A stretch of DNA of 36,584 bases. Origin: a virus. Its lineage: Duplodnaviria > Heunggongvirae > Uroviricota > Caudoviricetes. The notes below the pieces were generated by a model that did not search any database, was not told the origin of the DNA, and saw nothing but the letters and a program-made list of their open reading frames with translations. The position numbers and the translations under genes were made by a program. Positions 1 to 36,584 of the stretch are shown one piece after another; positions within the stretch are counted from its first letter, which is position 1; each line of letters begins with the position of its first letter. The DNA lies in the IMG/VR virus record IMGVR_UViG_2718218304_000003, one strand, 5' to 3'.

Positions 1-258
1 ATGCAAACCGTTATTTTTGGTCGTTCGGGTTGCCCTTACTGTGTGCGTGCAAAAGATCTGGCTGAGAAATTGAGCAATGAACGCGATGATTTTCAGTATC
101 AGTATGTAGATATTCGTGCGGAAGGGATCACTAAAGAAGATCTACAACAAAAGGCAGGTAAACCCGTAGAAACCGTGCCGCAGATTTTTGTCGATCAGCA
201 ACATATCGGCGGCTATACCGATTTTGCTGCATGGGTGAAAGAAAATCTGGACGCCTGA
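1..258 (+). CDS. grxA: glutaredoxin 1
   Basis: 85-aa ORF with CPYC active site (GCPYCVRAKDLA); sequence recognisable as enterobacterial GrxA; hairpin terminator follows. Confidence 0.9.
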   Translation: MQTVIFGRSGCPYCVRAKDLAEKLSNERDDFQYQYVDIRAEGITKEDLQQKAGKPVETVPQIFVDQQHIGGYTDFAAWVKENLDA

Positions 259-267
259 TCGTCTGAC

Positions 268-300
268 AAGCCCTCGCGTTGAGGGCTTTACTGATTTTTT
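268..300 (+). terminator. putative intrinsic terminator after grxA
   Basis: Inverted repeat AAGCCCTC / GAGGGCTT (268-275 / 281-288) with 5-nt loop, T6 run at 295-300. Confidence 0.4.
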
Positions 301-665
301 CTGTGCTGTGGTTTAAACAAACTACTGATAAATAAGAAACACAGTGCCCCCAGCGCACACCAGAACACCGCGCTTAGTAACCATGCCAGCTCTTGCCAGA
401 ATGAGCGCGTCGGTGAAAAAAACAGCCGCATAATGAGCATCGAACAGGGTGCCGCCAGCATTGCGCCAAACAGAGGTTTCAGGACTTCTCTACGCTGTGA
501 AAAGAAGCTGGCGACTGCTCCAGGAAGAATGAAAAATAGCAAGCCGATTTCAGGATGCCCGGCAGCCCGAAAAGCGCCTTTCATGTGCGTCGCCAGAAAA
601 AGGCACACCACAATGAAGAGGACAAAACAGCAGATTGCCCCCGCCCAACGTTGTTTATGTTTCAC
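288..665 (-). CDS. ybjM: inner membrane protein YbjM
   Basis: 125-aa hydrophobic multi-TM ORF convergent with grxA; length and synteny fit E. coli ybjM. Confidence 0.7.
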   Translation of the reverse strand: MKHKQRWAGAICCFVLFIVVCLFLATHMKGAFRAAGHPEIGLLFFILPGAVASFFSQRREVLKPLFGAMLAAPCSMLIMRLFFSPTRSFWQELAWLLSAVFWCALGALCFLFISSLFKPQHRKNQ

Positions 666-934
666 TCGTTCCTCCTGACACTGCGTCTATCGAACACATT
701 TTTCGCCAGTGTGGCGTTCAGTAAGATAAAGCCGCTTCGCATTCCATGCTAATATAGGCCAACGCAATTCATATAGCCGTTGATACCTAATGTGATTACA
801 CTAGTAAAATATATTGTTACTTTACTATCGTTTAGGTGCGCTGAATGAATCTGCGCCCTGAATTCTGGTAAAAAACATTATCGTAAATTACCATTTCTTT
901 CAACAGCTTACTAGTAAACAAGAAGTTAGCCTCC

Positions 935-2620
935 GTGAATATAAACGTCGCCGAATTGTTAAATGGGAATTACATTCTGTTATTATTTGTGGTCCTCGCG
1001 CTTGGGCTATGTCTCGGAAAGTTACGACTTGGTTCGATCCAACTGGGTAATTCCATTGGCGTTTTAGTCGTATCGCTGTTATTAGGCCAACAACATTTCA
1101 GCATTAACACCGATGCGCTTAATCTTGGCTTTATGCTGTTTATTTTCTGCGTCGGGGTCGAAGCCGGACCGAACTTTTTTTCCATTTTTTTTCGCGATGG
1201 GAAAAATTACCTAATGTTAGCACTGGTGATGGTTGGCAGTGCGCTGGTGATCGCCTTAGGGTTAGGTAAGCTGTTTGGCTGGGATATTGGCCTGACGGCC
1301 GGTATGTTAGCAGGCTCTATGACGTCGACACCGGTTCTGGTCGGTGCTGGCGATACACTGCGTCATTCCGGCATGGAAAGCAGGCAGCTCTCACTGGCAC
1401 TGGATAATCTGAGCCTCGGGTATGCCTTAACCTATTTAATCGGTCTGGTGAGTTTGATTGTTGGTGCGCGTTACTTGCCGAAATTGCAGCATCAGGACTT
1501 ACAGACCAGCGCCCAGCAAATCGCCCGCGAACGTGGCCTGGACACTGATGCCAACCGTAAGGTTTATTTACCGGTGATCCGCGCCTATCGCGTCGGCCCG
1601 GAACTGGTGGCCTGGACCGACGGCAAAAATCTGCGTGAACTGGGTATTTATCGACAAACCGGCTGCTACATTGAACGTATTCGACGTAACGGGATTCTGG
1701 CAAATCCAGACGGTGATGCCGTGCTACAAATGGGCGATGAAATAGCGTTGGTAGGCTATCCCGACGCCCATGCCCGACTCGATCCCAGCTTCCGTAACGG
1801 TAAAGAAGTTTTCGATCGTGACCTTCTCGACATGCGTATCGTCACTGAAGAAGTGGTCGTTAAAAACCATAACGCTGTAGGTAAACGTCTCGCACAACTG
1901 AAGTTGACCGATCACGGTTGCTTCCTTAACCGCGTCATTCGTAGCCAGATTGAGATGCCGATAGATGACAACGTCGTGCTTAACAAAGGTGACGTTTTAC
2001 AAGTCAGCGGCGATGCCCGCCGCGTAAAAACCATCGCCGATCGCATCGGCTTTATCTCGATTCACAGCCAGGTCACTGACCTGCTGGCATTCTGCGCCTT
2101 CTTTGTTATTGGGCTGATGATCGGGATGATCACCTTCCAGTTCAGCACATTCAGTTTCGGCATGGGGAACGCTGCCGGGTTGTTATTCGCCGGAATTATG
2201 CTGGGCTTTATGCGTGCTAACCACCCGACCTTCGGTTACATTCCGCAGGGTGCATTAAGCATGGTGAAAGAGTTCGGCTTGATGGTGTTTATGGCAGGCG
2301 TTGGTCTGAGCGCCGGTAGCGGTATTAATAACGGCCTGGGCGCGATTGGCGGTCAGATGTTGATTGCCGGATTGATTGTCAGTCTGGTGCCCGTGGTTAT
2401 CTGTTTCTTGTTCGGTGCTTATGTATTGCGAATGAACCGCGCGCTGTTGTTCGGCGCAATGATGGGCGCACGTACCTGCGCGCCGGCAATGGAGATCATC
2501 AGTGATACAGCTCGCAGTAACATCCCGGCGCTGGGCTATGCGGGCACCTATGCAATCGCCAACGTCCTGCTGACGCTGGCAGGGACAATCATCGTCATGC
2601 TATGGCCAGGATTAGGATAA
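935..2620 (+). CDS. ybjL: putative AAE-family transporter YbjL
   Basis: 561-aa ORF (GTG start) with duplicated membrane domains and central soluble domains; recognisable as YbjL; synteny with ybjM-grxA. Confidence 0.8.
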
Positions 2621-2732
2621 AACTGAAGTTGCCCTGAAAATGAAATTTTTTTGCACAACCGCAGAACTTTTCCGCAGGGCATCAGTCTTAATTAGTGCCA
2701 CTGCTTTTCTTTGATGTCCCCATTTTGTGGAG

Positions 2733-2775
2733 CCCATCAACCCCGCCATTTCGGTTCAAGGTTGATGGGTTTTTT
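2733..2775 (+). terminator. intrinsic terminator in host/prophage junction
   Basis: Perfect 10-bp stem CCCATCAACC / GGTTGATGGG (2733-2742 / 2760-2769), 17-nt loop, T6 run at 2770-2775. Confidence 0.5.
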
Positions 2776-2855
2776 GTTGTCTGAAATTTATGCCGTTTAA
2801 AATCATGATGTTAGAAGCACTGTTTTTTAACGATGGCGACAAAATGGCGGCAGCG

Positions 2856-3074
2856 TCAAAGAGAGAGCGCCACCTGTCCTGATTTCATTGGATGCGGCTG
2901 AACCGGATTTGACTCTTTTGGCGTTGCAATCGAACGAACAAAAGTTTCATGGGTAACAAAAGTATGGCTGCAGTTAATGTTCTGGCACTGGTTGTAACGC
3001 TCTTTGGTCAATGAAGATACCTGAAAACTGCTGCGAGTATGGGCGGCACTTCCACACAGTGGGCAAATCATCAT
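2856..3074 (-). CDS. ogr: late-gene transcriptional activator, Ogr/B family zinc finger
   Basis: C-x2-C...C-x4-C motif (CPLCG...CQNINC); start moved to internal Met (MICPLCG) giving 72 aa, the Ogr length; sits next to gene D as in P2/186. Confidence 0.8.
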   Translation of the reverse strand: MMICPLCGSAAHTRSSFQVSSLTKERYNQCQNINCSHTFVTHETFVRSIATPKESNPVQPHPMKSGQVALSL

Positions 3075-3164
3075 TTTTCGAGTTCTCCCCATTTTTGCTA
3101 AATTCACAATAATGATACCGCATTATTCCATTTTGCAAACTTAAAAGTTCTCCATTGCGAAGAA

Positions 3165-4265
3165 TCATTCCATTTCGAAATCATCAATCCTCACTTCAAG
3201 CTCCAGACTGGTCGTAAAACCGTTATCCGGGCTGACGGTATGCGTCAGAGTCGTAATGGTCCATTCCGCATCATCTATCGGCTGTTTAAAACCACTGACC
3301 TTCACAGGCATTTCCGTGTAGAGATCTGCCCGCCCTTCTGCCAGTTGTAGCGAAAATGACGCAACGCCGCGTTGCAGGCGTTCCCACTGCATTTTCGCCG
3401 CTCGTTCGGCGTTGCTCCGGTTGGCATAAGTGCGATTAAGTACCAGCACGTTTTCATCCGTACCCACCAGGTAATCGCCCTGCTTCGCTTCTGGCTCTTT
3501 CTTCTGCTTCTTAGTTCTGCGCTTACGCTTCACCGTGGTGCTTTCTTTCTTCGCAGGTTCGCGGGTATGCAACCAGCTGGCAATTACGCCCGTGTAGGCT
3601 CCGCGATCTGCCAGGGTAAATCGGTGACTGTCGCCGTCCTTGCGTGTGATAGTGATCACTGGCAGAGGTTTACCAGTGGCGCTTTTGCCCTGCCCCTGCC
3701 GGATGAATAACAGATTGCCATTTTTCACCGACGCGATGGCACCGTACTGTCGCGCCAGCCGCATCAGAAAACTGCCGTCACTCTCATTAGTCTGGTCTAT
3801 ATGCTCCACGGGCTTATCCGACAGGTCTTTACCCAGTGCCATCTTCAGCTTGTGCCGCGCGGCTATTTCCTTCACCACTTCCCCGACGGTGGTCTTGTGC
3901 CACGATTTTTCACGGCGGGTATTCAGCGTTTCCCGAAAATCAGCACTTCGCGCCCGGATAGTCAGGCGGTCCGGTGCGCCAGTGTGTTCAATCTCGTCCA
4001 CCGTGAATGTCCCTTTCGGGAAAAGCGGCTGCCCCTTCCAGCCCAGCGCCAGCGTAATGACCGCACCACGGCGCGGCAGCACGATTTTTCCGTCGGCGTC
4101 GTCCAGCTCCAGATCAAGCTGGTCCGCGTCAAAGCCCCGATTGTCCGTCAACGTCAGACTCATCAGACGGTTATCCAGCACAGTAGTGATATCCCTGCCC
4201 TCAATACTGATGCTGAATGCGGGAGTTTTGTTGCCTTTGTTAAGCAGTTCAGAGCTGAAATTCAC
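3165..4265 (-). CDS. D: tail protein gpD
   Basis: 366 aa; conserved blocks match P2 D (TPAFSI..GRDIT, LTLTDNRGF.ADQLD, RARSADFR, WTIT..THT); position and overlap with U. Confidence 0.9.
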   Translation of the reverse strand: MNFSSELLNKGNKTPAFSISIEGRDITTVLDNRLMSLTLTDNRGFDADQLDLELDDADGKIVLPRRGAVITLALGWKGQPLFPKGTFTVDEIEHTGAPDRLTIRARSADFRETLNTRREKSWHKTTVGEVVKEIAARHKLKMALGKDLSDKPVEHIDQTNESDGSFLMRLARQYGAIASVKNGNLLFIRQGQGKSATGKPLPVITITRKDGDSHRFTLADRGAYTGVIASWLHTREPAKKESTTVKRKRRTKKQKKEPEAKQGDYLVGTDENVLVLNRTYANRSNAERAAKMQWERLQRGVASFSLQLAEGRADLYTEMPVKVSGFKQPIDDAEWTITTLTHTVSPDNGFTTSLELEVRIDDFEME

Positions 4266-4747
4266 GACAGCAGCCCTCCCACCGTTTTACTGATATCACT
4301 TAAGGCAGATGTTGCCGTGTCCTGCAGATTATTCAGTTGCGTACTGAGATCACCGAACATATCGGACAGGGATTCATCCACCCGTTTGAGCGACAGGGTG
4401 AACTCAATCCGGCGCGGCATACCGTCGCGGAAAAACTCCGTTTTAGTCTGATTCAGTCCCTCAATCACATACATGCCGTAAATCGTGCCGCTGCCTTCAA
4501 TCAGGGGCCATGCTTTTCCCTGTTCTGCCATCTGCTCCAGAGCCAGCAACGACAGCCTGCCGCCCGTTACCTCCGGCATAAGAACACCAGAAAGCGTCAG
4601 CATGTCGTTGTCCGGTCCCAGAAACTGCGTTGACGGGCGTCGGTTTACCCGGCTGTTTGCCGCATGTCGCCAGCTGCGTTGATACTGCAGCTCCTGATAC
4701 GGCACGGTGCGCAGCATAAACACGTACAATCCCAGCACCATCATCAT
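4262..4747 (-). CDS. U: tail protein gpU
   Basis: 161 aa, P2 U-like; start overlaps T stop, stop overlaps D start. Confidence 0.85.
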   Translation of the reverse strand: MMMVLGLYVFMLRTVPYQELQYQRSWRHAANSRVNRRPSTQFLGPDNDMLTLSGVLMPEVTGGRLSLLALEQMAEQGKAWPLIEGSGTIYGMYVIEGLNQTKTEFFRDGMPRRIEFTLSLKRVDESLSDMFGDLSTQLNNLQDTATSALSDISKTVGGLLS

Positions 4748-7700
4748 GCGTCGTATCCCCCCTGATCGCTGTAGTTACTCCTGGCTTTTGCCTTCAGCCT
4801 GCGTTCACGTTCATCAAGCTGGCGGGCCACCTCCCGCGCAATATCCTGCGCACTTTGTCCTGGCTGCGTCTGGATGATGATCTGCGTCGGTGCCTCAATC
4901 CTGTAAACAGGCGGCACAGTGGCTGCGCGACTCACAATTGCTTCTCCACCTTTCGCGGGAAGTGCCAAAGGGTGCAACGGTGGAAGCTCTGCTGGCACGG
5001 CAGCAACGCCCATCATTCCGGCAACAACGGCAGCCAGTGCAGCTGTATTTCTCCGGCTGGTCACATTTGCCGGGCCGTTAACAATTTCCGGCCCGTTTTC
5101 ACCGACGATGCCAAACTGCCCGCGCGGGATATAGCCGCCGCTGTCATACATCCCCGCAAAGCCATATCCCCATGACGGAAAACCACCCGATGGCATCATC
5201 ACTTTACCGTCTGTATTCACCGTCGCAGGTTGCTGACGCGTCACACTTTCCGGTAGTTTCGCCTTTGCGGCCTCTTTACTGACAACGCCGAGTTTCTCCA
5301 GCAACCAGGAAACGCCGGATTTCAGGGAGTCCAGCGGATACATGACCATATTCAGCCCTTCCGCCAGTGCCTCCCCGAATCGCCGCCCCATTGCCGCTGC
5401 ACTCTGCAGTTCGGCAGAGGTCGACTTAACGGGCGTCAGCAGATCAGTAAACCAGCCCCACAACGCCTGTACTTTGTCGCCAATCCACTGGAACACGGGC
5501 TTAAGCGGTTCGAATGCTGCACTGACGGGACCTGCCGCAGCTTTGAATCCTTCCACCACGCCACCAAGAAATGCGGTGATGGGTTGCCAGTATTTCCAGA
5601 CAACCAGCGCCACGCCCGCCAGTGCAGTAACCACAAGAGCTATCGGACTGAGCAGAGCACCTAACAGACCAGATACGGCATACAGGGCAACGCGCAGCAT
5701 CGCCAGTGGACCAGATGCCAGTACTCGCAGCACCGTGCCTGCGGCGGCCAGTCCACCGCGCAGTACCGCAAGAGGATTCATAAACATCACAGCAACAGCA
5801 CGTAAACCGGATAATCCAGACCGCAAAAGTGCAACCGGCGCACCTGCTACAGTTTTCAGGACATTTCCCGTCAGTGATGCCGTGCGGCGCAAAGACGACA
5901 ACGGCGCAGTAAGTAAACCTGCGGCGTTGCCCGATGAAGCAAGCCCGCGTCGCAGCAGTGCCAGTGGTGCGCCAGCCAGCCAGGACAACGCGCTGCTGGT
6001 TCGAGTTACTGCTGCCGTAACGGAAGGTAACGTTTTGATACCCAGCACAGAGAACCCCAGACGGATGACTGCCAGCGGCCCCAGCACTGCAGCTAACACC
6101 ACCGCTAAGGTGCCGAGGCCCACGGTAACCGCAGCCACAACAGCCGCCGCTTTCATCAGTGTGCCCGTCAGTTCCGGGTTAGCTTCCACCCAGCGACGCA
6201 ACGCCCCCGTGACGCTTTTCACCGTGTACAGAATATCCATCAGCGGCTGGCGCAGCGTTTCGCCCAGGCTGCTGAAGGTGTTCTGCGCTCCGGTTTTGAC
6301 CAGCAACCACTGAGCAGAAAGTGAGTCCTTGTTGATGTCGGATTCTTTCTGCATGGAACCGAGCGCATCATTGCCCGCTGTCAGCTTTAACTGGCGCTGC
6401 AGTTCCGGCAGGTTGTTTGCCAGTTTCGCCGCATCATCGCCAAACTCTTTACCAAACAACATGGTCATGGCAGACAGACGCTTGTCCTGCGGCAGTGCGT
6501 TCACCTTCTCCAGCACGCGCTGGATGGTTCCCATCGCATCCTTCGTCATTTGCTTTTCAATCAATTCAGGATTGAGTTTCAGCAGATTCATCCCTTCAAA
6601 GAAACTCTTGCTTTGCATGGTGGCAATGGACAATTCACGCACCATCGCGTTTGCTGCACTGGCTGCAACCTCCGGCGCAGCGCCCAGTGTCAGAAAGGTG
6701 GAACCCAGTGCCGCCGCTTTACGATAATCCAGACGGTCAGCCACACCGCCCAGACGTTGCATCACATCAATGATGTCCGCCCCTTTCGACATGGCGTTAT
6801 CATCCAGATAGTTCAGCGCATCGCCGAGCTGTTCAATATTGCGGGTAGGTATTTTGTAGAGCTGGGCGATTTTCCCCAGACTTTCTGACAGTTCATCCGC
6901 TGGCAGCTCAAAGGCTGTTGCCGCCTTTGCTGCCGTACTGGCGAAGGCCAGCAGGTCACGTTTCTGGTCTTCCCAGCTGTCGTCAGGGTTTGCGACGTTC
7001 ATGCGCGCACCACCTTCAACCAGTGCAGCGAAGTCCACCGCACCGTTTTCCATCGGCAACTGTTCGCTGGCAGCCTTGATGGCATCCTGCATTTCATAAA
7101 AACGTGCAGTACGGTTTCCATTATCGTCACGCAGACCATTGACCTGCTTTGCCACACCTTTCATGGCATCTTCCATGCTGGTATAGCTTTTTACTGCCGC
7201 TATCACTGGCGTCCCCATTGCCAGCCCTGCAGCCGTGGTAGTGGCTCCGGCTCCTGCAATACGATCGCGCACCTCCAGCGAACGGGCATAACTGGCACGC
7301 GCCGCATTCATCCTGCGCTGAGCTTCACCCAGTCGCTTCAGCCGCGCCTCCTGTTTCGACAATTCCTGGTTATAACGTGATGTTTCACGGGCTAAACGGG
7401 CAGTTGCTCCCGCATCATCTTTCGCAGAAATTCCCGCCCGGTACAGTTCTGCACGCACAAGCGCCGTTTGCTTCTGCAAATATTTTTGTTGTTCTTCCAG
7501 GCGTTGGACTGCCAGCGTTTGCCGACCTAAAGCCACAAGGTGCCGTTGTGATGGTTGTTCCATCGCCTCCAGCTCAGAGCTAAGCAAATTAGCCTTCTGT
7601 CTGGCATAGTTCAGCCTGTCGCCTAACTTCTTGTTATCGGCCTGCAGCTTGCGAAATTTTTCCAGGCTGTTACCCGCCTGATTGAGTTGCTTTAATGCGT

Positions 7701-7821
7701 CACGGGAGTTTCTGATTGCGCCAGCCAGCTCTTTCGAACTGGCCTGTGCAGCACGGAATGGGCGGGTGAGTTTGTCAACCGCATTAAGAATGACCTGCAG
7801 CCGCAGGTTATTATTACTCAT
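4744..7821 (-). CDS. T: tail tape measure protein gpT
   Basis: 1025 aa, coiled-coil N-terminus, hydrophobic repeats (PLAxLRxGL), position after E/E+E'. Confidence 0.85.
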   Translation of the reverse strand: MSNNNLRLQVILNAVDKLTRPFRAAQASSKELAGAIRNSRDALKQLNQAGNSLEKFRKLQADNKKLGDRLNYARQKANLLSSELEAMEQPSQRHLVALGRQTLAVQRLEEQQKYLQKQTALVRAELYRAGISAKDDAGATARLARETSRYNQELSKQEARLKRLGEAQRRMNAARASYARSLEVRDRIAGAGATTTAAGLAMGTPVIAAVKSYTSMEDAMKGVAKQVNGLRDDNGNRTARFYEMQDAIKAASEQLPMENGAVDFAALVEGGARMNVANPDDSWEDQKRDLLAFASTAAKAATAFELPADELSESLGKIAQLYKIPTRNIEQLGDALNYLDDNAMSKGADIIDVMQRLGGVADRLDYRKAAALGSTFLTLGAAPEVAASAANAMVRELSIATMQSKSFFEGMNLLKLNPELIEKQMTKDAMGTIQRVLEKVNALPQDKRLSAMTMLFGKEFGDDAAKLANNLPELQRQLKLTAGNDALGSMQKESDINKDSLSAQWLLVKTGAQNTFSSLGETLRQPLMDILYTVKSVTGALRRWVEANPELTGTLMKAAAVVAAVTVGLGTLAVVLAAVLGPLAVIRLGFSVLGIKTLPSVTAAVTRTSSALSWLAGAPLALLRRGLASSGNAAGLLTAPLSSLRRTASLTGNVLKTVAGAPVALLRSGLSGLRAVAVMFMNPLAVLRGGLAAAGTVLRVLASGPLAMLRVALYAVSGLLGALLSPIALVVTALAGVALVVWKYWQPITAFLGGVVEGFKAAAGPVSAAFEPLKPVFQWIGDKVQALWGWFTDLLTPVKSTSAELQSAAAMGRRFGEALAEGLNMVMYPLDSLKSGVSWLLEKLGVVSKEAAKAKLPESVTRQQPATVNTDGKVMMPSGGFPSWGYGFAGMYDSGGYIPRGQFGIVGENGPEIVNGPANVTSRRNTAALAAVVAGMMGVAAVPAELPPLHPLALPAKGGEAIVSRAATVPPVYRIEAPTQIIIQTQPGQSAQDIAREVARQLDERERRLKAKARSNYSDQGGYDA

Positions 7822-8250
7822 CGTTGGCCCCGCTTCTCTGAATCGCTTTATACCGCCATTCCAGCACTTCGGTCAGCGGCATAACGTCAGTAACGGATGG
7901 CGGCCAGTGAAAAATGGTGGCGATATCTGCCACCAGATCGTCAACCGTCAGGCTGTCGGTAAACCGGCAAGCACCGACTTCTTCAACAAAAAAGTGACAA
8001 CCTCAACCGACATGGCAGTGAGATCTGCCGGGTCCATCTCTGCAATTTCCTGTGCAGTCAGTACCGGACTGGAGATGCGGGGGATCACGGTCATCATCGC
8101 GTTCACATCCATATCCATAATGGCCTGCAGGCGTGTACCGCGCAGCGCACCGGACTGCGGTTTACGCAGCACAATTTCGGTAATTTCTGTTTTACCGCGC
8201 TTGATAGGGGTATCCAGTTGAATGGTCTTTTCAGTCTGCTTATCGCTCAT
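7814..8250 (-). CDS. tail assembly chaperone gpE+E' (-1 programmed frameshift product)
   Basis: Slippery heptamer TTTTTTG on the coding strand (revcomp of 7987-7993) inside gpE; the -1 frame continues ...VADIATIFHWPP... to a TAA at 7814-7816, overlapping the T start codon. Confidence 0.6.
7948..8250 (-). CDS. E: tail assembly chaperone gpE
   Basis: 100-aa ORF between FII and T, contains the slippery site near its 3' end. Confidence 0.8.
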   Translation of the reverse strand: MSDKQTEKTIQLDTPIKRGKTEITEIVLRKPQSGALRGTRLQAIMDMDVNAMMTVIPRISSPVLTAQEIAEMDPADLTAMSVEVVTFLLKKSVLAGLPTA

Positions 8251-8304
8251 TTTGTTGTCCTGTAAATTGGGTTCTGGCGCGGTATCCCGCGCCGTTCAGA
8301 TAGA

Positions 8305-8820
8305 TCAGAGGCCGAGGGCGTTGCGGTGCGCTTCCATCAGGTCTACACCGTCCACAATTTCCACCATGTTGATAAGGTCCACTTCATAGAGCACCTCACC
8401 ATTGATGGTCAGCTTCGCGTAGCTGTTGGTACTGGTCACTTTGGTGGTGTTGCTTTCGCCCGTCTTCCACTCGCCGGAATCCACTTCTTTGTGACGTCCA
8501 CGCACCACAAGCTCCACAGCCTGCACTTCCCCGGTATCGTCACGCTGGATAGAGCCGGTAAAGCGCAGCTGGATGCCATCCACCGTGGCTTTGCCCATCT
8601 GCTTAAACAGCAGCAGTTCAGTACCACCAATGGAAAATTCTGTATCCAGTGCACTGTCATCCAGTCCCAGATCCACATCCACCGCCCCCGGCATTCCGCC
8701 ACCGCGATACTTCTCATATTTGCGGGTGAATTTCGGCAGCGTCAGCGACTCAACGATCCCCTGCCAGTTGTTCCCGTCGTTAAACAGGTTCAGGTGTTTT
8801 AATTTGCGTGGTAAAGCCAT
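8305..8820 (-). CDS. FII: tail tube protein gpFII
   Basis: 171 aa (P2 FII is 172), position downstream of sheath gene. Confidence 0.9.
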   Translation of the reverse strand: MALPRKLKHLNLFNDGNNWQGIVESLTLPKFTRKYEKYRGGGMPGAVDVDLGLDDSALDTEFSIGGTELLLFKQMGKATVDGIQLRFTGSIQRDDTGEVQAVELVVRGRHKEVDSGEWKTGESNTTKVTSTNSYAKLTINGEVLYEVDLINMVEIVDGVDLMEAHRNALGL

Positions 8821-8829
8821 GTTGCCCCC

Positions 8830-10002
8830 TTACGCGCTGACCTGGCTGGCAAAATTCACCAGGTACTGATCGGTGATGCGCTGGCGCAGCATCAGATTTT
8901 CAAGTGGCGGCACTGGCGTGTAGTCATAGTCGATGGTGAGTTTTCCGGCTTTCAGCGTGTCTTTGTCGTTCACCGACTCATCCAGCCAGCAATCACCACC
9001 AATGAGATAGCCCTGACTGACCAGGCTGCGCATTTTGGCGCGGATACCTTCGATAATGTCGCGGGCCAGCGACGGGTTAAGCGGTTTATCCACCGCCCAC
9101 ATGTGTGCTTCTGCCATCGTGTCCATCAGCACCTGCGCCGTGCGGGTGTAGTTTTCGAAGGCAAAGAGCGGGTCATCACTCAGGCAGCGGGAACCCCAGA
9201 AGCGGAAACCGTCTTTACGCACAAGTGTGGTGACGTCGTTCTGGTTCAGCAGACCTGCATCGGTTGCCGGGTCCTGCAGATCCCAGAACACATCTGCAGA
9301 AATTCCGGTGACACCGTTCACGCCCACGTTGGACAGGCTTTTGTGCCATCCGGTCTGCTCGTCAATTTTGGCGCGCAGACCAAGCGCACGGGCGGTGGCA
9401 TATGCCGTTGCTTCGGCATTCAGCACCGTGTCCCAGCCAGTAAAGTCAGGCCAGATCAGCATCCCTTCGCGCTGGCTGAAGTTTTCACGGTAAGTGATCG
9501 CCTCCTGTACCGTCTTGCAGCCATACGCTGACAGGTAAGCAAATCCACGCAGGCTTTGCGCCACGCTCAGCAACTCAGTAGCTACCGCCTTGGTGTCGTG
9601 GCCTGGCACGCCGAGAATGCGCGGTTTAACGCCGAGCTGAGCCTGTGCAGATAACAGGGCTTTCATACCTGTTTTTTTACCTTCAGCAGTCACTGCGCCG
9701 ATGATATTGGTCGTGGTTTCGTCTTCCGTTTCACCCTGCGGCACACGCACAACAACGGTCACGGGTTTTGCCTGGTCAGCGATGGCATCCAGCGAACGAG
9801 CCAGCGTGCCTGACTCACCCGCTTTACCGCTGGCAGTCAGCACATCAGTGATCAGCACGGGTTTATTAAGAGGAAACATTTTTGCATCGGCATCATCGCC
9901 CGTGCAGACCATACCCACGATGGCGGTGCTCACCGTGGTAATGGATCGGGTGCCTTCGTTGACTTCAACAACGCGCACCCCGTGGTGGTAATCCTGAGCC
10001 AT
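8830..10002 (-). CDS. FI: contractile tail sheath protein gpFI
   Basis: 390 aa, P2 FI-like sequence and position. Confidence 0.9.
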
Positions 10003-10078
10003 AGTGGCGAACCTCCTGATTGGATTAGGCTTCGCCCTATGTTGAAGTGATTGTGCCTGACAAACAGCTAAGCGCAGT

Positions 10079-10096
10079 TGTATCGTTATTCATACA
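10079..10096 (-). promoter_or_regulatory. candidate late-promoter activator site (TGT-N12-ACA) upstream of FI
   Basis: TGTATCGTTATTCATACA, imperfect palindrome, 85 bp upstream of FI start codon; P2-family late promoters carry a TGT-N12-ACA Ogr site. Confidence 0.45.
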
Positions 10097-10144
10097 AAAT
10101 GACGGTATTTGTCTGCTTGCAGGGATAATCAACATAATGCTGAT

Positions 10145-10711
10145 TCAGGGGGATTCATTGCTCTTATTTGCCGGAAATTTTCTATAAATTGTGGAAACAC
10201 CCACATCAAAAATCAGTGCAATACGCTGTCTTGATTCTCCGGCCTCGAGTAAACGTCCAATCTGTGCCCACTTTTCGGTGGTCAACTTAGGACGGCGTCC
10301 ACCTACTCTGCCTTTAGCACGAGCTGCAGCCAGCCCCGCCCTGGTACGTTCAACTATCAGTTCGCGTTCCATTTCAGCCAGGGCCCCCATGACATGAAAA
10401 AAGAAACGGCCCATTGGGGTGCTGGTATCAATACTGTCAGTCAGGCTTCGGAAATTCACGCCACGCTGGCGCAGCTCTTCTATCAGCGTAACGAGATGCC
10501 GCATACTGCGCCCCAACCTGTCCAGCTTCCAGACAACCAGAGTGTCACCTGCCGATAATGTCCTGAGCAGTTTTTTCAGTCCCGGTCTGTCGGACTTAGT
10601 GCCACTGATTTTGTCCTCAAAAATCCGCTCACATCCCGCGCAGTTCAGTGCATTACGTTGCAAATCGGTGTTCTGGTCATTTGTTGACACGCGTACATAG
10701 CCAATAAGCAT
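10145..10711 (-). CDS. site-specific DNA invertase, serine recombinase (Gin/Cin/Pin/Hin family)
   Basis: N-terminal catalytic motif GYVRVSTNDQ and near-collinear match to Gin/Pin (VVWKLDRLGRSM, SPMGRFFFHVMGALAEMERELI); start moved to MLIGYV. Confidence 0.9.
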   Translation of the reverse strand: MLIGYVRVSTNDQNTDLQRNALNCAGCERIFEDKISGTKSDRPGLKKLLRTLSAGDTLVVWKLDRLGRSMRHLVTLIEELRQRGVNFRSLTDSIDTSTPMGRFFFHVMGALAEMERELIVERTRAGLAAARAKGRVGGRRPKLTTEKWAQIGRLLEAGESRQRIALIFDVGVSTIYRKFPANKSNESP

Positions 10712-10766
10712 GATCAATCCCCTGAATAAAAACCGGGGATGATGCCAGTTAGCTGTTACCTCTGCA

Positions 10767-10792
10767 TTTTCTTAAACGTTGGTTTGGGAGAA
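10767..10792. other. invertase crossover site (left inverted repeat)
   Basis: TTTTCTTAAACG-TT-GGTTTGGGAGAA; its 12-bp right half is the exact reverse complement of the left half of the site at 12297-12322; 12-2-12 layout as in gix/cix/hix. Confidence 0.6.
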
Positions 10793-11146
10793 GCGGCAAA
10801 ACGAAATGTGGGTAACGAGCAAAACCAAATTCCGGATATGGCGGCGTTTGCCAGTTCACTTTCATCAACGGGTTTTCAAAAACTCCCTTCAGGTCTGATT
10901 ATTCAGTGGGGTATAGTCAGTGGAGCATCAAACTATACGGTGACTTACCCGGTAACATTCCCAAATCGTTCACTTGCGCTGTTGGCTGTACCACATACAA
11001 CGTCGGTGGCGGGTATATCTGCAATGGGCATAGCGAACTGTTCTGATATCAGCAAATCACAGTTCTATATAATTGTTGGCGGTATATCTCAGGGAGAAAT
11101 TGTCAAATATGAAAGATCCTGTTTTTGGGTAGCAATCGGTGTATAG
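10781..11146 (+). CDS. silent alternative tail-fibre C-terminal segment (Sv'-like), expressed only after inversion
   Basis: Open frame runs through the crossover site (..GLGE..) and ends ..IAIGV like the current H C-terminus; shares LIIQWG with it; no own start expected. Confidence 0.55.
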   Translation, partial: GLGEAAKRNVGNEQNQIPDMAAFASSLSSTGFQKLPSGLIIQWGIVSGASNYTVTYPVTFPNRSLALLAVPHTTSVAGISAMGIANCSDISKSQFYIIVGGISQGEIVKYERSCFWVAIGV

Positions 11147-11154
11147 GTATATCT

Positions 11155-11550
11155 ATGATTTATTTCTCAAAATCGACTAATGGTTTTTTCTTCGATGGTA
11201 TAAACAGTGACATGCCTGCTGACATTGTTGAGATATGTACAGACTTATACAATGAATTAATTGCCGGACAGCAGGAAGGGGGTAAATTAATTACGTCAGA
11301 TGAAAATGGTTTACCGGTACTAAAATCCCCGGCGATTGATTATGTCGCACGTGCGGAAAATCAGCGAATGCAGTTACTTGCTCATGCCGATAATGTCACA
11401 GCTGACTGGCGAGTGGAATTAATGCTTGGTGATATCAGCAGTACAGATAAAGAAAAACTATCCGCCTGGATGGACTACAAAAAAGAAGTAAAAGCCGTCG
11501 ACACTTCGACGGCTCCTGAGATTAGCTGGCCTGAGTTACCGGAGGTGTAG
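11155..11550 (+). CDS. tail fibre assembly protein (U'-like, for the alternative fibre)
   Basis: Follows the alternative fibre end; C-terminus (DTSTAPEISWPELPEV) parallels the oppositely oriented chaperone; start moved to internal Met. Confidence 0.7.
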   Translation: MIYFSKSTNGFFFDGINSDMPADIVEICTDLYNELIAGQQEGGKLITSDENGLPVLKSPAIDYVARAENQRMQLLAHADNVTADWRVELMLGDISSTDKEKLSAWMDYKKEVKAVDTSTAPEISWPELPEV

Positions 11551-11959
11551 GCCATTCAATATCTGGAGCACTGGAGGTATCCACCAGTTCCAGTGCGTCC
11601 AGGTAATCCAGCCACAAATTATATAGTGCCAGTTCCTCACCTTTCAGACGACCAATAGCTGCTTTGCCAGGCCATTGCTTACTGTTCATGTATTCGTTGG
11701 CCTGATTAAGCAATAATTGCCTTTCTGTTTCTGCCTGTTGAATAAGTTCTTCATGTGATGGTGGAGGTATTAGTGCCCATGTGGGTAATCCATTTTTTCC
11801 TGCAACACGAATTTTGTCATCTGGGGGCGTATTGATTGCAAATTCATTATAAACATCATCACTGACAGCCAGAGCATCATCTGGCCATGAATTTGCATTA
11901 ATGTAATCATCCTTAAGCGCAGGATTCACAAAAATGTTTAAAGATGGACTATAAAACAT
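11522..11959 (-). CDS. tail fibre assembly protein (G/U-like)
   Basis: 145 aa immediately downstream of H; C-terminus (DTSSAPDIEWPTPP) typical of this chaperone family. Confidence 0.75.
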   Translation of the reverse strand: MFYSPSLNIFVNPALKDDYINANSWPDDALAVSDDVYNEFAINTPPDDKIRVAGKNGLPTWALIPPPSHEELIQQAETERQLLLNQANEYMNSKQWPGKAAIGRLKGEELALYNLWLDYLDALELVDTSSAPDIEWPTPPVTQAS

Positions 11960-11960
11960 A

Positions 11961-13358
11961 TTACACCCCTATAGCGATATAACGACCTAATACAGCGTTT
12001 GCAGCAGTCGCTATGCTTGAAAAACCGCGGAACTGATTTGATGTAATTGCAGAAGCCGACAGGATTCCTGCGCCTGAAGGTGTATGCCCCACATGACTAA
12101 CTATCATTCCATAACATGCTGACGGAAAGGCAAAAGGAAAATCATTAAGATATCCGGCATCTTCACCACCAGACCCACCAAATCTCGCCTGCCCCCACTG
12201 AATAATCAGTGTTCTCCGGGAACCTGAAATAATTAACGGAATCGTTACATACCCATTCAGACCAATGACACCCGATGCAGTGCCAGCCAGAGATAATTCT
12301 CCCAAACCAAGGTATGCGAGAAGACCAGCTACATCCTTTCCACTCAAATTAGTCAGCGTATTGTCCAGCGGTTGTTTACCTGCTAGCGCATTAAGCATTG
12401 TCGTGGCAAAGTTCGGGTCATTCCCCAGCGCCGCCGCCAGTTCGTTCAATGTATCCAGTGCCGCAGGTGCAGAACCCACCATTCCTGCAATCGCCGATTT
12501 CACAAAAGCCGTAGTGGCAATCTGTGTATTGTTGACCGACTGTGCCGCAGTAGGTGCTGTTGGCGTTCCGGTAAGTGCCGGACTCGACAGCGGCGCTTTC
12601 AGTGCCAGCGCATTATTAATAGTGGTACTGAATTTCGGGTCATTGTTAATGGCTGCGGCAATTTCTTTCAGCGTGTCCAGCGTGGCTGGCGCACCATTAA
12701 TCAGGGTCGTCAGTGCCGCCTGAACAAACGCGGTCGTAGCAAGTTGCGTGGTATTATTCCCCACCGCTGGCGTTGGCGCTTTGGGGGTTCCGGTAAATGT
12801 CGGGCTGGCTTTTGACGCGTACTGTGAATGTGGGTCCTGTGCAGCAAGATGTTTTGCCATCAGGTCATCCACGTACACCTTCAGCTCCAGTACCTTGTCA
12901 TCCACATACTTGCGGGTTGCCAGCACTACGGCAGGGTCGATTTTCAGGGTGATATTGTCCGTGCTGCTGGTAATCAGCACCATGCGCACTGTCTGGGTAC
13001 GCCCGCTGCCTTCAGCCAGTTGCGGCTTATAGCTTTCCGGGCAGTTGCCCACGGCAATCAATGCCCCGGACTCATCAAACAGACCCACTTCACGTATCCA
13101 CCAACCGCCCTCGTTTTCAGGGATCACCTGTTCAGCAATAATCTGGCTGCTGTTCTGCGGGTCGATATAGAGCATATTCAGCGCAGCCCGGCGTTTCTCA
13201 TTTACTAATGCTGTCTGCTTTGCGCCCGGCGTTGGCAATGTTCCGCCGCCATCGCCGACCGCCATATGGGTAATTTTTAAAGGCACACCGAGCGCGGCGG
13301 CGCTGGCAAGTTTCGCCGCGCCAATATCCGTTAGCAGGGTATAAAATTTTGTGCTCAT
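11961..13358 (-). CDS. H: tail fibre protein gpH with invertible C-terminal domain
   Basis: 465 aa; N-terminus matches P2 H (GAAKLA, MAVGDGGG, ESYKP.LAEGSGR); internal imperfect protein repeats; crossover site lies in-frame at LLAYLGLGE. Confidence 0.85.
   Translation of the reverse strand: MSTKFYTLLTDIGAAKLASAAALGVPLKITHMAVGDGGGTLPTPGAKQTALVNEKRRAALNMLYIDPQNSSQIIAEQVIPENEGGWWIREVGLFDESGALIAVGNCPESYKPQLAEGSGRTQTVRMVLITSSTDNITLKIDPAVVLATRKYVDDKVLELKVYVDDLMAKHLAAQDPHSQYASKASPTFTGTPKAPTPAVGNNTTQLATTAFVQAALTTLINGAPATLDTLKEIAAAINNDPKFSTTINNALALKAPLSSPALTGTPTAPTAAQSVNNTQIATTAFVKSAIAGMVGSAPAALDTLNELAAALGNDPNFATTMLNALAGKQPLDNTLTNLSGKDVAGLLAYLGLGELSLAGTASGVIGLNGYVTIPLIISGSRRTLIIQWGQARFGGSGGEDAGYLNDFPFAFPSACYGMIVSHVGHTPSGAGILSASAITSNQFRGFSSIATAANAVLGRYIAIGV
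12297..12322. other. invertase crossover site (right inverted repeat, inside H)
   Basis: TTCTCCCAAACC-AA-GGTATGCGAGAA; partner of 10767-10792. Confidence 0.6.
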
Positions 13359-13960
13359 GGATTCACTCTCATTGTGTCAATAACATGGACCGCCCCGCCT
13401 TCATGCGCGGTGCCACCGGAAATAATTGTTTCGTTGATATACGGATAGATCGTGATTTCTTCGCCAAGATAGCTGGCGGCTCCCACCCAATGCGGGCCGC
13501 TGGTCTGCAGATTGATGGACATGCCGATCATGTGACGGCTACATGGTTTGGCATCGCTTATCAGTCGCTCAAGTTCCAGATAGGTATCTTCAGTGATGCC
13601 CTGATCCTGCACGCCGATATCCAGGCGAAACGTGCCTGGTGTTTCTCCGGTCTGCCACCACTCAATAATGCGGATCAGAAAGCCGAACGGCTCCACCACC
13701 CGCCGCACGGCACTGGTGGTTCCTTTATGCTGATGAATATAAAAAGCATCCTTCACCACCTGGCGTTTGACACTTTCTGTCCAGTCCTCGTCCCAGCGAT
13801 CCACAGAGAACGCCCAGGCGAGATAAGGCAGGAAACTGACCGGACAGGTCGTTGGATTCCACAAGTCACGCAGCGGCACCTGCAAATCAGAAATTCCGCT
13901 GCAGGTTTGCGCCAGTCGGCGCTCCAGTGAAGTTGAACCCGGTGGCAGCAGACTATTCAT
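13355..13960 (-). CDS. I: baseplate assembly protein gpI
   Basis: 201 aa; position between J and H as in P2. Confidence 0.85.
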   Translation of the reverse strand: MNSLLPPGSTSLERRLAQTCSGISDLQVPLRDLWNPTTCPVSFLPYLAWAFSVDRWDEDWTESVKRQVVKDAFYIHQHKGTTSAVRRVVEPFGFLIRIIEWWQTGETPGTFRLDIGVQDQGITEDTYLELERLISDAKPCSRHMIGMSINLQTSGPHWVGAASYLGEEITIYPYINETIISGGTAHEGGAVHVIDTMRVNP

Positions 13961-14861
13961 CCGTTCCTCCGTTGGTTACGCTCCACTGCGTACATGATGC
14001 CGCCTGTGTTTTGTTCAGGACCACATCCGCCAGCGGCGAAGCCAGCTCCACACGCTGCACACCCTCAACATGCAGGGCGGCAAAGATGGCGCTACGGCGA
14101 ATATCCCGGCCAAGACGCGTCTGACTGGCGATGTACTTCTGCAGACTGGCTTTTGCCGCTGCCATTACCGGCTCTGCTTCCGGTCCCGGATAGAGAAAAA
14201 TGGTGGCTTCCACGCGGTACGGGATGATTTCTGCGCTGCGAACCGTCAGACGGTCAGCCACCGGGCGGACGTTCTCACTGTTCAGAGCTTTTTCCACCAC
14301 GTCCAGCAGGTCTTTTTCTGCTGTTCCGTCGCCTTCGCGGCTCAGGACAGTCAGCACCACCTCTGCAGGTGCCGGACTGGTTGCACTGGCATCCGCCACC
14401 CGACCGTCGGCACTTCGGGCATGAAATTCATAAGCGGCAGTTGGCCCCGCAACTGAAAGCCCTTCAAAGGCTGCAGGCACACGCAGGCGTAACGCTTCAT
14501 CACTTTCCATCACAGCTGCAACGGGCGGCACAGCGTCATTATCAGCAGGCGTCACCGTCAGGCGTTTCACGTTGTAGTTGGCAGCGAGCTGGTCAAGATC
14601 GCTGCCCATCGCGTAAGCCACCATCACAGCCTGCGCGGCTTCGTTAATGCGCTGGCGCAGAAGCAACTCACGGTAAGCGTTCTCCTGCAGCAATTTGGTG
14701 ACGGGTTCAGATTCCAGTTCCAGCGTGCGGATCACTGCTTCCTGCTCATCTTTCGGATGAAGCGCCACAAATTCGGCCTTGCGTTCGGCAAGCAGCGTCT
14801 CAAAGTCCGGCACATCCACAATCTGCGGCGCAGGCAACTGCGAAAGGTCAATCACTGCCAT
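13953..14861 (-). CDS. J: baseplate protein gpJ
   Basis: P2 J-like throughout (IDLSQLPAP, RLGRDIR.SAI.AALHVEGVQRVELA); start moved to MAVIDL giving 302 aa, the P2 J length. Confidence 0.85.
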   Translation of the reverse strand: MAVIDLSQLPAPQIVDVPDFETLLAERKAEFVALHPKDEQEAVIRTLELESEPVTKLLQENAYRELLLRQRINEAAQAVMVAYAMGSDLDQLAANYNVKRLTVTPADNDAVPPVAAVMESDEALRLRVPAAFEGLSVAGPTAAYEFHARSADGRVADASATSPAPAEVVLTVLSREGDGTAEKDLLDVVEKALNSENVRPVADRLTVRSAEIIPYRVEATIFLYPGPEAEPVMAAAKASLQKYIASQTRLGRDIRRSAIFAALHVEGVQRVELASPLADVVLNKTQAASCTQWSVTNGGTDE

Positions 14862-15207
14862 TCTCTGCTCCTGTTGATACGGAAAGGGAAACAGGCACAC
14901 CGTTATTACGCCGCCCGGCCAGCTCCACCACCATAGAACCGTCAAAGTTGCTGTTGATGGTGATGGAATCCAGCGTCAGCCGTGGCTCCCAGCGACTCAG
15001 CGCCACATACACTGCCGACATGACCTGCAGGCGTAATGCCGGATTTTGTGGCTGGTCTATCAGTGCCGACAGCAGGGAACCATATTCCCGACGGGCAATG
15101 CGGCTACCCTGTGGCGTCAGCAGAATGTCCCGCACCGACTGGCGCAGATGGTCAATATCAGTAATGGCTTTGCCGCTGGTATTGTTCATCCCGCTATAAA
15201 GCGTCAT
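14848..15207 (-). CDS. W: baseplate wedge protein gpW
   Basis: 119 aa, P2 W-like (GSRIARREYGSLL, IDQPQ). Confidence 0.85.
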   Translation of the reverse strand: MTLYSGMNNTSGKAITDIDHLRQSVRDILLTPQGSRIARREYGSLLSALIDQPQNPALRLQVMSAVYVALSRWEPRLTLDSITINSNFDGSMVVELAGRRNNGVPVSLSVSTGAENGSD

Positions 15208-15782
15208 ACCGGTCCTCCGGTTGTGTCGCCGCCTTTCAGGACGCCAGTATGCTGATGCGCATCAACCACGATCCCGTTAGAACTCATCGCTCCGCCGCCC
15301 TGGGTAACGCCACCATTGATCACCACTTCGCTGTTAATGCGCGTGCGGTCAGCCTCCAGTACAAACTCACTGGTTTTCATGGTGATGTTGTCAGCGGCCT
15401 CAATGACCATTGATTTGATGCCCCTGACATACCAGCGCCCGGTGGCGGGTTCGTATTCAAACCAGCCACCGTCCGGGTACTCAACCACGTTGCCGTCCTC
15501 AGAATCTGAAGGTGGCGGAAACTGGTTTGAGTAGACCGCAGGCAGGGCAAACGCGGTTTCCAGATTGCCGCCCAGACTCAGCAGCACCACCTGCTCACCT
15601 TCCGATGGTCGCCACCATGTGCGGGCATTCCCGGCACGCAGCGTCAGCCAGCTGATCCAGTTGGTTTCAAGCTCGCCCGTTTTCACCCGGCAAAGCCAAT
15701 TCTCCCGGTCCACTTCGGTGACTACACCAGTGCGGATCAGGTTGGTGATAAGGCGCATGATTTCGGTTAATTGTGCGTTCAT
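15204..15782 (-). CDS. V: baseplate spike protein gpV
   Basis: 192 aa, P2 V-like N-terminus (LIRTG..TEVD) and glycine-rich C-terminus. Confidence 0.85.
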   Translation of the reverse strand: MNAQLTEIMRLITNLIRTGVVTEVDRENWLCRVKTGELETNWISWLTLRAGNARTWWRPSEGEQVVLLSLGGNLETAFALPAVYSNQFPPPSDSEDGNVVEYPDGGWFEYEPATGRWYVRGIKSMVIEAADNITMKTSEFVLEADRTRINSEVVINGGVTQGGGAMSSNGIVVDAHQHTGVLKGGDTTGGPV

Positions 15783-15828
15783 AGGGAAAGGTTGCCATCA
15801 GGGGAAGAAAGGCGGCAGTGCTGCAACT

Positions 15829-15846
15829 TGTATCAGTGCTGATACA
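15829..15846 (-). promoter_or_regulatory. candidate late-promoter activator site (TGT-N12-ACA) upstream of V
   Basis: TGTATCAGTGCTGATACA, near-perfect 18-bp palindrome between S stop and V start. Confidence 0.45.
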
Positions 15847-15850
15847 AAGA

Positions 15851-16297
15851 TCACCCCGCCAGCCATTGCAGAATCATGTCGCGGGTCATTGCCTCAACAT
15901 CATCATTTACACCCAGAAGGCGACGCTCTGCGTAACGGACCTCCGGTCCTTTGCGGCTGACGCGATCACGCAGGCCATAATGGTGAACGCGGGCAATGCT
16001 CTGCACCTTACCTTCAAACTGTACGCTGGCAGAATCCGCGCTGGCGGCGGTTTTCAGGTATTTTGTGGTGCGCAGCTTTGCAAACATCTGACGTTTGATG
16101 CGCCCTTTTTTACTTCGTGCTGTTACCCGTCGCGGCTCATAGCTGCTGCCGTCAGGGTTGCGCTGCATCCTGATATTCTGCTGCTGTGTCCGGCGCAGTT
16201 CCTGCGCCAGCTGGCGCATCATGCAGCTTCTGGCGGCTGGTTCCAGATTCGCCAGCAAGGCACTCAGCCAGTCGTCCACTTTCTGCAGTTCAGCCAC
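15851..16297 (-). CDS. S: tail completion protein gpS
   Basis: 148 aa, position and overlap with R as in P2. Confidence 0.8.
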   Translation of the reverse strand: MAELQKVDDWLSALLANLEPAARSCMMRQLAQELRRTQQQNIRMQRNPDGSSYEPRRVTARSKKGRIKRQMFAKLRTTKYLKTAASADSASVQFEGKVQSIARVHHYGLRDRVSRKGPEVRYAERRLLGVNDDVEAMTRDMILQWLAG

Positions 16298-16742
16298 GTT
16301 TCACCGTCCACTTTTCTTCAGGTTCATCGGGTTCCGCTACAGCTTCAACGCTCGACACACTGCCGTCAGTGCTGACCAGCACACGTTCCGTCAGTTGCAG
16401 GTTCAGGCTGATATCACAGACATCGTTGCGCAGAATATCCACCTCAAAGGTGAATAGTTTTTCCCGTAACGCCGGGTTATTGATGGCATCGGGCTGGTTA
16501 TCCCTCAGCCACAGCAAAACCGGGGCCATCAGCAGATTCTGGTCGCCGCTGAAATCCTCAATCACCGCGTTCAGGGTGTAACGGTACTCCCACGACATGG
16601 AGTTGGCCCCCGTGGCAACCAGCGAACCGTTATCCACAAACAGATGCAGTTTGTCCGGGTTATTGCGGACATAAGGCACCGCTTTATTGAGGGCGTGGCG
16701 CAGGGATTGTGGTTTGTTCACTGTTTCGCTCCTGACACGCAA
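16290..16742 (-). CDS. R: tail completion protein gpR
   Basis: 150 aa; P2 R-like (IFVDNGS, RYTLN, TDF.GD, LLWLR.NQPD). Confidence 0.8.
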   Translation of the reverse strand: MRVRSETVNKPQSLRHALNKAVPYVRNNPDKLHLFVDNGSLVATGANSMSWEYRYTLNAVIEDFSGDQNLLMAPVLLWLRDNQPDAINNPALREKLFTFEVDILRNDVCDISLNLQLTERVLVSTDGSVSSVEAVAEPDEPEEKWTVKRG

Positions 16743-16974
16743 TAATCATGTCCACTTTGTCTGCACAGACCGCCCAGGCGGCCTCCGTTTCATCCAGCAA
16801 CGCGTCCAGATCACCGTTAGTGCGCGGCGTTGCCTGCTCCAGCCGACACGGCGTCACTCGCGGACAACCACTGACGGTAAGCTGCACCTCCGGTGAGTGT
16901 CGGACGTTCCCGCAGCCGGATAATGTCAGCAGGCAAAGGAGTATCAGCCCAGCGGCGTAAATCCTCGTTCTCAC
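16684..16974 (-). CDS. lysC: outer-membrane spanin lipoprotein (LysC/Rz1-like)
   Basis: 96-aa ORF embedded in another frame of lysB and running into R; signal peptide with lipobox LSGC. Confidence 0.55.
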   Translation of the reverse strand: MRTRIYAAGLILLCLLTLSGCGNVRHSPEVQLTVSGCPRVTPCRLEQATPRTNGDLDALLDETEAAWAVCADKVDMIIACQERNSEQTTIPAPRPQ

Positions 16975-17245
16975 GTTTCAGCTCCTCGATCCGGTGTTGT
17001 CGTTGTCTCAGCAGCGCGCTGGTCTGTTCTGCTTCGGCATAGAGCCGCGCCTGCTCCCGGTTATTGGTTTCAGTCAGAATGGACAGGCTAATAAGCTGGC
17101 TGTTGCTCTTTGCCAGTGCCTGGCTTTTGCTCTGCAGCTCGTCTGACTGCGTGCTGATGGTCTGGCTGGCATCAGCCAGCCGCCACGTCTGCCAGCCCAG
17201 CGCCGCCAGTAATAACGCCAGCACAACCAGCAGCAACCGGTTCAT
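16817..17245 (-). CDS. lysB: inner-membrane spanin (LysB/Rz-like)
   Basis: 142 aa, N-terminal TM helix then coiled-coil; lysis cassette position. Confidence 0.65.
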   Translation of the reverse strand: MNRLLLVVLALLLAALGWQTWRLADASQTISTQSDELQSKSQALAKSNSQLISLSILTETNNREQARLYAEAEQTSALLRQRQHRIEELKRENEDLRRWADTPLPADIIRLRERPTLTGGAAYRQWLSASDAVSAGAGNAAH

Positions 17246-17619
17246 GCTGCTACCTGTTGCGCCATCTGATTACGGGTGATCCAGAAGGCAATAACGGTCA
17301 GCAGATAAAAGACCAGGGTAATAGCCCACCCCGTCCAGGCGAGACTTACGACAATCAGCAATCGCATCACCCAACTGATAAATACGTTTTCTTTTCGGGT
17401 AATTGTCTTCAGCAAAGATGCCCTTAACTCCTGCCAGAGCGGGCTATTCTTAATTAACGCAGCCAGTGCTACCGGAATTACCGCCCATGTCAGCAAACAG
17501 GCTACCCAAACGCCGGATGCTGCCAGTACCGGAAAAATCCCCTGCGGATACACCATTGCTGCGATTAACAACGCCATCCATAACATCAGAAACAGTCCGC
17601 TGATTAATTTCTTTTTCAT
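17242..17619 (-). CDS. lysA: lysis regulatory membrane protein (LysA-like)
   Basis: Multi-TM small protein between endolysin and lysB; start moved to MKKKLISG. Confidence 0.55.
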   Translation of the reverse strand: MKKKLISGLFLMLWMALLIAAMVYPQGIFPVLAASGVWVACLLTWAVIPVALAALIKNSPLWQELRASLLKTITRKENVFISWVMRLLIVVSLAWTGWAITLVFYLLTVIAFWITRNQMAQQVAA

Positions 17620-17620
17620 T

Positions 17621-18133
17621 TCAGTTTGCTCCCTGTAAACACCAGGCCATCTCCCGCGCACGGCGGTTATCCAGCCCCTGATTAAATACACCTTTTACAT
17701 AAACCCAGCGCGGCAACTGTCGGCACGCATCCGCCCAGCGCCGCTGATTGAGCAATTTCACCAGCGTGGAGCTGCAGGCATTGCCTGTCCCCACGTTGAA
17801 GGCAAACGACACCACCGAGTCATACACCTTTTGTGGCGGCTGTTGCTTCACACATCTTTCCAGCGCCCGCTCCACACGCAGCACGTTGGAGATAAGCCCT
17901 TCTGCTGCCTGTCGTTCCGTAATGGTTTTGCCGGGAATGACGCCCGACGTATTACCAATGCCGTCAGTCCATACACCCGCGATGCACTGATACGGCTGCA
18001 GACGACAGCCTTCGTAATCGGCAATCAGTTTCAGTCCTTCCACGGAGGTGTGAAGCTGCTGAAAACCCGGCAGCGTGGCAGCAATAGCCAGCACGGTCCC
18101 GACAAGGCAGCGTTTAACGATTGATGGATTCAT
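17621..18133 (-). CDS. K: endolysin, phage lysozyme gpK
   Basis: 170 aa (P2 K is 165); lysozyme-like sequence; follows holin. Confidence 0.85.
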   Translation of the reverse strand: MNPSIVKRCLVGTVLAIAATLPGFQQLHTSVEGLKLIADYEGCRLQPYQCIAGVWTDGIGNTSGVIPGKTITERQAAEGLISNVLRVERALERCVKQQPPQKVYDSVVSFAFNVGTGNACSSTLVKLLNQRRWADACRQLPRWVYVKGVFNQGLDNRRAREMAWCLQGAN

Positions 18134-18329
18134 AGTCCTCCCGCGTGATCTGCCCGTCGCGCAGAAGCTGGTAGGCTTTGTGTTTGTAGTACCAGTTGAT
18201 AGCCAGCATCAGCACACCGATCATCAGGCCGCCCAGCGTTGAGGCATCCTTGATGGACAAATCGCCCAGCCAGGCCAGCACGACGGCGATGCAATACGTG
18301 ATAAAGGCGCTGATTCGCTCAAGCGTCAT
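18114..18329 (-). CDS. Y: holin gpY
   Basis: 71-aa ORF with TM segments directly upstream of the endolysin; shorter than P2 Y, start uncertain. Confidence 0.65.
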   Translation of the reverse strand: MTLERISAFITYCIAVVLAWLGDLSIKDASTLGGLMIGVLMLAINWYYKHKAYQLLRDGQITREDYESINR

Positions 18330-18332
18330 AAT

Positions 18333-18536
18333 TCAGTCCCATAGCTGGACGGTCTGCACGGTGGTGGTGGTCGGAATGTCCGGCAGCTCCACCTGCAGCC
18401 CGTGAGGTAAAAAGGGGCCGTATTCGGCAAGCCCCGGATTTGCCTTCAGTACCTGCTCCGTGACACCCTGCGTGCGCCCGTAATGACGCCAGCAAAGCGC
18501 GTCCACCGTGTCATACTGATGCGCACGCACTTTCAT
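18333..18536 (-). CDS. X: tail protein gpX
   Basis: 67 aa, same length and position as P2 X. Confidence 0.75.
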   Translation of the reverse strand: MKVRAHQYDTVDALCWRHYGRTQGVTEQVLKANPGLAEYGPFLPHGLQVELPDIPTTTTVQTVQLWD

Positions 18537-19063
18537 CAGATAAGCTCCACTGTGCAGTGCGGCGCGTCCTGTACCCGGCTGATGGCCCAGCGGGCGTCAC
18601 GCCATAAATCACCGCTGGCTTCCGCCAGTTCCTCGCCCCGCTTCACACCGGATGCCGTGGCGTCATAGTCCTGGTAACGTTCGTTGAGCATGGCGCGTGC
18701 CCAGCAGTAAACCGCGTTGAAATAGTGCTGAATGCGCTCACTTTTGCCGTCCAGCTGTTCCGCCGGAACCTCTGCCAGCGAGGCATACCCCAGCATCTGC
18801 TGGCGTCTGCGAAACTCATACAGCTCTGCGTTGACCTCCGAAATTGCCGACAGCGCAACCTGCTTTAAACGCGGCTGCGTCACCGTGCCGTCAGTGCGCA
18901 TGACACAGCGAAACTCCGACAGGTCCACATCAGGCCAGAACGGCGTATTTCTGATGATTTCCGCCTGTTCCGGTGCCTGTTCTGGCGCAACAAACTTCAT
19001 GCTGCTTTCTCCTGAAATAGAGGGCGGTGGACGGGGTTTTGATGTGGCAGTGCCTTTCGCCAC
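18536..19063 (-). CDS. L: head completion protein gpL
   Basis: P2 L-like (NTPFWPD, ELYEFR, DLWRDARWA); start uncertain, an internal Met at 19000 is possible. Confidence 0.8.
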   Translation of the reverse strand: MAKGTATSKPRPPPSISGESSMKFVAPEQAPEQAEIIRNTPFWPDVDLSEFRCVMRTDGTVTQPRLKQVALSAISEVNAELYEFRRRQQMLGYASLAEVPAEQLDGKSERIQHYFNAVYCWARAMLNERYQDYDATASGVKRGEELAEASGDLWRDARWAISRVQDAPHCTVELI

Positions 19064-19095
19064 CCCGTGCCGCCCGTGCGCGGGGGCACGTTCTG

Positions 19096-19746
19096 TCAGC
19101 GGCTGTCATTGCGCAGTCTGCGCTCCAGCTGCTGTTTGTCTTTTTTCACGCCACAGCGGGGATCGAGCTGTAACGCATGGTTGAGATGATTAAGGGCAGA
19201 CGCCGGATTGCTTTCACTCAGGACCGCGCCAATCGCTTTATGCAGACGCGCCCGTGACTGGTCCGGCATATCCAGACCGTCTGTCAGCTCCAGCGTCTGC
19301 AGCAACAGATCGGCATCAAAGCCGGTGGTGGCAAGCATTGCGCTCTGCGCGGCGTCTGCCATTTCCTCTGCCAGCACGGTCTGCACGTTGCGGTTACCCA
19401 GCGGCATCACCCAGCCATGACGCAGGGCATGACGCCCGATCTCCAGCGCTCCGGCATAATCTCCGGCATCAATGCGCCACAGCATCACGTACATCAGCAC
19501 GTCATCCTGTTGAGCGCCTCCGGCAGCCAGGACACCCTCTGCCCAGGCGGCGTACTTCGGCAGCAGCTCCACCTTGATTTCCGCTTTTTTGACCGTGGAC
19601 TGAACGCCCTTGAGACGGCGGCGGTCTTCCGCCAGTTGCAGCAGCATCAGGTCATAGCCCGATGCGTGGCGAACACTGCCGCCCTCCCGGGCGGCCTGTT
19701 CAGCCTGAACGCGCAGGCGATGCTGCCGTGCGGGACTCAGGCTCAT
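19096..19746 (-). CDS. M: terminase endonuclease (small) subunit gpM
   Basis: 216 aa; position between N and L. Confidence 0.8.
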   Translation of the reverse strand: MSLSPARQHRLRVQAEQAAREGGSVRHASGYDLMLLQLAEDRRRLKGVQSTVKKAEIKVELLPKYAAWAEGVLAAGGAQQDDVLMYVMLWRIDAGDYAGALEIGRHALRHGWVMPLGNRNVQTVLAEEMADAAQSAMLATTGFDADLLLQTLELTDGLDMPDQSRARLHKAIGAVLSESNPASALNHLNHALQLDPRCGVKKDKQQLERRLRNDSR

Positions 19747-19749
19747 GGA

Positions 19750-20808
19750 TTACGCTCCGGTTTCGGCTGCGGCGGCGCTGAAATCACCAATCTGGATGTT
19801 TTCCACCAGTGCGGCGCAGCGGTAGTCCTCAACCACATAGGCTTCGTTAACGGATTCAAAGTTTTCAATCCGGTCACGTTTCGGGTTGTCGATAACTGAA
19901 CGGCGGCGGGTGTCTTCCTGCCAGTAGATGGACAGGTTATCCAGACGGGTGATCAGCAGCGCATTCGGCGGGAAGAACGGCGCACGCACGGCCTGCAGGC
20001 CACCCATGCGTTTCTGACTGATGATCATATCGGCAGCCAGTTTTTCACTGTTTTCCTGCTCTTTGTTGACCAGCGGGAAATACTTGTCAGACAGCAGTTC
20101 ACGACCGCAAATCACCACCAGATCGTCATCGTCCTGATAGACCACGTCGATAAGCTCATTAACGGCATCCATCACCACGGCGTCCAGGTTGGCATATTCG
20201 CCACCTTTCCCGACTTTCACCGCACCCGGTGTGGTTTCACCGCCCGTGGTGGTGCTGCCCATGACGTGATCCGGTGCATCCTCACGGATTTTCTGCAGCC
20301 AGCCTTTATTCACATCCTGCAGTAACGGGTTTTCGCTACGGTTGGAGGTTTTCGCACGCTTCACGCCGTTAAAGCCGATCATGATGCGGTCCAGTGCCTG
20401 ACGTTTCACGATGGCGTCACGGATACGCACCTGAAAATCCTGAAACTTCGCCCACAGGTCCAGCTTCGCGTAGGTCAGTACCGTGTCAAAGTTGGTCTGC
20501 TCGCATTTATATTCCACATCGACCATCAGCGTCGGATCGACAGGTTCACGCTCTTTCGCGGTGGTATCAGTGGTTCCGGCAATGGTGCTGCCAACTCCCA
20601 ACCCCAGCAGCTGACCGGACTGCTCAGTCACTGGCGTGACGTTAATCAGCGTCAGGAAAGCGGCGGACTGCTGGATCTGGTCTTCCAATGTCTGCTGCAC
20701 GGACGGCTCCACGGTGAACTTGCTGGACAGTTCTTCAACTGCCACACCGTTCAGACGCGCCAGTTGCTGCAGGTAAGCGTTAAAAGCAAAGCGGGTATTC
20801 TTCTTCAT
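19750..20808 (-). CDS. N: major capsid protein gpN
   Basis: 352 aa (P2 N is 357); capsid-like sequence. Confidence 0.9.
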   Translation of the reverse strand: MKKNTRFAFNAYLQQLARLNGVAVEELSSKFTVEPSVQQTLEDQIQQSAAFLTLINVTPVTEQSGQLLGLGVGSTIAGTTDTTAKEREPVDPTLMVDVEYKCEQTNFDTVLTYAKLDLWAKFQDFQVRIRDAIVKRQALDRIMIGFNGVKRAKTSNRSENPLLQDVNKGWLQKIREDAPDHVMGSTTTGGETTPGAVKVGKGGEYANLDAVVMDAVNELIDVVYQDDDDLVVICGRELLSDKYFPLVNKEQENSEKLAADMIISQKRMGGLQAVRAPFFPPNALLITRLDNLSIYWQEDTRRRSVIDNPKRDRIENFESVNEAYVVEDYRCAALVENIQIGDFSAAAAETGA

Positions 20809-20824
20809 CAGGTTTTGTGCTCCA

Positions 20825-21658
20825 TCAGCAATTGGTCAGAGTGTCAGCGGGGGCGTTACCGCCTGTTGCACGCTGGCGGTAGTCCTGGCGGCTGTCTTCT
20901 TGGCTCAGCTTGTCCACCAGTTCGTTAAAGGCGGTCTGCTGTGCCTGCAGGGCAGTCTCCAGCTCAGACAGGCGTTCTTCCTGCTCAGACAGGGATTTTT
21001 CGGTGCGCGCACTCAGGTTCTGCTGCTCAGTGGCGACCAGTTCCACGGCCTTATGCACATCAGAGAACCGGGCGTCATCGGACTGCTCTTTTTTGGTGAA
21101 CAGCGCCGTGACACGGGCAAACAGGGACGGTTTGTCATCCTGGATTTCTTCCAGTTCGATCACCGTTTCCTCTGCAGCGGTAAAAAGATTGGCGGGATTC
21201 TGCTTGCGGTTTGCCAGCGGGTTATGGGCTGCACTGGCGCTGAATGTCAGCATTTCAGTGCCCAGACTGGCAGGGTCATCAGTGGCAGCCAGGCCGACCA
21301 GGTAGGCTTTGCCCGTATCAGCAAACTTCGGGCTGACTTCCATAGAGGTGAATAATTTCTGGCCTTTTTTCACCAGTTCCACCAGTGATTCCGTTGGCTC
21401 AACGTCGGCATACAGCGCCATCTTGCCTGCCAGCGGACCTTCCGTGATTTCTTCAGCAAACAGCGCCGTCACCTTGCCGTAGCGGTTAAAGGTGCTGTCC
21501 GGCAGATAAGACTTGATGTGCTCAAGGTTAATCAGCGCGGTGTACATCGTCGGGTTGTAGCTGGCTGCCATCTGTTCCAGCCATTCACGCTGGATTTCGC
21601 GTCCGTCGGTGGTGGCACCTTCCACCCCGATGCGAAAACGCTTTGCTTTCACTGTCAT
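20825..21658 (-). CDS. O: capsid scaffolding protein gpO
   Basis: 277 aa with coiled-coil C-terminus; divergent from P. Confidence 0.85.
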   Translation of the reverse strand: MTVKAKRFRIGVEGATTDGREIQREWLEQMAASYNPTMYTALINLEHIKSYLPDSTFNRYGKVTALFAEEITEGPLAGKMALYADVEPTESLVELVKKGQKLFTSMEVSPKFADTGKAYLVGLAATDDPASLGTEMLTFSASAAHNPLANRKQNPANLFTAAEETVIELEEIQDDKPSLFARVTALFTKKEQSDDARFSDVHKAVELVATEQQNLSARTEKSLSEQEERLSELETALQAQQTAFNELVDKLSQEDSRQDYRQRATGGNAPADTLTNC

Positions 21659-21736
21659 GAGCTGTGCTCCGTTAGAAAAAACTTACTGGAGCCTTATGGT
21701 TGCGGTGATGGGGGCAGTGAAACAATGCGCGGTATT

Positions 21737-21754
21737 TGTACCGACAACCACACA
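21737..21754. promoter_or_regulatory. candidate late-promoter activator site (TGT-N12-ACA) in the O/P divergent region
   Basis: TGTACCGACAACCACACA in the 142-bp O-P intergenic region; weaker dyad symmetry than the other two. Confidence 0.35.
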
Positions 21755-21800
21755 AACCGCAGGCGGGGAAAGCCTTCATTCAAGGTTGTAGGTTTGTGCC

Positions 21801-23567
21801 ATGAACACCACACTGACACCCGCAGATCTCGATCCCCGTCGGCAGGCCATGCTGCTGTACTTTCAGGGATACCGCGTAGCCCGCATTGCTGAAATGCTGG
21901 GCGAGAAAGTTGCAACCGTTCACAGCTGGAAAAAACGCGACAAGTGGGGTGACTATGGGCCGCTGGATCAGATGCAGCTCACCACCGCCGCACGCTATTG
22001 CCAGCTCATTATGAAGGAGCACAAAGAAGGGAAAGATTTCAAAGAAATTGACCTGCTGGCACGCCAGTCGGAGCGCCACGCGCGGATCGGCAAGTTTAAC
22101 AATGGCGGCAACGAAGCCGACTTAAACCCTAACGTCGCCAACCGCAACAAAGGGCCGCGCCGTCAGCCGGAAAAGAATGTTTTCACCGATGAACAGATTG
22201 AGAAGCTGGAAGAAATCTTCCATTCCTCCATGTTCAACTACCAGCGCCACTGGTGGGAAGCTGGAAAAACCAACCGCATCCGTAATCTGCTGAAGTCACG
22301 CCAGATCGGCGCGACCTTTTACTTTGCCCGTGAAGCCCTGATTGACGCCCTGCTTACCGGACGTAACCAGATTTTCCTTTCTGCCAGTAAGGCACAGGCT
22401 CACGTCTTTAAGCAATACATCATCGACTTCGCCAAAGAAGTCGAGGTGGAGCTGAAAGGCGATCCGATGGTGCTTCCTAACGGGGCCACGCTTTACTTCC
22501 TCGGCACCAATGCCCGCACTGCCCAGAGTTATCACGGCAACCTGTATCTGGATGAATATTTCTGGATACCGAAATTCCAGGAGCTGCGCAAAGTGGCTTC
22601 CGGTATGGCTATTCACAAAAAATGGCGACAAACCTATTTTTCCACGCCATCCAGCCTGACACACAGTGCTTATCCGTTCTGGTCTGGTGCGCTGTTCAAC
22701 CGTGGGCGCAACAAAGCCGATAAGGTGGACATCGACCTGTCCCACAGCAATCTGGCCCCCGGCCTGCTGTGCGCAGACGGGCAATACCGCCAGATAGTCA
22801 CCGTGGAAGATGCAGTGCGCGGCGGATGTAACCTTTTCGACCTCGATCAGTTGCGCATGGAGTACAGCCCGGACGAATACCAGAACCTGCTGATGTGCGA
22901 GTTTGTGGACGATCTCGCGTCCGTGTTCCCGCTCAGCGAGCTGCAGGCGTGCATGGTGGACAGTTGGGAAGTCTGGAGCGACTTTCATGCACTGGCCCTG
23001 CGCCCGTTTGGCTGGCGCGAAGTGTGGATCGGTTATGACCCGGCAAAAGGTACGCAAAACGGCGACAGCGCCGGGTGCGTGGTGGTGGCACCGCCAGCCG
23101 TGCCGGGCGGTAAGTTCCGCATTCTTGAGCGTCACCAGTGGCGCGGGATGGACTTCCGCGCCCAGGCTGACGCCATCAAAAAACTGACTGAACAGTACAA
23201 CGTGACATACATCGGTATCGACTCAACCGGCGTCGGTCACGGGGTTTACGAGAACGTGAAAGCGTTTTTTCCTGCCGTCCGGGAGTTTGTCTACAACCCC
23301 AACGTTAAAAACGCCCTGGTACTCAAGGCCTACGACATTATTAGCCACCGCCGCCTGGAGTTTGACGCTGGGCACACCGACATAGCGCAGTCCTTTATGG
23401 CAATCCGTCGCGCCACCACTGCCAGCGGCAACCGCCCGACCTATGAAGCCAGCCGCAGCGAAGAAGCCAGCCACGCCGATCTGGCCTGGGCAACAATGCA
23501 CGCACTGTTTAATGAACCGCTGCAGGGCGAGTCCGCCAATACCAGCAATATTGTGGAGATTTTTTGA
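21801..23567 (+). CDS. P: terminase ATPase (large) subunit gpP
   Basis: 588 aa; near-collinear with P2 P (PADL.PRR, LLY.QGYRVA.IAE.LGEK, TVHSWK.RD, KSRQIGAT.YFA.EAL). Confidence 0.9.
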   Translation: MNTTLTPADLDPRRQAMLLYFQGYRVARIAEMLGEKVATVHSWKKRDKWGDYGPLDQMQLTTAARYCQLIMKEHKEGKDFKEIDLLARQSERHARIGKFNNGGNEADLNPNVANRNKGPRRQPEKNVFTDEQIEKLEEIFHSSMFNYQRHWWEAGKTNRIRNLLKSRQIGATFYFAREALIDALLTGRNQIFLSASKAQAHVFKQYIIDFAKEVEVELKGDPMVLPNGATLYFLGTNARTAQSYHGNLYLDEYFWIPKFQELRKVASGMAIHKKWRQTYFSTPSSLTHSAYPFWSGALFNRGRNKADKVDIDLSHSNLAPGLLCADGQYRQIVTVEDAVRGGCNLFDLDQLRMEYSPDEYQNLLMCEFVDDLASVFPLSELQACMVDSWEVWSDFHALALRPFGWREVWIGYDPAKGTQNGDSAGCVVVAPPAVPGGKFRILERHQWRGMDFRAQADAIKKLTEQYNVTYIGIDSTGVGHGVYENVKAFFPAVREFVYNPNVKNALVLKAYDIISHRRLEFDAGHTDIAQSFMAIRRATTASGNRPTYEASRSEEASHADLAWATMHALFNEPLQGESANTSNIVEIF

Positions 23568-24592
23568 TGGGAAAGAGTAAGAAAAACCGCGCTGCGGCGA
23601 CGAATCAGCTCAAGCATAAAAGCCAAACTTCAGCCGAAGCATTCAGCTTTGGCGATCCCGTTCCTGTTCTGGACCGCCGTGAACTGCTGGACTATGTGGA
23701 ATGCGTACAGATGGATCGCTGGTATGAGCCGCCCGTCAGCTTTGACGGACTGGCACGAACCTTCCGCGCCGCCGTGCATCACAGCTCACCAATTGCGGTG
23801 AAATGCAACATTCTGACCAGTACCTACATCCCTCACCCGCTGCTCAGCCAGCAGGCTTTTTCACGTTTTGTGCAGGACTATCTGGTATTTGGTAACGCCT
23901 ACCTGGAGAAACGCACGAACCGCTTCGGTGAAGTTATCGCCCTTGAGCCTGCTCTGGCAAAATACACCCGACGCGGGTTAGACCTGGATACCTACTGGTT
24001 TGTGCAATACGGTATGACAACCCAGCCGTATCAGTTCACGAAAGGCAGCATTTTTCATCTGATGGAACCTGACATCAACCAGGAGATCTACGGCCTACCA
24101 GGTTATCTTTCTGCCATTCCGTCAGCCCTGCTCAACGAGTCCGCCACGCTGTTCCGCCGGAAGTATTACATTAACGGCAGCCATGCAGGCTTCATCATGT
24201 ACATGACCGATGCCGCGCAGAACCAGGAGGATGTGAACAACCTCCGCAATGCGATGAAAAGCGCCAAAGGCCCTGGCAACTTCCGCAACCTGTTTATGTA
24301 CTCGCCTAACGGCAAAAAGGACGGGCTTCAGATCATCCCGTTGTCAGAAGTCGCGGCGAAGGATGAATTTCTGAACATCAAGAACGTCAGCCGTGATGAC
24401 ATGATGGCGGCACACCGCGTACCGCCTCAGATGATGGGAATTTTGCCGAATAATGTTGGGGGTTTTGGTGATGTGGAGAAGGCGAGCTGCGTCTTCGTAA
24501 GAAATGAACTATTACCACTTCAAAAAAGATTCATGGAAATAAATAGATGGCTTGGTCATGAAATTATAAATTTTGAAATATATACATTATAA
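23564..24592 (+). CDS. Q: portal protein gpQ
   Basis: 342 aa (P2 Q is 344); coupled to P (ATGA overlap); last ~35 codons AT-rich. Confidence 0.9.
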   Translation: MMGKSKKNRAAATNQLKHKSQTSAEAFSFGDPVPVLDRRELLDYVECVQMDRWYEPPVSFDGLARTFRAAVHHSSPIAVKCNILTSTYIPHPLLSQQAFSRFVQDYLVFGNAYLEKRTNRFGEVIALEPALAKYTRRGLDLDTYWFVQYGMTTQPYQFTKGSIFHLMEPDINQEIYGLPGYLSAIPSALLNESATLFRRKYYINGSHAGFIMYMTDAAQNQEDVNNLRNAMKSAKGPGNFRNLFMYSPNGKKDGLQIIPLSEVAAKDEFLNIKNVSRDDMMAAHRVPPQMMGILPNNVGGFGDVEKASCVFVRNELLPLQKRFMEINRWLGHEIINFEIYTL

Positions 24593-24597
24593 AACCC

Positions 24598-24620
24598 AAC
24601 GGCATCACAATGATGCCGTT
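24598..24620. terminator. hairpin between convergent Q and PIN-like gene
   Basis: 10-bp stem AACGGCATCA / TGATGCCGTT with 3-nt loop; T-rich on the minus-strand side. Confidence 0.4.
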
Positions 24621-24635
24621 ATGAACGAATTAATA

Positions 24636-25691
24636 TTAAAAATTATTTTCTTCAATAGAGAACTCAATCCCTCGGGATAACTTATCAATATTCACATCAA
24701 ATGCGATATCTGTTAATTCACCATCCTCGATTTCATACATAACTTCAATTTCAATATCGAAACTAATCTCTTGAACTTCAGTTCGTGTGGTTGTCTCCAT
24801 TGGAATCATTACTTTATCTTCGCTATCCCAATACCCATTATTAAAGTCTGGACCAGAAACAGTAACTTCAAAATCTACAGAAACAGAGAAGGTCGCTAGA
24901 CAATAATTATTGTCAATCTTAATTATTGATGGTTCAAAGTCATCAATATTGACGACTTCAAATGAATCCAATTCAGCGTCTTCCCAAGTTGAAACGTTAT
25001 ATCCATCGGCATCATTGAGTTGGGCAATTACGTCCGCTCTTATGTCTTCACGTTTGCTTTCGATAAACTGCATCAATTTATTACTTAATTCGTTTGTATG
25101 CGTATTGTATTCACCTAGAAACTTATCAAGTGAATCAATTTGATGAAGATTGTTTTTACCATCACAATAATTTTTTAAGTCACTATCCTCAGAAATGATA
25201 TACACATCTTCATCATTAACAAATCGCTCTACCGCAGCTAAAGTGATTGCATCAGGAAACTCACTTTTTTTCTTATTTTGCCCAAATGGTGGTTCTTTGC
25301 CAAAGTATTTATCTAAAACCTCATTAAGATCTATCACTTCTATTGTAGCTAATTTGGCGTGACATCCTTTCAAAAAATCATCAAAAACTTTTTGTGCTGC
25401 TTCGTGAATTTCATGTTCGTTAAATTGCTGAAAAAAACCATGGAGCGGTCCATTATCAATACTATTCAAAAGCCTAGCTTTTCTTTGTACTGTGTTTATA
25501 GCCTGCAGAGCATCCTTTATTGATTCCTCTATTTTACCTTTTACTTCTCTCTCTACAACTGTAGTTGTAATTAAGACTAAATCACCTTTCGCACATAATT
25601 CATGGAAAGCTTTAAATGCTACCCCCTCAAAATGAAGACCAGCCTTTACGTACGTTTGTGTGTCAATAAATACCTTATTTGTTTTAAGCAT
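24636..25691 (-). CDS. PIN-like domain protein with acidic C-terminal domain; candidate accessory/defence gene
   Basis: 351 aa; SD AGGA before ATG; N-terminus has PIN-style motifs (VFIDT ... VVERE ... IISEDSDL); C-terminal ~150 aa very acidic; AT-rich gene. Confidence 0.7.
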   Translation of the reverse strand: MLKTNKVFIDTQTYVKAGLHFEGVAFKAFHELCAKGDLVLITTTVVEREVKGKIEESIKDALQAINTVQRKARLLNSIDNGPLHGFFQQFNEHEIHEAAQKVFDDFLKGCHAKLATIEVIDLNEVLDKYFGKEPPFGQNKKKSEFPDAITLAAVERFVNDEDVYIISEDSDLKNYCDGKNNLHQIDSLDKFLGEYNTHTNELSNKLMQFIESKREDIRADVIAQLNDADGYNVSTWEDAELDSFEVVNIDDFEPSIIKIDNNYCLATFSVSVDFEVTVSGPDFNNGYWDSEDKVMIPMETTTRTEVQEISFDIEIEVMYEIEDGELTDIAFDVNIDKLSRGIEFSIEENNF

Positions 25692-25810
25692 ACTAATCCT
25701 AATAAGTTTTAAGATCCGCTACAATTGTTTATGTTTATTTTTTATCAATAATCATACGTAGTTAAGATTATCCATGTCGAAAAATTAAATCAACTTCAAT
25801 TTATCCTTAA

Positions 25811-25845
25811 GCGCGCGCTCGTATCCCCGCCACGCCTGCCCGCTT
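25811..25845. other. possible cos (cohesive end) region
   Basis: GC-rich block whose reverse complement reads GGCGTGGCGGGGA, resembling the P2/186 cohesive-end sequence as I recall it; expected between old/tin-equivalent genes and Q. Confidence 0.3.
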
Positions 25846-25881
25846 TATGTAGTGGTTTTCATGCAGGTGCATGACATAAGC

Positions 25882-25905
25882 AAAAGCCCGCCAGTTCTGG
25901 CGGGC
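25882..25905 (-). terminator. putative terminator after the two-gene accessory operon
   Basis: Stem GCCCGCC / GGCGGGC (25886-25892 / 25899-25905) followed on the minus strand by UUUU (25882-25885). Confidence 0.4.
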
Positions 25906-26050
25906 CTCAGCAAAAACGATCCTAAAACGATCATGCGGATTCATGCAGCATAGACATGCAAAGCTTGTTAGAACGGTGATTCCCATGTTAAAGGAGGCTT
26001 ACTCTTGTTGAGGTTAAACATCCACAGTAACTCCTGCCAATACGAACACT

Positions 26051-26587
26051 TTATTCATCATAGTGTTCTAATTTCGCTTTTGCTAAACGTCCATGTAAGT
26101 GATTAACAAAATGTAAATTATTCAAAATCAGGCTCATAACGCATTTTAATTGCATCCAGCTAATAAAGTAAATGAAGAAAATACCAATGTATTTAAACAA
26201 GTCTTTATTAGCTTGATAAACAGGTAATGCATAAAACACTGCCTTAACCAAAAAGAAAATTAGAATCCCAGCCATAACACAAGCAGATGTGATTATTGTA
26301 TAAACTAATTTCTCTATTCTTGGTGAGTCATGCTCATTTTTTATATAACTTACATCATCCTTAACAATACTATTCATTGCATTCGGATATAAAAAACCGA
26401 CCCATAAACCGACAATAGTGAATATAGATGCTGAAATATTTATAAGCGCACCTAAAATATCTTTTGCATCATTATAGGAAAAACTTTTGAACGAAAAATA
26501 GCTTATAACGCAGCACAAAACAACAGCAACAAAATTAATCGCCTGCTGTTTTGCAACTGTTATTATCAAACCTTCCGTTTCTGTCAT
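26051..26587 (-). CDS. 4-TM membrane protein, second gene of candidate accessory/defence operon
   Basis: 178 aa with four hydrophobic helices; ATG 1 nt after the stop of the upstream gene; SD GGAAGG inside upstream gene. Confidence 0.75.
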   Translation of the reverse strand: MTETEGLIITVAKQQAINFVAVVLCCVISYFSFKSFSYNDAKDILGALINISASIFTIVGLWVGFLYPNAMNSIVKDDVSYIKNEHDSPRIEKLVYTIITSACVMAGILIFFLVKAVFYALPVYQANKDLFKYIGIFFIYFISWMQLKCVMSLILNNLHFVNHLHGRLAKAKLEHYDE

Positions 26588-26588
26588 A

Positions 26589-27788
26589 TCAACCTTCCGC
26601 TATCTTTTTTGTGGATGCAGCTTCAGATTCTTTAATGGATGCTTCCTCAGCATATTTTACTTCACTAATCAAATCATCACGAATTTTGTTTATTTCATCC
26701 AGTAAAAAACGCGCTGAATAATGCTCAACCCCATCCGAATCTTGAAGAGGAAGTTTAGTCCTGGCTACATAGCTACTGAGCCAAACCGGATTAGCACGAT
26801 CAGCCAGTAAAAAACCCACATCCCATTCAGACTCTTCACCTCTCATTGAGAAGAGATTTCGAAGCTCATCCGATGATGGTGCACCGTCAATTTTAACTTC
26901 AATTTTACGAGGCTGCTCCAAAACAGGAGGTGCCCCAATAAGCTTATTACGCTTTTCTTCACCCACCAGAGATGCTAAAGCTACACTTGTTAGCTTCAAC
27001 AATGGTTGCCTTGTGTCATTTTGGTTTATTACCGTTGTATCCTTTATCAATGTGTGTGTAATTTTATGCCTTAACCTTTCAAAGTTTTCCTCAGCGGCTT
27101 TAAGTTTTGTTTCTTCCAATACAAACTTGAAGATACAGTTTATCTCATTTTTGCCATCTTTATATTGAAACTTAGTATTGTAGACATCCACACAACGACC
27201 AGGGGTCTTAGCTGATTCAAATGTACGCTTAGATTTCGTTCTTTTACCTAACTTACTATTATTATTTACATGCTGAATGAAGTATTGTGCGAAGAGATAA
27301 GTATCAGCGAAAGAATGGGGGAATCTGATTGATGCTATTTTATTCAACTCAGGAATAATCCAGTAATAGCAGGGTTCACCCCAAATTATTTTATCCTCAC
27401 CATGTTCTCTTCCCGCCCTAATGGTTCCTTTACTATCACCACTTACTTTAGAACCGACCTTAATACCATGTATTCCGTTACCGTTCCCCACTTCACGGTA
27501 TAAAACAATTACTGCATCTTTAGTCTGGCTGTCCCTCACAAGGCCTCGACTGTAAACTCGTGTTCGCAGAGGTTGTTCTTCTTTATTCCATGGGAGAGTC
27601 TGCTCAAAATTTTTATCCTTGAGCCACCCTTCTAAATCGTCCAAAACCCCCATAAGATCGCCGAATTTATAATCAAGCTCTTCGGGTTTATTCTTTAAAC
27701 GATAAAACCCACAAGCAGTAATATCAAAGAAGGTGATTGAGCCGTTGTCCACTAAAACTCCTTTTTGCCAAAGCAACACACGATACAT
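26589..27788 (-). CDS. unknown soluble protein, first gene of candidate accessory/defence operon
   Basis: 399-aa ORF, AT-rich, no family I can name; R-x4-H motif (RHKITH); translationally coupled to the membrane gene. Confidence 0.7.
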   Translation of the reverse strand: MYRVLLWQKGVLVDNGSITFFDITACGFYRLKNKPEELDYKFGDLMGVLDDLEGWLKDKNFEQTLPWNKEEQPLRTRVYSRGLVRDSQTKDAVIVLYREVGNGNGIHGIKVGSKVSGDSKGTIRAGREHGEDKIIWGEPCYYWIIPELNKIASIRFPHSFADTYLFAQYFIQHVNNNSKLGKRTKSKRTFESAKTPGRCVDVYNTKFQYKDGKNEINCIFKFVLEETKLKAAEENFERLRHKITHTLIKDTTVINQNDTRQPLLKLTSVALASLVGEEKRNKLIGAPPVLEQPRKIEVKIDGAPSSDELRNLFSMRGEESEWDVGFLLADRANPVWLSSYVARTKLPLQDSDGVEHYSARFLLDEINKIRDDLISEVKYAEEASIKESEAASTKKIAEG

Positions 27789-27955
27789 TTTTCACGTATA
27801 CCATCAGAATCGTCCCTAAACTTCAAGTTACTTATGATAATCAAGAAAGCTGTCGAATGTTGTTGCATAGGCCAAAGTTTCAGGGGAACAAGGCATTCTT
27901 AAATCACTTTTCACTACCCGTTTCTAACGCCTCACGCGGCTCGTTGTTCAACCTT

Positions 27956-27986
27956 GCGGACGATAAAAACCAGTTTTATCGTCCGC
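27956..27986 (-). terminator. strong hairpin after the DinI-like gene
   Basis: 13-bp perfect stem GCGGACGATAAAA / TTTTATCGTCCGC with 5-nt loop, 9 nt downstream of the DinI-like stop. Confidence 0.4.
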
Positions 27987-27994
27987 AACGTTCG

Positions 27995-28228
27995 CTAGTG
28001 TAACCAGCTGTCGTCCTCCCAGACCTTCTGCATAATTTTCATCACTTGTTTTCTTTCTTCGTCCAGTTGCAGTCCGGTCAGTTCCACACCGTTAGAGCTA
28101 CCTTTGCGGATACGAATTACCGTTTTGGGATACAGGGGGCGCAGATTGCGGTAAAGCTCGGATTCAAGGGCGTCCAGTGTAGACTGGCTAATCTTCTGCT
28201 CTTTATCGATCATTATTTCAATGCGCAT
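27995..28228 (-). CDS. DinI-like protein (SOS-inducible; Tum-type antirepressor candidate)
   Basis: DinI-family similarity (MRIEI.IDK, LY.KTVIRIRKGSSNGVELTGL, ER, KIMQKVWEDD.W); start moved to MRIEI, preceded by SD GAGGTGA. Confidence 0.75.
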   Translation of the reverse strand: MRIEIMIDKEQKISQSTLDALESELYRNLRPLYPKTVIRIRKGSSNGVELTGLQLDEERKQVMKIMQKVWEDDSWLH

Positions 28229-28238
28229 AAAAGTCACC

Positions 28239-28427
28239 TCAGCTGATGACATCCATTGAGCGGTTGTATTCATGGGTTCTGATTTTTGCCATGAGTTCAT
28301 CTGTCAGTTCAGAAACCCACTGCAGGGCCAGCCCCTTCTCTTCATCACTACACTCACTAGCCGCTACAAGCTTAAGAAAAAAATCAATGCGCTGGAGCTT
28401 CAAAGACTCCAAAAAATAGTCCTGCAT
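28239..28427 (-). CDS. small protein, first gene of LexA-controlled operon
   Basis: 62-aa ORF with strong SD (GGAGGA) directly downstream of the LexA box; stop 10 nt before the DinI-like start. Confidence 0.5.
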   Translation of the reverse strand: MQDYFLESLKLQRIDFFLKLVAASECSDEEKGLALQWVSELTDELMAKIRTHEYNRSMDVIS

Positions 28428-28469
28428 CTTTCCTCCTATGACACCAAAGCAATGCTGTATACATAACCA

Positions 28470-28485
28470 CTGTTTATATTTACAG
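28470..28485 (-). promoter_or_regulatory. LexA operator (SOS box)
   Basis: CTGTTTATATTTACAG = CTGT-N8-ACAG, overlapping a TTTACA / TATACT promoter reading into the 62-aa and DinI-like genes; weaker half-match CTGT-N8-CCAC adjacent at 28455-28470. Confidence 0.6.
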
Positions 28486-28588
28486 TATATAATAATCTTA
28501 CTGATGTAAAACGTTTTTTTACGTTCATCAGCCTGGTATGCCTGGTATGCCTGGTATTATTAAGAGCACGAATTGTTAACCCGCGTAA

Positions 28589-30961
28589 TTAATACAGATC
28601 CCGCCACTTATCATCTTCCTGCAAACGCTGGTTCCGATAGAAGATACGCAGGCCTGCTCCTGACGGAATACTGCCACCGCGAAGGAGTAAATCGACCTCT
28701 TTCTCGCTGCCATCAAATCCTCTGGACTTCAGTTCATAGACGAGCTGCTGTCGCTGATGATCTGTAATTCGCTGTTTGTAGTCTCTACGCCGTTTCGGTT
28801 TCACCAGGCGTAACCTTGCAGCCAGTTCCCGGCGCTCTTTTTTGTTCATACTGTGCAGGTAATCGTGCAATTCCTTGTCATCCATGCGGGTGATATCCGT
28901 TCTGGTATCCCCATCAGCTGATTTGTCTTTCCCTTGTTGGTACAAATTTTCAGCAAGGGGACAGTTATTGCCACGAGTCCAAGGGGCGCAAGCGCCCTGG
29001 TCGGCTGCCGCCTCCTGAACATCAACGGCCTTACGAACCATTTTCCACTTCACGGCATGAGTGCAGATCTTGCCCTCTGCAATAGGTGACCAGATGCCAT
29101 AAATACGAATGCCGTGATCGCCATAGGCGGTCGGCTCTTCGTTGATTTCATAAGCGGTTCTGATGAGGTGATATTTGCGGGGAACCAGTACGCCGCCCTG
29201 CTTCATGATGTAGGTGGCAAAACAACCAGCATCAGCAGCAGCCAGGATGGCATCAAGGCGCGGGTTATCCAGTACCGGCGCACCTGCTTTTTTGTCCCCC
29301 TGTTGCCTTGCCGCCTGACCAGCCAGCAATCGCAGTTCACGGTAAGCCTGACGCCCCGGAATGCCAAAGAAGCGGAATTGCTGAACACGATGCAGAGACG
29401 CCCAGGCATTAACGTATTCAGCATTATCACGCAGGGATTTCCCCGTTTCCTTGCTGATCTCGCCAGCCAGACCACGCCCGTCAATGTTCTTACTGATGTA
29501 TTTCGCGATGTAGCTTGTTGGCGTACCTTTGCGCGGGTTAATCAACTCAGACTTAAAGCGCGGCCCAGTGTTATTGCCCAGTTCCTCGCGGTCTTCACGG
29601 ATGGCAAACTTACGCAGTAATGCAGTGATGGCGCGGCGGTCTTTTTTGCGCATAAAACACAACAGGTGCCAGTGAACTGTACCGTCATGATGCGGCTCAG
29701 CCACCCGCACGCCATACCACCGCAATCCGGCTTTGTGCATCGCCTTACGAAATGCAGCAAACATGCCGACCAGATAATCACTGCTTTGTCTTACCGTCGC
29801 ATTTGTCCAAGTTGGGTTGGGCCTGCCATTATTTAGCGTGGAATGGAAACGTGACGGACAGGTGATGGTGTAGAAAACGGCGCAGTCACCGCGCATTTCC
29901 GCGATAAGCTCCAGGCCTTTAACACAGGCCATCATCTCATTGCGGCGATGCGCAGGGTTGCTGCTGCTGGCGTTTACCACATCCTCCATGTCCAGCGTGT
30001 CGCCGTCTTCGTTCACCAGTTCATGAGAACGAAAAAACTCCAGCGACTTACGGCGCTGCTCGCGTTTATGCATCACGGCTTCATAGCTGACATAGGGAGA
30101 TGCTTTTTTGCTGACCAGGCAGACAGCACGCAACTGCTCTTCCCGCCATTCACAACGCATCTTCCATAATTTCCGGTACCACCAGTCAGCGCACAACATA
30201 CGCGCCAGCGAACCCGGAATGAGTTCATAGGGCACGGGTTTACGGCGGTTTCTTTTCCGGCGGAGTTGCTCAAACGCAGGCGGGATGACATCCAGACGCA
30301 GGGTTTCCGCTGCCACCTTTTCCCATGTCTTGCGGATTTCTTCTGGCTTAACGTCATCGGTGACATACAAATCGCCACAAGCTGCATCAAGGCACATGCT
30401 CATATGCGCAGCTACCAGGGTGGACAGGCGTTTCACCTGATCCTGACTCATTTCAGGCAGGATCAGCAGGCCGTCCAGCCCTTCATGGCTTGCCATAAAG
30501 CGAAAAGAAGTGGATAGCTGACAGTCGCGTACATGCTCCAGCCGTTCCAGACATGGCTTAATCGTTTCACGCAAATAGCGGGAATAAGCCTTTGGCCTGC
30601 CCAGGCTGCTGAAGTATTCAATACGTTGCATCAGTGGCTTGCTGATATGGGAAGGCTGGGCATTGACGTCCGCCAGAATGACCATATCTGGATTAAAACG
30701 CTGCTGCTCATGCGCCAGCTTTGCCCGACTAATGAGCTTATCCTGCTCCATTTCGCGCTGGACAGGATCACGGGATTCATTAAAGAAATAACGCTCCCAG
30801 ACCTGATCACTCAGTGCCTCGCGGCGCAGCTGTTCCTGCTCGTTATCGGCAGCGTACAGAGCGATCAGGTTTGAAAGCGCAGAAACTGAAGATTGCTCTT
30901 CTGTCTCTACGTAAGGATTGATTGCTTTTTTCTCAGCATTCCAGGAATAGCTGTAGTTCAT
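28589..30961 (-). CDS. A: replication initiation endonuclease gpA (rolling-circle)
   Basis: Conserved P2 A motifs [12 protein letters not shown] and [12 protein letters not shown]; start moved to the ATG whose A is shared with the upstream TAA stop, giving 790 aa. Confidence 0.9.
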
Positions 30962-31791
30962 TACGCAATCTCCAGTTCGAGCTGTGAAGGCTGCAAACCA
31001 TTCGACAGCCAATCAGAAACTGAAGGTGGGCGAACAGCTTCAATTGCACCTTTTAAAATTGCGCAACGGTTTTTCAGAATGACAGCTTTCAGCTCCTTTT
31101 CCGTCAGATTGCGCGAATACTCAGCCTCCTGAATAGCCCGCGTCAGCTCAGGATATTTGCTATTAAATTTGGGGACATTGCAGGCAAGATTTGTACTGTC
31201 GGCAGTCGCCAGTGGGTAATTTCCCAACACACGACCGTCAAGCATGCGCAAACCATGAACAGCTGTTTTGAAATTGTGTCGGCAATAAATTGCTTCAAAA
31301 GCGTCCTGCATACGACGATGCCAGTGCGCAGTTCTGATAGCCGCATATTCACCAGACGATCCAAAGCAGACACGAGGCCATTCACGACATAGCTCGATAA
31401 GCCGATCGATTGACTCGTGCAGATGCCAGACGGGAGTTGCCTTCCCGTAGAACATTTTCGGAACTTCGTTTATCAGGGCATCATTGTCACGTTCACCTCC
31501 GTCCACAACATCAGGAATGACAAAAAAAGCGACCTTAGGATGGTGGTAATAGTTCAGGAGCCATTTATAAAAATCACTCCAGTTAATTTTTAGCCCACGC
31601 ACCCATGCAGAAAATGCGCCGTTATCAATGCCGACGACCTGAGCGTGCTGAATGGACGCCGCAATCTGATCTGGTCGTACATAGGAGACGAAAGCGCCAG
31701 CTCCGCTCACCGCAATACGATGAACGTCGCCAGCACTTCCCCAGACAGGCGTCCCATGGAAATGATGAATTCCGTGGTGCATTTCTTTCAC
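30961..31791 (-). CDS. hypothetical protein coupled between dam and A
   Basis: 276-aa ORF (GTG at 31791 or ATG at 31782); overlaps dam stop and A start; no family recognised. Confidence 0.65.
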
Positions 31792-32642
31792 ACTTGCACC
31801 CCGAAAATAACAGTAGAGTCACGTCCCCTACTAAAATCGGCACTAAACCAATTAGCAGATTTAGTGGCAATCATCTCTGTTGCAAATTTTCCCTCCCCCG
31901 CTGCAACGCCGATGCTGCGTTTCGCCCTGATGTAGTGGTGAGTGAAATTACGATAAAGGGACCGGGTCAAAGACGTGTTACTGTTAGAAACAATGACCGG
32001 ATGTCCTTCTGATGACCGATGTTCAAGAATGGATGCCAGGTGATACTGATCATCTTCAGTGAAACCATCAGTGTGATAGCCGGAAAACGTACCGTCATAA
32101 GGCGGATCGCAATACACCACATCCCCCACCTTCAACATCGCCAGCGTTTCATCAAAGCTGGCGCAGATAAACGTTGCCCGCTGGGCTTTCTCTGCAAATG
32201 CGCGAATTTCTTTTTCAGGGAAATACGGATTTTTATAATTACCGTAGGGAATGTTGAAATGCCCGCTCTTGTTATAGCGACATAAACCACGGTAACCGTG
32301 ACGATTGAGATACAGGAAATATACCGCTTTCATGAAATCAGTAATTTCAGTGGAGTAATTAAACTCCTGCCTTATGTTGTAATAAGCCACCTCCCTGTTT
32401 GCTTCCTCAAATAAAGCTCTGGCACGAGATATAAACGCCTCACAATCAGCAGCAACCTTTTTATAGAGGTTGATTAAATCAGGATTAATATCCGCAACAA
32501 GATAGCTGGGGTAATCCGTCTCCATCATCACTGCACAGGAACCCGCGAAAGGTTCAACCAGTCGCGGGCCAGCAGGAAGATGCTTTTTCAGTTCGGACAT
32601 TATGGCGGTTTTATTTCCTGCCCATTTCAGGATGGTGCTCAT
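31788..32642 (-). CDS. dam: DNA adenine methyltransferase (Dam family)
   Basis: LKWAGNK, EPFAGS and DPPY motifs; collinear with E. coli Dam; start moved to internal Met preceded by SD GGAGGTG, overlapping upstream stop (ATGA). Confidence 0.9.
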
Positions 32643-32866
32643 ACAGCACCTCCGTTGTAATGTTTGCCTTTCAGCTCTGCGATTTCCTGACAGGTAATGC
32701 AAAGCTGCACACCCGGAATGGCACGGCGGCGTGCTGGCGGAATTGGCGCTTCACACTCAACGCAAAGCACGCGGGACACGCCCGGCGTTTTGGCACGGGC
32801 AGCACGGATATGGCGTTGGCGTTCTTCTTCAACGCGCTGCTGTACGAGATCCATTGCATCAGCCAT
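32639..32866 (-). CDS. TraR/DksA-family C4 zinc-finger protein
   Basis: 75 aa with CVEC...CITC four-cysteine finger. Confidence 0.7.
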   Translation of the reverse strand: MADAMDLVQQRVEEERQRHIRAARAKTPGVSRVLCVECEAPIPPARRRAIPGVQLCITCQEIAELKGKHYNGGAV

Positions 32867-33105
32867 CAGTGGATCTCCTGCGCTTCGTTCTGGATTGCTT
32901 CAGCAGTCACACGCAGCAGTTCTGCCGCTTCGACGTGGTTTAGCTGGCGGGAGGTGATATGACACGCCAGGCTATCGAGGCGAGCAGCCATTGCTTCAGC
33001 CCTTGCCCGGCGTTCTTCCAGACGAGCCTCTGTCAGTAAAAGATTAAGGCCTGCATCATCCGGTCCGGTTTTGGTCGTGAGGGTTTCAATATTACGCATA
33101 AGCAA
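32866..33105 (-). CDS. hypothetical protein
   Basis: 79-aa ORF in the early operon, coupled to the downstream gene; no family recognised. Confidence 0.5.
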   Translation of the reverse strand: MLMRNIETLTTKTGPDDAGLNLLLTEARLEERRARAEAMAARLDSLACHITSRQLNHVEAAELLRVTAEAIQNEAQEIH

Positions 33106-33166
33106 TTCTCCTGAATTTAGATAAAGGGATGCCCGGCGGGTTTACGCCATTAATTTCATTAGTTGG

Positions 33167-33508
33167 TTAATTCGGCATGGTTAGCCGTCTGGGAAATAAG
33201 CTCACCACTGCACGAAAATGATTCATTGCTTTAATCAACTCCCGCTTTTCGTCAGTGGTCAGCTCATTAATGCTGATGCTATGACGTTCAGCTGGAATTT
33301 TTGCCATAAAGAATATGGCAGCCAGTGCCCGTTTATTTTGTTCATTATTGATATCCCGAGGATCACGCATATCTTTAATAAACCGCTCAAGCTCTGACTC
33401 AATATTCAAACCAAAAACTTTCGCCCTTAACTCCGCAATATGATTAAGTCCATTCAGGCGTTCACCGGGTCTTAATGGAACAGTCGCCGCAGCGCCTTCA
33501 ATAGCCAT
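33167..33508 (-). CDS. hypothetical protein
   Basis: 113-aa ORF in the early operon. Confidence 0.5.
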   Translation of the reverse strand: MAIEGAAATVPLRPGERLNGLNHIAELRAKVFGLNIESELERFIKDMRDPRDINNEQNKRALAAIFFMAKIPAERHSISINELTTDEKRELIKAMNHFRAVVSLFPRRLTMPN

Positions 33509-33672
33509 TTGTTCCCCCGTTTTTTCGTAGATAGTTCTGCCAGCAATTCATCTTGTGAACGGCACGGATGCCAGCGTTTACCATCCTCACCCATGATCCA
33601 GCCGTGACCGTAGTGCATTGCCGGACTTTGTTTTACCAGCAGCGATGCAAATGATGGTTCTTTCGTCAGCAT
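33472..33672 (-). CDS. hypothetical small protein
   Basis: 66 aa from internal Met; directly downstream of cII; start and reality uncertain. Confidence 0.35.
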   Translation of the reverse strand: MLTKEPSFASLLVKQSPAMHYGHGWIMGEDGKRWHPCRSQDELLAELSTKKRGNKWLLKALRRLFH

Positions 33673-33679
33673 AAGCACC

Positions 33680-34189
33680 TCACAGCAAACCGAATGAAGC
33701 ACCGAGGCCAGTCACGGTATCAACTGCACTCGCCATCGCAGGATTAGCCTGTAAACGGGCCTGCAATGAAACAGCAGCCAGCGCCATCAGTCGTGTAACA
33801 GAGTTAATGCTGCTGATCGCATCACGACGGCCTGCACTGGTTTTTACATCGCCAGAAACCGCACCTGCCGCGACACGCCCTATCTCTGCAGTTGCACTCA
33901 TGACGTAATGCGGCAGTTTCTCTTTTGCCACCTCATTAATCGGTACACATGGCAGGCAGTGAATCTGTGCCAGAAAGCCATCTACCAGCGTTGAATCTTC
34001 AGTCAGATCGGTAAGCAACCAGATTTCTGGTGCGGTTAATAAATGAGGTTGAGCTGGGTTCAGCTTGTTCCGCAGAATCTGCACATTCATGCCTGCACGT
34101 TCTGCCAGTTGCACTAGGTTGTGGCGCAATGCGAATGCACGACAGGCTTCATCAAAATGTGGATGTTTGGAAACTTGGTAATCAAACAT
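33680..34189 (-). CDS. cII: CII-like transcriptional activator (phage 186 type)
   Basis: 169 aa from [11 protein letters not shown], matching my recollection of 186 CII length and N-terminus; follows apl. Confidence 0.65.
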
Positions 34190-34221
34190 GGTCAATGCCT
34201 CTGATGTATTTCAGAATCGAA

Positions 34222-34443
34222 CTAATTAAGGTTTAGATTGCATTCTGAAAGCGCATCAACGGTCATGGCTGCTATGTTGATCATCACTTTTTCACGTTTT
34301 TTATCTTTGCGCAGACGGTGACGGATAAGGCGTCCGTCAGCCAACATGTCATTGATGGTATCGATGGACAGCCCTGTCAGCTCGCTATAGCGTTCAATAG
34401 TCACATGAGGCGTGGTAAGAGTGATTGAAATGTTAGGTCTCAT
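34222..34443 (-). CDS. apl: Apl/Cox-like excisionase and switch regulator
   Basis: 73-aa basic protein, first gene of the early operon, divergent from cI. Confidence 0.55.
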
Positions 34444-34568
34444 GATGCAACATTCCTCGTTTAATGATGATTAATCAGGACGAATACGGATCGTTTGTAT
34501 TTTGTGAACACCATAAACATACGATCGCACAGTGAAATCGTCAAGATAAAAGTTCACTTGGAGTGACC
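34444..34568. promoter_or_regulatory. lysis-lysogeny switch region
   Basis: 125-bp divergent intergenic region between apl and cI with repeated GTGAA/TTCAC motifs; operators not resolved. Confidence 0.4.
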
Positions 34569-35138
34569 ATGAATTTGGAGAAAGGCGGACGAGGCGCTAT
34601 AGAGCGCATGGTAGAAGCTTATGGATTCAAAACTCGACAGGCGTTGTGCGATCATTTAGGAATCTCTAAAAGTACACTCGCCACACGCTACATGCGTGAC
34701 TCATTCCCAGCAGAATGGGTAATCCAGTGCGCCCTTGAAACGGGCACCTCGCTTAATTGGCTCACAACCGGACATGGTTCAAAGCAAACTTCAGGTAATA
34801 CAAATACTATGGAAGTTGCTAAATATGTATTATCTGATGGTGCCTTGCGTGAAGACGGTTTTTATATTTTTGATAAGGGATTTCTACCCTCTACGTTTAA
34901 AAAACCTTTTGTCATCACAGATAACAATTCTGAATTTATTTGTGATAAAGAATTTGATGATATACGTGACGGTAAATGGGTAATAAGTATTGATGGCGAA
35001 ATAACAATCCGCGACATTACTCGTTTACCCGGTGGAAGAATCTTCGTTGAAGGTGGAAACAGAGCCTTCGAGTGCAAGATAGAAGATGTTGAAATAATTG
35101 GGAAAATTATAAGTTTAACAATTAAGTACGTTAGGTAA
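34569..35138 (+). CDS. cI: CI-like immunity repressor (phage 186 type)
   Basis: 189 aa from ATG preceded by SD GGAG (ORF track starts at GTG 34563); N-terminal HTH-like domain; length close to 186 CI; AT-rich C-terminal half. Confidence 0.7.
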   Translation: MNLEKGGRGAIERMVEAYGFKTRQALCDHLGISKSTLATRYMRDSFPAEWVIQCALETGTSLNWLTTGHGSKQTSGNTNTMEVAKYVLSDGALREDGFYIFDKGFLPSTFKKPFVITDNNSEFICDKEFDDIRDGKWVISIDGEITIRDITRLPGGRIFVEGGNRAFECKIEDVEIIGKIISLTIKYVR

Positions 35139-35153
35139 TACCGGGAGGAAACT

Positions 35154-35345
35154 ATGCTTGGTAAGGTATTTTTTGTGGTTTTATCATGCTCTTTGTTATT
35201 AAACCCACTAACTACCTATGCTAAAAATTATCCTTGTTCTGGGAAAAAGGGAGGTGTCTCTCACTGTACCTCCGATGGAAAGTTCGTTTGCAATGATGGA
35301 ACTATTAGTAAATCAAAAAAAATCTGTACTAAAAACTCGCGATAA
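35154..35345 (+). CDS. small secreted cysteine-rich peptide (moron candidate)
   Basis: 63 aa; strong SD GGGAGGA; signal peptide then ~40-aa Lys-rich mature part with 4 Cys; AT-rich. Confidence 0.55.
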
Positions 35346-35453
35346 ATTTTGCTTTTATATCTGCGCCTAATATAACAATGAGCCGCAGGCTAACCGCAAA
35401 AGTCACATACTCACATAGCAAAAAATAGCCAACTTCATTATGGCTTCAGTGAG

Positions 35454-36584
35454 ATGTATGGTCGCAGGATTTCATACATTGACACTGGTTATATATACAG
35501 TAAAAATGTTCTCTATTGGAGGGCATTTTTTATGGCAGTACGAAAACTCACCACAGGAAAATGGCTTTGCGAATGTTACCCCGCCGGACGTAGTGGGCGT
35601 CGTGTGCGTAAACAATTCGCCACCAAAGGCGAAGCTCTGGCTTTTGAGCGCCATACGATGGAAGAAACCGAAGCAAAGCCCTGGCTGGGAGAATCAGTGG
35701 ATCGTCGAACACTGAAAGACGTGGTTGAGCTATGGTTCAAACTACATGGTAAATCTCTAACCGCTGGGCAGCATGTCTATGATAAATTGCTGTTGATGGT
35801 TGACGCTCTGGGCAATCCCCTTGCAACCGATCTCACCTCTAAAATGTTTGCCCACTATCGAGATAAACGCCTGACAGGTGAGATCTACTTCAGCGAGAAA
35901 TGGAAGAAAGGAGCAAGCCCGGTCACCATTAACCTGGAGCAAAGCTATCTAAGTAGTGTTTTTAGCGAACTATCCCGCCTGGGCGAATGGTCGTATCCAA
36001 ACCCACTGGAGAACATGCGAAAATTCACCATCGCAGAAAAAGAGATGGCATGGCTTACCCATGAGCAGATTGTTGAACTGCTGGCTGATTGCAAACGTCA
36101 GGACCCAATTCTGGCACTGGTAGTCAAGATATGCTTAAGCACAGGCGCACGCTGGCGAGAAGCAATAAACCTTACCCGATCACAGGTGACTAAATACCGA
36201 ATTACCTTTGTAAGAACGAAGGGGAAGAAAAACAGAAGCATCCCTATCAGTAAAGAGCTTTATGAAGAGATCATGGCGCTTGATGGGTTCAATTTCTTCA
36301 CAGACTGCTATTTTCAATTTTTATCCGTGATGGAAAAAACGTCAATCGTGCTCCCTCGCGGTCAACTGACACACGTTCTGCGCCATACGTTTGCGGCGCA
36401 TTTCATGATGTCGGGTGGAAATATCCTTGCTTTGCAAAAAATCCTCGGACATCACGATATAAAAATGACTATGCGTTACGCTCATCTGGCACCGGATCAT
36501 CTGGAAACGGCGCTCCGTTTCAATCCTCTGGCAACGCTGCCAAGTGGCGACAAAGTGGCGGCAGCGGTTGGCATTACCCCGTAA
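35454..36584 (+). CDS. int: tyrosine integrase (P2/186 family)
   Basis: C-terminal catalytic region with R...HxxR...Y (VLRHTFAAHF, MRYAHL); true start probably the internal MAVRKL near 35532; stop is the last codon of the window. Confidence 0.9.
   Translation: MYGRRISYIDTGYIYSKNVLYWRAFFMAVRKLTTGKWLCECYPAGRSGRRVRKQFATKGEALAFERHTMEETEAKPWLGESVDRRTLKDVVELWFKLHGKSLTAGQHVYDKLLLMVDALGNPLATDLTSKMFAHYRDKRLTGEIYFSEKWKKGASPVTINLEQSYLSSVFSELSRLGEWSYPNPLENMRKFTIAEKEMAWLTHEQIVELLADCKRQDPILALVVKICLSTGARWREAINLTRSQVTKYRITFVRTKGKKNRSIPISKELYEEIMALDGFNFFTDCYFQFLSVMEKTSIVLPRGQLTHVLRHTFAAHFMMSGGNILALQKILGHHDIKMTMRYAHLAPDHLETALRFNPLATLPSGDKVAAAVGITP

Follow-up and report, generated by a model that had tools for sequence, protein, structure and literature searches.

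The terminator of the small-RNA gene rybB as the probable attachment site of a P2-family prophage with a 186-type integrase in Escherichia coli

Prophages with 186-type integrases have been described at the 3' ends of several RNA genes, the targets given in PMC3448106 being tRNA-Ile for phage 186, tRNA-Met for PhiESP and PhiKPN, and ssrA for Fels-2 and SopEPhi, with the gene rebuilt upon integration. The same text gives tgccGCCActt as the published consensus of the 186-type Int arm sites and tgTGGaCa as that of the P2 type, separates the two classes of arm-binding domain by N-terminal discriminator residues (W/E/Y for the 186 type, Y/D/R for the P2 type), and reports three 186-type prophages, PhiECO1, PhiECO2, and PhiECO3, with one common integration site (Nilsson et al. 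2011, PMC3448106). Archer et al. 2011 (PMC3032704) place three P2-type prophages, Rybb*W, Rybb*B, and Rybb*Cr of E. coli W, B (REL606), and Crooks, respectively, at the "rybB ncRNA"; Rybb*B carries the retron Ec86, and Table 2 of that paper lists another small-RNA locus, cyaR, as a P2-type insertion site. In Salmonella, sdsR (ryeB), a stress-sigma-dependent small-RNA gene, is a recurrent phage attachment site (PMC3333887), i.e., likewise a small-RNA site but with a small RNA different from rybB. The rybB site, the group of prophages found there, and the principle of target-gene reconstitution are already known, and the analysis presented here leaves the current understanding unchanged because both site and prophage group were described in 2011. 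That the attachment core corresponds to the 3' half of the RybB terminator is not spelt out in the consulted parts of Archer et al. 2011 or Nilsson et al. 2011.

We analyzed a stretch of viral DNA of 36,584 nt (hereafter the window), which matches E. coli D9 (NZ_CP010152.1) at every position (100% identity, 0 mismatches across 36,584 nt). Because this identity extends over the whole window, the far prophage junction was taken from the D9 record. A previous sequence-only reading had located a prophage/host junction and its attachment core within the interval 2621-2855, downstream of ybjL, and a four-way alignment confirmed this location while restricting the core to 2765-2778. We consider it highly likely (probability of about 0.93) that this interval represents attR, the junction on the ogr side, of a P2-family prophage of ~33.9 kb that looks complete, encodes a 186-type integrase, and is inserted in the 3' end of rybB. 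The features relevant to this interpretation are listed below.

935-2620, plus strand: ybjL (aspartate:alanine antiporter), from the ORF list and the PGAP annotation of D9; last protein-coding host gene before the junction.
2664-2691, plus strand: presumed sigma-E promoter of rybB, in which a 16-nt spacer separates GAACTT (2664-2669) from TCTTAA (2686-2691), with G2697 as +1; identical to K-12 and tentatively assigned from the sigma-E consensus GGAACTT-N16-TCNAA.
2697-2775, plus strand: rybB, intact, encoding a 79-nt Hfq-dependent sigma-E small RNA (Rfam RF00110; MG1655 b4417).
2733-2775, plus strand: RybB intrinsic terminator, with stem 2733-2742 / 2760-2769 and U-tract 2770-2775.
2765-2778, no strand: att core, identical block ATGGGTTTTTTGTT, invariant in all four aligned sequences.
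2779-2791, no strand: imperfect right half of a 27-nt core, phage type GTCTGAAATTTAT here and host type ATCTAAAACTTAT; 10/13 identical.
2792-2855, no strand: AT-rich phage arm of attR, running from the core to the stop codon of ogr and aligning to the KP12 attP and not to the host.
2834-2841 and 2845-2852, no strand: candidate Int arm-type sites on the ogr side, TGGCGACA and TGGCGGCA, from the motif and the 186-type consensus.
2856-3074, minus strand: ogr (late-gene activator, 72 aa), first prophage gene (Pfam Ogr_Delta, E 5e-22; PGAP).
2779-36584, no strand: P2/186-like prophage body, which continues 88 nt beyond the window end.
35532-36584, plus strand: tyrosine integrase, 350 aa (Pfam Int_N PF24624, E 3e-32, and Phage_integrase PF00589, E 7e-22; PGAP).
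36545-36563, no strand: candidate Int arm-type site pair on the int side, within the last ~40 nt of int.

On the host side, the window carries grxA, ybjM, and ybjL, and host synteny had been thought to end with ybjL at 2620. Instead, the sequence remains identical to K-12 base for base across 2621-2778 (158 of the 235 bases of the interval), i.e., up to the last base of the core, and rybB follows ybjL as a further host gene. RybB was the sole above-threshold Rfam match in the window (RF00110, 105.3 bits for a gathering score of 40, E 7e-21), its plus-strand alignment (2700-2778) covering the model over the full length of 79 positions, while two matches under threshold, CyVA-1 (17.6 bits vs 41.4) and DicF (15 bits vs 48), were dismissed. 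The curated MG1655 ncRNA (b4417, 887979-888057) begins 77 nt past the end of ybjL and ends 19 nt short of the rcdA stop codon; it maps to 2697-2775 of the window, on the same strand as ybjL and between ybjL and rcdA (ybjK), although in the lysogen rcdA stands at the opposite end of the prophage. This gene shows 0 differences from K-12, as do the 76 bases upstream (2621-2696). The RefSeq PGAP annotation does not include rybB in the D9 or CV601gfp records, an omission that may explain why the gene is easily overlooked. Two minus-strand ORFs, 2548-2682 and 2612-2749, overlap ybjL and rybB and were considered spurious.

The strong terminator previously noted at 2733-2775 corresponds to a genuine hairpin, which is that of RybB and is itself the integration target. 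Its arms CCCATCAACC/GGTTGATGGG (2733-2769) form a stem of 10-12 bp followed by T6 (2770-2775), the predicted fold reaches -23 to -25.2 kcal/mol (z -3.3 to -4.0, with 0/200 shuffles as stable), and the hairpin coincides with the paired region of the Rfam RybB consensus structure. A simple terminator scanner returned no match between 2400 and 3300, which reflects a limitation of the tool and provides no evidence against the terminator, since its loop limit of 8 nt is exceeded by the 17-nt structured loop of RybB. When the minus strand was folded downstream of ogr, no convincing ogr terminator was found, the antisense of the RybB hairpin having no U-run after it. The earlier statement that the interval includes no tRNA-like structure was borne out, ARAGORN finding 0 tRNA or tmRNA in the whole window, and the target gene is not a tRNA or tmRNA, RybB alone being found by Rfam. 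Overall, the interval had been under-read: it includes a complete host small-RNA gene, the terminator of which is the attachment site.

To define the core, the K-12 attB, the window junction, the integrase-side junction of D9, and the attP of Klebsiella phage KP12 were aligned. In the 14-nt block ATGGGTTTTTTGTT, the first 11 nt are the last 11 of rybB (2765-2775): 5 bases that close the descending stem of the terminator, followed by the U-tract. Another 3 bases complete the block. The block occurs once in the window (0.02 expected by chance). The other junction had been placed outside the window and lies there by a narrow margin: a copy of the core beyond the integrase gene, which the sequence-only reading had suggested looking for, was found in D9 at window-equivalent positions 36659-36672, 75 nt after the int stop codon and with rcdA directly next. 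The in-window search for direct repeats did not find a second core copy because this copy sits 75 nt outside the window end, though it returned the 22-nt arm repeat (D20) described below. One pair returned by this type of comparison, D12 (2682-2708 vs 10586-10612, 81% identity), was judged to result from chance. The expectation that the core repeat could not be read was thus correct as to the position of the second copy, but the core could be defined exactly once the other junction, the empty site, and a free attP were included.

Core copies are identical at both prophage ends, with a single copy in attB and in attP. To the right of the block, only positions 2779, 2783, and 2787 differ from K-12 within 2779-2791, and similarity is lost from 2792 onwards. 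The right half is of the phage type in the window as in the attP of KP12 but remains of the host type at the integrase-side junction, so that the alignment displays the textbook BOB' / BOP' / POB' / POP' pattern, with the three variable positions segregating reciprocally between junctions. Since all three have the phage base in the window junction and the host base on the int side, the crossover, as far as it is resolved, lies left of 2779. Only sequence identity and the segregation of these three positions set the limits of the overlap region here, and the exact Int cleavage positions would fall within the core.

Several records are consistent with these boundaries. An attP reconstructed from the int arm, core, and ogr arm is contiguous in the excised-phage contig of Klebsiella phage KP12 (OM835953.1; 97% identity, 100% coverage). 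The annotated attL of Klebsiella phage 4LV2017, ATGGGTTTTTTGTTGCCTGC, has the same left boundary as the 14-nt core, and in that record it is the integrase-proximal junction that is annotated attL, hence the attR label proposed earlier for the ogr-proximal junction fits the one convention examined. The FDAARGOS_1248 lysogen presents the same 14-nt block followed by another phage-type right half, GCCTGAAATTTAA. Finally, the ends published for PhiECO2 (ATCC 8739) map to 2778 and to the equivalent of 36672, which is in both cases the right-hand border of the block.

Beyond the core, the phage arm and the end of int share a 22-nt direct repeat (2834-2855, abutting the ogr stop codon, vs 36545-36566; 21/22 identical). 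Within it, a double motif formed by two copies of TGGCGRCA 11 nt apart occurs in the window only at 2834 and 36545, with 0.00 occurrences expected by chance. When reverse-complemented and compared to the 186-type consensus, 36553-36563 (TGCCGCCACTT) matches at 11/11 positions and 2842-2852 (TGCCGCCATTT) at 10/11. By these matches, the locus carries at least two direct arm repeats of the 186 type on each side of the core. As an observation in its own right, the int-side pair at 36545-36566 is located inside the int coding sequence, the same DNA encoding the integrase C-terminus and a predicted binding site of the Int N-terminal domain.

The integrase itself, the stop codon of which ends on the last base of the window (36584), starts with GKW11LCE14CY16, and these W, E, and Y residues have the +3/+5 spacing of published alignment positions 16/19/21. 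Judged by this spacing, its N-terminus belongs to the 186 type. Integrases at least 99% identical are found in Escherichia phage vB_EcoM-813R9 (99.7%) and in many Klebsiella pneumoniae prophage records, while the next relatives among other named phages share ~56% identity or less, and those of the P2 type ~37% (e.g., Peduovirus P24A7b). By these sequence comparisons, neither P2-type arms nor a close relative of the P2 integrase are present, as would be required for an integration module of P2 sensu stricto.

Downstream of int, a hairpin with arms AACCCGUUU/AAAUGGGUU (9 bp followed by U6, 53-88 nt after the stop codon) includes the 14-nt core as its 3' half and T-run. Its fold is comparatively weak (-9 kcal/mol, z -2.3, 4/200 shuffles as stable), and it is probably the int terminator. 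When genome contigs were scanned with the 33-nt int-side arm plus core, one species representative matched, Escherichia sp. E1V33. Sites for accessory proteins can be proposed on sequence grounds: the strict IHF consensus WATCARNNNNTTR had no match in either arm; AATCATGATGTTA at 2801-2813 is an IHF candidate with one mismatch; and two direct repeats of AACTTATTGTTTT, 19 nt apart at window-equivalent 36608-36639 between the int stop codon and the core, are kept in KP12 and are candidate binding sites for an excision or architectural protein (Apl/Cox). The AACTTATTGTTTT motif resembles the right half of the host core, AAACTTAT.

The remainder of the window is consistent with an intact element. 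The first phage gene had been read as ending at 2856, and the ogr gene does so; from this position onwards, the minus strand encodes P2-type late genes (ogr, D, U, and the tape-measure gene). From core to core, the prophage spans 33,894 bp, and the PGAP annotation of the D9 region provides a complete P2-type gene set (Q P O N M L, tail genes, D, and ogr), with Ogr and Int confirmed by Pfam and no pseudogene flags across 33.9 kb. The lysis-lysogeny switch is of the 186 type (CI, CII, and Fil in PGAP). Taken at the level of gene content and sequence similarity, this combination corresponds to a prophage of the P2 family (Peduoviridae) whose integration module is of the 186 type.

We next consider how widely this junction occurs. 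Window positions 2400-3110 were compared by megablast to 5,426 complete E. coli genomes. The rybB-ogr junction was present in 1,105 of these (20%), with the whole ybjL-to-ogr query covered, and in most of the remaining genomes the match ended at query position 392, i.e., window position 2791. The uninterrupted ybjL-rybB-rcdA site was found in 4,227 of the 5,426 genomes (78%), hence the prophage is polymorphic for presence and absence at this site.

These data allow alternative interpretations of the interval to be evaluated. One is that the prophage inserted into an anonymous spacer downstream of ybjL, with no host gene as its target and with the terminator belonging to ybjL or ogr. This would agree with the PGAP annotations of D9 and CV601gfp, in which no feature stands between ybjL and ogr or rcdA, and with the lack of a tRNA. 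However, the same spacer yields a full-length RybB at 105 bits in Rfam, the MG1655 rybB is curated at this exact place, the final 11 nt of this gene lie within the core, and Archer et al. name the site "rybB ncRNA", which makes this interpretation extremely improbable. Another is that all of the interval belongs to the host and that the junction proper lies elsewhere, as might be imagined from the 158 of 235 bases identical to K-12. Alignment with prophage-free E. coli, the check originally proposed, instead matches only to 2791, similarity to K-12 is lost from 2792, the segment 2792-2855 aligns to the arm of the KP12 attP, and rybB is joined directly to rcdA in 4227 genomes, so that an all-host interval is almost certainly not what is observed.

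The position of the exchange leaves somewhat more room for discussion. Strands might be exchanged in the imperfect right half (2779-2791), or all 27 nt might represent the functional core, rather than the 14-nt block. P2 itself uses a 27-nt core, the 10/13 identity past the block exceeds chance, and a 7-nt inverted repeat (CATAAAT...ATTTATG) brackets this region in attP. We nevertheless regard such an exchange as unlikely, since the reciprocal states of 2779, 2783, and 2787 at the two junctions place the resolved crossover to their left, and since a different right half follows the same 14-nt block in FDAARGOS_1248; the right half may be a core-type binding site for Int without containing the exchange. 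The element could also be a fixed defective remnant, i.e., a cryptic island in which the junction would be a fossil with no present function, and many E. coli P2-like elements are indeed cryptic. This seems very unlikely here given the full P2-type gene complement free of pseudogene flags, the identical core copies and intact arm sites, a site that is empty in 78% of genomes, a near-identical attP found in excised form, and an integrase 99.7% identical in phage vB_EcoM-813R9.

Under the favored interpretation of a prophage integrated in rybB, the sequence features can be assembled into a model. Site-specific recombination by the tyrosine recombinase would insert the prophage at the 3' end of rybB, in an attB core made up of the last 5 stem bases of this gene's terminator together with its U-tract and 3 more bases, with the 13-nt imperfect extension next to it. 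Since attP has the same 14 nt, strand exchange inside the block leaves rybB (2697-2775) intact: promoter region, seed region, terminator hairpin, and U-tail are all retained, with the phage providing downstream sequence only. Because the core doubles as the 3' half of the int-side hairpin, the probable int terminator, both the int transcript and rybB would retain a terminator after integration. The pairs of arm sites flanking the core are the expected binding sites with which the Int N-terminal domain would build the intasome. With its core overlapping the gene, the gene unchanged, and the core duplicated, the locus has, at the level of sequence, the characteristics of a prophage that enters an RNA gene at its 3' end and rebuilds the gene in doing so.

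An effect of the prophage on RybB itself can also be envisioned. The phage sequence starting at 2779 could alter RybB termination or its 3' end, or the hairpin in the int 3' UTR, with its RybB-like AUGGGUUUUUU, could yield an Hfq-binding competitor or mimic of RybB. We regard both as highly improbable; if either were true, the prophage state would be linked to the sigma-E envelope-stress regulon. For annotation purposes, the interval is better described as rybB plus attR than as a spacer with a terminator, and the prophage boundary as 2765-2778 rather than 2620 or 2856. The locus also represents a clean example of a 186-type integrase using the terminator of a regulatory small RNA, instead of a tRNA, as attB.

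The closest known elements are Rybb*W, Rybb*B, and Rybb*Cr (which as a group correspond to PhiECO1-3); they occupy the same site in the same orientation (ybjL-rybB / ogr ... int / rcdA). PhiECO2 (NC_010468, 3023202-3058101) sits between ybjL and rcdA in ATCC 8739, with an Ogr identical to that of the window (WP_000972391.1) and with int and CI genes of the same type. Cargo differs from that of Rybb*B, which carries retron Ec86, whereas the window copy encodes a PDC-M18 candidate pair and a PIN_12 protein in its variable region. Like the window prophage, phage 186, PhiESP/PhiKPN, and Fels-2/SopEPhi are described as copying the 3' end of an RNA gene in attP, with the same type of arm consensus and N-terminal domain, but their targets are tRNA or tmRNA genes, whereas the gene used by the window prophage encodes a regulatory small RNA that depends on Hfq. 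The shared core is also shorter, at 14 nt (27 when imperfect positions are included) vs the 50-110 nt reported for PhiESP and PhiKPN (PMC3448106). Phage P2 sensu stricto has the same layout, with int and ogr converging on attP, but differs by its arm repeats, which are of the 186 type here and not the published tgTGGaCa, by its integrase type (~37% identical), and by its switch, the CI/CII/Fil genes found here being of the 186 type.

Comparisons outside Escherichia point to Klebsiella. The integrase, int-side arm, and 14-nt core of Klebsiella phage 4LV2017 (Elveevirus), the Kp48xx prophage records, and KP12 are 99% identical to those of the window, and the attP of KP12 is uninterrupted. In 4LV2017, which comes from another host genus, GCCTGC follows the 14-nt block, vs ATCTAA in E. 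coli. The phage-type bases after the block (GTCTG or GCCTG) are closer to this 4LV2017 attL (GCCTGC) than to the E. coli attB. Together, an int/attP module ~99% identical between E. coli and Klebsiella pneumoniae and these Klebsiella-like bases hint at cross-genus traffic, in which E. coli would provide an imperfectly matching site.

Several additional observations concern the prophage body and individual genomes. The early region (28589-35345) is 186-like, comprising CI at 34569-35138 (plus strand), CII, Fil, gene A, apl-like and DinI-like genes, a TraR/DksA-family gene, and a Dam methylase, yet the late activator adjoining attP is ogr. Two proteins from this part of the genome had no Pfam match, a 273-aa protein (30961-31782, minus strand), which also had no PADLOC match, and a 63-aa protein encoded in the interval from CI to int (35154-35345, plus strand). 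A variable cargo region separates the replication gene A from the portal gene. It includes a 387-aa gene (26589-27752, minus strand) that PADLOC identifies as candidate defense protein PDC-M18A (E 3e-31) and an adjoining 178-aa gene (26051-26587, minus strand) identified as PDC-M18B (E 3e-18), both with no Pfam match, as well as a 351-aa PIN_12 protein (24636-25691, minus strand; Pfam E 2e-25) that adjoins the portal gene and had no PADLOC match. Around the insertion site, the NZ_CP173539.1 lysogen is longer by ~630 bp in the ybjL-ogr interval, where a "hypothetical protein" is annotated, and the non-lysogen NZ_CM169477.1 has an IS1 within rcdA, directly adjoining the site. Lastly, a Hin/Cin-type "recombinase family protein" (10145-10711, minus strand) adjoins oppositely oriented genes for a tail-fiber C-terminus and tail-fiber assembly, and the segment 10145-11959 looks like an invertible host-range segment by analogy with the G segment of Mu or the C segment of P1.

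Follow-up and report, generated by a model that had tools for sequence, protein, structure and literature searches.

A very probable Pin/Gin-type inversion switch for the tail-fibre tip in a 186/P2-like prophage of Escherichia coli

The prophage described here carries, beyond its tail-fibre gene H, a gene for a serine DNA invertase and a second, silent version of the 3′ end of H. The question raised by this locus is whether these parts form a working switch that exchanges the tip of the tail fibre. The analysis covered a 36.6-kb stretch of DNA (the window), and we consider it very probable that the locus is a functional Pin/Gin-type site-specific inversion switch of the tail-fibre tip in a 186/P2-like (Peduoviridae) E. 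coli prophage. The switch belongs to an already known kind, and its identification is correct but ordinary.

The genes at the locus are arranged in the order H, Tfa1, Tfa2, Hv2, invertase, FI. Phage P2 has the same late tail layout (V W J I H G and FI FII E T U D on either side of a slot), and its order in this region is H, G, terminator, fun(Z), pF, FI. The two H proteins are 53% identical over 252 aa, the N-terminal part of P2 H being homologous to that found here. The module occupies the Z/fun accessory slot of P2, between the tail-fibre chaperone gene (G) and FI, an equivalence of position only. As had been proposed from the sequence, P2 itself lacks the module; it has a single H/G pair, with the non-essential fun(Z) between G and FI, and neither an invertase nor a silent cassette. 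The window contains no tRNA gene.

The invertible segment measures 1530 bp between the centres of the two crossover sites, with 1504 nt between the 26-nt arms (Table 1). This agrees with the sequence-only reading, which had described an invertase gene adjoining a segment of ~1.53 kb with inverted 26-bp sites. The segment contains the 3′ end of H (Hv1), two convergent Caudo_TAP chaperone genes, which had likewise been described as oppositely oriented, and the silent alternative 3′ end of H (Hv2). The start codon is in the constant part of H, which is not included in the segment, and transcription of the late operon comes from upstream. In the present orientation Hv2 is promoterless and has no N-terminal part of its own.

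Table 1. Features of the tail-fibre locus, with positions in the window.
Feature	Position	Strand	Basis or remark
Serine DNA invertase gene, Pin/Gin family, outside the segment	10145..10711	-	Resolvase and HTH_7 domains
Candidate Fis-dependent recombinational enhancer	10627..10690	-	5′ end of invertase gene, gene positions 22-85
Invertase-proximal crossover site, pix-like: TTCTCCCAAACC-AA-CGTTTAAGAAAA	10767..10792	-	Inverted-repeat and pattern searches
Hv2, silent alternative H 3′ end, about 121 codons	10781..11146	+	Gp53-like_C, PF21882, E=2e-15
Tfa2 chaperone gene, 131 aa, partner of Hv2, silent	11155..11550	+	Caudo_TAP, E=1e-23
Terminator-like hairpin and T-run, just 3′ of Tfa1 stop	11490..11517	-	Consensus scan
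Tfa1 chaperone gene, 145 aa, partner of Hv1 (now expressed)	11522..11959	-	Caudo_TAP, E=3e-33
Hv1, variable H 3′ part expressed in present orientation, 111 codons	11961..12296	-	Gp53-like_C
Distal crossover site inside H: TTCTCCCAAACC-AA-GGTATGCGAGAA	12297..12322	+	Inverted-repeat and pattern searches
Constant 5′ part of H, Phage_tail_fib N-terminal collar domain	12311..13358	-	PF12571, E=1e-64

The two crossover sites form an inverted repeat with 26-nt arms that are 81% complementary. Their 12-nt inner halves (GGTTTGGGAGAA and TTCTCCCAAACC) are exact reverse complements, as first noticed from the sequence, and the window holds no further exact copy. Searching the window with a 26-nt pix-like pattern (up to 3 mismatches allowed) retrieves the two sites and nothing else, and there is no match in 100 shuffles. 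The central dinucleotide AA is identical in both sites, which lie in inverted orientation. Alignment to known crossover sites, run for gix and e14 pix, shows homology; the proximal site aligns with Mu gix and differs by 1 nt from the invertase-proximal site of e14 in K-12. A third site, as in the shufflon-like multiple inversions of p15B or one EPEC prophage, was also considered and rejected, searches of the whole window with a half-site (up to 2 mismatches) and with the 26-nt pattern having yielded only the two sites.

Inversion of the segment was simulated with crossovers at 10779/80 and 12309/10. The silent end of H is joined to the constant part in frame, as had been claimed, and yields a protein of 471 aa (H′) with no frameshift or stop. 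H′ and H (465 aa) have their first 354 residues in common. After this point the two tips, Hv1 and Hv2, have only short motifs in common (LIIQWG, AIGV) and are otherwise without significant similarity in BLAST. Both tips had been said to end in the same residues, IAIGV; their ends are YIAIGV and WVAIGV, and the identity holds for AIGV but does not extend to IAIGV. The chaperones Tfa1 and Tfa2, whose genes overlap by 29 bp, are 27% identical. Such divergence of tips and chaperones fits different specificities, and the two tips would recognise different receptors. Each tip has its own chaperone, which together with the in-frame fusion supports the proposed swap of tip and chaperone in the manner of Mu G, P1 C and e14 P. 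The most likely start of Tfa2 is the ATG at 11155, and a gene of 396 nt is annotated in its homologues. The predicted hairpin that follows Tfa1 has a 12-bp stem with 6 GC pairs, and possibly marks the end of the late V-W-J-I-H-tfa operon in the present orientation. A search of NCBIfam with three fibre and chaperone proteins gave no matches.

The invertase is an intact protein of 188 aa. Its most likely start is the ATG at 10711, as annotated in homologues, rather than a TTG at 10717, and it lies 68 bp from the first crossover site. Profile searches place a Resolvase domain at residues 5-137 (E=2e-53) and an HTH_7 domain at residues 140-183. The protein matches the Mu Gin structures 3UJ3 and 4M6F over its full length (residues 1-184, E=1e-92), while resolvases are much weaker matches (gamma-delta resolvase, E=2e-34). 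It is 86% identical to K-12 PinE, 84% to an e14-like PinE and about 75% to Mu Gin. These matches confirm the Gin/Pin-type assignment first made, and the gene encodes a full-length enzyme of this family, not the pseudogene that would have counted against a switch. The catalytic residue S9 (Gin/Pin numbering) is present, as are K46, K47 and R50 of helix B and the Fis-contact residues Q150, R153 and L154, the latter two groups corresponding to Hin numbering minus 1. Enhancer-dependent invertases uniquely conserve Hin K47, R/K48 and R/K51 together with a Fis patch of Q151, R154 and L155 (PMC3798978). In its domains, relationship, signature residues and sites, the enzyme has the features by which Fis/enhancer-dependent serine invertases are recognised in sequence. 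NCBIfam offers no specific family for it, the recombinase matches all falling below cut-off.

A candidate recombinational enhancer was located at the 5′ end of the invertase gene. It consists of two G-N13-C cores, GTGTCAACAAATGAC and GCGCGGGATGTGAGC, at gene positions 22-36 and 71-85, joined by a spacer that contains ATTTG and TAATG. The cores follow a loose, degenerate Fis pattern and match Mu gin and K-12 pinE in position and register. Enhancers of this class measure about 65 bp, with one Fis site at either end. The centre of the proximal core is 96.5 bp from the crossover, and the candidate fits the description of hin, in which a 65-bp enhancer lies about 100 bp from the crossover (PMC3798978). 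A scan with a strict Fis consensus (GNNYRNNWNNYRNNC) gave matches that are inconsistent between gin, pinE and the gene described here; the candidate enhancer therefore rests on positional homology and on the G-N13-C cores. The Fis dependence of the segment and its switching rate are both matters that we infer. A simple consensus scan found no clear sigma-70 promoter for the invertase, and no promoter is claimed because the scan gave no more matches than shuffles (6 against 5.1).

By analogy with Hin and Gin, dimers of the invertase would bind both 26-bp sites. Host Fis bound to the enhancer within the invertase gene, at its 5′ end, would then assemble with the invertase-bound sites into an invertasome. 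Cleavage at the central AA dinucleotides followed by rotation would invert the 1530-bp segment. In the present orientation the late operon would express the constant part joined to Hv1, followed by Tfa1, and in the inverted orientation the constant part joined to Hv2, followed by Tfa2. With one of two H/chaperone sets expressed per orientation, phage particles would therefore carry one of two tips. Particles released from a lysogen population would in this way carry one or other of two receptor-binding tips, a form of host-range bet-hedging.

Comparison of orientations between public genomes indicates that the segment does very probably invert. Among complete E. coli genomes the native junction was found in 19 and the flipped junction in 12. 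The native form is matched at 100% identity by E. coli D9, and at the junction E. coli D4 is likewise 100% identical. Assembly GCA_019756315.1 has the flipped orientation. A further contig (L014), which encodes an identical invertase, is collinear with the window flipped in silico over 8567 bp with 3 mismatches. Both this contig and a second (L016) are flipped; they encode an identical invertase protein and show 2-3 mismatches over the shared DNA, such that the two orientations occur in near-identical prophages. In strain CFSAN064036 the flipped module is present as a single 2501-bp piece, and the exact predicted H′ protein of 471 aa occurs in public E. coli assemblies. The detection of only one orientation had been named as an outcome that would refute the switch; the flipped contig with the identical invertase and the exact fusion protein in public databases speak against it.

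It could be argued that the switch is frozen or decaying, with an active ancestor but no meaningful inversion in the present lineage, the silent cassette being a relic; a single altered base in the proximal site or low expression of the invertase would be examples of a cause. The proximal site does have one base changed relative to those of e14 and Cartapus, A replacing T in its outer half, and no convincing invertase promoter emerged from the simple scan. All 6 of the complete genomes that match a 601-bp junction query at 100% identity have the native orientation, although assemblies report the majority form only. A lapsed switch is nevertheless very unlikely given the full-length invertase, in which all catalytic and Fis-contact residues are kept, and the intact frames of silent Hv2 and Tfa2, which are 99% identical to copies expressed elsewhere. 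The two flipped contigs and the presence of the exact fusion protein in databases argue in the same direction.

The flipped relatives also bear on how the two orientations arise. General RecA-dependent recombination between inverted stretches could in principle generate them without the invertase, acting either on the 26-bp sites or on a perfect 17-nt inverted repeat (10895-10911 and 12193-12209) that encodes LIIQWG inside both tips. In the flipped relatives, however, the switch point falls exactly at the 26-bp sites, where the partner sequence changes at the inner edge of the site, and not at the 17-nt repeat. An efficient RecA substrate is far longer than the 12-17 bp of the repeats found here, and a dedicated invertase with matching sites adjoins the segment. 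We regard a RecA origin as hardly credible, and inversion by the invertase is the preferred reading.

The closest known system is the P segment of e14 with its invertase PinE in K-12. The e14-type PinE proteins are 84-86% identical to the invertase described here, the e14 sites carry TTCTCCCAAACC as inner half and an AA core, as do both sites of the prophage, and the layout is the same, with the invertase outside the segment followed by a silent tip, its chaperone, an opposed chaperone and the expressed tip. The cassettes of K-12 e14 itself (TfaE, 200 aa, and TfaP) differ from those found here. In the e14-like element of UPEC-245U/190328, by comparison, all four cassette proteins are 96.5-100% identical; Hv1 is 100% identical to the silent cassette of that element and Hv2 99% identical to its expressed tip. 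The differences lie in the constant part of the fibre, which in e14 is short and of stfP/ycfK type, and in the whole phage backbone. While e14 is a defective element, the prophage described here is an apparently complete member of the Peduoviridae with a 186/P2-type H and a constant part of 354 aa.

The near identity of the sites to e14 pix also raises the possibility that flipping occurs mainly in trans, through e14 Pin or the invertase of another prophage, with the resident enzyme redundant or serving other loci. Gin, Cin, Pin and Hin complement each other. Of 5426 complete E. coli genomes, 3208 contain sequence that matches parts of the module, and many strains therefore carry several such modules. 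The cis enzyme is intact, however, and is in the canonical position beside its own site with a candidate enhancer within its gene; moreover, action in trans would add to action in cis rather than replace it. Flipping chiefly by a foreign enzyme accordingly seems most improbable, and the resident invertase is retained as the enzyme of the switch.

The architecture found here can already be read from the annotation of Escherichia phage Cartapus (Peduoviridae, Elveevirus) and of many other Peduoviridae. Cartapus has the order I, H, tfa, opposed tfa, silent tip, invertase, FI, as here, and is 96% identical in DNA to the locus over 83% of the region. Its invertase is annotated as ‘DNA-invertase, Mu phage Gin invertase homolog’. 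The distal site recurs unchanged in Cartapus, MS20657 and D9, and the proximal site of Cartapus differs by 1 nt. One of its two cassettes is different, with an expressed H of 473 aa and a chaperone of 139 aa in place of Hv1 and Tfa1. Other P2-like phages and prophages in which an invertase separates the tail-fibre genes from FI include pro483, 500465-1, Klebsiella phage KP12 and Felsduovirus. Similarly, P2-like prophages of EPEC E2348/69 use an invertase and inverted repeats to alternate the C-terminus of the tail fibre (Goldberg et al., 2014; PMC4272514). Whole-genome sequencing and PCR demonstrated inversion in e14 and in two of these EPEC prophages, and the variants coexist in clonal cultures (PMC4272514). 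One of the EPEC prophages has three repeats and four variants (PMC4272514), compared with two sites only in the prophage described here.

The G segment of Mu (Gin) and the C segment of P1 (Cin) follow the same logic, with a constant Sc outside, opposed Sv/U and Sv′/U′ inside, and the invertase just outside the segment. In Mu the G segment measures about 3 kb; its variable parts are much longer than those found here, and the core dinucleotide is GA in place of AA. The tips and chaperones of Mu are only distantly related (Mu U′ is 41% identical over 65 aa).

A wider reading may be considered, in which the switches in one E. coli cell form a cross-talking network. Any resident invertase of the Pin family would flip the fibre of every prophage, and cassettes would move among unrelated phages by site-specific recombination between elements, the sites acting as a cassette-exchange system beyond a two-state switch. 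This is suggested because the cassettes are 96.5-100% shared with an e14-like element, the sites are almost those of e14 pix, and near-identical prophages have alternative cassette pairs. It is a speculative and rather doubtful proposal.

The locus matters little beyond correct annotation. PGAP-style records treat the silent tip as a separate protein, named ‘gp53-like domain-containing protein’ in some cases and ‘hypothetical protein’ in others, and give the invertase the generic name ‘recombinase family protein’. The prophage would be able to make two fibre types, the annotated H being one of two isoforms. For host-range prediction and engineering, the locus offers two natural pairs of tip and chaperone on one constant shaft. 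Finally, short-read assemblies may break or be mis-oriented at such a locus. In assemblies ERZ28658630 and GCA_033741955.1 contigs stop at the left site, as do the short-read contigs L017 and L018.

The tail-fibre region, whose gene order was taken from the ORF map and Pfam matches, is built around a segment bounded by two inverted 26-bp sites. The tail-fibre gene H consists of a constant 5' part (Hc) and a currently expressed 3' part (Hv1), while the segment also holds a silent alternative 3' part (Hv2); the respective chaperone partners are Tfa1 and Tfa2. Recombination simulated between the central dinucleotides of the two sites (10779/80 and 12309/10) gives an open 471-aa protein (H'), residues 1-354 of which are the same as in H. 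The sequence-only reading had described the invertase, the inverted sites, the opposed chaperones and an in-frame silent H end, and the repeat search, the ORF/Pfam map and the simulated crossover show that description to be accurate. It had also given both tips the ending IAIGV; the ends are YIAIGV and WVAIGV, so that the shared ending is confined to the four residues AIGV.

Features of the window and the recombination sites of related systems; all sites of the window are written in one orientation
Feature	Position	Strand	Remarks
Asp-Al_Ex/TrkA_C permease gene	935-2620		same side of window as RybB
Host sRNA gene RybB	2700-2778		Rfam 105 bits
Sheath gene FI	8830-10002	minus
Serine recombinase (invertase)	10145-10717 (ORF)	minus	Resolvase E=2e-53, HTH_7
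Silent tip	10739-11146	plus	Gp53-like_C fragment
Invertase-proximal site	10767-10792		TTCTCCCAAACC-AA-CGTTTAAGAAAA
Tfa2	11125/11155-11550	plus	Caudo_TAP chaperone
Tfa1	11522-11959	minus	second Caudo_TAP chaperone
Tail-fibre gene H	11961-13358	minus	465 aa; Phage_tail_fib N-terminal domain, Gp53-like_C
Site inside H	12297-12322		TTCTCCCAAACC-AA-GGTATGCGAGAA
Baseplate gene I	13355-13960	minus
PIN_12-domain protein	24636-25691	minus	in tin/old-equivalent slot
PADLOC PDC-M18B match	26051-26587		E=2.7e-18
PADLOC PDC-M18A match	26589-27788		E=4.5e-31
Regulatory genes	27995-28300, 33680-34195, 34563-35138		CI repressor (Phage_CI_repr, Phage_CI_C), CII (CP76), DinI-like protein
Phage integrase	35454-36584		opposite end of window from RybB and permease
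K-12 e14 sites			TTCTCCCAAACC-AA-CGTTTATGAAAA and TTCTCCCAAACC-AA-GGTTTTCGAGAG
Mu sites			TTCCTGTAAACC-GA-GGTTTTGGATAA, two copies

BLAST finds no significant similarity between Hv1 and Hv2, and the two chaperones are 27% identical, a divergence that would fit different receptor specificities. The motif LIIQWG is common to the otherwise dissimilar tips, and is encoded by a perfect 17-nt inverted repeat inside the segment (10895-10911/12193-12209). The two chaperone genes converge and share 29 bp (11522-11550). On the minus strand, a scan predicted a strong terminator-like hairpin (11517-11490; 12-bp stem and T-run) inside the 3' end of the silent Tfa2 coding sequence; for the opposite orientation it gave no comparable terminator. 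The G+C content of the invertible segment (10793-12296) is 43.4%, that of constant H (12323-13358) 54.3% and that of the whole window 50.9%, and the low value for the segment is compatible with a horizontally exchanged cassette.

The 26-nt arms are the top inverted pair reported by the repeat finder (81% complementary, 1504 nt between them), and the inner 12-nt halves of both sites are exact reverse complements. Within the 36.6-kb window TTCTCCCAAACC has no exact copies beyond the two site halves, and a 26-nt pattern of the pix type, allowing as many as 3 mismatches, matched the two sites only (0 matches in 100 shuffles). Inversion by serine invertases requires an identical core dinucleotide in inverted orientation.

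Residues 1-184 of the recombinase align with crystal structures of Mu Gin (3UJ3/4M6F, E about 1e-92), resolvases being much weaker matches. Its identity is 86% to K-12 PinE, 84% to e14-like PinE and 75% to Gin. The ATG at 10711, giving 188 aa, is most likely the start because homologues are annotated in this way, and is preferred to the ORF start at 10717. The catalytic S9 is present. The enzyme also has the basic helix-B residues K46, K47 and R50 (Hin 47/48/51) and the Fis-contact patch Q150, R153 and L154 (Hin 151/154/155), both described as unique to Fis/enhancer-dependent invertases (McLean et al., PMC3798978). The 5' end of the gene contains two G-N13-C cores (gene positions 22-36 and 71-85; window 10690-10627) at positions matching those in gin and pinE, the centre of the proximal core lying 96.5 bp from the crossover. 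This layout agrees with the hin enhancer, which spans 65 bp about 100 bp from hixL (PMC3798978), and is consistent with a candidate Fis-dependent enhancer.

Inversion was judged by comparison of public genomes. Among 5426 complete E. coli genomes, full coverage of the native Hc-Hv1 junction (601 bp) was obtained in 19, with 100% identity in six, and full coverage of the Hc-Hv2 junction flipped in silico in 12. Strain CFSAN064036 carries the whole flipped module (2501 bp) as a single collinear piece at 97.3% identity, with the genes arranged exactly as predicted, and public assemblies of E. coli encode the 471-aa fusion protein without a single residue changed. Among contigs picked for encoding an identical invertase, that of E. 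coli D9 matches the native window at 100% identity along 8567 bp. GCA_019756315.1 is collinear with the flipped form, showing three mismatches in 8567 bp; when aligned to the native form it breaks into three pieces, the central 1535 bp being inverted. Contig L016 is likewise flipped. These near-identical relatives in both orientations, with the exact fusion protein, support the inversion switch that had been proposed. The locus is a classic tail-fibre switch of the Pin/Gin type, carried by a 186/P2-like prophage. In all flipped relatives the switch point lies at the 26-bp sites and not at the 17-nt internal repeat, which favours site-specific over homologous recombination. A metagenome scaffold (ERZ28658630) and a genome assembly contig (GCA_033741955.1) end at the left, invertase-proximal site, at window-equivalent positions 10793 and 10777. 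Contigs that end at an invertible repeat typically reflect a branch in the assembly, and these breaks suggest that the assemblers stopped because the sequenced DNA contained both orientations.

Following the Hin/Gin paradigm, invertase dimers on both sites and Fis on the enhancer would form an invertasome. Double-strand cleavage at the AA cores, 180-degree subunit rotation and religation would then invert 1530 bp. The late operon would at present read Hc-Hv1, Tfa1 and then the predicted terminator-like hairpin, and after inversion Hc-Hv2 followed by Tfa2.

This kind of switch is already known: it is annotated in close relatives, and experiments have shown it in this phage group. The nearest known system is that of e14, with its P segment and PinE. 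Cartapus (Peduoviridae, Elveevirus), an isolated phage, has the same architecture at the same backbone position, and its record already names a 'DNA-invertase, Mu phage Gin invertase homolog'; the architecture recurs in dozens of further records of P2-like phages of Escherichia, Klebsiella and Salmonella. For e14 and two EPEC P2-like prophages, whole-genome sequencing and PCR showed that the fibre segments switch within clonal cultures (Goldberg et al. 2014, PMC4272514). The placement of the module in the Z/fun slot is positionally correct, and P2 indeed lacks it, its order being H, G, terminator, fun(Z), FI with no invertase.

Members of the same lineage in public genomes also carry a completely different pair of cassettes, again found in either orientation (loci L009/L011/L013 versus L010/L015). 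These cassettes encode either an H of 466 aa and a chaperone of 146 aa, or an H of 528 aa with a Collar domain and a TfaE-like chaperone of 200 aa. These prophages encode an invertase identical to that of the window, and the aligned flanks of L009 and L010 are about 99.9% identical, which marks the invertible segment as a cassette-replacement hotspot also. In E. coli UPEC-245U/190328 (NZ_CP049845.1, 4879367-4881808) all four cassettes recur in an e14-like element, at 96.5-100% protein identity. There they adjoin pinE and stand behind a different, short constant fibre part, in a different phage backbone. This locus shows exchange of the whole switch between unrelated phage backbones.

Overall, the window appears to be a complete 186/P2-like prophage, and its regulatory genes are of the 186 type rather than the P2 type; the DinI-like protein could be a Tum-like SOS antirepressor. 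The slot at 24636-28300, flanked on one side by the portal gene Q (23564-24592) and on the other by the DinI-like gene and the replication gene A, is equivalent to the tin/old accessory hotspot of P2, and the PDC-M18A/PDC-M18B gene pair is a candidate anti-phage system.

Follow-up and report, generated by a model that had tools for sequence, protein, structure and literature searches.

What is the AT-rich tract that lies between the portal gene and the replication gene of this prophage, and how are its genes exchanged? The window analysed here, the whole stretch of 36,584 nucleotides, carries at 23567..24592 (plus strand) the portal gene Q, which encodes 341 aa and whose ATG at 23567 overlaps the stop of the terminase gene P. 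On the other side of the tract lies the right backbone flank, replication gene A (28589..31012, minus strand; Pfam Phage_GPA, E=1.3e-127). The two flanking genes are homologues of gpQ and gpA, as established with the Pfam families Phage_portal and Phage_GPA and by alignment with P2 Q and 186 W. The tract is very probably the accessory (defence) hotspot beside cos in a prophage of the P2/186 family integrated in E. coli, with two slots, parted by cos, that are swapped by recombination.

An AT-rich tract at the gpQ-gpA hotspot

The hotspot itself is already known, and the island is no discovery; the useful part is its fine structure. The gpQ-gpA hotspot (old/tin, or 'TO region') and such gene arrangements have been published (Rousset et al. 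2022, PMC9122126; follow-up PMC13586616), and the locus is an actively mined source of anti-phage systems. Its description lists PIN_12 + DinI arrangements, strain 2452 included, and the accession of one of the proteins discussed below, M18B, is present in its locus table (Rousset et al. 2022, PMC9122126). Neither the PIN unit nor the PDC-M18 unit of the window is among the validated systems in the main text of that paper. In the literature that we searched, we found no description of the junction in the Q tail or of the two-slot layout, and an earlier mapping of the borders is possible. The preliminary description of this DNA did not identify the tract with the published hotspot.

The gene content of the tract varies among close relatives. 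While the backbone is 90-97% identical, positions 24593-25809 and 25961-27923 have no homology in most of them, and the same place is occupied by unrelated cargo (AIPR, Hypoth_Ymh, RT, TIR, GmrSD, DUF4145, HNH and DUF2971). The prophages of strains D9 and D4 are identical to the window. Comparison across prophages revealed unrelated genes in the relatives, and not the same genes at the same identity.

The preliminary description had proposed an AT-rich island starting at about 24480, with a switch about 100 nt before the Q stop that would include the last ~35 codons of the gene. Composition is indeed not uniform. The GC content is 0.509 for the whole window, 0.529 in the Q body, 0.295 in the Q tail (24481-24592), 0.330 at 24593-25809 and 0.370 at 25961-27923, so that it falls from about 0.53 outside to 0.30-0.37 inside; outside the tract, windows of 1200 nt average 0.527 and never go below 0.39. 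By maximum likelihood, the composition changes at 24498, from 0.52 to 0.32 (likelihood ratio 44.8). This changepoint precedes the Q stop (24592) by 95 nt, or about 31 codons, and codon usage changes with it: GC3 is 0.64 in the Q body and 0.24 over the final 37 codons. Both the island and the position of its left edge were therefore confirmed. The tract is not uninterrupted, as it had been portrayed, since a block of 151 bp with normal GC (25810-25960; 0.543), overlooked at that time, lies within it and corresponds to cos. On the right, a low GC of 0.44 persists up to the stop of gene A, at about 28600; the DNA that is variable by homology stops at 27923.

A portal gene tail that follows the cargo

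The AT-rich tail of Q (24498..24592, plus strand; GC3 0.24) comprises the last ~31 codons and starts at a conserved FVRN motif, whose F codon is at 24494. It is followed by a hairpin terminator (24597..24621; 11-bp stem and T-run) between the convergent Q and PIN genes. A GC3 profile anchored on FVRN placed the switch at this motif family-wide. In 67 P2-like prophages, the difference in GC3 between tail and body was -0.27 when slot 1 was filled (n=56) and -0.005 when it was empty (n=11; p=1.2e-5), and the tail GC3 followed the GC of the cargo (rho=0.71). Among PIN carriers, identity in the tail stays at 0.99 even in those whose 5' part of Q matches at only 0.93-0.95, while close relatives with other cargo have tails that are 0.57-0.69 identical. 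Between cassettes, the tail proteins share 48-68% identity, compared with 94-95% for the body. Finally, dS is saturated in the tail in 1060 of 1326 pairs and is 0.4-0.6 in the adjacent Q body of the same genomes, indicating that the tail and the adjoining body are of different ages. These results support a real junction within Q, whose last ~31 codons have the history of the downstream cargo and not that of the remaining gene.

It had been proposed that these codons were imported together with the cargo. The common history with the cargo stands, but the AT-rich donor phage was not found: a tblastn search of 50,697 phage records with the C-terminal 48 aa of Q returned best matches of at most 79%, all from enterobacterial P2-like phages, and import from such a donor is consequently not demonstrable. 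An exact search with a 42-mer of the tail gave 0 matches in viral contigs, probably owing to one SNP that separates it from the common allele. PIN homologues that are more distant (52-54% aa identity) are also located directly after Q, with AT-rich tails, but these tails are no nearer to that of the window than the tails of other cassettes, so an ancient co-divergence of tail and PIN is not demonstrated.

Could the tail have become AT-rich in place, beside AT-rich cargo, through local AT-biased mutation or selection such as the spread of H-NS silencing, a relaxation of codon selection or, in non-recombining DNA, missing GC-biased repair? The missing donor and the fact that each cassette type has its own tail would fit this idea, as would the shift in amino acid usage towards AT-rich codons (FYMINK 0.30 in the tail versus 0.23) and the higher dN/dS of the tail (0.14 versus 0.018). 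However, the switch is abrupt and sits at a conserved motif, the dS values imply different ages for the tail and the body, and the 99% identity of the tail travels with the cargo across Q backbones that are 5-7% apart. We consider an origin in place unlikely as a full account, although drift in place and co-transfer could be compatible, with drift accounting for the composition and co-transfer for the linkage. It is much harder to believe that selection keeps the tail alleles distinct because the portal C-terminus is matched to the cargo, for example as a self/non-self mark that spares the own phage. The strong protein divergence and the inheritance with the cargo would be expected in this case, but a dN/dS of 0.14 is far below 1 and shows no sign of diversifying selection, tails beside unrelated cargo are about as divergent as those beside related cargo, and linkage to non-homologous DNA is sufficient, without any function.

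Two cargo slots separated by cos

Slot 1 (24498-25809) contains the Q tail, the terminator and a single-gene cargo with its own promoter-like site. The gene (24636..25691, minus strand) encodes 351 aa, a PIN_12 (DUF4935) protein that begins with a PIN-like nuclease domain and ends with a second conserved domain. The match to PF16289 covers residues 7-171 and reaches 90.9 bits, above the curated family threshold of 32, and residues D10, T11, E49, D147, D169 and D171 are invariant across 31 homologues of 39-56% identity; four of the acidic ones presumably form the active site. The C-terminal half has no known fold, and a structure model made from the single sequence was discarded (pLDDT 46). The putative promoter, TCGACA-18-TATGAT (25751..25780, minus strand), is the best match in the region (10/12), as a match to the consensus only. 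Of 5426 complete E. coli genomes, 36 carry the PIN segment, and in all of them it adjoins Q; the same cassette is paired with at least 8 different slot-2 states.

The conserved cos block that follows (25810..25960) aligns with the annotated cosL/cosR of P2 and with the cos of 186, and is common to nearly all enterobacterial relatives at 80-99% identity. The homologue of the cohesive-end 19-mer, CTCGTATCCCCGCCACGCC (25818-25836, plus strand), was located by alignment with the annotated cohesive ends of P2 and 186; it is nearer to the 186 type, and the exact P2 19-mer, with up to 3 mismatches allowed, has no match in the window. Cargo-specific DNA begins 8 nt to the left and ~125 nt to the right of this 19-mer. 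A 59-aa ORF spanning the block (25807-25986) has no family matches and was treated as spurious.

Slot 2 (25961..27923, breakpoints from BLAST) carries a candidate system, PDC-M18, made of two adjacent genes on the minus strand. PDC-M18A (26589..27752, 387 aa) probably starts at a GTG (27752) preceded by the Shine-Dalgarno sequence AAAGGAG, in an ORF that reaches an ATG at 27788; PDC-M18B (26051..26587, 178 aa) starts 1 nt after the M18A stop. Both proteins match the PADLOC PDC-M18 models (E=4.5e-31 and E=2.7e-18, respectively). Where relatives have nothing in slot 2, only ~8 nt lie between the cos block and the homologue of the DNA from 27924 on. The M18 segment is present in 8 of the 5426 E. 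coli genomes; PIN and M18 occur together only in D9 and D4 among the records listed or retrieved. M18 was found with PIN, GmrSD, DUF4145 and KAP_NTPase. In UMNK88, whose slot 1 differs, the slot-2 segment is 99.8% identical. M18 was also seen in P4-like satellites, and a nearby cos, searched for as a sign of P2-P4 exchange through cos, was not found in the satellite loci L105-L109.

The variable-site map, the identity table and the linkage test all placed the break in linkage between the two slots in 55 bp (25811..25865) that are near-invariant across all relatives and contain the cos cleavage site. To the left (23564-25809), strain 2452 matches the window at an identity of 0.998-1.000, which drops to 0.915 at 25866-25960. 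The reverse is true for UMNK88, with identities of 1.000, 0.998, 0.985 and 0.995 from 25866 into gene A and of 0.89-0.93 in the Q body. When two loci shared their slot 2, the median identity of the cos-right segment was 1.000, compared with 0.863 when slot 2 differed (p=3e-8, which is only indicative because locus pairs are not phylogenetically independent), and it bore no relation to slot 1 content (0.863 versus 0.863). In the set with one genome per species, shared cargoes were too few for a strong pairwise linkage test. Judging from these sequence comparisons, slots 1 and 2 assort independently among E. coli prophages.

To the right of slot 2 lies an SOS module (27924..28588, minus strand). 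It comprises a LexA box, TACTGTAAATATAAACAGTG (28468-28487), which is the only perfect CTGT-N8-ACAG of the window and a predicted operator 41 nt upstream of the first ORF; this 62-aa ORF (28239-28427, minus strand); a DinI-like gene of 77 aa (27995-28228, minus strand; Pfam DinI); and a terminator hairpin (~27954-27988, minus strand). The module is 93-98% identical in relatives that carry other cargo, and its DinI-like protein aligns at 41% identity with the C-terminal half of 186 Tum (E=3e-24). By these comparisons, the module is conserved backbone, homologous to the tum region of 186, and not cargo. The preliminary description had counted it as the third cargo unit of a single island, which did not hold; the PIN unit and the two-gene operon are cargo, as it proposed, but they sit in separate slots with cos between them and assort independently.

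Next, we weighed the view that the whole tract, from the Q tail to the DinI module, is a single foreign island of ~3.5 kb that was inserted at the end of Q in one horizontal transfer. The nearly continuous low GC from 24498 to ~28600 and the same-strand orientation of all the genes would agree with this view, which we nevertheless regard as barely credible: a conserved, GC-normal cos block sits in the middle of the tract, its halves are found separately in different prophages and are not co-inherited as one block, the haplotypes flanking cos on the left and right differ in ancestry, and the DinI module is kept in all relatives. A separate matter is what the cargo does. We infer that both units have an anti-phage function; alternatively, they could be morons of the usual prophage kind, for instance an addiction module resembling a toxin-antitoxin pair, or a membrane protein of the phage life cycle. 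Partition systems and toxins are also among the hotspot contents (Rousset et al. 2022, PMC9122126), and lambda RexA, from a system resembling PDC-M18 in predicted fold, also takes part in the phage's own lysis-lysogeny switch. Against this, both M18 proteins match candidate-defence models, the slots of the relatives hold recognised defence genes (AIPR, retron-type RT, TIR and GmrSD), and PIN12-domain and RexAB-type systems have been validated elsewhere (Cosus, bioRxiv 10.1101/2024.07.02.601719; P. putida PP_5643/5644, PMC12894663), making the moron explanation rather improbable.

Cassette exchange and comparison with known systems

Our model suggests that cassettes are swapped among P2-like phages by recombination, with the conserved backbone serving as anchors. 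The left crossover would fall in Q upstream of the FVRN motif, and each slot-1 cassette would consequently carry its own old AT-rich tail allele. In the middle, the slots would uncouple within the invariant 55-bp stretch that holds the cos cut site. The window is very probably such a recombinant: from Q to cos it belongs to the common PIN type, and from cos through gene A to the UMNK88 type. We tentatively propose, as a possibility that we rate below even, that the cos cut site is itself the crossover that reshuffles the slots, through the joining of cohesive ends, or breaks made by terminase, between P2-like genomes residing together, along with a second homologous crossover elsewhere; the tails would then be an old allele series locked to the slot-1 cassettes. 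Since the 55-bp interval is invariant, a cos-specific event and ordinary homologous recombination are indistinguishable by sequence. If correct, this proposal would give sequence-level support to a mechanism on which Rousset et al. 2022 (PMC9122126) only speculated, and would show what the hotspot really exchanges as units.

This layout has practical consequences. Surveys that take gpQ-gpA as one locus mix two independent slots and a conserved SOS module, which inflates the count of 'arrangements' and blurs inference on which genes form one system. As the left border lies within the portal gene, every slot-1 cassette brings along a portal C-terminus of its own, a point to consider when cassettes are engineered or swapped. 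Moreover, the break of linkage in the 55-bp cos stretch makes the question of cassette exchange directly testable.

Each unit can be compared with a known system. By description, the PIN_12 protein resembles Cosus, a defence protein of an integron cassette (bioRxiv 10.1101/2024.07.02.601719), in being a single-gene unit that combines a PIN-like domain at the N-terminus with conserved acidic residues. We hypothesize that PDC-M18 works like lambda RexAB (8TWQ), with a cytoplasmic sensor of RexA fold and a small four-helix membrane effector. The predicted fold of M18A is of the RexA/RdgC type, and the small downstream protein, M18B, has four transmembrane-length peaks by hydropathy (residues 15-33, 48-66, 103-121 and 136-154), in line with the small four-helix inner-membrane partner of RexAB-type systems. 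The analogy rests on predicted fold and gene architecture because the sequence tests were all negative: a profile search of the PDB and a Pfam search gave no match, M18A showed no sequence likeness to RexA (hhalign probability 0.2%), and M18B none to RexB (BLASTP E=5.7). In contrast to RexAB, M18A is ~110 residues longer than RexA, and the M18 operon is not beside the immunity repressor.

The SOS module resembles the 186 p95-tum operon in its position between gene A and cos and in the LexA box ahead of its genes, and the CI repressor of the prophage is also of the 186 type. Unlike 186 Tum, in which an antirepressor N-terminal part is fused to a DinI-like C-terminal part, the DinI-like gene of the window is free-standing and preceded by the separate 62-aa ORF, which does not resemble the N-terminus of Tum; an orf97 homologue was not seen in the module. 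In P2 itself, the cargo (old and tin) lies wholly between cos and gene A, and an empty gap of 168 nt separates Q from cos. The window shares with the published gpQ-gpA hotspot the position between portal and replication genes, beside cos, and the hypervariable, short, defence-type systems. In the papers searched, however, the hotspot is treated as one unit 'adjacent to cos', with DinI and the 62-aa ORF counted in, whereas in the window cos splits two apparently independently assorting slots, the DinI module belongs to the backbone, and the left border is located ~31 codons inside Q.

The prophage and its AT-rich tract

The window is a prophage of the P2/186 family (Peduoviridae), with its gene order reversed relative to the P2 map: scaffold gene O (20825-21658, minus strand), terminase gene P (21801-23567, plus strand), portal gene Q (23567-24592, plus strand), replication gene A (28589-31012, minus strand), a Dam methylase gene to the right of A, a 186-type CI repressor gene (34563-35138) and an integrase gene that reaches the right end. 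Prophages of the E. coli strains D9 and D4 match the region studied here at 100% identity. Host DNA makes up the left ~2.8 kb of the window; it carries a gene for a 561-aa Asp-Al_Ex/TrkA_C permease (935-2620, plus strand), followed by the sRNA gene rybB (2700-2778, plus strand; Rfam, 105 bits), which sits at the prophage's left edge. The attachment site probably lies at or beside rybB. Elsewhere, a 276-aa ORF without a Pfam match (30961-31791, minus strand) lies between gene A and the methylase gene, overlapping the start of A by ~50 nt. A Hin-type serine invertase (Resolvase and HTH_7) sits in a low-GC patch (10145-11959; 0.41-0.43) and adjoins genes for a tail-fibre C-terminus and for tail-fibre assembly that point in opposite directions, an arrangement that looks like an invertible host-range segment.

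The low-GC tract reported between Q and A in the preliminary description was borne out: GC content is 0.53 in the body of Q but only 0.330 between the Q stop and 25809, and 0.370 over 25961-27923. Outside the tract, every 1200-nt window has a GC of at least 0.39. The maximum-likelihood changepoint falls at 24498, 95 nt upstream of the Q stop; the final 112 nt of Q have a GC of 0.295, and GC3 drops from 0.64 to 0.24 over the final 37 codons. The last Q codons also contain an imperfect 16-nt tandem repeat (24559-24588; 1.9 copies of TGAAATATATAAATTT), which probably merely mirrors this extreme AT-richness. A second low-GC patch (34501-35250; 0.35-0.41) spans the CI repressor gene and immunity region.

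Two cargo slots joined at cos

The tract is interrupted at 25810-25960 by 151 bp of normal composition (GC 0.543). Because this block aligns with the cohesive ends annotated in P2 and 186 (19-mer homologue at 25818-25836), cos lies inside the supposed island; virtually all enterobacterial relatives conserve the block. The PIN_12 gene thus occupies a first slot between Q and cos, and the two-gene operon a second slot between cos and the DinI module. Breakpoints were mapped against Klebsiella and E. coli relatives with different cargo. Homology covers P and the greater part of Q, fades in the last ~31 codons of Q (the Q tail) and is absent from 24593 to 25809. It restarts exactly at GCGCGCGC (25810/25811), with the cohesive-end sequence 8 nt further right, continues through 25960 and is lost again up to 27923 (27984/28003 in some relatives), beyond which the DinI module and gene A are 93-98% identical. 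Relatives whose slot 2 is empty carry the homologue of the sequence from 27924 onward ~8 nt after the cos block.

Comparison of genomes shows that the two slots assort independently. Among 5426 complete E. coli genomes, 36 carry the PIN segment (identity at least 99.6%) and 8 carry the segment with PDC-M18, the two-gene candidate defence system in slot 2. PIN in slot 1 is paired with HNH in strain 2452 and with DUF2971 in NS-NP030, while M18 in slot 2 accompanies GmrSD in UMNK88 and, as an 87% variant, DUF4145 in E7476. At nine viral-contig loci, this PIN cassette is accompanied by at least five more slot-2 lengths, empty included.

Linkage between the slots breaks within 25811-25865, a nearly invariant stretch holding the cut site, because the identity profiles of two strains and a pair test on 18 loci both point there. 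Identity to strain 2452 is 0.998-1.000 from the Q start to 25809, 0.915 over 25866-25960 and 0.93-0.96 over gene A. To UMNK88 it is only 0.89-0.93 in the Q body; from 25866 onward, across slot 2 and the DinI module and into the first part of gene A, it is 1.000, 0.998, 0.985 and 0.995, then 0.977-0.984 in the remainder of A. The pair test compared the polymorphic right-hand portion of the cos block among the 18 loci; because these pairs are not independent, its p-values are no more than indicative. Median identity in this portion was 1.000 for pairs sharing slot 2 versus 0.863 for pairs differing in slot 2 (p=3e-8), and was unrelated to slot-1 content (0.863 vs 0.863, p=0.33). In seven pairs that shared slot 2 but not slot 1, it was 0.98-1.00.

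The Q tail and the slot-1 cassette

The suggestion that the end of Q travels with the cargo proved a good one, and the Q tail belongs to the slot-1 cassette. Identity to other-cargo relatives drops in steps toward the cargo, from 0.97 in P and 0.93 in the 5' part of Q to 0.89 over 24101-24497 and 0.67-0.69 in the tail, whereas in PIN carriers the tail is 0.99 identical, even where Q codons 1-100 are at only 0.926. Tail synonymous divergence is saturated, against a dS of 0.4-0.6 in the adjoining body of the same genome pairs, and dN/dS, where computable, is 0.14 for the tail against 0.018 for the body. The Q tails are thus old alleles subject to purifying selection, and nothing points to diversifying selection.

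The junction is general among P2-like prophages. We surveyed 67 from different species, all with a locatable cos. Tail-minus-body GC3 was -0.27 in the 56 with a filled slot 1 versus -0.005 in the 11 with an empty one (149-250 nt; p=1.2e-5), and tail GC3 correlated with cargo GC (Spearman 0.71, p=1e-9). When profiles were anchored on the conserved FVRN motif (F codon at 24494 in the window), filled and empty loci were inseparable up to ~16 codons before it; downstream, GC3 was 0.34-0.44 in filled versus 0.60-0.75 in empty loci. Tail amino-acid usage likewise leans to AT-rich codons. With different downstream cargo, median tail identity was 57%, versus 80% for the 300 nt directly upstream.

Cargo genes, DinI module and the published hotspot

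The slot-1 protein (351 aa) belongs to the PIN_12 (DUF4935) family, whose ~357-aa members are widespread in gamma-proteobacteria; D10, T11, E49, D147, D169 and D171 are invariant in it, and its conserved C-terminal domain has no known fold. An integron cassette with a PIN12 domain protects against T7, and its predicted active-site residues are required (bioRxiv 10.1101/2024.07.02.601719). In slot 2, the likely true start of M18A is the GTG at 27752, after AAAGGAG, although the ORF reaches 12 codons further upstream (27788); homologues have 387 aa. In UMNK88 the M18A gene (5129-6292 of that locus) is annotated as two pieces of 951 and 129 nt, which may mean that this strain's system is inactive. 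An internal stop makes replication gene A a pseudogene in NS-NP030 (8121-10371 of that locus). M18A/B pairs at 49% identity occur in E. coli at the end of a P4-like satellite (alpha-type primase, Ogr/Delta, Phage_ASH) and in Klebsiella in a degraded islet that lies next to an integrase fragment, adjoining proBA-type genes; therefore, the cassette moves between element types.

The DinI module is backbone, kept in relatives regardless of cargo. It comprises a 62-aa ORF (PHROG 698, function not assigned), a 77-aa DinI-like gene product with 41% identity to the C-terminal half of 186 Tum, a terminator hairpin and the window's single perfect LexA-box core (28470-28485; full 20-mer TACTGTAAATATAAACAGTG). 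Since a 186-type CI is present, the module most likely serves SOS induction, by analogy with p95-tum in 186. A perfect tandem repeat (28531-28557; 3 x GCCTGGTAT) separates the gene A stop from the LexA-controlled promoter.

The earlier reading of a single island with three cargo units was wrong: cos lies in its middle, the slots assort independently and the DinI module is backbone. What had been observed was correct and concerns a known feature. The gpA-gpQ hotspot, its cos-adjacent position, defence content and variability have been published, and the locus table already includes PIN_12 + DinI arrangements as well as the M18B accession (Rousset et al. 2022, PMC9122126); cohesive ends as a driver of exchange appear there only as speculation. 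The literature searched, which did not extend to the 2006 primary locus paper, describes neither a hotspot split by cos nor a junction within Q, nor does it treat DinI as backbone. What we add is the fine structure, with two slots, a join centred on cos and a portal-gene junction seen across the family. In P2 and 186 the gap between Q and cos is empty (168-177 nt), whereas here it holds the PIN cargo.

Follow-up and report, generated by a model that had tools for sequence, protein, structure and literature searches.

A PIN_12 nuclease-like gene with an acidic C-terminal domain between cos and the portal gene of a P2-family prophage, a probable single-gene anti-phage defence of the Cosus family

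Results

The PIN gene and its expression signals

The window, i.e. the whole 36,584-nucleotide stretch of DNA that was analysed (IMG/VR record IMGVR_UViG_2718218304_000003), is a 186-type P2-family prophage of E. coli, encoding CI, CII, Fil, an integrase and the P2 late genes, and is 100% identical to prophage DNA of E. coli strains D9 and D4. In the list of open reading frames, a PIN_12/acidic-domain coding sequence of 351 aa occupies positions 24636..25691 on the minus strand, with an ATG start and a stop codon at 24636–24638, exactly where a first-pass annotation had placed it. The product is annotated in E. coli D9 under the RefSeq name WP_000920990.1, 'PIN domain-containing protein'. The gene is convergent with the portal gene Q (23564–24592, plus strand) and, as the annotation had also pointed out, strongly AT-rich, with a GC content of 0.32–0.34 compared to 0.52–0.61 in the terminase and portal genes P and Q. 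A 353-aa allele with two additional C-terminal residues and a shifted stop occurs in some E. coli genomes (locus L001, 1731–2792, compared with 1737–2792 in L002), and the database representative (P0001), which is 99% identical to the protein, likewise has 353 aa.

The ribosome-binding site ascribed to the gene was read from the sequence as the Shine–Dalgarno motif AGGA at 25697..25700 (minus strand), 5 nt 5' of the ATG. A sigma-70-like promoter, TCGACA-18 nt-TATGAT (25751..25780, minus strand; 10/12 in a consensus scan), is the top consensus match of the region and is placed between cos and the start of the gene; it is a consensus match only, and promoter-like sites are no more frequent than in shuffled sequence. 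Flanking hairpins had been claimed, and the claim held on one side. A bidirectional terminator-type hairpin at 24598..24620 lies between the stop codons of the convergent Q and PIN genes (dG –14.3/–15.1 kcal/mol, z –4.9/–4.0; 0/200 shuffles fold as well) and matches the P2 terminator tQ in position, according to the P2 annotation. The other hairpin, at 25883–25908 (dG –23.6, z –4.75, with a minus-strand U-tract after it), lies past cos from the PIN gene, and is more plausibly the terminator of the upstream PDC-M18 operon than that of the PIN gene.

A whole-profile PIN_12 match and a VapC-like model

The protein matched the Pfam family PIN_12 (PF16289, formerly DUF4935) with an E-value of 1.6e-25 (90.9 bits; the cut-off is 32), residues 7–171 aligning with profile positions 1–171 of 172, i.e. 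with the whole profile. A second Pfam match, to DUF7339 (E=6e-4), fell under its cut-off and was set aside. The AlphaFold2 model, constructed from a 36-sequence alignment, was confident (pLDDT 88.9, pTM 0.80) and consists of three parts: an alpha/beta PIN part (residues 1–185), three helices (188–227) and an all-beta part (230–344). On the minus strand these correspond to a VapC-like PIN nuclease domain (residues 1–185, 25137..25691), a helical linker (residues 186–229, 25005..25136, with helices 188–199, 202–212 and 214–227 in the AlphaFold2 models) and an all-beta cystatin/NTF2-like C-terminal domain (residues 230–351, 24639..25004). VapC ribonuclease toxins were the top structural neighbours of the model. 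The PIN fold suspected in the first-pass annotation was thus recovered by profile and by structure, and the motifs it had listed in PIN order are all in place: VFIDT at residues 7–11, VVERE at 45–49 and IISEDSDL at 165–172.

A database search returned >120 full-length homologues of ~355 aa with 38–56% identity, from hosts including Pantoea, Aeromonas, Pseudomonas, Vibrio, Salmonella and Halomonas. Among 36 aligned homologues, the invariant residues of the PIN half are D10, E49, K140-K141-K142, E144-F145-P146-D147-A148, S167, D169 and D171. D10 follows beta1, E49 lies in the helix after beta2, D147 is part of the invariant KKKxEFPDA and D169 follows beta4, so that the arrangement of the four invariant acids D10/E49/D147/D169 along the strands is that of canonical PIN domains.

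DUF4935 has been described as a PIN family whose genes are usually monocistronic (Matelska 2017). The description given there (~350 aa, a C-terminal alpha/beta region, usually monocistronic) fits the present protein of 351 aa with its C-terminal helices and beta cone, and the neighbours of the PIN gene are variable or absent, in agreement with a monocistronic gene. Searched against the PDB, both the single sequence and the family profile yielded chance matches only (SLX4, MARK kinases), NCBIfam had no model for the 351-aa protein, and PHROGs, run on the homologue from phage ENT4, had no family for the PIN_12 protein. Judged by profile and model together, the 351-aa protein is a predicted PIN-family nuclease fused to a very acidic domain.

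The acidic domain is confined to one architecture

Residues 230–351 contain 31 D+E and 5 K+R, giving a net charge of –26, and the description of the C-terminus as extremely acidic is borne out by these last 122 residues. The C-terminal charge is kept between –22 and –32 in all 36 homologues despite ~40% identity, and the invariant residues of this half are Y231/N232, W236, G280-P281-D282, E291 and E348.

A phmmer scan of 1.84 billion representative proteins with the C-terminal region returned only 76 clusters, in which nearly all full-length matches are 345–366 aa long and carry the domain at ~187–352; a repetitive 998-aa match was judged spurious. Given essentially one architecture across the 76 clusters, the C-terminal domain is private to the PIN_12/Cosus family, and the idea that it is a sensor module common to other effectors was rejected. 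The viral structure library BFVD gave one true match, a 366-aa 'PIN like domain' protein of an uncultured siphovirus, which is a distant full-length member of the family. In the structure libraries searched, the domain showed no likeness to any known mimic fold. The C-terminal ~150 aa had been called unlike any recognised domain; they are indeed confined to this architecture and have no sequence relative in the PDB.

The PIN gene lies on the Q side of cos

A search with the P2 cos 19-mer allowing ≤3 mismatches found nothing, and the site was instead located by alignment with the P2 ends. The equivalent of the 19-mer lies at 25818..25836 on the minus strand, where the window reads GGCGTGGCGGGGATACGAG and P2 reads GGCGAGGCGGGGAAAGCAC, a difference at 5/19 positions; from the 186 sequence it presumably differs at 4. 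In P2 the corresponding landmarks are cosL at 1–19, tQ at 160–181 and Q at 187–1221, with old and tin between A and cosR, and the P2 right-arm sequence runs on from cos toward higher window coordinates. The PIN gene therefore belongs to the left arm and lies between cos and Q, an interval that in P2 consists of just ~140 bp of non-coding DNA, and cos separates this left-arm slot from a right-arm slot with PDC-M18, DinI and gpA. The same cos motif lies between the PIN gene and DinI/HNH in loci L001 and L002.

A block at 25808–25960 is conserved in 93 P2-like phage records. In P2-like phages, conservation around cos is asymmetric, extending <10 bp beyond the 19-mer on the portal side and ~125 bp on the gpA side, where the conserved block includes the strong minus-strand hairpin with its U-tract at 25883–25908. 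On the Q side, cargo cassettes together with their promoters reach almost up to cos. The ATG of the PIN gene is only 126 bp away from cos, and an adjacent, co-transcribed antitoxin gene of VapB type was not found there: the sole upstream ORF (25807–25986) lies in the cos block and is also conserved in phages without the PIN gene.

The published hotspot is defined as the whole gpA–gpQ interval (Rousset 2022; 2026 NAR study), and four new defence systems have been found in it (Vassallo 2022). Supplementary file 6 of the Rousset 2022 study enters WP_000920990 under 'PIN_12' in several hotspot arrangements, and the hotspot table of that study gave no sign that it was assayed. The 2026 NAR paper on P2/P4 hotspots does not mention PIN or Cosus, and a literature search for DUF4935 returned no functional study. 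Supplementary file 6 of Rousset 2022 also lists 'KAP_NTPase + PIN_12' (WP_113421891 + WP_021513009) and WP_000920989 as further PIN_12 entries of the P2 hotspot, and the P2-like prophages of E. coli may harbour two or more PIN_12 lineages, some of which may have partners.

The PIN gene has the features of hotspot cargo, being located between A and the portal gene Q, variable among related prophages and atypical in composition. The defence hotspot in which it had been suspected to lie can be specified as the Q-proximal half of the published gpA–gpQ P2 hotspot. Like old and tin of P2, the gene belongs to this hotspot, has low GC and its own putative promoter, is non-essential and is swapped between near-identical prophages; old and tin, however, encode unrelated proteins and lie on the gpA side of cos, whereas the PIN gene is on the Q side.

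Distribution in E. coli and exchange of the two slots

Of 5426 complete E. coli genomes, 1281 match the window region but only 36 have the PIN gene, each copy being ≥99% identical. It occurs alone or with at least four or five different right-arm partners (among them HNH, DUF6236, DUF2971 and PDC-M18), because the two slots, with cos between them, exchange independently. PDC-M18 in turn also occurs without the PIN gene, and the match then breaks at query position 1396, beside cos. In practice, the published gpA–gpQ hotspot consists of two independently exchanged slots split by cos.

In the window, the PDC-M18 candidate pair fills the gpA-side slot classically taken by old and tin, both genes being on the minus strand: PDC-M18A (399 aa, 26589–27788; PADLOC E=4.5e-31) and PDC-M18B, a 178-aa multi-pass membrane protein (26051–26587; PADLOC E=2.7e-18). 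PDC-M18 is 'system #4' of Rousset's P4 hotspot list (Domainator paper). ETEC strains carry the pair without the PIN gene. The minus-strand interval 27995–28427, located between the cargo and gpA, contains a DinI-like gene (Pfam DinI, E=1.3e-22; the RefSeq product is shorter, at 77 aa) and a conserved hypothetical gene of 62 aa. Most related prophages have both regardless of their cargo, so these two look like backbone and not hotspot content.

Elsewhere in the E. coli D9 prophage (locus L021, 5746–7560, ~4.4 kb below the window coordinates), an invertase-type recombinase gene lies between the tail sheath and tail fibre genes and adjoins tail-fibre-assembly and gp53-like genes in opposite orientation, which is suggestive of an invertible host-range segment at the P2 Z/fun hotspot position.

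Occupants of the same slot and contexts of the homologues

The cos–Q slot is occupied in all three other P2-like phages inspected, and in a Pantoea prophage. In Fels-2 it holds AbiU (STM2723.1; E=2.7e-112; L019 1735–3432), in Klebsiella phage ST11-VIM1phi8.4 an AbiU/AIPR-like gene (L020 1703–3445) and in E. coli phage 813R9 a gene for a HEPN-type Hypoth_Ymh protein (L018 2270–3421). In the Pantoea prophage, RmrT and RmrA are followed by a 54%-identical PIN_12 gene beside the portal gene (L006 6236–9065). The HTH/Peptidase_M78 gene upstream of this PIN_12 gene was considered as a partner and proved to be RmrA of the separate RmrTA system. The AbiU, AIPR, HEPN and RmrTA genes share with the window gene the cos–Q position and the orientation (convergent with Q, with the promoter next to cos) and are mostly single genes, but they have no sequence or fold relation to PIN_12 and are positional alternatives only. 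It had been stated that P2-family prophages normally have no gene here; this is correct for P2 itself but not for the family, as the filled slots show. The accompanying proposal that the gene is cargo was upheld by its absence from P2, its low frequency in E. coli genomes and the unrelated genes that fill the slot elsewhere.

All distant homologues examined are lone cargo genes on mobile elements. The P. aeruginosa homologue is located beside a Pf filamentous prophage and an AbiTii gene, that of Salmonella on an ICE with AAA_15+HNH, TopB and TraG genes, that of Vibrio in a small islet, and that of Aeromonas in a lambdoid prophage, in the moron slot between the antiterminator and lysis genes. 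In the P2-like Enterobacter phage ENT4 (PV844615), a 41%-identical homologue (L017 3995–5059) is flanked by the R/S tail-completion genes on one side and the V baseplate gene on the other and runs against the late operon, at what we take to be the place where P2 carries the AT-rich orf30.

Comparison with Cosus

Cosus (Brc24/gcu24) is a single-gene mobile-integron cassette with a PIN12 domain that blocks T7, providing complete resistance at high and low MOI (bioRxiv 10.1101/2024.07.02.601719). According to that preprint, protection is lost >1e5-fold with T12A, D14A or D96A, while D153A and D177A are absent from the strongly defective mutants in its text; the protein is a predicted hexamer, the cassette in first position carries an 11% fitness cost, and Cosus under a strong promoter is toxic in P. 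aeruginosa. Its authors consider a possible dual activity that includes interference with genome injection, and also report homologues without attC. Because the gcu24 sequence in the preprint supplement had frameshift errors as machine-read, the clean gene from IncC plasmid pKAZ2 (KR827391; ALG87191.1, 382 aa) was used as the Cosus reference.

Cosus is itself a PIN_12 protein (E=2.4e-36). BLASTP aligned the window protein with it over 235 residues (E=2e-18, 30% identity), and hhalign of Cosus against the family profile gave a probability of 99% over 287 columns, extending into the beta domain. In the joint alignment, the invariant residues common with Cosus are D10, E49, K140, K141, E144, F145, D147, A148, S167 and D169 in the PIN half, and Y231, W236, G280, D282, D289, D292 and E347 in the C-terminal half. 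These shared invariants in both halves place the window protein in the Cosus family as a divergent member with the same architecture. The two have in common a single gene, a full PIN_12 domain, a similar length (382 and 351 aa), the three-part layout and carriage on a mobile element; they differ in belonging to different clades (24–30% identity) and in context, Cosus being an attC integron cassette and the window gene lying between cos and Q of a P2-type prophage. The attC context is probably not a defining feature of Cosus, since homologues without it have been reported by its authors.

At the level of single residues the correspondence is partial. Cosus D14 corresponds to the invariant D10, while T12 pairs with F8 and D96 with a non-conserved residue near Q89; that two of the three critical Cosus residues (T12 and D96) are not conserved would count against the same defence role. 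Cosus D153 and D177 correspond to D147 and D169 of the window protein, and their absence from the strong defects does not fit easily with a PIN mechanism based on the four canonical acids. PADLOC has no model that matches the window protein. The Cosus protein is equally without a match, which indicates that the 2023 library has no model for the family, so the miss says little.

Discussion

With the gene, its fold, its conserved residues, its Cosus homology, its cargo status and its position in the hotspot established, an anti-phage activity of the PIN gene appears most likely. We consider it probable that the gene, optional cargo in the cos-to-portal slot of a 186-type P2-family prophage, acts on its own as an anti-phage defence of the Cosus (PIN_12/DUF4935) family. 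The rivals of this reading are less likely; against them speak the resistance conferred by Cosus, what sister phages carry in the slot, the occurrence of the family outside phages and the dispensability of the gene.

For such a defence, we hypothesize that the gene is probably expressed in the lysogen from its own promoter. The VapC-like PIN domain would be a metal-dependent nuclease with D10, E49, D147 and D169 as active acids, and the neighbouring invariant KKK patch would likely contact substrate phosphates. When an unrelated phage superinfects, the nuclease would cut phage nucleic acid, or perhaps host RNA, and the infection would stop. The acidic NTF2-like domain, rigidly attached in the model, would be the regulatory part, acting in cis as an inhibitor or nucleic-acid mimic that would prevent the nuclease from attacking host substrates until a phage component engages it, or in the assembly of an oligomer. 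A regulatory role of one of these kinds, cis-inhibitor/nucleic-acid mimic or oligomerisation hub, is the most plausible one for the domain. The more specific proposal, that the acidic domain is a built-in mimic seated in the PIN groove as a cis 'antitoxin' and removed by a basic nucleic-acid-binding protein of the invader, seems doubtful.

A variant of the defence reading is abortive infection, in which VapC-like cleavage of host tRNA or rRNA kills the infected cell instead of the invader being destroyed directly. We regard this variant as a tentative possibility: the closest folds are tRNA- and rRNA-cleaving VapC toxins, Cosus is costly or toxic, and Abi-type genes (AbiU) are among the occupants of the same slot, but the protection by Cosus at high MOI argues against its simple form. 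The toxin-like features would also suit a self-contained, fused toxin–antitoxin-like module for addiction or stabilisation, in which the PIN toxin is curbed by its own acidic domain and has no anti-phage role. The best fold matches being VapC toxins, the variable neighbours with no separate antitoxin gene alongside, the fitness cost and toxicity of Cosus, and the constant association of the PIN_12 family with mobile elements are all compatible with such a module. VapC toxins such as M. tuberculosis VapC21 (PDB 5sv2) and Rickettsia VapC2 (3zvk) are 10–18% identical to the window protein, which has long helical inserts, is ~2.6 times larger, carries a ~165-residue linker plus acidic domain fused in cis and has no VapB antitoxin gene beside it. 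An addiction module becomes unlikely in view of the strong phage resistance, dependent on a PIN residue, given by Cosus, the one tested member; of the recognised defence genes that fill the slot in sister phages; and of the little that integrated prophages or silent third-position integron cassettes would gain from it.

Two further readings would have the gene serve the phage directly. Compact highly acidic domains recall DNA-mimic anti-restriction proteins, and a phage-borne gene encoding a compact domain with a net charge of –26 might act against host defences, either through a nuclease that destroys host immune RNAs or signals or through a DNA mimic that blocks restriction-type systems. This is very unlikely, given that homologues also reside on ICEs, integrons and chromosomal islets, where the host would profit from them but an infecting phage would not, that Cosus defends, that the fold is unlike any known mimic in the libraries searched, and that the gene has its own putative promoter and runs against the late operon, as do lysogenic-conversion genes such as old and tin. 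Its direct adjacency to cos, Q and P could point to an accessory nuclease for the phage's own life cycle, in packaging, morphogenesis or host takeover. Such a role is most improbable for a gene that is absent from P2, is carried by only 36 of the 1281 matching E. coli genomes, is replaced by unrelated genes in the same slot and is transcribed against the late operon, and whose family occurs outside phages and shows neither a PHROGs family nor homology to morphogenetic proteins.

It was already known that DUF4935 is a PIN family (2017), that this protein occurs in the hotspot, where it was catalogued in 2022, and that a homologue defends (validated in 2024–25). New here are a divergent, prophage-borne member of the Cosus family and the P2 hotspot as two slots; on its own, the PIN gene is a predictable candidate and not a new kind of system. 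If the mimic reading of the acidic domain were true, PIN_12/Cosus proteins would be one-polypeptide sensor–effector switches, an activation logic not yet described for PIN nucleases. If the gene defends, the Cosus/PIN_12 family would span integron cassettes, prophage hotspots, ICEs and lambdoid moron slots in Gammaproteobacteria, and the window protein would offer a second, divergent clade for work on the mechanism, i.e. on the substrate, the trigger and the acidic domain.

Follow-up and report, generated by a model that had tools for sequence, protein, structure and literature searches.

A probable LexA-controlled tum operon in a 186/Fels-2-type, P2-like prophage of Escherichia coli

Background

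Sensing of DNA damage through the tum operon is the textbook route in 186-type prophages. A locus of this appearance is found in the window analysed here, i.e., the whole stretch of 36,584 nucleotides of the IMG/VR virus record IMGVR_UViG_2718218304_000003. On its minus strand, a promoter with a LexA box is followed by a gene for a 62-aa protein, a gene for a 77-aa protein of the DinI family, and a stable hairpin, in that order. The locus raises the question of which of the two small proteins relays the SOS signal to the immunity repressor, and what part is left to the other. The original prediction, made from the letters alone, had proposed an equivalent of the tum/SOS operon of 186 in which the candidate antirepressor was the DinI-like protein, and had left the 62-aa ORF unassigned.

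We put at about 0.9 the probability that the region serves as SOS (tum) operon in a P2-like E. coli prophage of the 186/Fels-2 type, with the 62-aa protein, TumA, as the switch, and the DinI-family protein, TumB, as accessory. The tum module as such is ordinary and already characterised, and has little weight as a discovery. The practical value of the assignment lies in annotation, where correct naming of the 62-aa gene shows which P2-like prophages are SOS-inducible. The double operator of the locus, a LexA-boxed int promoter, and the pairing of an invariant TumA with divergent CI C-terminal domains may bear on the tightness and breadth of the SOS response.

Results and discussion

The tum locus and its relatives

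All elements named in the original prediction are present at the coordinates that it gave, and the LexA-controlled operon of two genes, each with an SD of its own, is borne out (Table 1). Replication gene A (gpA) lies directly upstream, ending at 28589 (Pfam Phage_GPA, 1.3e-127), and the succession of gene A, LexA-boxed promoter and tumA is common to 186, PSP3, Fels-2 and six other phages. The proposed equivalence with the 186 operon holds as well, as seen from the same place after gene A and the same design of promoter and operator. The Apl, CII and CI proteins of the window are all of the 186 type by profile and structure matches, and the prophage is complete in its P2-type genes for structure, replication and the switch. 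The tum module was found in 1125 complete E. coli genomes (~21%). Among 73 distinct relatives, alternative codons are synonymous in 17 cases and nonsynonymous in 7 in tumA, with 42 and 1 cases, respectively, in tumB, indicating purifying selection on both genes. No match to Rfam was found between 27600 and 28650; elsewhere in the window, the only Rfam match is RybB.

Table 1. Features of the tum locus and other sites, in coordinates of the window
Feature	Position	Strand	Details
LexA box 1, minus-strand sequence TACTGTAAATATAAACAGTG	28468..28487 (minus-strand reading 28487-28468)		3 mismatches to the 20-nt consensus TACTGTATATATATACAGTA
LexA box 2 (putative), minus-strand sequence CAGTGGTTATGTATACAGCA, overlapping box 1	28453..28472		half-sites and alignment with colicin operators
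-35 hexamer TTTACA; promoter under SOS control, equivalent of p95	28505..28510 (28510-28505)	-	read from the sequence
-10 hexamer TACTGT, within LexA box 1	28482..28487 (28487-28482)	-	17-nt spacer to -35; hexamer as in 186 p95
tumA (tum), 62-aa antirepressor gene (predicted)	28239..28427	-	SD AGGAGG at 28432-28437; ATG at 28427
tumB, 77-aa DinI-family gene	27995..28228	-	SD GAGGTGA (28234-28240), overlapping the tumA stop codon
Stable hairpin just after tumB	27956..27986	-	13-bp perfect stem, 15 bp with flanks; 5-nt loop
Cargo, two PDC-M18-matching genes (A, 399 aa; B, 178 aa)	26051..27788	-	PADLOC PDC-M18A 4.5e-31, PDC-M18B 2.7e-18
cI, 186-type immunity repressor, inferred target of TumA	34569..35138	+	Pfam Phage_CI_repr 2.7e-33, Phage_CI_C 2e-28
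LexA-like box CACTGGTTATATATACAGTA	35483..35502	+	in a promoter-like site (TTGACA 35479-35484), ~30 nt upstream of the int ATG (35532)

In 186, the region is organised as p95-tum-t95a-orf97. The N-terminal antirepressor and C-terminal DinI-like segments of its Tum protein are homologous to the products of the two genes in the window, the target is likewise a 186-type CI, and, as in the window, a hairpin and co-oriented accessory cargo follow. However, 186 Tum comes from a single ORF of 146 aa, inside which a GTG starts the DinI-like part, whereas in the window a stop codon splits it into two genes. The 186 operon also has a single LexA box where the window has an apparently double, colicin-type one; its terminator t95a contains a U tract, which the hairpin in the window lacks; and its cargo is orf97 instead of the PDC-M18-like genes.

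Split tum operons have already been described in the literature (PMC3121763), and PSP3 (tumA/tumB) and Fels-2 (STM2728/STM2726.1) have the same two-gene form as the window. TumB of the window is 100% identical to its Fels-2 counterpart, and TumA is 98.4% identical to STM2728. For Fels-2, the split goes back to Bunny, Liu and Roth (2002), as summarised in PMC3121763. PSP3 TumA belongs to another subfamily (phrog_1993, ~17% identity to TumA of the window), and PSP3 has, unlike the window, a single LexA box. The Gifsy/Fels-1 loci (dinI-gfoA/gftA-irsA) present a LexA-repressed operon with a small antirepressor, a DinI homologue, and a repressor that is not cleavable (PMC3121763). The logic of these loci is the same as in the window, but dinI comes first, in reversed gene order, neither their antirepressors nor their repressors are related in sequence to those of the window, and the phages are lambdoid.

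TumA, the 62-aa protein

No match to the 62-aa protein was found in sequence searches of Pfam, PADLOC and PDB, and the gene is nearly always named "hypothetical protein" in RefSeq and phage records. BLASTP gave no alignment with 186 Tum either, but comparison with PHROG profiles connects the two proteins. TumA matches phrog_698 (3.6e-38), phrog_8554 (2.4e-8) and phrog_1993, which is the PSP3 TumA family (0.0022); the N-terminal half of 186 Tum matches phrog_1993 (2e-23), phrog_8554 (3.3e-12) and phrog_698 (6.7e-6). These reciprocal matches are in register, with residues 7-44 of TumA corresponding to residues 7-44 of the 186 protein. Judged by the profile matches, the ORF is a homologue of the non-DinI, N-terminal, antirepressor half of 186 Tum and of PSP3 TumA, and need no longer be listed as unassigned.

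The annotation of 186 tum reads "expression repressed by LexA; inhibits CI DNA binding", and 186 Tum is reported to bind CI, preventing it from binding to its operators (summarised in PMC3121763 and stated also in the 186 annotation note). Antirepression of CI by the N-terminal half of Tum has been shown in 186, and the same activity would be expected of TumA by analogy. In Fels-2 and PSP3, where tum is split by a stop codon, antirepressor activity has been reported for the upstream half (PMC3121763).

TumB, the DinI-family protein

As originally predicted, the second gene encodes a member of the DinI family. TumB matches the Pfam DinI profile (PF06183) with 81.3 bits (cutoff 24.2; E 6.6e-23), residues 14-76 covering profile positions 1-63 of 63, and it aligns end to end with the structure of E. 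coli DinI (PDB structure: 1GHH, E 2.7e-6). Its identity is 41% with the C-terminal half of 186 Tum (E 3e-24) and 78% with PSP3 TumB. Alignment with 186 Tum, proposed earlier as a check on the locus, succeeds directly for the DinI-family ORF, and for the 62-aa ORF fails at the level of BLASTP but succeeds at the level of profiles. For a truncated, DinI-like product of 186 tum, the annotation gives "modulates SOS induction". Together with family membership, this annotation suggests that TumB may bind RecA filaments and modulate SOS.

Near-identity with a prophage of E. coli HS

The allele found in the window has in effect already been tested genetically. The "P2" prophage of E. coli HS, used in the Phollow study (PMC11195241), is essentially the same element, co-linear with the prophage in the window and integrated at the same chromosomal site. 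The switch proteins are 95-100% identical: Tum is identical at 61 of 62 residues and CI at 181 of 189, so that TumA of the window differs from the tested protein at one residue and CI at 8, and both TumB and the LexA operator are identical. The same small ORF and LexA-boxed promoter precede int in both elements. The two differ in that HS carries other cargo after tumB, and has a canonical terminator-like hairpin with a T run in place of the hairpin in the window.

In-frame deletion of exactly the tum ORF in HS abolishes induction and lysis by mitomycin C (MMC), and a lexA(Ind-) allele abolishes MMC-induced lysis (PMC11195241). The deletion primers match the ATG and TGA junctions of the gene in the window, and leave the SD and ATG of tumB intact. 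The parts of that report covered here mention no complementation, and a polar or translational-coupling effect of the deletion on tumB is a formal possibility. LexA dependence and the need for the 62-aa gene have been shown in the near-identical HS prophage, and by analogy would hold for the window.

Which of the two proteins is the switch?

In the alternative advanced in the original prediction, TumB would be the antirepressor that inactivates CI, and the 62-aa protein would be accessory. We give this a slender chance. The resemblance of TumB to the DinI-like C-terminal half of 186 Tum is compatible with it, and so is the database name of the whole 186 protein, "RecA filament binding protein DinI"; that name, however, is a mislabel taken from the DinI half, and the DinI-only product is a modulator according to the 186 annotation. 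UV induction is likewise annotated on tumA of PSP3 ("UV induction of prophage"), not on its tumB, and the activity reported for split tum operons is that of the upstream half (PMC3121763). Overlap of the tumB SD with the tumA stop codon means that the HS deletion could lower tumB translation by coupling; yet both SD and ATG are kept in that deletion, and induction is still lost (PMC11195241). Moreover, the LexA-boxed homologues of tumA in Yersinia phage vB_YenM_06.16-2, ESSI-2 and ESSI2_ev015 are not accompanied by a DinI gene. All of this points to the 62-aa ORF, rather than the DinI-like protein, as the antirepressor.

The operon might also be a "moron" that benefits the host by modulating SOS through a DinI-type effect on RecA, and is not decisive for induction, for instance in a defective prophage. 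This alternative is in a slightly worse position than the previous one. DinI homologues are frequent as prophage cargo, and deletion of the dinI homologues of the Gifsy prophages left induction unaffected (PMC3121763). On the other hand, none of the P2-type structural, replication and switch genes is missing from the window, the prophage is co-linear with the inducible element of HS at the same integration locus, with nearly the same switch proteins, and tumA is under purifying selection. The reading with TumA as the switch and TumB as accessory is kept in what follows.

The LexA operator and its promoter

The sequence CTGTTTATATTTACAG at 28470-28485 is the sole occurrence of CTGT-N8-ACAG in the window. 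By itself, this bare motif is weak evidence, as at least one occurrence was seen in 35 of 100 shuffles. The full 20-mer is a different matter: none of the 100 shuffles had even one match at 3 mismatches to TACTGTATATATATACAGTA. The window was scored with a position weight matrix derived from an informally compiled set of E. coli SOS boxes. LexA box 1 received 24.2 bits, compared to a median of 21.2 bits for the training sites themselves, whereas the window maximum in 500 shuffles had a 95th percentile of 16.3 and a maximum of 20.7. Both scores lie far outside the null, which confirms the near-consensus SOS box over a minus-strand promoter claimed in the original prediction. Like LexA operators of gamma-proteobacteria, box 1 is a palindrome with an AT-rich spacer and the score of a known site, placed over the -10 element of the core promoter. 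It is nearly invariant in the 73 distinct relatives, and a TACTGT-N8-ACAGT box lies 38-68 nt upstream of each tumA homologue in 10 of 10 lineages with diverged flanks. That the box is a chance AT-rich palindrome at a promoter free of SOS regulation has practically nil probability: the frequency of the bare motif in shuffles is all that speaks for it, against the 20-mer and matrix scores, the conserved box and its constant position, and the identical HS operator, which precedes a gene whose function needs cleavable LexA (PMC11195241).

The promoter has the design of the annotated 186 p95, where TTCACA, an 18-nt spacer and TACTGT are found, and where the LexA site also starts at the -10 element. 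The -35 hexamer is invariant in the 73 distinct relatives. A generic promoter scan missed this promoter, because its -10 hexamer matches only 3 of 6 positions. An imperfect palindrome at 28501-28531, over the -35 element, was considered as an upstream insulating terminator of the SOS promoter, and dropped, as its folding is not significant (z -1.9).

The original prediction had also noted a half-consensus box abutting the first. A second box is indeed present, CTGTATACATAACCAC at 28455-28470, but a second operator within a double overlapping SOS box of the colicin type is the better reading. Scored on its own with the same matrix, box 2 has 13.9 bits, which is inside the chance range. Both of its half-sites (TGG and ACAG) persist in 68 of the 73 distinct relatives, with a variable spacer. 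The 36-nt double operator can be aligned with the paired, overlapping SOS boxes that precede colicin and pesticin genes, and the form common to the window, two colicin plasmids and the pesticin gene of pPCP1 is CTGT-N8-ACAGTGGTT-N6-ACAG. In this alignment, the GTGG-N8-ACAG box overlaps the first one in the same register as in colicin operators, and the window sequence is nearly identical to the 36-nt operator of colicin and pesticin promoters, (T/G)CTGT-N8-ACAGTGGTT-N6-ACAG. There, the double box controls a bacteriocin, whereas in the window it would control a prophage antirepressor. The double boxes of colicin genes bind two LexA dimers (PMC2994835), and by analogy the operator in the window may be occupied by two dimers as well.

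In the lysogen, LexA on the double operator, covering the -10 element and the start region of the promoter downstream of gene A, would keep the operon silent. DNA damage would cause RecA-stimulated self-cleavage of LexA and free the promoter. From the resulting bicistronic mRNA, TumA would be made first and bind the 186-type CI, which is probably unable to cleave itself; most likely, TumA acts on the N-terminal DNA-binding domain of CI, so that CI leaves its operators and the lytic promoter fires. TumB would not be part of the switch, and most likely tunes the strength or duration of the SOS signal via RecA filaments. Transcription would then reach the strong hairpin without a U tract, with some read-through into the defence cargo possible.

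The CI repressor and its pairing with TumA

The CI protein matches the structure of 186 CI (PDB structure: 2FJR, E 3.3e-31). Its score against Pfam Peptidase_S24 is 16.7 bits, below the cutoff of 23.3, and it has no credible self-cleavage domain of this type; hence CI would need an antirepressor. The Fels-2 and window repressors are 68% identical in the N-terminal domain and 27% in the C-terminal domain. Over 66 loci, TumA is 96.8-100% identical, while the identity of CI is 65-100% in the N-terminal domain and goes down to 25% in the C-terminal one. The co-variation with CI expected of a specific antirepressor was not seen among these 66 close relatives, in which TumA is near-invariant and CI variable. 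Across 10 reference phages, identity of TumA tracks that of the CI N-terminal domain (rho 0.72, Mantel p 0.0015), compared to rho of 0.20 for the C-terminal domain; however, it also tracks gpA (rho 0.64), so the link is confounded by linkage. The most likely target of TumA is the conserved N-terminal DNA-binding domain of CI, for which these correlations are suggestive but subject to the same confounding.

A broader proposal, which we consider unlikely, is that the near-invariant TumA is a generalist antirepressor acting on the conserved HTH of many 186-type CIs, whose oligomerisation domains have diverged beyond 30% identity, and that the SOS wiring is more elaborate than in 186, with a double colicin-type operator for tum, LexA repression of int from a promoter of its own, and transcripts that in part run on into an anti-phage cargo slot. 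If TumA were such a generalist, SOS in one cell would cross-induce co-resident P2-like prophages with different CI types.

The hairpin and the downstream cargo

The hairpin with a 13-bp perfect stem claimed after tumB was confirmed, and its folding is highly stable (dG -26.3 kcal/mol, z -6.5). The sequence 3' of it, AAGGTTGAAC, contains no T run, which is why the terminator scan did not report it. Accordingly, a canonical Rho-independent terminator is ruled out, as the GC-rich stem is present without a U tract. Stems of differing sequence in the relatives fold all the same, a sign of covariation. Conservation breaks off right at the stop codon of tumB, and the hairpin marks the beginning of the variable cargo region.

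The cargo, which matches PDC-M18, a candidate defence system of PADLOC, is co-oriented with the tum operon and takes the place of 186 orf97, which is annotated behind the partial terminator t95a. It was found in only 8 complete E. coli genomes, compared to the 1125 with the tum module. Scanning and reading of positions 27750-27995 gave no convincing independent sigma-70 promoter for the cargo. With no such promoter, and no U tract in the hairpin, read-through from the tum operon into the PDC-M18-like genes is possible.

A LexA-like box at the probable int promoter

Separately from the tum operon, a second strong LexA-like box is present at the probable int promoter. With 25.4 bits, it is the best match to the matrix in the window, and it has 3 mismatches to the consensus. 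The CTG[GT]-N8-ACAG core is kept in 39 of 39 related loci that have the region, with differing flanks, and the box is found in E. coli HS as well.

The prophage and its tum operon

The window is a segment of the E. coli chromosome that carries a P2-like prophage, oriented in reverse relative to the standard P2 map; strains D9 and D4 are 100% identical to it across the tested 2.7 kb. A RybB sRNA gene lies next to the prophage on the late-gene side, which fits integration at the locus used by the 'P2' prophage of E. coli HS, between rcdA and ybjL with RybB nearby. The layout of the tum operon matches the SOS operon of phage 186, where the order is gene A, promoter p95, LexA site, tum, partial terminator t95a and orf97; p95 itself consists of the -35 element TTCACA, 18 nt, and the -10 element TACTGT, at which the LexA site starts. 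All coordinates in the original prediction, made from the sequence alone, are correct.

Features of the tum operon and of other prophage regions discussed in the text
Feature	Coordinates	Strand	Remarks
RybB sRNA gene	2700-2778	+	Rfam, 105 bits
351-aa protein, N-terminal PIN_12 domain	24636-25691	-	Pfam E 1.6e-25; after PDC-M18-like pair
PDC-M18-like pair	26051-27788	-	PADLOC candidate defence; A E 4.5e-31, B 2.7e-18; directly 3' of tum operon, co-oriented
Post-hairpin block, ~30 nt	27925-27955	-	AAGGTTGAACAACGAG-N7-GAGGCGTTAG; directly 3' of post-tumB hairpin
Hairpin, 13-15 bp	27986-27956	-	3' of tumB
tumB, 77-codon ORF	28228-27995	-	
SD GAGGTGA		-	Overlaps tumA stop codon; serves tumB
tumA, 62-codon ORF	28427-28239	-	
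SD AGGAGG		-	5' of tumA
Box 2 (LexA-like), CAGTGGTTATGTATACAGCA	28472-28453	-	Read on minus strand; overlaps box 1
Box 1 (20-nt LexA site), TACTGTAAATATAAACAGTG	28487-28468	-	Read on minus strand
-10 TACTGT	28487-28482	-	17-nt spacer from -35
-35 TTTACA	28510-28505	-	
Tandem repeat, three perfect copies	28531-28557		9-nt unit GCCTGGTAT (plus strand)
Replication gene A	28589-31012	-	Pfam Phage_GPA 1.3e-127; tum operon just 3'
CI repressor, 186-type	34569-35138	+	Phage_CI_repr and Phage_CI_C domains
63-aa ORF	35154-35345	+	Between cI and int
int LexA-like site, CACTGGTTATATATACAGTA	35483-35502	+	25.4 bits (PWM)
Pre-int hairpin, then T run	35508-35531	+	Immediately 5' of int start codon

A probable double LexA operator

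The predicted SOS box overlapping a minus-strand promoter is borne out by shuffling, matrix scoring and conservation. The CTGT-N8-ACAG motif alone is weak evidence, because at least one copy occurs in 35 of 100 shuffles; the full 20-nt site is strong, as box 1 has at most three mismatches to the 20-nt consensus and such a match is found in none of 100 shuffles. The position-weight-matrix scoring proposed with the original prediction gives box 1 24.2 bits, against a null window maximum with a 95th percentile of 16.3 and a highest value of 20.7 over 500 shuffles; the matrix was made from a background set of known E. coli SOS boxes, and the absolute scores should be read with that caveat. From the -35 element through box 1 the sequence is almost invariant across 73 distinct related sequences, while adjacent intergenic bases vary.

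Box 2 alone scores 13.9 bits, inside the chance range. Its half-sites are kept in 68 of the 73 relatives and its spacer is the most variable intergenic stretch; the double-box arrangement also occurs in SopEPhi, ST437-OXA245phi4.1 and MLG42, despite differing flanks. A search with a 44-nt operator query retrieved small Col-type plasmids and Y. pestis pPCP1, the matches lying directly 5' of a colicin-like pore-forming gene and of pesticin, and the aligned operators share the form CTGT-N8-ACAGTGGTT-N6-ACAG with the window. Phages 186 and PSP3 and the tumA lineages that lack a DinI gene have a single LexA box. By analogy, the double-operator logic of colicin-type promoters would fit a gene whose expression kills the lysogen; this second box is an addition to the literature that we consulted on the tum operon. 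The tandem repeat, which lies past the gpA stop codon and before the tum promoter, has two imperfect copies in most relatives.

TumA and TumB as separate halves of Tum

Both ORFs have the strong SD expected of them and vary as real genes do. Among the 73 relatives, variable sites fall at codon positions 1, 2 and 3 as 4/4/15 in tumA and 4/0/35 in tumB, and the synonymous and nonsynonymous alternative codons number 17 and 7 in tumA, and 42 and 1 in tumB. The DinI-family assignment of the second product holds (PF06183, 81.3 bits; cutoff 24.2): TumB aligns end to end with the solved structure of E. coli DinI, and shares 78% identity with PSP3 TumB and 41% with the C-terminal half of 186 Tum (E 3e-24).

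For TumA, BLASTP found no similarity to 186 Tum, and searches of Pfam, PADLOC and PDB gave no match, so that its link to Tum is through profiles. TumA matches phrog_698, phrog_8554 and phrog_1993, and these three families are also hit, in register over residues 7-44, by the first 70 residues of 186 Tum; PSP3 TumA is a member of phrog_1993, and a Yersinia phage protein annotated 'tum protein' matches phrog_698 (1.2e-9). On these shared, in-register matches the 62-aa product, previously left unassigned, is identified as TumA, the split-off N-terminal half of Tum. Both proteins have close Fels-2 counterparts, STM2728 for TumA (98.4% identity) and a fully identical protein (100%) for TumB. The second half of Tum is DinI-like, tum of Fels-2 and PSP3 is split in two by a stop codon, and antirepression in PSP3 resides in the upstream gene (Lemire et al., PMC3121763); the PSP3 annotations read 'similar to 5' end 186 tum; UV induction of prophage' for tumA and 'similar to dinI and 3' end of 186 tum' for tumB. 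Thus the Tum-type module and its analogy to 186 stand, and the role of antirepressor passes from the DinI-like protein to the 62-aa one.

The most direct evidence on this operon comes from the HS prophage, in which Tum is identical at 61 of 62 residues, CI at 181 of 189, and TumB and the operator completely. The Phollow preprint (PMC11195241) describes an in-frame tum deletion in that prophage, with primers that join ...AGGAGGAAAGATG straight to TGAGGTGACTTTTATGCGCATTG, the ATG and TGA of the 62-aa ORF, and leave the SD and start codon of the DinI gene intact; with either this deletion or lexA(Ind-), mitomycin C no longer caused lysis and viral foci no longer formed. The tum module is, then, already known and genetically tested in a near-identical prophage. 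Of 5426 complete E. coli genomes 1125 carry it, nearly always with the label 'hypothetical protein' on the small gene; what remains of value here is the correct annotation and three side observations.

Induction and the target of TumA

CI matches the 186 CI structure (2FJR, E 3.3e-31). Since its Peptidase_S24 score is under the Pfam threshold, CI is expected not to self-cleave, and an antirepressor would be needed. Most likely, the promoter would be repressed by LexA in the lysogen; DNA damage would take LexA away; TumA would be produced, bind CI and block its binding to DNA; and the lytic promoter would then fire. The annotation of 186 Tum likewise describes antirepression by CI binding, which stops CI from binding DNA. 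TumB, by analogy, most likely acts on RecA filaments, tuning the SOS signal. It looks accessory, because the 186 annotation gives the DinI-only product of tum a modulating role in SOS induction, deletion of dinI homologues in Gifsy prophages had no effect on induction (PMC3121763), and LexA-boxed tumA homologues occur without a DinI gene in Yersinia phage vB_YenM_06.16-2, ESSI-2 and ESSI2_ev015.

Among 66 IMG/VR loci TumA identity is 96.8-100%; in the same loci the N-terminal HTH domain of CI ranges over 65-100%, and the C-terminal (oligomerisation) domain over 25-100%. Across ten reference phages TumA identity rises with that of the CI N-terminal domain (rho 0.72, Mantel p 0.0015) and with that of the neighbouring gpA (rho 0.64), and shows no correlation with that of the C-terminal domain (rho 0.20). 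This pattern, an addition to the consulted literature, suggests, short of proof, that TumA recognises the conserved DNA-binding domain of CI. If so, it would fit the reported effect on DNA binding, and one TumA could serve many CI variants. Several CI repressors paired with the same TumA, of 290-320 aa, have two tandem CI-type HTH domains followed by one C-terminal domain (loci L039, L065, L068, L024, L044, L056, L013 and L030, and PSP3 cI).

The cargo slot

The hairpin predicted downstream of tumB is present and very stable (dG -26.3 kcal/mol, z -6.5); in relatives the stem sequences differ and still pair. Sequence conservation among relatives collapses precisely at the tumB stop codon, hence the hairpin is the edge of a variable cargo slot, a position occupied in 186 by orf97, behind the partial terminator. 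No U tract follows the stem and a promoter scan found no convincing separate cargo promoter, so SOS-driven read-through into the cargo is possible.

Only 8 complete E. coli genomes have the PDC-M18-like cargo, versus 1125 with the tum module. The B protein of this cargo appears membrane-embedded, and the true start of A is likely a GTG at ~27752 behind AAGGAG, not the ATG at 27788. The PIN_12 protein is encoded between this pair and the portal gene, in the same hotspot beside the presumed cos end; PADLOC gave no match for it. The ~30-nt post-hairpin block occupies the same position in PSP3 (L003) and most IMG/VR loci, and is common to Felsduovirus-type prophages and PSP3, though the hairpin stems differ and the sequence further downstream is unrelated. 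No Rfam family matches it; it may serve to anchor recombination at the edge of the cargo, or as an element of an RNA 3' end.

The int region

The best LexA-like site in the entire window lies ~30 nt 5' of the int start codon (ATG at 35532), with a perfect -35 TTGACA on one side and an A/T-rich -10 on the other (region 35479-35532). CTG[GT]-N8-ACAG is kept in all 39 of the related loci having this region, with divergent flanks, and in E. coli HS; in 186 and Fels-2, by contrast, int directly follows cI without a LexA-boxed promoter. The site may be a second LexA-repressed SOS input, boosting Int for excision.

The N-terminus encoded by the ORF between cI and int resembles a signal peptide, and the product, a hypothetical protein in the E. 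coli HS annotation too, has six cysteines. Neither 186 nor Fels-2 has this ORF, and the PSP3 slot holds a different small gene (DUF2511). The pre-int hairpin, 3' of the LexA-boxed promoter, includes the int Shine-Dalgarno; it reads GCCCTCTGATATGAGGGCTTTTTTATG in relatives, with a weaker version, TTCTCTATTGGAGGGCATTTTTTATG, in the window, and could act by attenuation or in the control of translation.

Follow-up and report, generated by a model that had tools for sequence, protein, structure and literature searches.

The 276-aa open reading frame in the early operon of a 186-like (Peduoviridae) E. coli prophage (30961..31791, minus strand) encodes a singleton phage DpdA, one of the 7-deazaguanine DNA transglycosylases and a minimal TIM-barrel enzyme within the tRNA-guanine-transglycosylase superfamily; coordinates are those of the whole 36,584-nt stretch of DNA analysed (the window). 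The singleton DpdA family is already catalogued, and the protein adds a member to it rather than a new family. By analogy with characterized enzymes of this type, the best explanation of the gene, and in our judgement a probable one, is that its product puts a host-made 7-deazaguanine base into phage dsDNA during lytic growth. What DpdA does in DpdA-only phages has been a standing question since 2019, with trace dADG at most and no protective effect demonstrated. The DpdA-only phages tested are all lytic and infect less tractable hosts; here, a close member of the family resides in a 186-like E. coli prophage.

Family assignment and substrate class

The 276-aa protein matched PHROG 887 'queuine tRNA-ribosyltransferase' over residues 2–275 (E = 2.4e-96). 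By tblastn, its identity is 75.7% with gp38 of Salmonella phage SEN1, 54.7% with gp38 (DpdA) of Pantoea phage MED16 and 34% with gp032 (DpdA) of Salmonella phage 7-11. SEN1 gp38 (YP_009217891) is given as a DpdA-only phage protein in the Supplementary Data of Hutinet et al. 2019 (PMC6884629) and is named by Simoliunas et al. 2021 (PMC8306585) as the viral protein nearest in homology to MED16 DpdA. SEN1 gp38 / SW9 gp39, MED16 gp38 and 7-11 gp032 belong to the same family, with lengths of ~260–276 aa and the same invariant residues. A profile built from 71 diverse relatives aligned with the DpdA of phage CAjan over residues 48–205 (hhalign probability 98.7%, E = 2.7e-16); deletion of dpdA from CAjan abolishes dPreQ0. 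The first-pass annotation had left the gene unassigned, with no family recognized, a description superseded by the PHROG 887 match and by the SEN1 orthologue (76%) already listed as DpdA-only. Its statement that the protein is not a methyltransferase agrees with the homology, which is to a DpdA-type transglycosylase with an intact active site.

The gene itself is real and is under purifying selection. It has 4313 homologues with E ≤ 1e-5, and its dN/dS is 0.03–0.07 against homologues of 78–84% identity, at which synonymous sites are saturated. RefSeq labels the product 'hypothetical protein'; with the gene present in 103 of 5426 complete E. coli genomes, re-annotation is warranted.

Several general searches returned no assignment. 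Scans of Pfam, NCBIfam and PADLOC, including the PADLOC Dpd models, gave no match for the 276-aa protein, and searches of PDB sequences with the protein or its family (phmmer and profile hmmsearch) gave either nothing or one chance coat-protein match. The Pfam TGT family (PF01702) matched neither the protein nor any of the 71 aligned relatives, and hhalign of the family profile with a single E. coli Tgt sequence produced no signal. GenBank annotations, like PHROG, name the family 'queuine tRNA-ribosyltransferase', and matches in BFVD are likewise to phage 'queuine tRNA-ribosyltransferases'. This name favours a TGT-superfamily enzyme acting on a substrate other than DNA, either tRNA, the substrate of Tgt and ArcTGT, or a protein N-terminus, the substrate of Cap10 in type IV CBASS. 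We consider such a substrate very improbable. The protein lacks the Zn motif, N-terminal lid and C-terminal RNA-binding domains of Tgt/ArcTGT (PF01702), E. coli already has Tgt, and the homology is to the genetically validated CAjan DNA enzyme and to the DpdAs of phages with modified DNA. Cap10 (PDB 9NTN, whose title describes Cap10 complexed with the CD-NTase CdnD bearing an NDG modification) is 10% identical to the 276-aa protein, and no CBASS operon gene (QueC-like Cap9, CD-NTase, effector or other) was found in the prophage. The predicted substrate is DNA.

We also rejected an identity with the DpdA of bacterial Dpd restriction–modification systems. The enzyme of S. Montevideo (PDB 7UI4; Gedara et al. 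2023, PMC10164549) has 413 aa, compared with 276 aa here, and carries a large insertion (Ins8) and a structural Zn site, neither of which occurs in the phage protein. Bacterial DpdA requires the ATPase DpdB and is encoded in an 11-gene dpd island, whereas the neighbours here are phage early genes only, with no DpdB or DpdC partner and no match to a PADLOC Dpd model.

Predicted active site and fold

Six residues, D56, D94, H123, H179, D198 and S199, are invariant in all 71 diverse DpdA-family members. Three of them align by hhalign with CAjan residues (D56 with D63, H123 with H132 and D198 with D206), the roles of which in CAjan and bacterial DpdA are taken from PMC7544227 and PMC10164549. Asp56 (motif IDNGAFS; codon 31624..31626, minus strand) corresponds to CAjan Asp63 and S. 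Montevideo DpdA Asp95 and is the predicted general acid/base. Asp198 (motif TADSTN; codon 31198..31200, minus strand) corresponds to CAjan Asp206 and bacterial DpdA Asp256 and is the predicted catalytic nucleophile. His123 (codon 31423..31425, minus strand) is the predicted histidine of the base pocket, and Asp94 (motif IPDV; codon 31510..31512, minus strand), the clade-invariant third aspartate, is predicted to recognize the base. We infer that D94 is the plausible counterpart of CAjan D105 and bacterial DpdA D130, and hold this below the other assignments because hhalign sets CAjan Asp105 opposite D97, three residues after the invariant D94, and position 97 varies in the clade.

The base-binding pocket of CAjan DpdA is formed by Ser64, Phe67, Asp105, His132, Gly153/154 and Phe189; residues F60, H123, G144 and L181 of the 276-aa protein are conserved and aligned with CAjan pocket residues. 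Judged by its sequence, the DpdA active site of the protein is intact. An AF2 model (pLDDT 89.8) showed a TIM barrel of the TGT-like (beta/alpha)8 type, with D198 and D56 at the ends of strands E196-199 and E52-56, respectively, and with predicted helices in the C-terminal 70 residues. A conserved Cys cluster was absent among the 71 relatives, and the protein lacks the structural Zn site that TGT and bacterial DpdA possess. DpdA1 of CAjan/9g (Queuovirinae; Kot et al. 2020, PMC7544227) has a homologous catalytic core at ~20% identity and shares the Asp residues that act as general base and nucleophile as well as the His, Phe and Gly of the pocket, but differs in its C-terminal region and in the three-residue offset of the third Asp.

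Operon structure and gene order across relatives

The dpdA frame opens with a GTG at 31791 and ends with a TAA at 30963-30961. The RefSeq version of the product (WP_001420002.1, 273 aa) starts instead at an ATG at 31782, which leaves a 5-nt gap after the preceding gene; we favour the 276-aa start because the homologues have an ATG aligned with this GTG. Upstream of dpdA lies dam (31788..32642, minus strand), which encodes a D12-class N6-adenine DNA methyltransferase of 284 aa (PF02086, E = 2e-76; PADLOC orphan MTase, E = 6e-110), and before it a TraR/DksA-type zinc-finger gene (32639..32866, minus strand; Pfam PF01258 zf-dskA_traR, E = 4.4e-11). Downstream is the replication initiator gene A (28589..30961, minus strand), encoding 790 aa from an ATG at 30961 (PF05840 Phage_GPA, E = 1.2e-127).

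All four genes are linked by their stops and starts. The TraR stop (TGA, 32641-32639) overlaps the dam start (ATG, 32642-32640) as ATGA, with a GGAGG 8 nt upstream; the dam stop (TGA, 31790-31788) overlaps the dpdA start (GTG, 31791-31789) as GTGA; and the dpdA stop shares one base with the A start (ATG, 30961-30959) as TAATG. The coupling chain reported in the first-pass annotation is therefore real, read directly from these junctions, except that the dam stop had been said to abut the start of the 276-aa gene: it overlaps the GTG or, with the ATG at 31782 as the start, is followed by a 5-nt spacer. From the cox/apl-like gene to the end of A, the minus strand has a single sigma-70-like promoter match (34516..34544), which is probably the early promoter of the whole TraR–dam–dpdA–A chain, on the slender evidence of a consensus match; the region scanned held 3 such matches, fewer than the mean of 7.8 in shuffled sequence.

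Among 80 related IMG/VR loci, the dpdA homologue overlaps the start of its downstream gene in every case (27 TAATG and 53 ATGA), and this gene is A in 78. An adjacent upstream dam is found in 49 of the 80 and is missing in the other 31, including SEN1 and most of the related loci with ≤80% identity. SEN1 is also a 186-like Eganvirus and carries dpdA in the same slot straight upstream of A, with a 92-aa ORF as the upstream partner where this prophage has dam. Coupling of dpdA to its downstream gene is thus universal in these loci and dam is facultative, so that of the fixed placement between methyltransferase and initiator claimed earlier, only the initiator side stands.

This invariant overlap would fit a replication accessory protein of A with no part in base modification. 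Of the readings considered here, we find it the least probable. The first-pass annotation had named a match to a replication accessory family as evidence against its own suggestion, and HMM searches returned none, nor any similarity to a replication protein family. Such a role also leaves the conserved transglycosylase active site unexplained. The protein is encoded, too, behind NinB in the nin regions of lambdoid phages, and by further temperate phages whose replication modules differ. Moreover, near-identical prophages of the E. coli B REL606 type replicate without dpdA. There, dam is coupled straight to A, and blastn of the window against a REL606-type locus showed homology ending at 31867 and restarting at 30883. 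The intervening 983-bp accessory cassette (30884..31866), which spans dpdA together with the final 79 nt of dam and the initial 78 nt of A, stands in place of 198 bp in the REL606 prophage, which is otherwise ~95% identical.

Across 5426 complete E. coli genomes, dam was found in 1238 and dpdA in 103 (~2%); ~92% of the related dam-bearing prophages are without dpdA. The operon was matched in 1348 genomes, compared with the 1238 that have dam, and adjacency to dam is therefore not enriched in E. coli, since dam is present in most of these prophages in any case; we rejected it there as evidence of a functional linkage and count the gene fusions alone (below). ATCC 8739 carries dpdA at 99.9% identity. 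Since standard strains carry dpdA and REL606 offers a near-isogenic prophage that lacks it, the role of the gene is directly testable by genetics.

The accessory, patchy distribution of dpdA is also what might be seen for a prophage defence or exclusion factor, whose target would be not the prophage's own DNA but that of superinfecting phages, such as the 7-deazaguanine-modified Queuovirinae, in which it would excise or swap bases. Defence cargo is common in P2-like prophages, a PADLOC scan placed a candidate PDC-M18 system 3 kb from dpdA, and glycosylases that act on 7-deazaguanine DNA are established as a class of defence enzymes (10.1101/2025.10.29.685425). The glycosylases of that class were, however, found as structural relatives of DNA glycosylases and not of TGT (10.1101/2025.10.29.685425), and dpdA has no PADLOC match. 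In addition, dpdA should be silent in the lysogen, because it lies in the repressor-controlled early lytic operon, coupled to A and without a promoter-like site of its own. We regard a defence role as extremely improbable.

Proposed base exchange and adenine-methylase fusions

The window contains no preQ0 pathway genes (folE, queD, queE or queC) and no transporter gene; tblastn aligned CAjan QueD with 38 aa inside a baseplate gene (E = 0.009), a match that we attribute to chance. The base that the enzyme would use, probably preQ0 or a close derivative, must therefore be a product of the host queuosine pathway, and queC is present in 5425 of the 5426 complete E. coli genomes. In this respect the prophage resembles the singleton-DpdA phages, which have no preQ0 or G+ pathway genes and whose hosts have the queuosine pathway. 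The DpdA of phage 9g, expressed alone in E. coli, puts host preQ0 into DNA. CAjan and 9g, in contrast, carry folE, queD, queE and queC (or gat-queC) together with a transporter and modify 25–32% of G, whereas the host-reliant singleton clade modifies ≤0.13% of G where measured.

We infer the chemistry, the identity and density of the inserted base, the motif and the benefit of the modification as follows. As a gene of the early lytic operon whose translation is coupled to that of the rolling-circle initiator A, dpdA would yield its enzyme while phage DNA replicates. If the enzyme works like TGT and the DpdAs of bacteria and CAjan, the target guanine would be flipped into the barrel pocket of F60, D94, H123, G144 and L181. 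Asp198 would then attack C1′ and expel the guanine, giving a covalent enzyme–DNA intermediate, which would be resolved once Asp56 takes a proton from N9 of the incoming 7-deazaguanine base. The exchange would be post-replicative and in dsDNA, as is that of CAjan DpdA1, and the inserted base is likely to be host preQ0 or a derivative. Progeny phage DNA would accordingly bear sparse, probably motif-specific dPreQ0 or dADG besides Dam m6A, and the most likely benefit would be escape from some host restriction or defence systems.

Published measurements on singleton-DpdA phages are of trace modification. MED16, which encodes only dpdA, carries dADG at 354 per 10^6 nt, or 0.13% of G (PMC8306585), and phage 7-11, also with dpdA only, carries 50 per 10^6 nt, or 0.02% of G (PMC6884629); a third tested phage, Orion, showed no modification. 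The product in the tested phages is dADG and not dPreQ0, by a route that is unexplained. With the restriction enzymes tried on it, MED16 DNA gave no sign of being protected, and DpnI still cut it (PMC8306585). The accessory function in DNA modification or anti-restriction suggested by the first-pass annotation thus gains from the homology to DpdA with an intact active site, but the tested singletons carry only trace modification.

Relatives of the 276-aa protein occur as fusions. DpdA domains of the same clade are joined to a D12 Dam-type methylase in two lineages, represented by L014 (62% identical) and P0272 (38% identical), and to an MT-A70 methylase in a third (P0274, 59% identical), and in another homologue (P0209) DpdA is fused to QueD. 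These independent DpdA::adenine-methylase and QueD::DpdA fusions support a role in DNA modification, and the recurrence of the former hints at a functional link. Two further proteins were rejected as designed fusions and look like deletion or frameshift products: P0011 combines Dam 1-192 with DpdA 48-276 at ~100% identity, and P0273 is DpdA with a 300-aa extension.

The same fusions bear on an alternative in which DpdA is an active DNA transglycosylase but not a general anti-restriction enzyme, and cooperates with the adenine methylase of the phage to lay down a composite mark that is sparse and site-specific. Marks at or beside GATC/GA sites might, for example, tune Dam methylation, escape from methyl-dependent nucleases, expression, replication or packaging. 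In favour of this, besides the three fused lineages and the adjacency of dam in the window and in 49 of the 80 related loci, MED16 has an adenine methylase 1.2 kb upstream and gained no restriction protection from its trace dADG; the known DpdA motifs, GA and GGC, overlap GATC, and deletion of queC from CAjan gave 10-fold more m6dA. Against it, adjacency to dam is not enriched in E. coli, 31 of the 80 close relatives, SEN1 included, lack an adjacent dam, DpnI still cut MED16 DNA, and the fusion of two DNA-modifying enzymes may reflect mere co-expression. We judge a composite mark unlikely. It is similarly doubtful that the adenine methylase of the phage makes up one functional module with singleton DpdA, fused in at least three other lineages and separate here; a functional link between them was not found in the literature searched. 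Were this module real, it would produce a sparse dual mark of 7-deazaguanine and m6A at shared or adjacent GA/GATC-type sites from host preQ0 alone, and this dual mark, rather than bulk hypermodification, would defeat particular defences or tune the DNA transactions of temperate phages. YhhQ/Vut_1-like proteins, which resemble the putative preQ0 transporter of CAjan, adjoin the DpdA::adenine-methylase fusions.

Identity and active site of the 276-aa protein

The 276-aa open reading frame on the minus strand (30961..31791), left unassigned in the first-pass annotation, is a real gene, with 4313 homologues at E≤1e-5, 555 cluster representatives (50% identity) matching its protein at E≤0.001, and a dN/dS of 0.03–0.07 with synonymous sites saturated. 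No match for the protein was found in Pfam, NCBIfam, PADLOC or PDB sequence searches, which explains its 'hypothetical protein' label. A phage-specific library gave a full-length match to phrog_887, 'queuine tRNA-ribosyltransferase' (E=2.4e-96), and tblastn against GenBank phages retrieved gp38 of Salmonella phage SEN1 (an Eganvirus, that is, 186-like; 75.7% identity), gp38 of Pantoea phage MED16 (54.7%), gp032 of Salmonella phage 7-11 (34%) and ~40% identical proteins in the lambdoid/P22-like phages BTP1, SfI and SPN3UB. SEN1 YP_009217891 is explicitly included among the DpdA-only phages in Supplementary Data 1 of Hutinet et al. 2019 (PMC6884629), and SEN1 gp38 and SW9 gp39 are the closest viral homologues of MED16 DpdA according to PMC8306585. 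The DNA of phage 7-11 contains 50 dADG per 10^6 nt (PMC6884629); MED16, which has dpdA only, contains 354 dADG per 10^6 nt together with m6dA (PMC8306585).

A profile of 71 diverse relatives (27–59% identity) aligned with the DpdA of phage CAjan (hhalign probability 98.7%, E=2.7e-16), deletion of whose gene abolishes dPreQ0 (PMC6884629). Only six columns were invariant in the 71-relative alignment: D56, D94, H123, H179, D198 and S199. By alignment to the published CAjan roles (Kot et al. 2020, PMC7544227), D56 corresponds to the general base Asp63 and D198 to the nucleophile Asp206, whereas H123, F60, G144 and L181 correspond to the pocket residues His132, Phe67, Gly153 and Phe189. Mutation of either counterpart of D56 and D198 in the crystallised bacterial DpdA (bDpdA; Asp95 and Asp256, respectively) kills guanine exchange (PMC10164549). 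One discrepancy was noted: CAjan Asp105 falls opposite the variable D97, whereas the invariant aspartate of this clade is D94.

AlphaFold predicts a (beta/alpha)8 barrel (pLDDT 89.8) in which the C-terminal strand ends carry the invariant residues. Structure comparison gave figures of 16.0 for Cap10, 14.8 for bacterial DpdA (7UI4), 14.1 for ArcTGT, 13.3 for bacterial TGT and 12.8 for QTRT2, with generic TIM barrels close behind at 13.5, so that the fold alone is supportive and not decisive. Foldseek against the PDB yielded weak matches, and the named matches in BFVD were nearly all phage 'queuine tRNA-ribosyltransferases'. Unlike TGT and bDpdA, the protein lacks the structural Zn site, as no conserved cysteine cluster was found in its aligned relatives. 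The tRNA-enzyme names would fit a non-DNA substrate (tRNA or Cap10-like), but with modified DNA in two phages carrying homologues we consider this very unlikely. We rate a prophage defence glycosylase as slightly less likely still.

Early operon and the dpdA slot

The window is a complete 186/P2-like E. coli prophage, flanked by host ybjL on one side and the phage integrase on the other, and strains D9 and D4 are 100% identical to it across 6 kb. DinI-like (Tum-like) and Fil-family genes are located at 27995–28300 and 33472–33702; these and the CII/CP76 gene identify the prophage as 186-type, not P2 sensu stricto, and it is probably SOS-inducible.

The early operon runs on the minus strand in the order cox/apl-like, CII, Fil, DUF5347, DUF2732, TraR/DksA, Dam, dpdA and A. 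A single sigma-70-like consensus match was found on this strand, ahead of the first early gene, which fits transcription as one operon. The chain of coupled junctions proposed earlier holds for TraR/dam (ATGA, 32642–32639) and dpdA/A (TAATG, 30963–30959) when read from the sequence, but the dam stop (TGA, 31790–31788) overlaps the dpdA GTG start (31791–31789) rather than abutting it. RefSeq instead uses the ATG at 31782, which yields a 273-aa protein and leaves 5 nt between dam and dpdA; homologues have ATG at the position aligned to the GTG, which favours the 276-aa form. A terminator-like hairpin with a T-rich tail was observed inside the dam 3′ end, within the accessory cassette (31811–31833, minus strand), ~20 nt before dpdA begins; it is weak (three G-C pairs), and the regional count of such sites is not above shuffles.

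Across 80 IMG/VR relatives at ≥71% identity, dpdA overlaps its downstream gene stop to start in every case, and that gene is A in 78. Dam lies upstream in only 49 of the 80, so the fixed partnership with a methyltransferase suggested by the first-pass annotation did not survive. Of ten loci from genomes or phages, seven share the 186-like synteny; in the rest, dpdA follows NinB in a lambdoid nin region or belongs to other temperate phages. Among 5426 complete E. coli genomes, dpdA is present in 103 and the adjacent dam in 1238. E. coli B REL606 (NC_012967.1 881538–889313) carries the same early region, ~95% identical, without dpdA, and there dam is ATGA-coupled straight to A. A 983-bp cassette (30884–31866), which comes with its own versions of the dam 3′ terminus and the A 5′ terminus, stands in the window in place of 198 bp in REL606; one breakpoint falls within dam, 79 nt short of the stop, and the other 78 nt into A. 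This swap indicates that dpdA is an accessory module, always inserted immediately upstream of the initiator. Its position next to A could suggest a replication accessory, a role that we regard as scarcely plausible for a gene dispensed with in REL606.

Base supply, gene fusions and proposed function

No folE, queD, queE, queC or YhhQ-like gene was found in the window. On the host side, 5425 of 5426 complete E. coli genomes have queC, and 9g DpdA, when expressed by itself in E. coli, places preQ0 from the host in DNA. A protein from a metagenomic phage-like contig, P0209 (L103:2840–3847), is a QueD::DpdA fusion (QueD part PTPS, PF01242, E=1.2e-24) and thus a Rosetta-stone connection of this DpdA clade with preQ0 biosynthesis. 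DpdA is fused to D12-Dam in a 577-aa Rosenbergiella protein (L014:5977–7710) and in P0272 (575 aa, L100/L101:6001–7728), and to MT-A70 in P0274 (483 aa, L102:721–2172). These independent fusions connect the family both with the 7-deazaguanine pathway and with DNA modification. Overlapping the starts of the P0272 and P0274 genes are genes for Vut_1/YhhQ-like membrane proteins of 155–157 aa (L100:5564–6031 and L102:275–748; PF02592, 40 and 38.6 bits) that resemble CAjan gp41, a 'putative preQ0 transporter' (E=7e-8 and 7e-6), which suggests modules for salvaging preQ0 in temperate phages with DpdA only.

We propose that this DpdA likely performs a sparse, post-replicative, host-preQ0-dependent exchange of guanine for 7-deazaguanine in phage DNA during lytic growth. 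In this scheme, guanine would be swapped after replication for a base derived from host preQ0, with Asp198 acting as nucleophile and Asp56 as acid/base, and the outcome would be a sparsely modified phage genome. A joint dual mark made by Dam and DpdA, to which the methylase fusions could point, seems unlikely given how often dam is absent upstream. An anti-defence benefit of sparse exchange is probable, albeit unproven. The chief reservation about the whole scheme is that dADG is present only in traces in the singleton-DpdA phages tested, with no demonstrated protection (PMC6884629, PMC8306585).

Both the DpdA family and a P2-like phage that carries it have been catalogued before. The recurrent DpdA::adenine-methylase fusions and the clean natural dpdA plus/minus prophage pair in laboratory strains of E. 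coli are possibly new and worth following up; no paper in the literature searched describes such fusions or tests P2-like DpdAs experimentally, and the pair would make the role of singleton DpdAs testable.

Other features of the prophage and its relatives

In another E. coli assembly, a 36.6-kb Logan contig encodes P0011 (421 aa), in which Dam 1–192 is joined in frame to DpdA 48–276 at ~100% identity; here an internal deletion has merged the two window genes, and the product is probably a pseudogene or an assembly artefact. The stretch that separates the portal gene from the DinI/A region (24636–27788, minus strand) holds cargo genes: one codes for a PIN_12 protein (351 aa, PF16289, E=1.6e-25), and two others make up a candidate defence system, with PDC-M18A of 399 aa (E=4.5e-31) and PDC-M18B of 178 aa (E=2.7e-18). 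This position corresponds to the site at which P2-like phages carry variable cargo, tin/old in P2. At 10145–11959, an invertase-type recombinase gene adjoins oppositely oriented fragments of tail-fibre assembly and gp53-like genes, which suggests an invertible tail-fibre host-range segment.

Follow-up and report, generated by a model that had tools for sequence, protein, structure and literature searches.

A solitary Dam-family methyltransferase gene coupled to a predicted DpdA-like gene in the early operon of a P2/186-like prophage of Escherichia coli

The early lytic operon of the prophage described here carries dam (31788–32642, minus strand), a solitary gene for a Dam-family (D12 class, alpha-group) N6-adenine DNA methyltransferase of 284 aa with predicted specificity for GATC. 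Directly downstream lies a gene for a DpdA-like guanine transglycosylase (30961–31791, minus strand), which would be expected to place a 7-deazaguanine base, either preQ0 or a derivative of it, in DNA. The whole stretch of DNA analyzed, 36.6 kb long and hereafter called the window, consists of a complete P2/186-like (Peduoviridae) prophage and a short host flank. Our preferred explanation, which we hold with a probability of about 70%, is that dam encodes a GATC-methylating enzyme that would be produced only in the lytic cycle, would protect virion DNA, and would be paired with the DpdA-like enzyme.

The prophage, its dam gene and the relatives of dam

The window starts with the host genes grxA, ybjM, and ybjL and the small RNA gene rybB (2700–2778; 105 bits), RybB being the sole match in an Rfam search of the window. 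After this flank the prophage begins with ogr (2856–3107) and continues through the tail, lysis, capsid, and terminase genes, a cargo region (24636–28300), gene A, the early operon, and the CI gene to the stop of the integrase gene. The cargo comprises a gene for a PIN_12 protein, a two-gene candidate defense system (PDC-M18 A/B), and a DinI-like gene. The prophage adjoins rybB/ybjL in E. coli, and the stretch that contains dam and its downstream neighbor (30900–32700) shows 100% identity to chromosomal sequence of E. coli D9 and several other strains; because the D9 gene map agrees with the window throughout, we regard E. coli as the host. GATC occurs 120 times in the window versus 166 expected (ratio, 0.72), a mild under-representation that resembles that of other palindromes and is uninformative either way.

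The dam gene extends from an ATG at 32642, which is preceded by the Shine-Dalgarno sequence GGAGGTG, to a stop codon at 31790–31788. A longer open reading frame from a TTG at 32702 was rejected as a mechanical artefact, and the ATG was preferred on account of the Shine-Dalgarno sequence, the overlap with the upstream stop codon, and the start used in RefSeq. The protein was examined for the catalytic motif IV (D/N)PP(Y/F), the AdoMet-binding FxGxG, and the N-terminal KWAGxK, and all three are present, with ILKWAGNK (residues 4–11), VEPFAGS (29–35), and CDPPYDG (178–184) intact. It matched the Pfam family PF02086 over the complete profile (1–253 of 253; E = 2e-76; 257.5 bits, cut-off 22) and the NCBIfam "dam" subfamily TIGR00571 (318.4 bits, cut-off 114.85), and its best PADLOC model was the orphan methyltransferase PDLC03729 (6e-110). 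The score against the host-Dam equivalog NF008152, at 288.3 bits, fell below the cut-off of 441, which places the protein in a phage lineage of the Dam family distinct from the chromosomal dam orthologue. Comparison with E. coli Dam (EcoDam; PDB 2G1P) gave E = 4e-73 and 48% identity over 255 aligned residues, with residues 4–260 of the phage protein aligned to 7–267 of the 278-aa host enzyme. The two proteins have the D12-class fold, motif order, DPPY, and AdoMet motif in common; unlike EcoDam, the phage enzyme is slightly extended at its C terminus, is encoded by a phage, and appears to be under lytic-cycle control. The first-pass annotation had reported a full-length Dam homologue at these positions with the motifs LKWAGNK, EPFAGS, and DPPY, and the reading frame, the motifs, and the full length all proved to be real.

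The exact protein is already deposited as RefSeq WP_000104146.1, "DNA adenine methylase", with the same start. It is found on at least 1,000 public contigs, and its named records almost all read DNA adenine methylase or Dam-family methyltransferase, one JGI record having "hypothetical protein" instead. A megablast search with the gene detected this allele family in 1,238 of 5,426 complete E. coli genomes, and a TraR/DksA gene adjoins dam in all 12 of the matches listed. The order TraR-Dam-A also occurs at the E. coli loci L006 and L007, in Klebsiella phages 4LV2017 and ST15-OXA48phi14.1, in Salmonella RE-2010 and SEN8, and in SopEΦ, whose orf8 product is 75% identical to the window Dam and is annotated as "similar to retron EC67 DNA adenine methylase". 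These retron-Ec67 and 186-like, Fels-2-like Dams (SopEΦ orf8, RE-2010, SEN8, and 4LV2017) belong to the same family as the window Dam and have 284–285 aa; as in the window, their genes lie in a slot with the TraR/DksA zinc-finger gene on one side and gene A on the other, and the stop codon overlaps the next gene. The 4LV2017 Dam is approximately 93% identical to the window Dam over the first 255 residues, whereas the last ~25 residues of the window Dam have diverged from its relatives, at a recombination joint. A Dam methylase function encoded by the retron-Ec67 element was reportedly described by Hsu et al. in 1990. The dam gene is therefore an ordinary, already annotated member of a lineage recognized since the retron-Ec67 work, and it is not new.

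Between four dam alleles, namely those of the window, two E. coli prophages, and Klebsiella phage 4LV2017, dN/dS was 0.12–0.43. The differences are mostly synonymous, and all motifs are kept in each allele. The gene is under purifying selection, and its function is maintained.

The early operon and the DpdA-like gene

The dam gene occupies the seventh position in the early lytic operon, which reads on the minus strand Apl/Cox, CII, Fil, DUF5347, DUF2732, TraR/DksA, Dam, DpdA-like, and gpA. The operon opens with an apl/cox-like excisionase-repressor gene (34222–34443; phrog_575, 6.1e-31) and a cII-like lysogeny activator gene (33680–34195; PF06892, 3.4e-42), and it diverges from the gene for a 186-type CI immunity repressor on the plus strand (34563–35138; PF07022, 2.8e-33; PF16452, 2e-28). 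The genes that flank dam are the DpdA-like gene and a gene for a TraR/DksA-type C4 zinc-finger protein (32639–32866, minus strand; PF01258, 4.4e-11). The stop codon of the latter overlaps the dam ATG (ATGA), the junction of dam with the DpdA-like gene reads GTGA, and the DpdA-like gene overlaps gene A by one base (TAATG, with the ATG of A at 30961). Gene A (28589–30961, minus strand) encodes the rolling-circle replication endonuclease (PF05840, 1.3e-127; "replication endonuclease" in RefSeq). A location in the early operon with no partner restriction gene in view had been claimed for dam from the start, and the present data extend the second part of that claim to the whole prophage: all annotated genes of the identical D9 prophage are accounted for, and no restriction-modification endonuclease is found among them. 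The product of dam is thus a solitary (orphan) Dam-family methyltransferase and not part of a Type II restriction-modification system.

A pR-like early promoter, TTGACG-17-TATGTT (34516–34544, minus strand), lies upstream of apl/cox, which puts dam ~1.9 kb into the operon. No other sigma-70-like promoter was found on the minus strand between 28300 and 35200 in a scan that is crude (four sites versus 9.3 in shuffled sequence), and terminator and promoter hits within the operon were at or below shuffle expectation, so no internal signals were drawn. According to the annotation of phage 186, the homologous pR is repressed by CI and drives the early lytic operon, and A is translated only if ribosomes read the gene upstream of it to its end. 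Given that no promoter of its own was found, the overlapping starts and stops, and the CI-repressed operon of phage 186, dam is probably silent in the lysogen. This architecture, together with the precedent of phage 186, suggests that Dam is co-produced with the replication protein once the prophage is induced or a cell is infected.

What sets the window apart from the other members of this group is the DpdA-like gene, which separates dam from A. The DpdA-like gene encodes 276 aa if translation begins at a GTG at 31791, which gives a 4-nt overlap with dam, or 273 aa from the RefSeq start, an ATG at 31782, which leaves a 5-nt gap. The protein matched the PHROG family phrog_887, "queuine tRNA-ribosyltransferase" (2.4e-96), and tblastn against phages showed 75% identity to gp38 of SEN1, a P2-like phage of Salmonella, and 55% identity to a locus of Pantoea phage MED16 annotated as "putative queuine tRNA-ribosyltransferase". 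[quoted passage not shown] A fold search returned a TIM-barrel most similar to TGT/DpdA structures. Searches of Pfam and NCBIfam gave no match to the protein, nor did a PDB sequence search with the protein and a 48-member profile; its identification came only through PHROGs, the phage tblastn, and the fold search. Among 48 homologues, D53 (in DNGAF57), D91, D182, and D195 are invariant, and the order and spacing of D53, D91, and D195 fit, in a sequence-level comparison, those of the catalytic residues D95/F99, D130, and D256 of Salmonella DpdA, which are in turn the general acid/base with its Phe four positions further on, the base-binding Asp, and the nucleophile. The structural CxCx2C...H zinc site known from bacterial DpdA and TGT, which bacterial DpdA carries in the large Ins8 insertion, is absent from the 276-aa sequence, as is the insertion itself, and we therefore filed the protein as phage DpdA-like and not as an orthologue of bacterial DpdA.

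On these features we assign the protein to the phage "DpdA-only" group as a putative DpdA-like transglycosylase; the group includes Salmonella phage 7-11, Pantoea phage MED16, and Salmonella phages SEN1/SW9. MED16 carries an adenine methylase as well as DpdA, as the window prophage does, whereas SEN1 has dpdA without dam. No preQ0 synthesis genes are present in the phage, which implies supply by the host, and dpdA-only phages have been proposed to use host preQ0 (PMC6884629). In the slot just upstream of A, phage 186 has an exonuclease-like gene, a DUF5405 gene, and a PAPS-reductase-like gene. In the window, homology to the common dam-A arrangement stops at approximately 31876, within the last 30 codons of dam. 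This break inside dam, together with the SEN1 arrangement, indicates that dam and dpdA are independent modules that share a variable slot upstream of A, and in the window prophage they are predicted to form a two-enzyme DNA-modification cassette. In the cases measured, lone DpdA homologues produce very low modification, amounting to 0.13% of G in MED16 and 0.02% of G in phage 7-11 (PMC6884629, PMC8306585), so that the protective value of the cassette is uncertain. The DpdA-like gene was found in 103 of 5,426 E. coli genomes, including that of ATCC 8739, and on at least 1,000 public contigs; it is labeled "hypothetical" in every record read.

Role of the phage Dam and the GATC in the early promoter

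In our preferred explanation, dam encodes an active solitary methyltransferase that would act most probably on the adenine of GATC. Once CI repression is lifted, the pR-like promoter would give rise to a long early lytic RNA that includes dam, which would otherwise not be transcribed, and translation would be coupled along TraR/DksA, dam, dpdA, and A. Dam would then be made with the replication initiator and would act on freshly replicated phage DNA, and this DNA would be fully GATC-methylated before packaging without depending on the limited Dam of the host. The DpdA-type enzyme would be expected to exchange some guanines for 7-deazaguanine from the host queuosine pathway, and the two genes would constitute a small modification cassette in a non-essential slot. 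The benefit that we infer is that virion DNA would be shielded from restriction once it enters the next host, and a further likely benefit is escape from the effects of hemimethylated or unmethylated GATC, such as MutH nicking and SeqA binding. E. coli has its own Dam, which already methylates GATC, and the idea that a second GATC methylase confers a benefit is hence an argument rather than an observation. Of the roles that the first-pass annotation had listed for orphan Dam enzymes, anti-restriction and regulation are reasonable, whereas packaging finds no support, since P2-like phages are cos-type and not pac-type as P1 is.

The expectation of GATC as the target derives from the DNA contacts of EcoDam, where base pair one is read by K9 and Y138, base pair three is contacted by L122 and P134, the guanine of base pair four is contacted by R124, and Y119 serves as the intercalating residue (PMC4417163). 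The phage Dam retains these six (K9, Y119, L122, R124, P134, and Y138) of the eight DNA-contact residues checked and differs from EcoDam at two positions (N120→R and R137→N), of which N120 belongs with the six to a set of seven GATC-reading residues and R137 is a further position. GATC is the most likely target on this comparison, with some room for altered fidelity, and a relaxed or shifted specificity is possible. An enzyme of relaxed or extended specificity would methylate adenines outside GATC and give wider anti-restriction cover than host Dam. Such adenine methylases of phages and plasmids are known (PMC5778455), and the two substitutions, the invariance of R118 in four of the four phage alleles examined, and the score of 288 bits against a host-Dam equivalog cut-off of 441 are consistent with this idea. 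However, R124, L122, P134, K9, and Y138, which discriminate GATC, are all conserved, and the related retron-Ec67 enzyme was reportedly described simply as a Dam methylase; we consider relaxed specificity quite improbable. The timing of expression bears on another suggestion of the first-pass annotation, namely that the enzyme may alter host GATC methylation in lysogens. The data do not support it, because dam sits deep in a CI-repressed operon with overlapping starts and stops and no promoter-like site of its own, and because the host Dam would leave little unmethylated GATC to be altered. A weak internal promoter may exist, and changes of this kind are reported for some prophage methyltransferases of other species (PMC12435837). 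In E. coli EC958, however, prophage methyltransferases, one of which is a predicted Dam homologue located on another prophage, were silent by RT-PCR (PMC4659465), and expression of dam in the lysogen with an effect on the host methylome or gene expression appears to us highly improbable. EC958 serves here as a general precedent only: M.EcoMIV, the silent Dam homologue of that strain, was not found in the EC958 region examined, where only host genes and the terminal part of a Mu-like prophage are present, and an equation of the window Dam with M.EcoMIV as direct evidence was dropped.

A different function would be regulation of the phage's own lysis-lysogeny switch. A GATC at 34523–34526 occupies positions -17 to -14 of the pR-like promoter (the -10 hexamer being taken as -12 to -7), and a second GATC lies ~34 bp downstream of it at 34489–34492. 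The methylation state of the first site (full, hemi, or none) might alter the binding of RNA polymerase, CI, or SeqA, and Dam produced from pR would then feed back on pR or set the state of pR in packaged DNA. We surveyed the best promoter upstream of apl in 160 related IMG/VR loci, collected via two CII proteins, and in ten annotated phages, with a promoter caller that recovers the experimentally annotated pR of phage 186. A GATC at exactly -17 was found in about nine immunity types whose spacers are in other respects unrelated, comprising the window type (30 of 30 loci), the L007 type (17 of 17), and the types L026, L029, L059, L065, L077/RE-2010, SEN8/MLG42, and ST15-OXA48phi14.1; four dam-less types have GATC at -16. 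Across 28 promoter types, eight of the 12 GATCs within 117 positions fall at -17 or -16, and the site is present in six of eight dam-carrying types versus four of 21 dam-less types (Fisher p = 0.009). All -17 types, however, have homologous CI repressors (35–59% identity), so that the site may be an inherited operator core, perhaps unrelated to methylation, and shared ancestry confounds its association with dam. Close variants, moreover, lose the site by single changes yet keep dam (GAACC in 4LV2017/L032 and GATTG in SopEΦ), and the dam-less MLG42 and PSP3/SEN1 type keep the site, for which host Dam would suffice.

Dam-sensitive promoters include IS10 pIN, P1 cre, Mu mom, and the SeqA-stimulated lambda pR. 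The resemblance lies in a core-promoter GATC in a mobile element that needs or encodes Dam; unlike in those promoters, the GATC of the 186-like pR is in the spacer, at -17 to -14. Dam methylation is reported to affect the excision of several Salmonella prophages (review, PMC7380047), and a literature search found no paper with an experiment that ties a 186-like pR to Dam. A link between the Dam-dependent excision of SopEΦ and a promoter GATC was rejected, as SopEΦ has GATTG there. We regard the promoter GATC as a lead for Dam-dependent regulation, a cheap hypothesis and not a result, and control of the switch as the main role of the methylase seems to us unlikely. Distinctly less likely still is the fuller scheme, in which the pR GATC would make the Fels-2/186-like switch Dam-sensitive and the phage Dam would close an epigenetic loop, possibly with 7-deazaguanine insertion by DpdA.

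Implications for P2/186-like prophages

The Dam homologue to which attention was first drawn adds nothing new in itself, being a named RefSeq protein that roughly one in four complete E. coli genomes carries. The DpdA-type gene next to dam and the conserved GATC in the promoter they share were overlooked in the first-pass annotation. The new points are a DpdA-like gene that is coupled to dam and publicly labeled "hypothetical", and a position-specific GATC in the promoter that drives both. The presence of the DpdA-like gene in a genetically tractable E. coli prophage, including that of ATCC 8739, offers an easy system for the study of a lone phage DpdA, and opens the questions of how such an enzyme uses host preQ0 and whether it cooperates with Dam. 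The promoter GATC, for its part, allows a cheap and direct test of whether Dam tunes the switch in a common prophage group. If a Dam-sensitive pR loop were true, the methylase would be a component of the switch and not merely an anti-restriction accessory.

The DpdA-like gene beside dam

Directly downstream of dam, on the minus strand, lies a gene (30961-31791) that is predicted to encode a DpdA-like 7-deazaguanine DNA transglycosylase, and this gene is translationally coupled to the replication gene A. The DpdA-like protein had no match in Pfam or NCBIfam, and all public records that were read label it as hypothetical. We found the gene in 103 of the 5,426 complete E. coli genomes, with ATCC 8739 among the carriers. 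In one public assembly, a called gene of 421 aa (P0011) carries a Dam Pfam domain and matches the DpdA-like protein at 100% identity across 84% of that protein. This apparent Dam-DpdA fusion is probably an artefact, either of a frameshift or of gene calling, at the junction where dam and the dpdA-like gene overlap.

GATC sites and a variable patch at the early promoter

The early promoter pR (34516-34544, minus strand), which drives the operon holding both genes, is associated with GATC sites at 34523-34526 and 34489-34492. The pR GATC occupies positions -17 to -14, an offset that was unchanged in about nine heteroimmune relatives (among the related prophage and phage loci L007-L177), and 8 of 12 GATCs were located at -17 or -16 in a comparison of 28 promoter types. 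The early promoter may be Dam-responsive, or the GATC may instead be the core of a conserved operator. Just upstream of CGATCG in the pR spacer, a patch of 5 nt (about 34527-34532) differed among alleles of the window's immunity type, as compared in the window and loci L013, L016, L025, L027, L031, L033, L038, L042, and L048. Variants such as CTGTG, ATGTG, TAGTA, TGATG, TTGAG, TTGCG, and TTATG were included, and the sequence on either side was identical across the same alleles. The patch is a tiny hypervariable stretch, which possibly reflects operator or immunity drift.

Variable and accessory regions of the prophage

At 10145-11959, a Hin/Gin-type serine invertase gene adjoins alternative tail-fibre tip and tail-fibre-assembly genes in opposite orientations, an arrangement that looks like an invertible host-range switch. 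The RybB sRNA gene (2700-2778, plus strand) immediately adjoins the prophage end, which is marked by ogr at 2856, and rybB or the sequence beside it seems to hold the attachment site. A cargo hotspot (24636-28300, minus strand), flanked by the portal gene and gene A, carries a gene for a PIN_12-domain protein (351 aa), the PDC-M18 A/B pair (399 and 178 aa), which is a candidate anti-phage system, and a DinI/Tum-like gene.

On the other side of gene A, the slot that dam and dpdA occupy in the window is filled in phage 186 (L168, 3391-5248) by three different genes: one is exonuclease-like, one is a DUF5405 gene, and the third, orf84, is PAPS-reductase-like. Upstream of gene A there is therefore a general accessory slot, which often houses DNA-metabolism or DNA-modification genes.

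What the first reader, a model, noticed from the sequence alone, without database searches (positions are those of the whole stretch)
35154..35345. Small secreted four-cysteine peptide between cI and int (moron candidate)
A 63-aa ORF with an excellent SD (GGGAGGA) has a typical signal peptide followed by a ~40-aa Lys-rich mature peptide with four cysteines. It is AT-rich and sits in the lysogenic cI-int transcript, so it would be expressed in the lysogen. The predicted periplasmic location and lysogenic expression fit a superinfection-exclusion or lysogenic-conversion factor. I do not recall a gene at this position in P2 or 186.
Basis: partly seen in the sequence, partly recalled or inferred. 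Interest (0 to 1): 0.5.

Follow-up and report, generated by a model that had tools for sequence, protein, structure and literature searches.

The report
Prophage YdcA-family secreted mini-protein gene
The 63-codon gene is real and encodes an exported, disulfide-rich mini-protein of the already catalogued but functionally unknown YdcA family, which temperate phages and plasmids carry as cargo and which repeatedly turns up fused or adjacent to secreted DNA-cutting enzymes.

Summary
The ORF at 35154-35345 (+) is a genuine gene. It passes the curated NCBIfam YdcA model NF007463 (116 bits, cut-off 93). It matches phrog_6000 at 4.6e-34, and RefSeq already names the identical protein "YdcA family protein". 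It lies 15 nt after the cI stop of a 186-like prophage. Phages 186 and P2 have no gene in this slot.

Eighty phage-contig copies are all intact. They carry 19 synonymous and 4 non-synonymous polymorphic sites, and none of the non-synonymous sites falls in the Cys-rich domain.

An unannotated homologue sits in the same cI-int slot of Haemophilus phages HP2 and S2. Other homologues lie in variable cargo regions of Acinetobacter and Citrobacter prophages, in the tail-gene region of Moraxella phages, on plasmids, and in the K-12 chromosome (ydcA).

No function is known. New clues:
- The domain is fused to three unrelated secreted nuclease folds.
- It neighbours a secreted SNase gene and exported OB-fold proteins.
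- It resembles the two lobes of Dis2, a Legionella type IV secretion outer-membrane-cap subunit.

Best guess, inferred only: a periplasmic module that binds DNA or a DNA-entry machine, expressed with cI. Superinfection exclusion is plausible but untested.

The parts
34569..35138 (+). cI immunity repressor (186 type, 189 aa), the gene directly upstream
   Evidence: Pfam Phage_CI_repr 2.8e-33 and Phage_CI_C 2e-28. The PGAP start was taken from the identical RefSeq locus. It is 32% identical to 186 CI and to HP2 CI.
35143..35149 (+). Shine-Dalgarno GGGAGGA, 4 nt before the ATG
   Evidence: Read from the sequence.
35154..35345 (+). YdcA-family gene (63 aa plus stop)
   Evidence: ORF list. NF007463 scores 116.1 bits against a cut-off of 93. 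phrog_6000 gives 4.6e-34. PF27300 is recorded for its cluster. RefSeq names it WP_001321204.1 'YdcA family protein'. Purifying selection is shown.
35154..35222 (+). Predicted Sec signal peptide (residues 1-23, predicted cleavage TYA|KN)
   Evidence: Leader statistics over 277 family members. A23 is at least 90% conserved in alignment A1 while the rest of the leader varies freely. The cleavage site is predicted, not shown.
35223..35342 (+). Mature 40-aa Lys-rich peptide carrying the YdcA domain ([12 protein letters not shown]...[15 protein letters not shown]; Cys 28, 38, 46, 58)
   Evidence: The conserved columns are listed. The AF2 model has pLDDT 81 and two short strands. Net charge is +7.
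35346..35531 (+). AT-rich spacer between ydcA and int. It holds a promoter-like site (TTGACA-17-AAAAAT, 35479-35507) and a 13-bp hairpin (about 35502-35530) that covers the int Shine-Dalgarno
   Evidence: No + strand terminator was found. The RNA fold has z = -2.98. Homology to the int modules of other phages begins at 35474. No Rfam match.
35532..36584 (+). Tyrosine integrase (350 aa), the last gene of the prophage next to rcdA
   Evidence: Pfam Int_N 3e-32 and Phage_integrase 7e-22. RefSeq annotation of the identical locus.

Best explanation
Identity (near certain): a YdcA-family gene carried as cargo directly behind cI in the lysogenic operon of a 186-like E. coli prophage.

Predicted fate of the product (predicted, not shown): it is made together with CI in the lysogen, exported by Sec, cleaved after TYA, and folded into a ~36-residue module with probably two disulfides in the periplasm.

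Mechanism (inferred, moderate-to-low confidence): the YdcA module is a small basic extracytoplasmic binding domain. It acts on nucleic acid in the envelope, or on the outer-membrane machines through which DNA passes. As a free peptide in a lysogen it would bind incoming DNA (superinfecting phage, conjugative or transforming DNA) or its entry port, and so hinder entry. This would be a second layer of protection co-expressed with the repressor. In relatives the same module is fused to periplasmic or secreted nucleases, where it would serve as their substrate- or site-targeting domain.

The confidence of 0.35 refers to the mechanism. The identity part is about 0.95.
For: Identity and selection
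- Family membership.
- Selection within 80 copies: pN/pS about 0.06, with no amino-acid change in the Cys-rich domain.
- In a sister prophage lineage overall identity is 70%. By eye in that alignment, the mature domain is 35/37 identical and the signal peptide about 35%. The CI there is 71% identical overall, with its first 62 residues identical and the rest diverged.

Likely expression in the lysogen
- The gene starts 15 nt after the cI stop here and 23 nt after it in the L009 type. In HP2 the ATG overlaps the cI stop (TAATG).
- No + strand terminator lies before int.
- In 80 more diverse phage contigs the upstream gene is a 186-type CI in 16, an S24-type CI in 1, an HTH protein annotated here as antitoxin-like in 20, and HicB in 11.

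Link to extracytoplasmic nucleic acid
- Signal peptide-YdcA-nuclease fusions exist with three unrelated folds: SNase (P0119, on a P2-like phage contig), Endonuclease_NS (P0177, P0170 and one more), and PLDc_2 (P0194).
- A separate secreted SNase gene ends 24 nt before ydcA in viral contig L119.
- Exported OB-fold 'tRNA_anti-like' proteins lie next to ydcA in HP2-like phages and two genes downstream of it on an Acinetobacter plasmid. The two proteins are homologous.
- The domain is basic: median net charge +4 per 36 aa across 203 domains, and +7 here.

Precedents
- Periplasmic DNases on mobile elements (IdeA, SxnA, Dns) block incoming DNA (PMC12378983).
- The cI-int slot is a reported defence hotspot in K139-like phages (PMC9122126).
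- That slot holds other cargo in relatives of this prophage.
Against: - No experiment addresses this family in phage infection, conjugation or transformation.
- There are no PADLOC matches.
- The invariant residues are Cys, Gly, Pro, Ser and Phe, which look structural. The Lys residues are mostly at variable positions.
- The domains fused to nucleases are less basic, about +1 to +4 (counted by eye). 23 of 203 domains have a net charge of +1 or less.
- The only solved probable relative, Dis2, contacts lipoproteins DotK, DotC and DotD at the periphery of the complex, not DNA and not the channel (PMC12716638).
- K-12 ydcA is linked in the literature to 3-hydroxypropionate and acid tolerance and to an RpoS promoter site, not to DNA (PMC7642389, PMC5493296).
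- From general knowledge: phage DNA is thought to cross the periplasm inside a protein conduit, and E. coli is not readily transformable.
- In Moraxella and Acinetobacter phages the gene lies in the tail-gene region, so expression in the lysogen is not guaranteed everywhere.
Confidence: 0.35

Rival explanations
1. Envelope-docking or envelope-conditioning module. The peptide binds a conserved component at the periplasmic face of the outer membrane (a lipoprotein, an OmpA-like domain, peptidoglycan, or the anionic inner leaflet). It changes envelope properties, giving the lysogen stress tolerance. That would be lysogenic conversion, not exclusion. In the nuclease fusions the domain would only tether the enzyme to the envelope.
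For: - The only probable solved relative, Dis2, is a tandem of two such lobes docked on lipoproteins DotK, DotC and DotD next to the outer membrane (PMC8486379, PMC12716638).
- A K-12 ydcA deletion is sensitive to 3-hydroxypropionate, ydcA is reported as acid-induced, and an RpoS-holoenzyme site lies upstream (PMC7642389, PMC5493296).
- Very high conservation of the mature domain across Haemophilus, Moraxella, Acinetobacter and enterobacteria points to a universal target.
- Its neighbours are often lipoproteins.
Against: - It does not by itself explain why the only catalytic domains found fused to YdcA are nucleases of three different folds.
- It does not explain the recurrent exported OB-fold and SNase neighbours.
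Confidence: 0.3
2. Receptor- or port-blocking superinfection exclusion of the classical kind. The peptide binds a specific host surface protein that phages use for adsorption or DNA ejection, in the manner of Cor, Llp or K139 Glo.
For: - It lies in the lysogenic operon between cI and int. In K139 this slot holds glo, called a periplasmic protein and immunity gene in PMC4870250. My recollection of Nesper et al. 1999 is that Glo takes part in exclusion.
- The cI-int slot is a defence hotspot (PMC9122126).
Against: - The mature domain is about 75% identical between hosts as different as Moraxella, Haemophilus and E. coli. That argues against a species-specific receptor.
- There is no lipobox. Cys12 lies too early and is not conserved.
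- K139 was not among the tblastn hits, so the protein is not a Glo homologue at that sensitivity.
- No PADLOC match.
Confidence: 0.1
3. Inhibitor or immunity factor for periplasmic nucleases. The peptide binds and neutralises secreted nucleases (its own partner's or a competitor's), and in the fusions it acts as an inhibitory pro-domain.
For: Adjacency and fusion to nucleases. Small disulfide-rich proteins are a common format for enzyme inhibitors (general knowledge).
Against: - One small domain is unlikely to inhibit three structurally unrelated nuclease folds.
- The great majority of family members are stand-alone proteins, and no nuclease gene was seen in the neighbourhoods that were inspected.
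- No nuclease gene accompanies it in the part of this prophage that was inspected.
Confidence: 0.07
4. Secreted antimicrobial or bacteriocin-like cationic peptide, or a non-functional hitch-hiking ORF.
For: It is a short, cationic, Cys-rich, signal-bearing peptide.
Against: - A Sec signal alone delivers the peptide only to the periplasm.
- No immunity or export genes are adjacent.
- Strong purifying selection and very wide conservation exclude a meaningless ORF.
Confidence: 0.03

Closest known systems
E. coli K-12 YdcA (b1419; NCBIfam NF007462 / Pfam PF27300)
   Same: The architecture is the same: a signal peptide plus a ~36-aa four-Cys domain. Overall identity is 57%, with the same PCSGxKGG...FVCNDGxISxSKKxC motif. 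The function of YdcA is unknown, and it is predicted to be periplasmic (PMC11340327).
   Different: - The window protein falls short of the K-12 equivalog model (68 bits against a cut-off of 118) and belongs to the sister model NF007463.
- It is prophage-borne, behind cI. K-12 ydcA is chromosomal, between rydC and hokB.
- The window peptide has a more basic C-terminal tail.
Unannotated 60-aa ORF of Haemophilus phages HP2 and S2 (NC_003315 complement 2486-2668)
   Same: It occupies the same slot, immediately after a 186-type CI and before int, in a P2-family phage. The ORF is intact with a signal peptide, and it is 49% identical over a 53-residue alignment that spans part of the leader and the mature domain.
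   Different: - Its CI is only 32% identical to the window CI.
- Its ATG overlaps the cI stop.
- A 254-aa exported OB-fold protein follows it before int.
- It is not annotated in the deposited records.
[quoted passage not shown]
   Same: - Each of its two lobes carries the motif C-x-x-(K)MGG[IV]-...-[LV]VCN[ND]G-x-x-S.
- It is the top hit of both the sequence profile and the Foldseek search (38-39% identity over 37-38 columns).
- Dis2-like fragments carry a precomputed PF27300 hit.
- hhalign gives E = 3e-5 for the pairwise comparison.
- It is periplasmic and disulfide-pinned (PMC8486379).
   Different: - Dis2 is a tandem of two lobes with five disulfides, built into a 13-fold secretion complex.
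- It is described as Legionella-specific and without structural homologues (PMC8486379, PMC12716638).
- The window protein is a single free domain.
Periplasmic DNases of mobile elements that block incoming DNA (IdeA and SxnA of Vibrio ICEs; Dns, CJE0566 and CJE1441 of Campylobacter prophages)
   Same: They are carried by mobile elements and exported, and they act on DNA in the periplasm (PMC12378983). YdcA-domain proteins include exported SNase, Endonuclease_NS and PLD-type fusions, one of them on a P2-like phage contig.
   Different: The window protein has no catalytic domain. Homology between YdcA fusions and IdeA or Dns was not tested. The parallel is functional and inferred.
K139 Glo and other cargo of the cI-int slot in P2-family phages
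   Same: It is a gene for an exported protein sitting between cI and int and expressed from the lysogenic side. The slot is a reported defence hotspot (PMC9122126, PMC4870250). Relatives of this prophage hold a 349-aa protein, a 558-aa ATPase or a KAP NTPase there.
   Different: There is no sequence similarity to Glo at tblastn sensitivity. The exclusion activity of Glo is cited from memory of Nesper et al. 1999, which I did not read here.

Membership tests
YdcA family (Pfam PF27300; NCBIfam NF007463 'PRK10040.1-2'; phrog_6000) | Whole-protein score above the curated cut-off of the family model | tested here: met
   NF007463 scores 116.1 bits against a cut-off of 93, over residues 5-63 and profile positions 1-58 of 58. 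phrog_6000 gives 4.6e-34. PF27300 is precomputed for its cluster. The local Pfam copy lacks PF27300.
YdcA family (Pfam PF27300; NCBIfam NF007463 'PRK10040.1-2'; phrog_6000) | Architecture: N-terminal signal peptide followed by a single ~36-aa domain with four invariant Cys and the P-C-S-G-x-K-G-G...F-x-C-x-D-G-x-x-S-x-S-K motif; total length 55-70 aa | tested here: met
   All invariant and nearly invariant columns are present in the window protein.
K-12 YdcA equivalog (NF007462) | Score above the equivalog cut-off (118 bits) | tested here: not met
   68 bits and 57% identity to b1419. It is a paralogous subfamily, not the K-12 orthologue.
Moron (Juhala/Hendrix sense) | An extra gene inserted between genes that are adjacent in related phages | tested here: met
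   cI and int abut in 186. C and int are separated by 115 bp with no gene in P2. Other relatives hold different cargo in the slot.
Moron (Juhala/Hendrix sense) | Its own promoter and terminator, and base composition distinct from its neighbours | tested here: not met
   No strong promoter-like site lies upstream of the ATG: the only site near it is a weak 9-of-12 match inside the ORF's first codons. No + strand terminator lies downstream. The low-GC tract also covers the 3' half of cI. The gene looks like operon-embedded cargo rather than an autonomous unit.
Known anti-phage defence or exclusion proteins (PADLOC-DB v2) | Match to any model of a known or candidate defence protein | tested here: not met
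   0 families at E <= 1.
Lipoprotein-type superinfection exclusion (Cor, Llp, Ltp type) | Lipobox with a Cys at +1 after a signal peptide of normal length | tested here: not met
   The only leader Cys is residue 12 (VLSC). That is too early for a lipoprotein signal, and the Cys is absent from most homologues. The conserved site is AXA-like, typical of SPase I.
Superinfection exclusion or lysogenic conversion factor (functional class) | Expression in the lysogen and a measurable effect on incoming phage or on a host phenotype | not testable with these tools
   Only positional inference is available.
Dis2-like type IV secretion cap subunit | Two tandem lobes pinned by five disulfides, assembled with DotC, DotD and DotK | tested here: not met
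   The window protein has a single domain with four Cys. No T4SS genes are nearby. Only the domain appears to be shared.

The most novel reading that the evidence does not exclude
YdcA-family peptides are a widespread, unrecognised class of periplasmic mini-proteins. They bind DNA or DNA-entry ports, and temperate phages and plasmids co-express them with their repressors or addiction modules to intercept incoming DNA (phage, conjugative or transforming). The same module targets mobile-element nucleases to that DNA, and it was recruited twice over into the Legionella Dot/Icm outer-membrane cap as Dis2.
Probability: 0.2. Interest if true: 0.7.

Novelty: already known. Interest (0 to 1): 0.38.

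Why it matters
The gene itself is catalogued, so finding it is not news. What remains open is the function of a tiny, extremely conserved exported protein.
- At least 80% of the 1.2-kb cI-ydcA-int query is present in 591 of 5426 complete E. coli genomes.
- Relatives are encoded on 533 IMG/VR phage contigs.
- The family has 478 clusters at 50% identity.
- E. coli K-12 carries a paralogue.

The nuclease fusions, the SNase and OB-fold neighbours and the Dis2 resemblance give the first concrete, cheaply testable hypotheses for this family. If the peptide does interfere with DNA entry, it would be a minimal defence or exclusion factor that current defence-finding tools miss. It would also give a function-bearing homologue to Dis2, a secretion-system subunit that the literature describes as Legionella-specific.

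Tried and rejected
- PADLOC scan: nothing.
- Local Pfam scan of the protein: only a sub-threshold GULLO2-like hit, because PF27300 is newer than the local copy.
- lpg1681 family hit at E = 0.11: ignored as insignificant.
- Rfam scan of 34100-35700: nothing.
- PDB sequence hits to VLDL-receptor LA repeats (E 0.035-0.2) and lysozyme: judged cysteine-pattern coincidences, because the Cys spacing differs.
- phmmer of the tandem-repeat protein P0081 against the PDB: did not recover Dis2. P0080 did, marginally.
- Lipoprotein reading of Cys12: rejected.
- An intrinsic terminator after the ORF was looked for. Only a - strand candidate at 35399-35383 was found. By hand, its G-T pairs become A-C mismatches on the + strand.
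- The UniRef name 'Conjugal transfer protein' for the cluster was followed into the plasmid collection. 58 of 72,556 plasmids carry a homologue. In the three loci inspected it lies among cargo, toxin-antitoxin or lipoprotein genes, not in transfer operons.
- A recalled resemblance to DUF3761 was not recovered by any search and is not claimed.
- Literature on ydcA gave no functional study beyond 3-HP sensitivity, acid induction and transcriptome lists.

Full report
**Observation**

The window ends with the lysogeny module of a 186-like (Peduoviridae) prophage. The gene order is:
- an Apl/Cox-like ORF on the minus strand;
- cI (34569-35138);
- the 63-codon ORF (35154-35345);
- a 186-bp spacer;
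- int (35532-36584).

In an identical RefSeq locus the next gene is the host rcdA. The ORF starts 15 nt after the cI stop and has a GGGAGGA Shine-Dalgarno 4 nt upstream of the ATG. The product has a basic N-terminus (K4), a hydrophobic core, and T-Y-A before a 40-residue mature part. The mature part has four Cys, net charge +7 and pI 9.6.

**The ORF is a real gene**

- It scores 116.1 bits on the curated NCBIfam model NF007463, whose cut-off is 93.
- It matches phrog_6000 at 4.6e-34.
- The exact sequence is on record on at least 1000 contigs.
- PGAP already names it "YdcA family protein", WP_001321204.1.
- A megablast of 34400-35600 finds at least 80% of that region in 591 of 5426 complete E. 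coli genomes.
- Among 80 near-identical IMG/VR copies there are ten alleles, all intact.
- Those copies carry 19 synonymous and 4 non-synonymous polymorphic sites, over 42.7 synonymous and 146.3 non-synonymous sites.
- All four amino-acid changes lie at residues 5, 17, 20 and 24. That is the leader and the first mature residue.
- A sister lineage integrated at the same host site shows a telling pattern.
  - The CI N-terminal 62 residues are identical and the rest of CI has diverged (71% overall).
  - The YdcA proteins are 70% identical overall.
  - By eye in that alignment, the leader is about 35% identical and the mature domain 35/37 identical.
- Selection therefore acts on the mature peptide.

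**The family**

In an alignment of 36 homologues the leaders vary freely, while the mature core is nearly invariant: [11 protein letters not shown][VI]SHC..G.F[VI]CNDG..S.SKK.C. In 277 members an AXA-like site is always present. In 258 of them it lies 2-3 residues before the PCS motif.

An exhaustive profile search finds 478 clusters at 50% identity with E <= 1e-3. A word-indexed search of the 90% clusters finds 637. Where hits in these searches carry organism names they are gamma- and beta-proteobacteria. tblastn against plasmids also finds weaker matches (51-62% identity) on Rhizobium, Sinorhizobium and Ensifer plasmids.

E. coli K-12 YdcA (b1419, between rydC and hokB) is 57% identical. It belongs to the sister model NF007462, which the window protein does not pass. 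The literature gives no function for YdcA:
- It is described as a 57-aa protein of unknown function with a signal sequence (PMC11340327).
- Its deletion in E. coli W is sensitive to 300 mM 3-hydroxypropionate, and the gene is said to be acid-induced (PMC7642389).
- An RpoS-holoenzyme SELEX site lies upstream (PMC5493296).
- It rises at the transition toward persisters (bioRxiv 10.1101/310961).

**Position and mobility**

Phage 186 has cI and int abutting, and P2 has C and int 115 bp apart with no gene between them. Relatives with homologous int modules hold other cargo in the slot:
- a 349-aa protein in Klebsiella phage 4LV2017;
- a 558-aa "chromosome segregation ATPase" in vB_EcoM-813R9;
- a KAP NTPase that follows ydcA in the sister lineage.

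A cI-int defence hotspot has been reported for K139-like phages (PMC9122126).

Strikingly, Haemophilus phages HP2 and S2 carry an intact but unannotated 60-aa YdcA ORF in the same place. Its ATG overlaps the cI stop, although that CI is only 32% identical to the one here. Elsewhere the gene lies in several other settings:
- in the tail-gene region of Moraxella Mcat and Acinetobacter Vieuvirus phages and prophages;
- in the region between the replication genes and RusA of a lambdoid Citrobacter prophage, beside HicAB and DinI;
- on 58 of 72,556 plasmids, including a 5.4-kb Psychrobacter plasmid whose only cargo is lipoprotein-ydcA-unknown.

In 80 more diverse IMG/VR loci the upstream neighbour was classified by clustering and Pfam:

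| Upstream neighbour | Loci |
|---|---|
| HTH protein, antitoxin-like | 20 |
| 186-type CI | 16 |
| HicB | 11 |
| S24-type CI | 1 |

These are genes typically expressed in a prophage. No + strand intrinsic terminator separates cI, ydcA and int here. Expression in the lysogen is therefore likely, but it is inferred. The gene is cargo, yet it lacks the autonomous promoter, terminator and compositional island of a textbook moron.

**Clues to mechanism**

1. Fusions. Among the best 150 family representatives, at least five have the order signal peptide, YdcA domain, linker, nuclease. The nucleases belong to three unrelated folds:
   - SNase (P0119);
   - DNA/RNA non-specific endonuclease (P0177, P0170 and one more);
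   - PLD-like (P0194).

   These are, and the collection's precomputed Pfam hits confirm them. The SNase fusion sits on a 37.6-kb P2-like phage contig, just past the tail gene D. Other long members are tandem repeats of the domain, or fusions to non-catalytic modules (PBCV_basic_adap, DUF4124, one VasL fragment).
2. Neighbours.
   - In viral contig L119 a secreted SNase gene ends 24 nt before ydcA.
   - In HP2-like phages the next gene encodes an exported protein matching the OB-fold family tRNA_anti-like, PF12869.
   - A homologous lipoprotein lies two genes downstream of ydcA on an Acinetobacter lwoffii plasmid.
3. Charge. The median net charge is +4 per 36 residues across 203 domains.
4. 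Structure.
   - AF2 gives a confident small fold with two short strands (pLDDT 81).
   - Its only PDB neighbours by Foldseek are chains of the Legionella Dot/Icm outer-membrane cap: 7mud_AN and 7muc_AN, probability 0.89 and 0.82, 38-39% identity.
   - The same chain is the second-best hit, and the best non-coincidental one, of the profile search (E 0.063), and the top hit of phmmer with a two-repeat family member (E 0.037).
   - That chain is Dis2/Lpg0823.
   - Dis2-like fragments carry a precomputed PF27300 hit, and hhalign gives E = 3e-5 for the pair.
   - Dis2 is described as two sequence-similar lobes pinned by five disulfides next to the outer membrane. It has no structural homologue (PMC8486379).
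   - Dis2 contacts DotK, DotC and DotD and is dispensable (PMC12716638).

**Interpretation**

A fold-agnostic accessory domain shared by three nuclease families is most simply a substrate-binding module or a localisation module. The exported OB-fold and SNase neighbours and the basic charge lean toward nucleic acid. The Dis2 precedent and the K-12 phenotypes lean toward docking on outer-membrane-associated proteins.

I therefore propose the following as the best single account. The prophage peptide is an exported, disulfide-bonded binding module that acts on DNA in the envelope or on a DNA-entry machine. It is co-expressed with CI and hinders incoming DNA. Mobile-element periplasmic DNases that block transformation are the functional precedent (PMC12378983).

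This mechanistic step is inferred and carries only about one-third confidence. The envelope-docking and stress-tolerance rival is nearly as likely. A species-specific receptor block is unlikely given about 75% identity of the mature domain across Moraxella, Haemophilus and E. coli. A nuclease-inhibitor role is unlikely across three folds. A meaningless ORF is excluded.

**Comparison and novelty**

The gene is a catalogued member of the YdcA family, so as an entity it is already known. The following appear not to be recorded in the annotations and papers I could read:
- the unannotated HP2/S2 homologue in the same slot;
- the recurrent nuclease and OB-fold associations;
- the probable relationship of Dis2 to this family.

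Together these make an obscure family experimentally approachable.

**Verdict**

Interest is moderate at 0.38.

Noticed in passing
[not shown]
   Followed up: yes
[not shown]
   Followed up: partly
window 35474-35534: The int gene has its own conserved leader. Homology to the int modules of Klebsiella phage 4LV2017 and others starts at 35474. The leader contains a promoter-like site (TTGACA-17-AAAAAT, 35479-35507) and a 13-bp hairpin (about 35502-35530) that pairs the int Shine-Dalgarno GGAGG. The 201-nt spacer folds with z = -2.98. This may be translational control of int, in place of the cI-int overlap seen in 186.
   Followed up: partly
L112 4120-4887; L001 3112-3876 (HP2 orf1(S)); L185 1690-2511 (A. 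lwoffii plasmid pAL_065-4): Exported proteins or lipoproteins matching the OB-fold family tRNA_anti-like (PF12869) recur next to or near ydcA in a Haemophilus P2-like phage lineage and on an Acinetobacter plasmid. The two are homologous to each other (28% identity, E = 1e-6).
   Followed up: partly
L180 4477-4866, L134 1370-2071, L161 4471-5157, L174 3074-3871, L155 4477-5010, L136 4472-5155, L146, L175, L149 (IMG/VR phage contigs of undetermined host; IMG/VR gave no host): About 350 nt downstream of ydcA, these phage contigs carry a polymorphic lipoprotein cassette. The signal peptide is nearly identical across loci (MKKIILLxL...GC), but at least nine unrelated mature domains follow it. Most have no Pfam match.
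   Followed up: no
L009 4414-6529, compared with window 34569-35345: A sister prophage lineage at the same rcdA site has a CI whose first 62 residues are identical to the window CI while its C-terminal domain has diverged. Its YdcA has a different leader. A KAP-family NTPase gene is inserted between ydcA and int.
   Followed up: partly
P0056, P0057, P0060-P0062 (about 105 aa; Herbaspirillum and metagenomes): These ~105-aa proteins (one from the beta-proteobacterium Herbaspirillum, the rest from metagenomes) extend the YdcA domain with a C-terminal Cys-rich CxGPRGGxYC...GxKxY module. One long family member (which one the tool did not report) matches Pfam PBCV_basic_adap (E 2.6e-4). Other family members are two- or three-fold tandem repeats of the YdcA domain (P0079-P0083).
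   Followed up: no
L119 933-3297 (IMG/VR contig 3300024893_000012): A tightly packed + strand operon runs: 136-aa ORF, 238-aa ORF, secreted SNase (2084-2554), YdcA (2579-2761), TPR protein (2860-3297). It is the unfused counterpart of the YdcA-SNase fusion P0119.
   Followed up: partly
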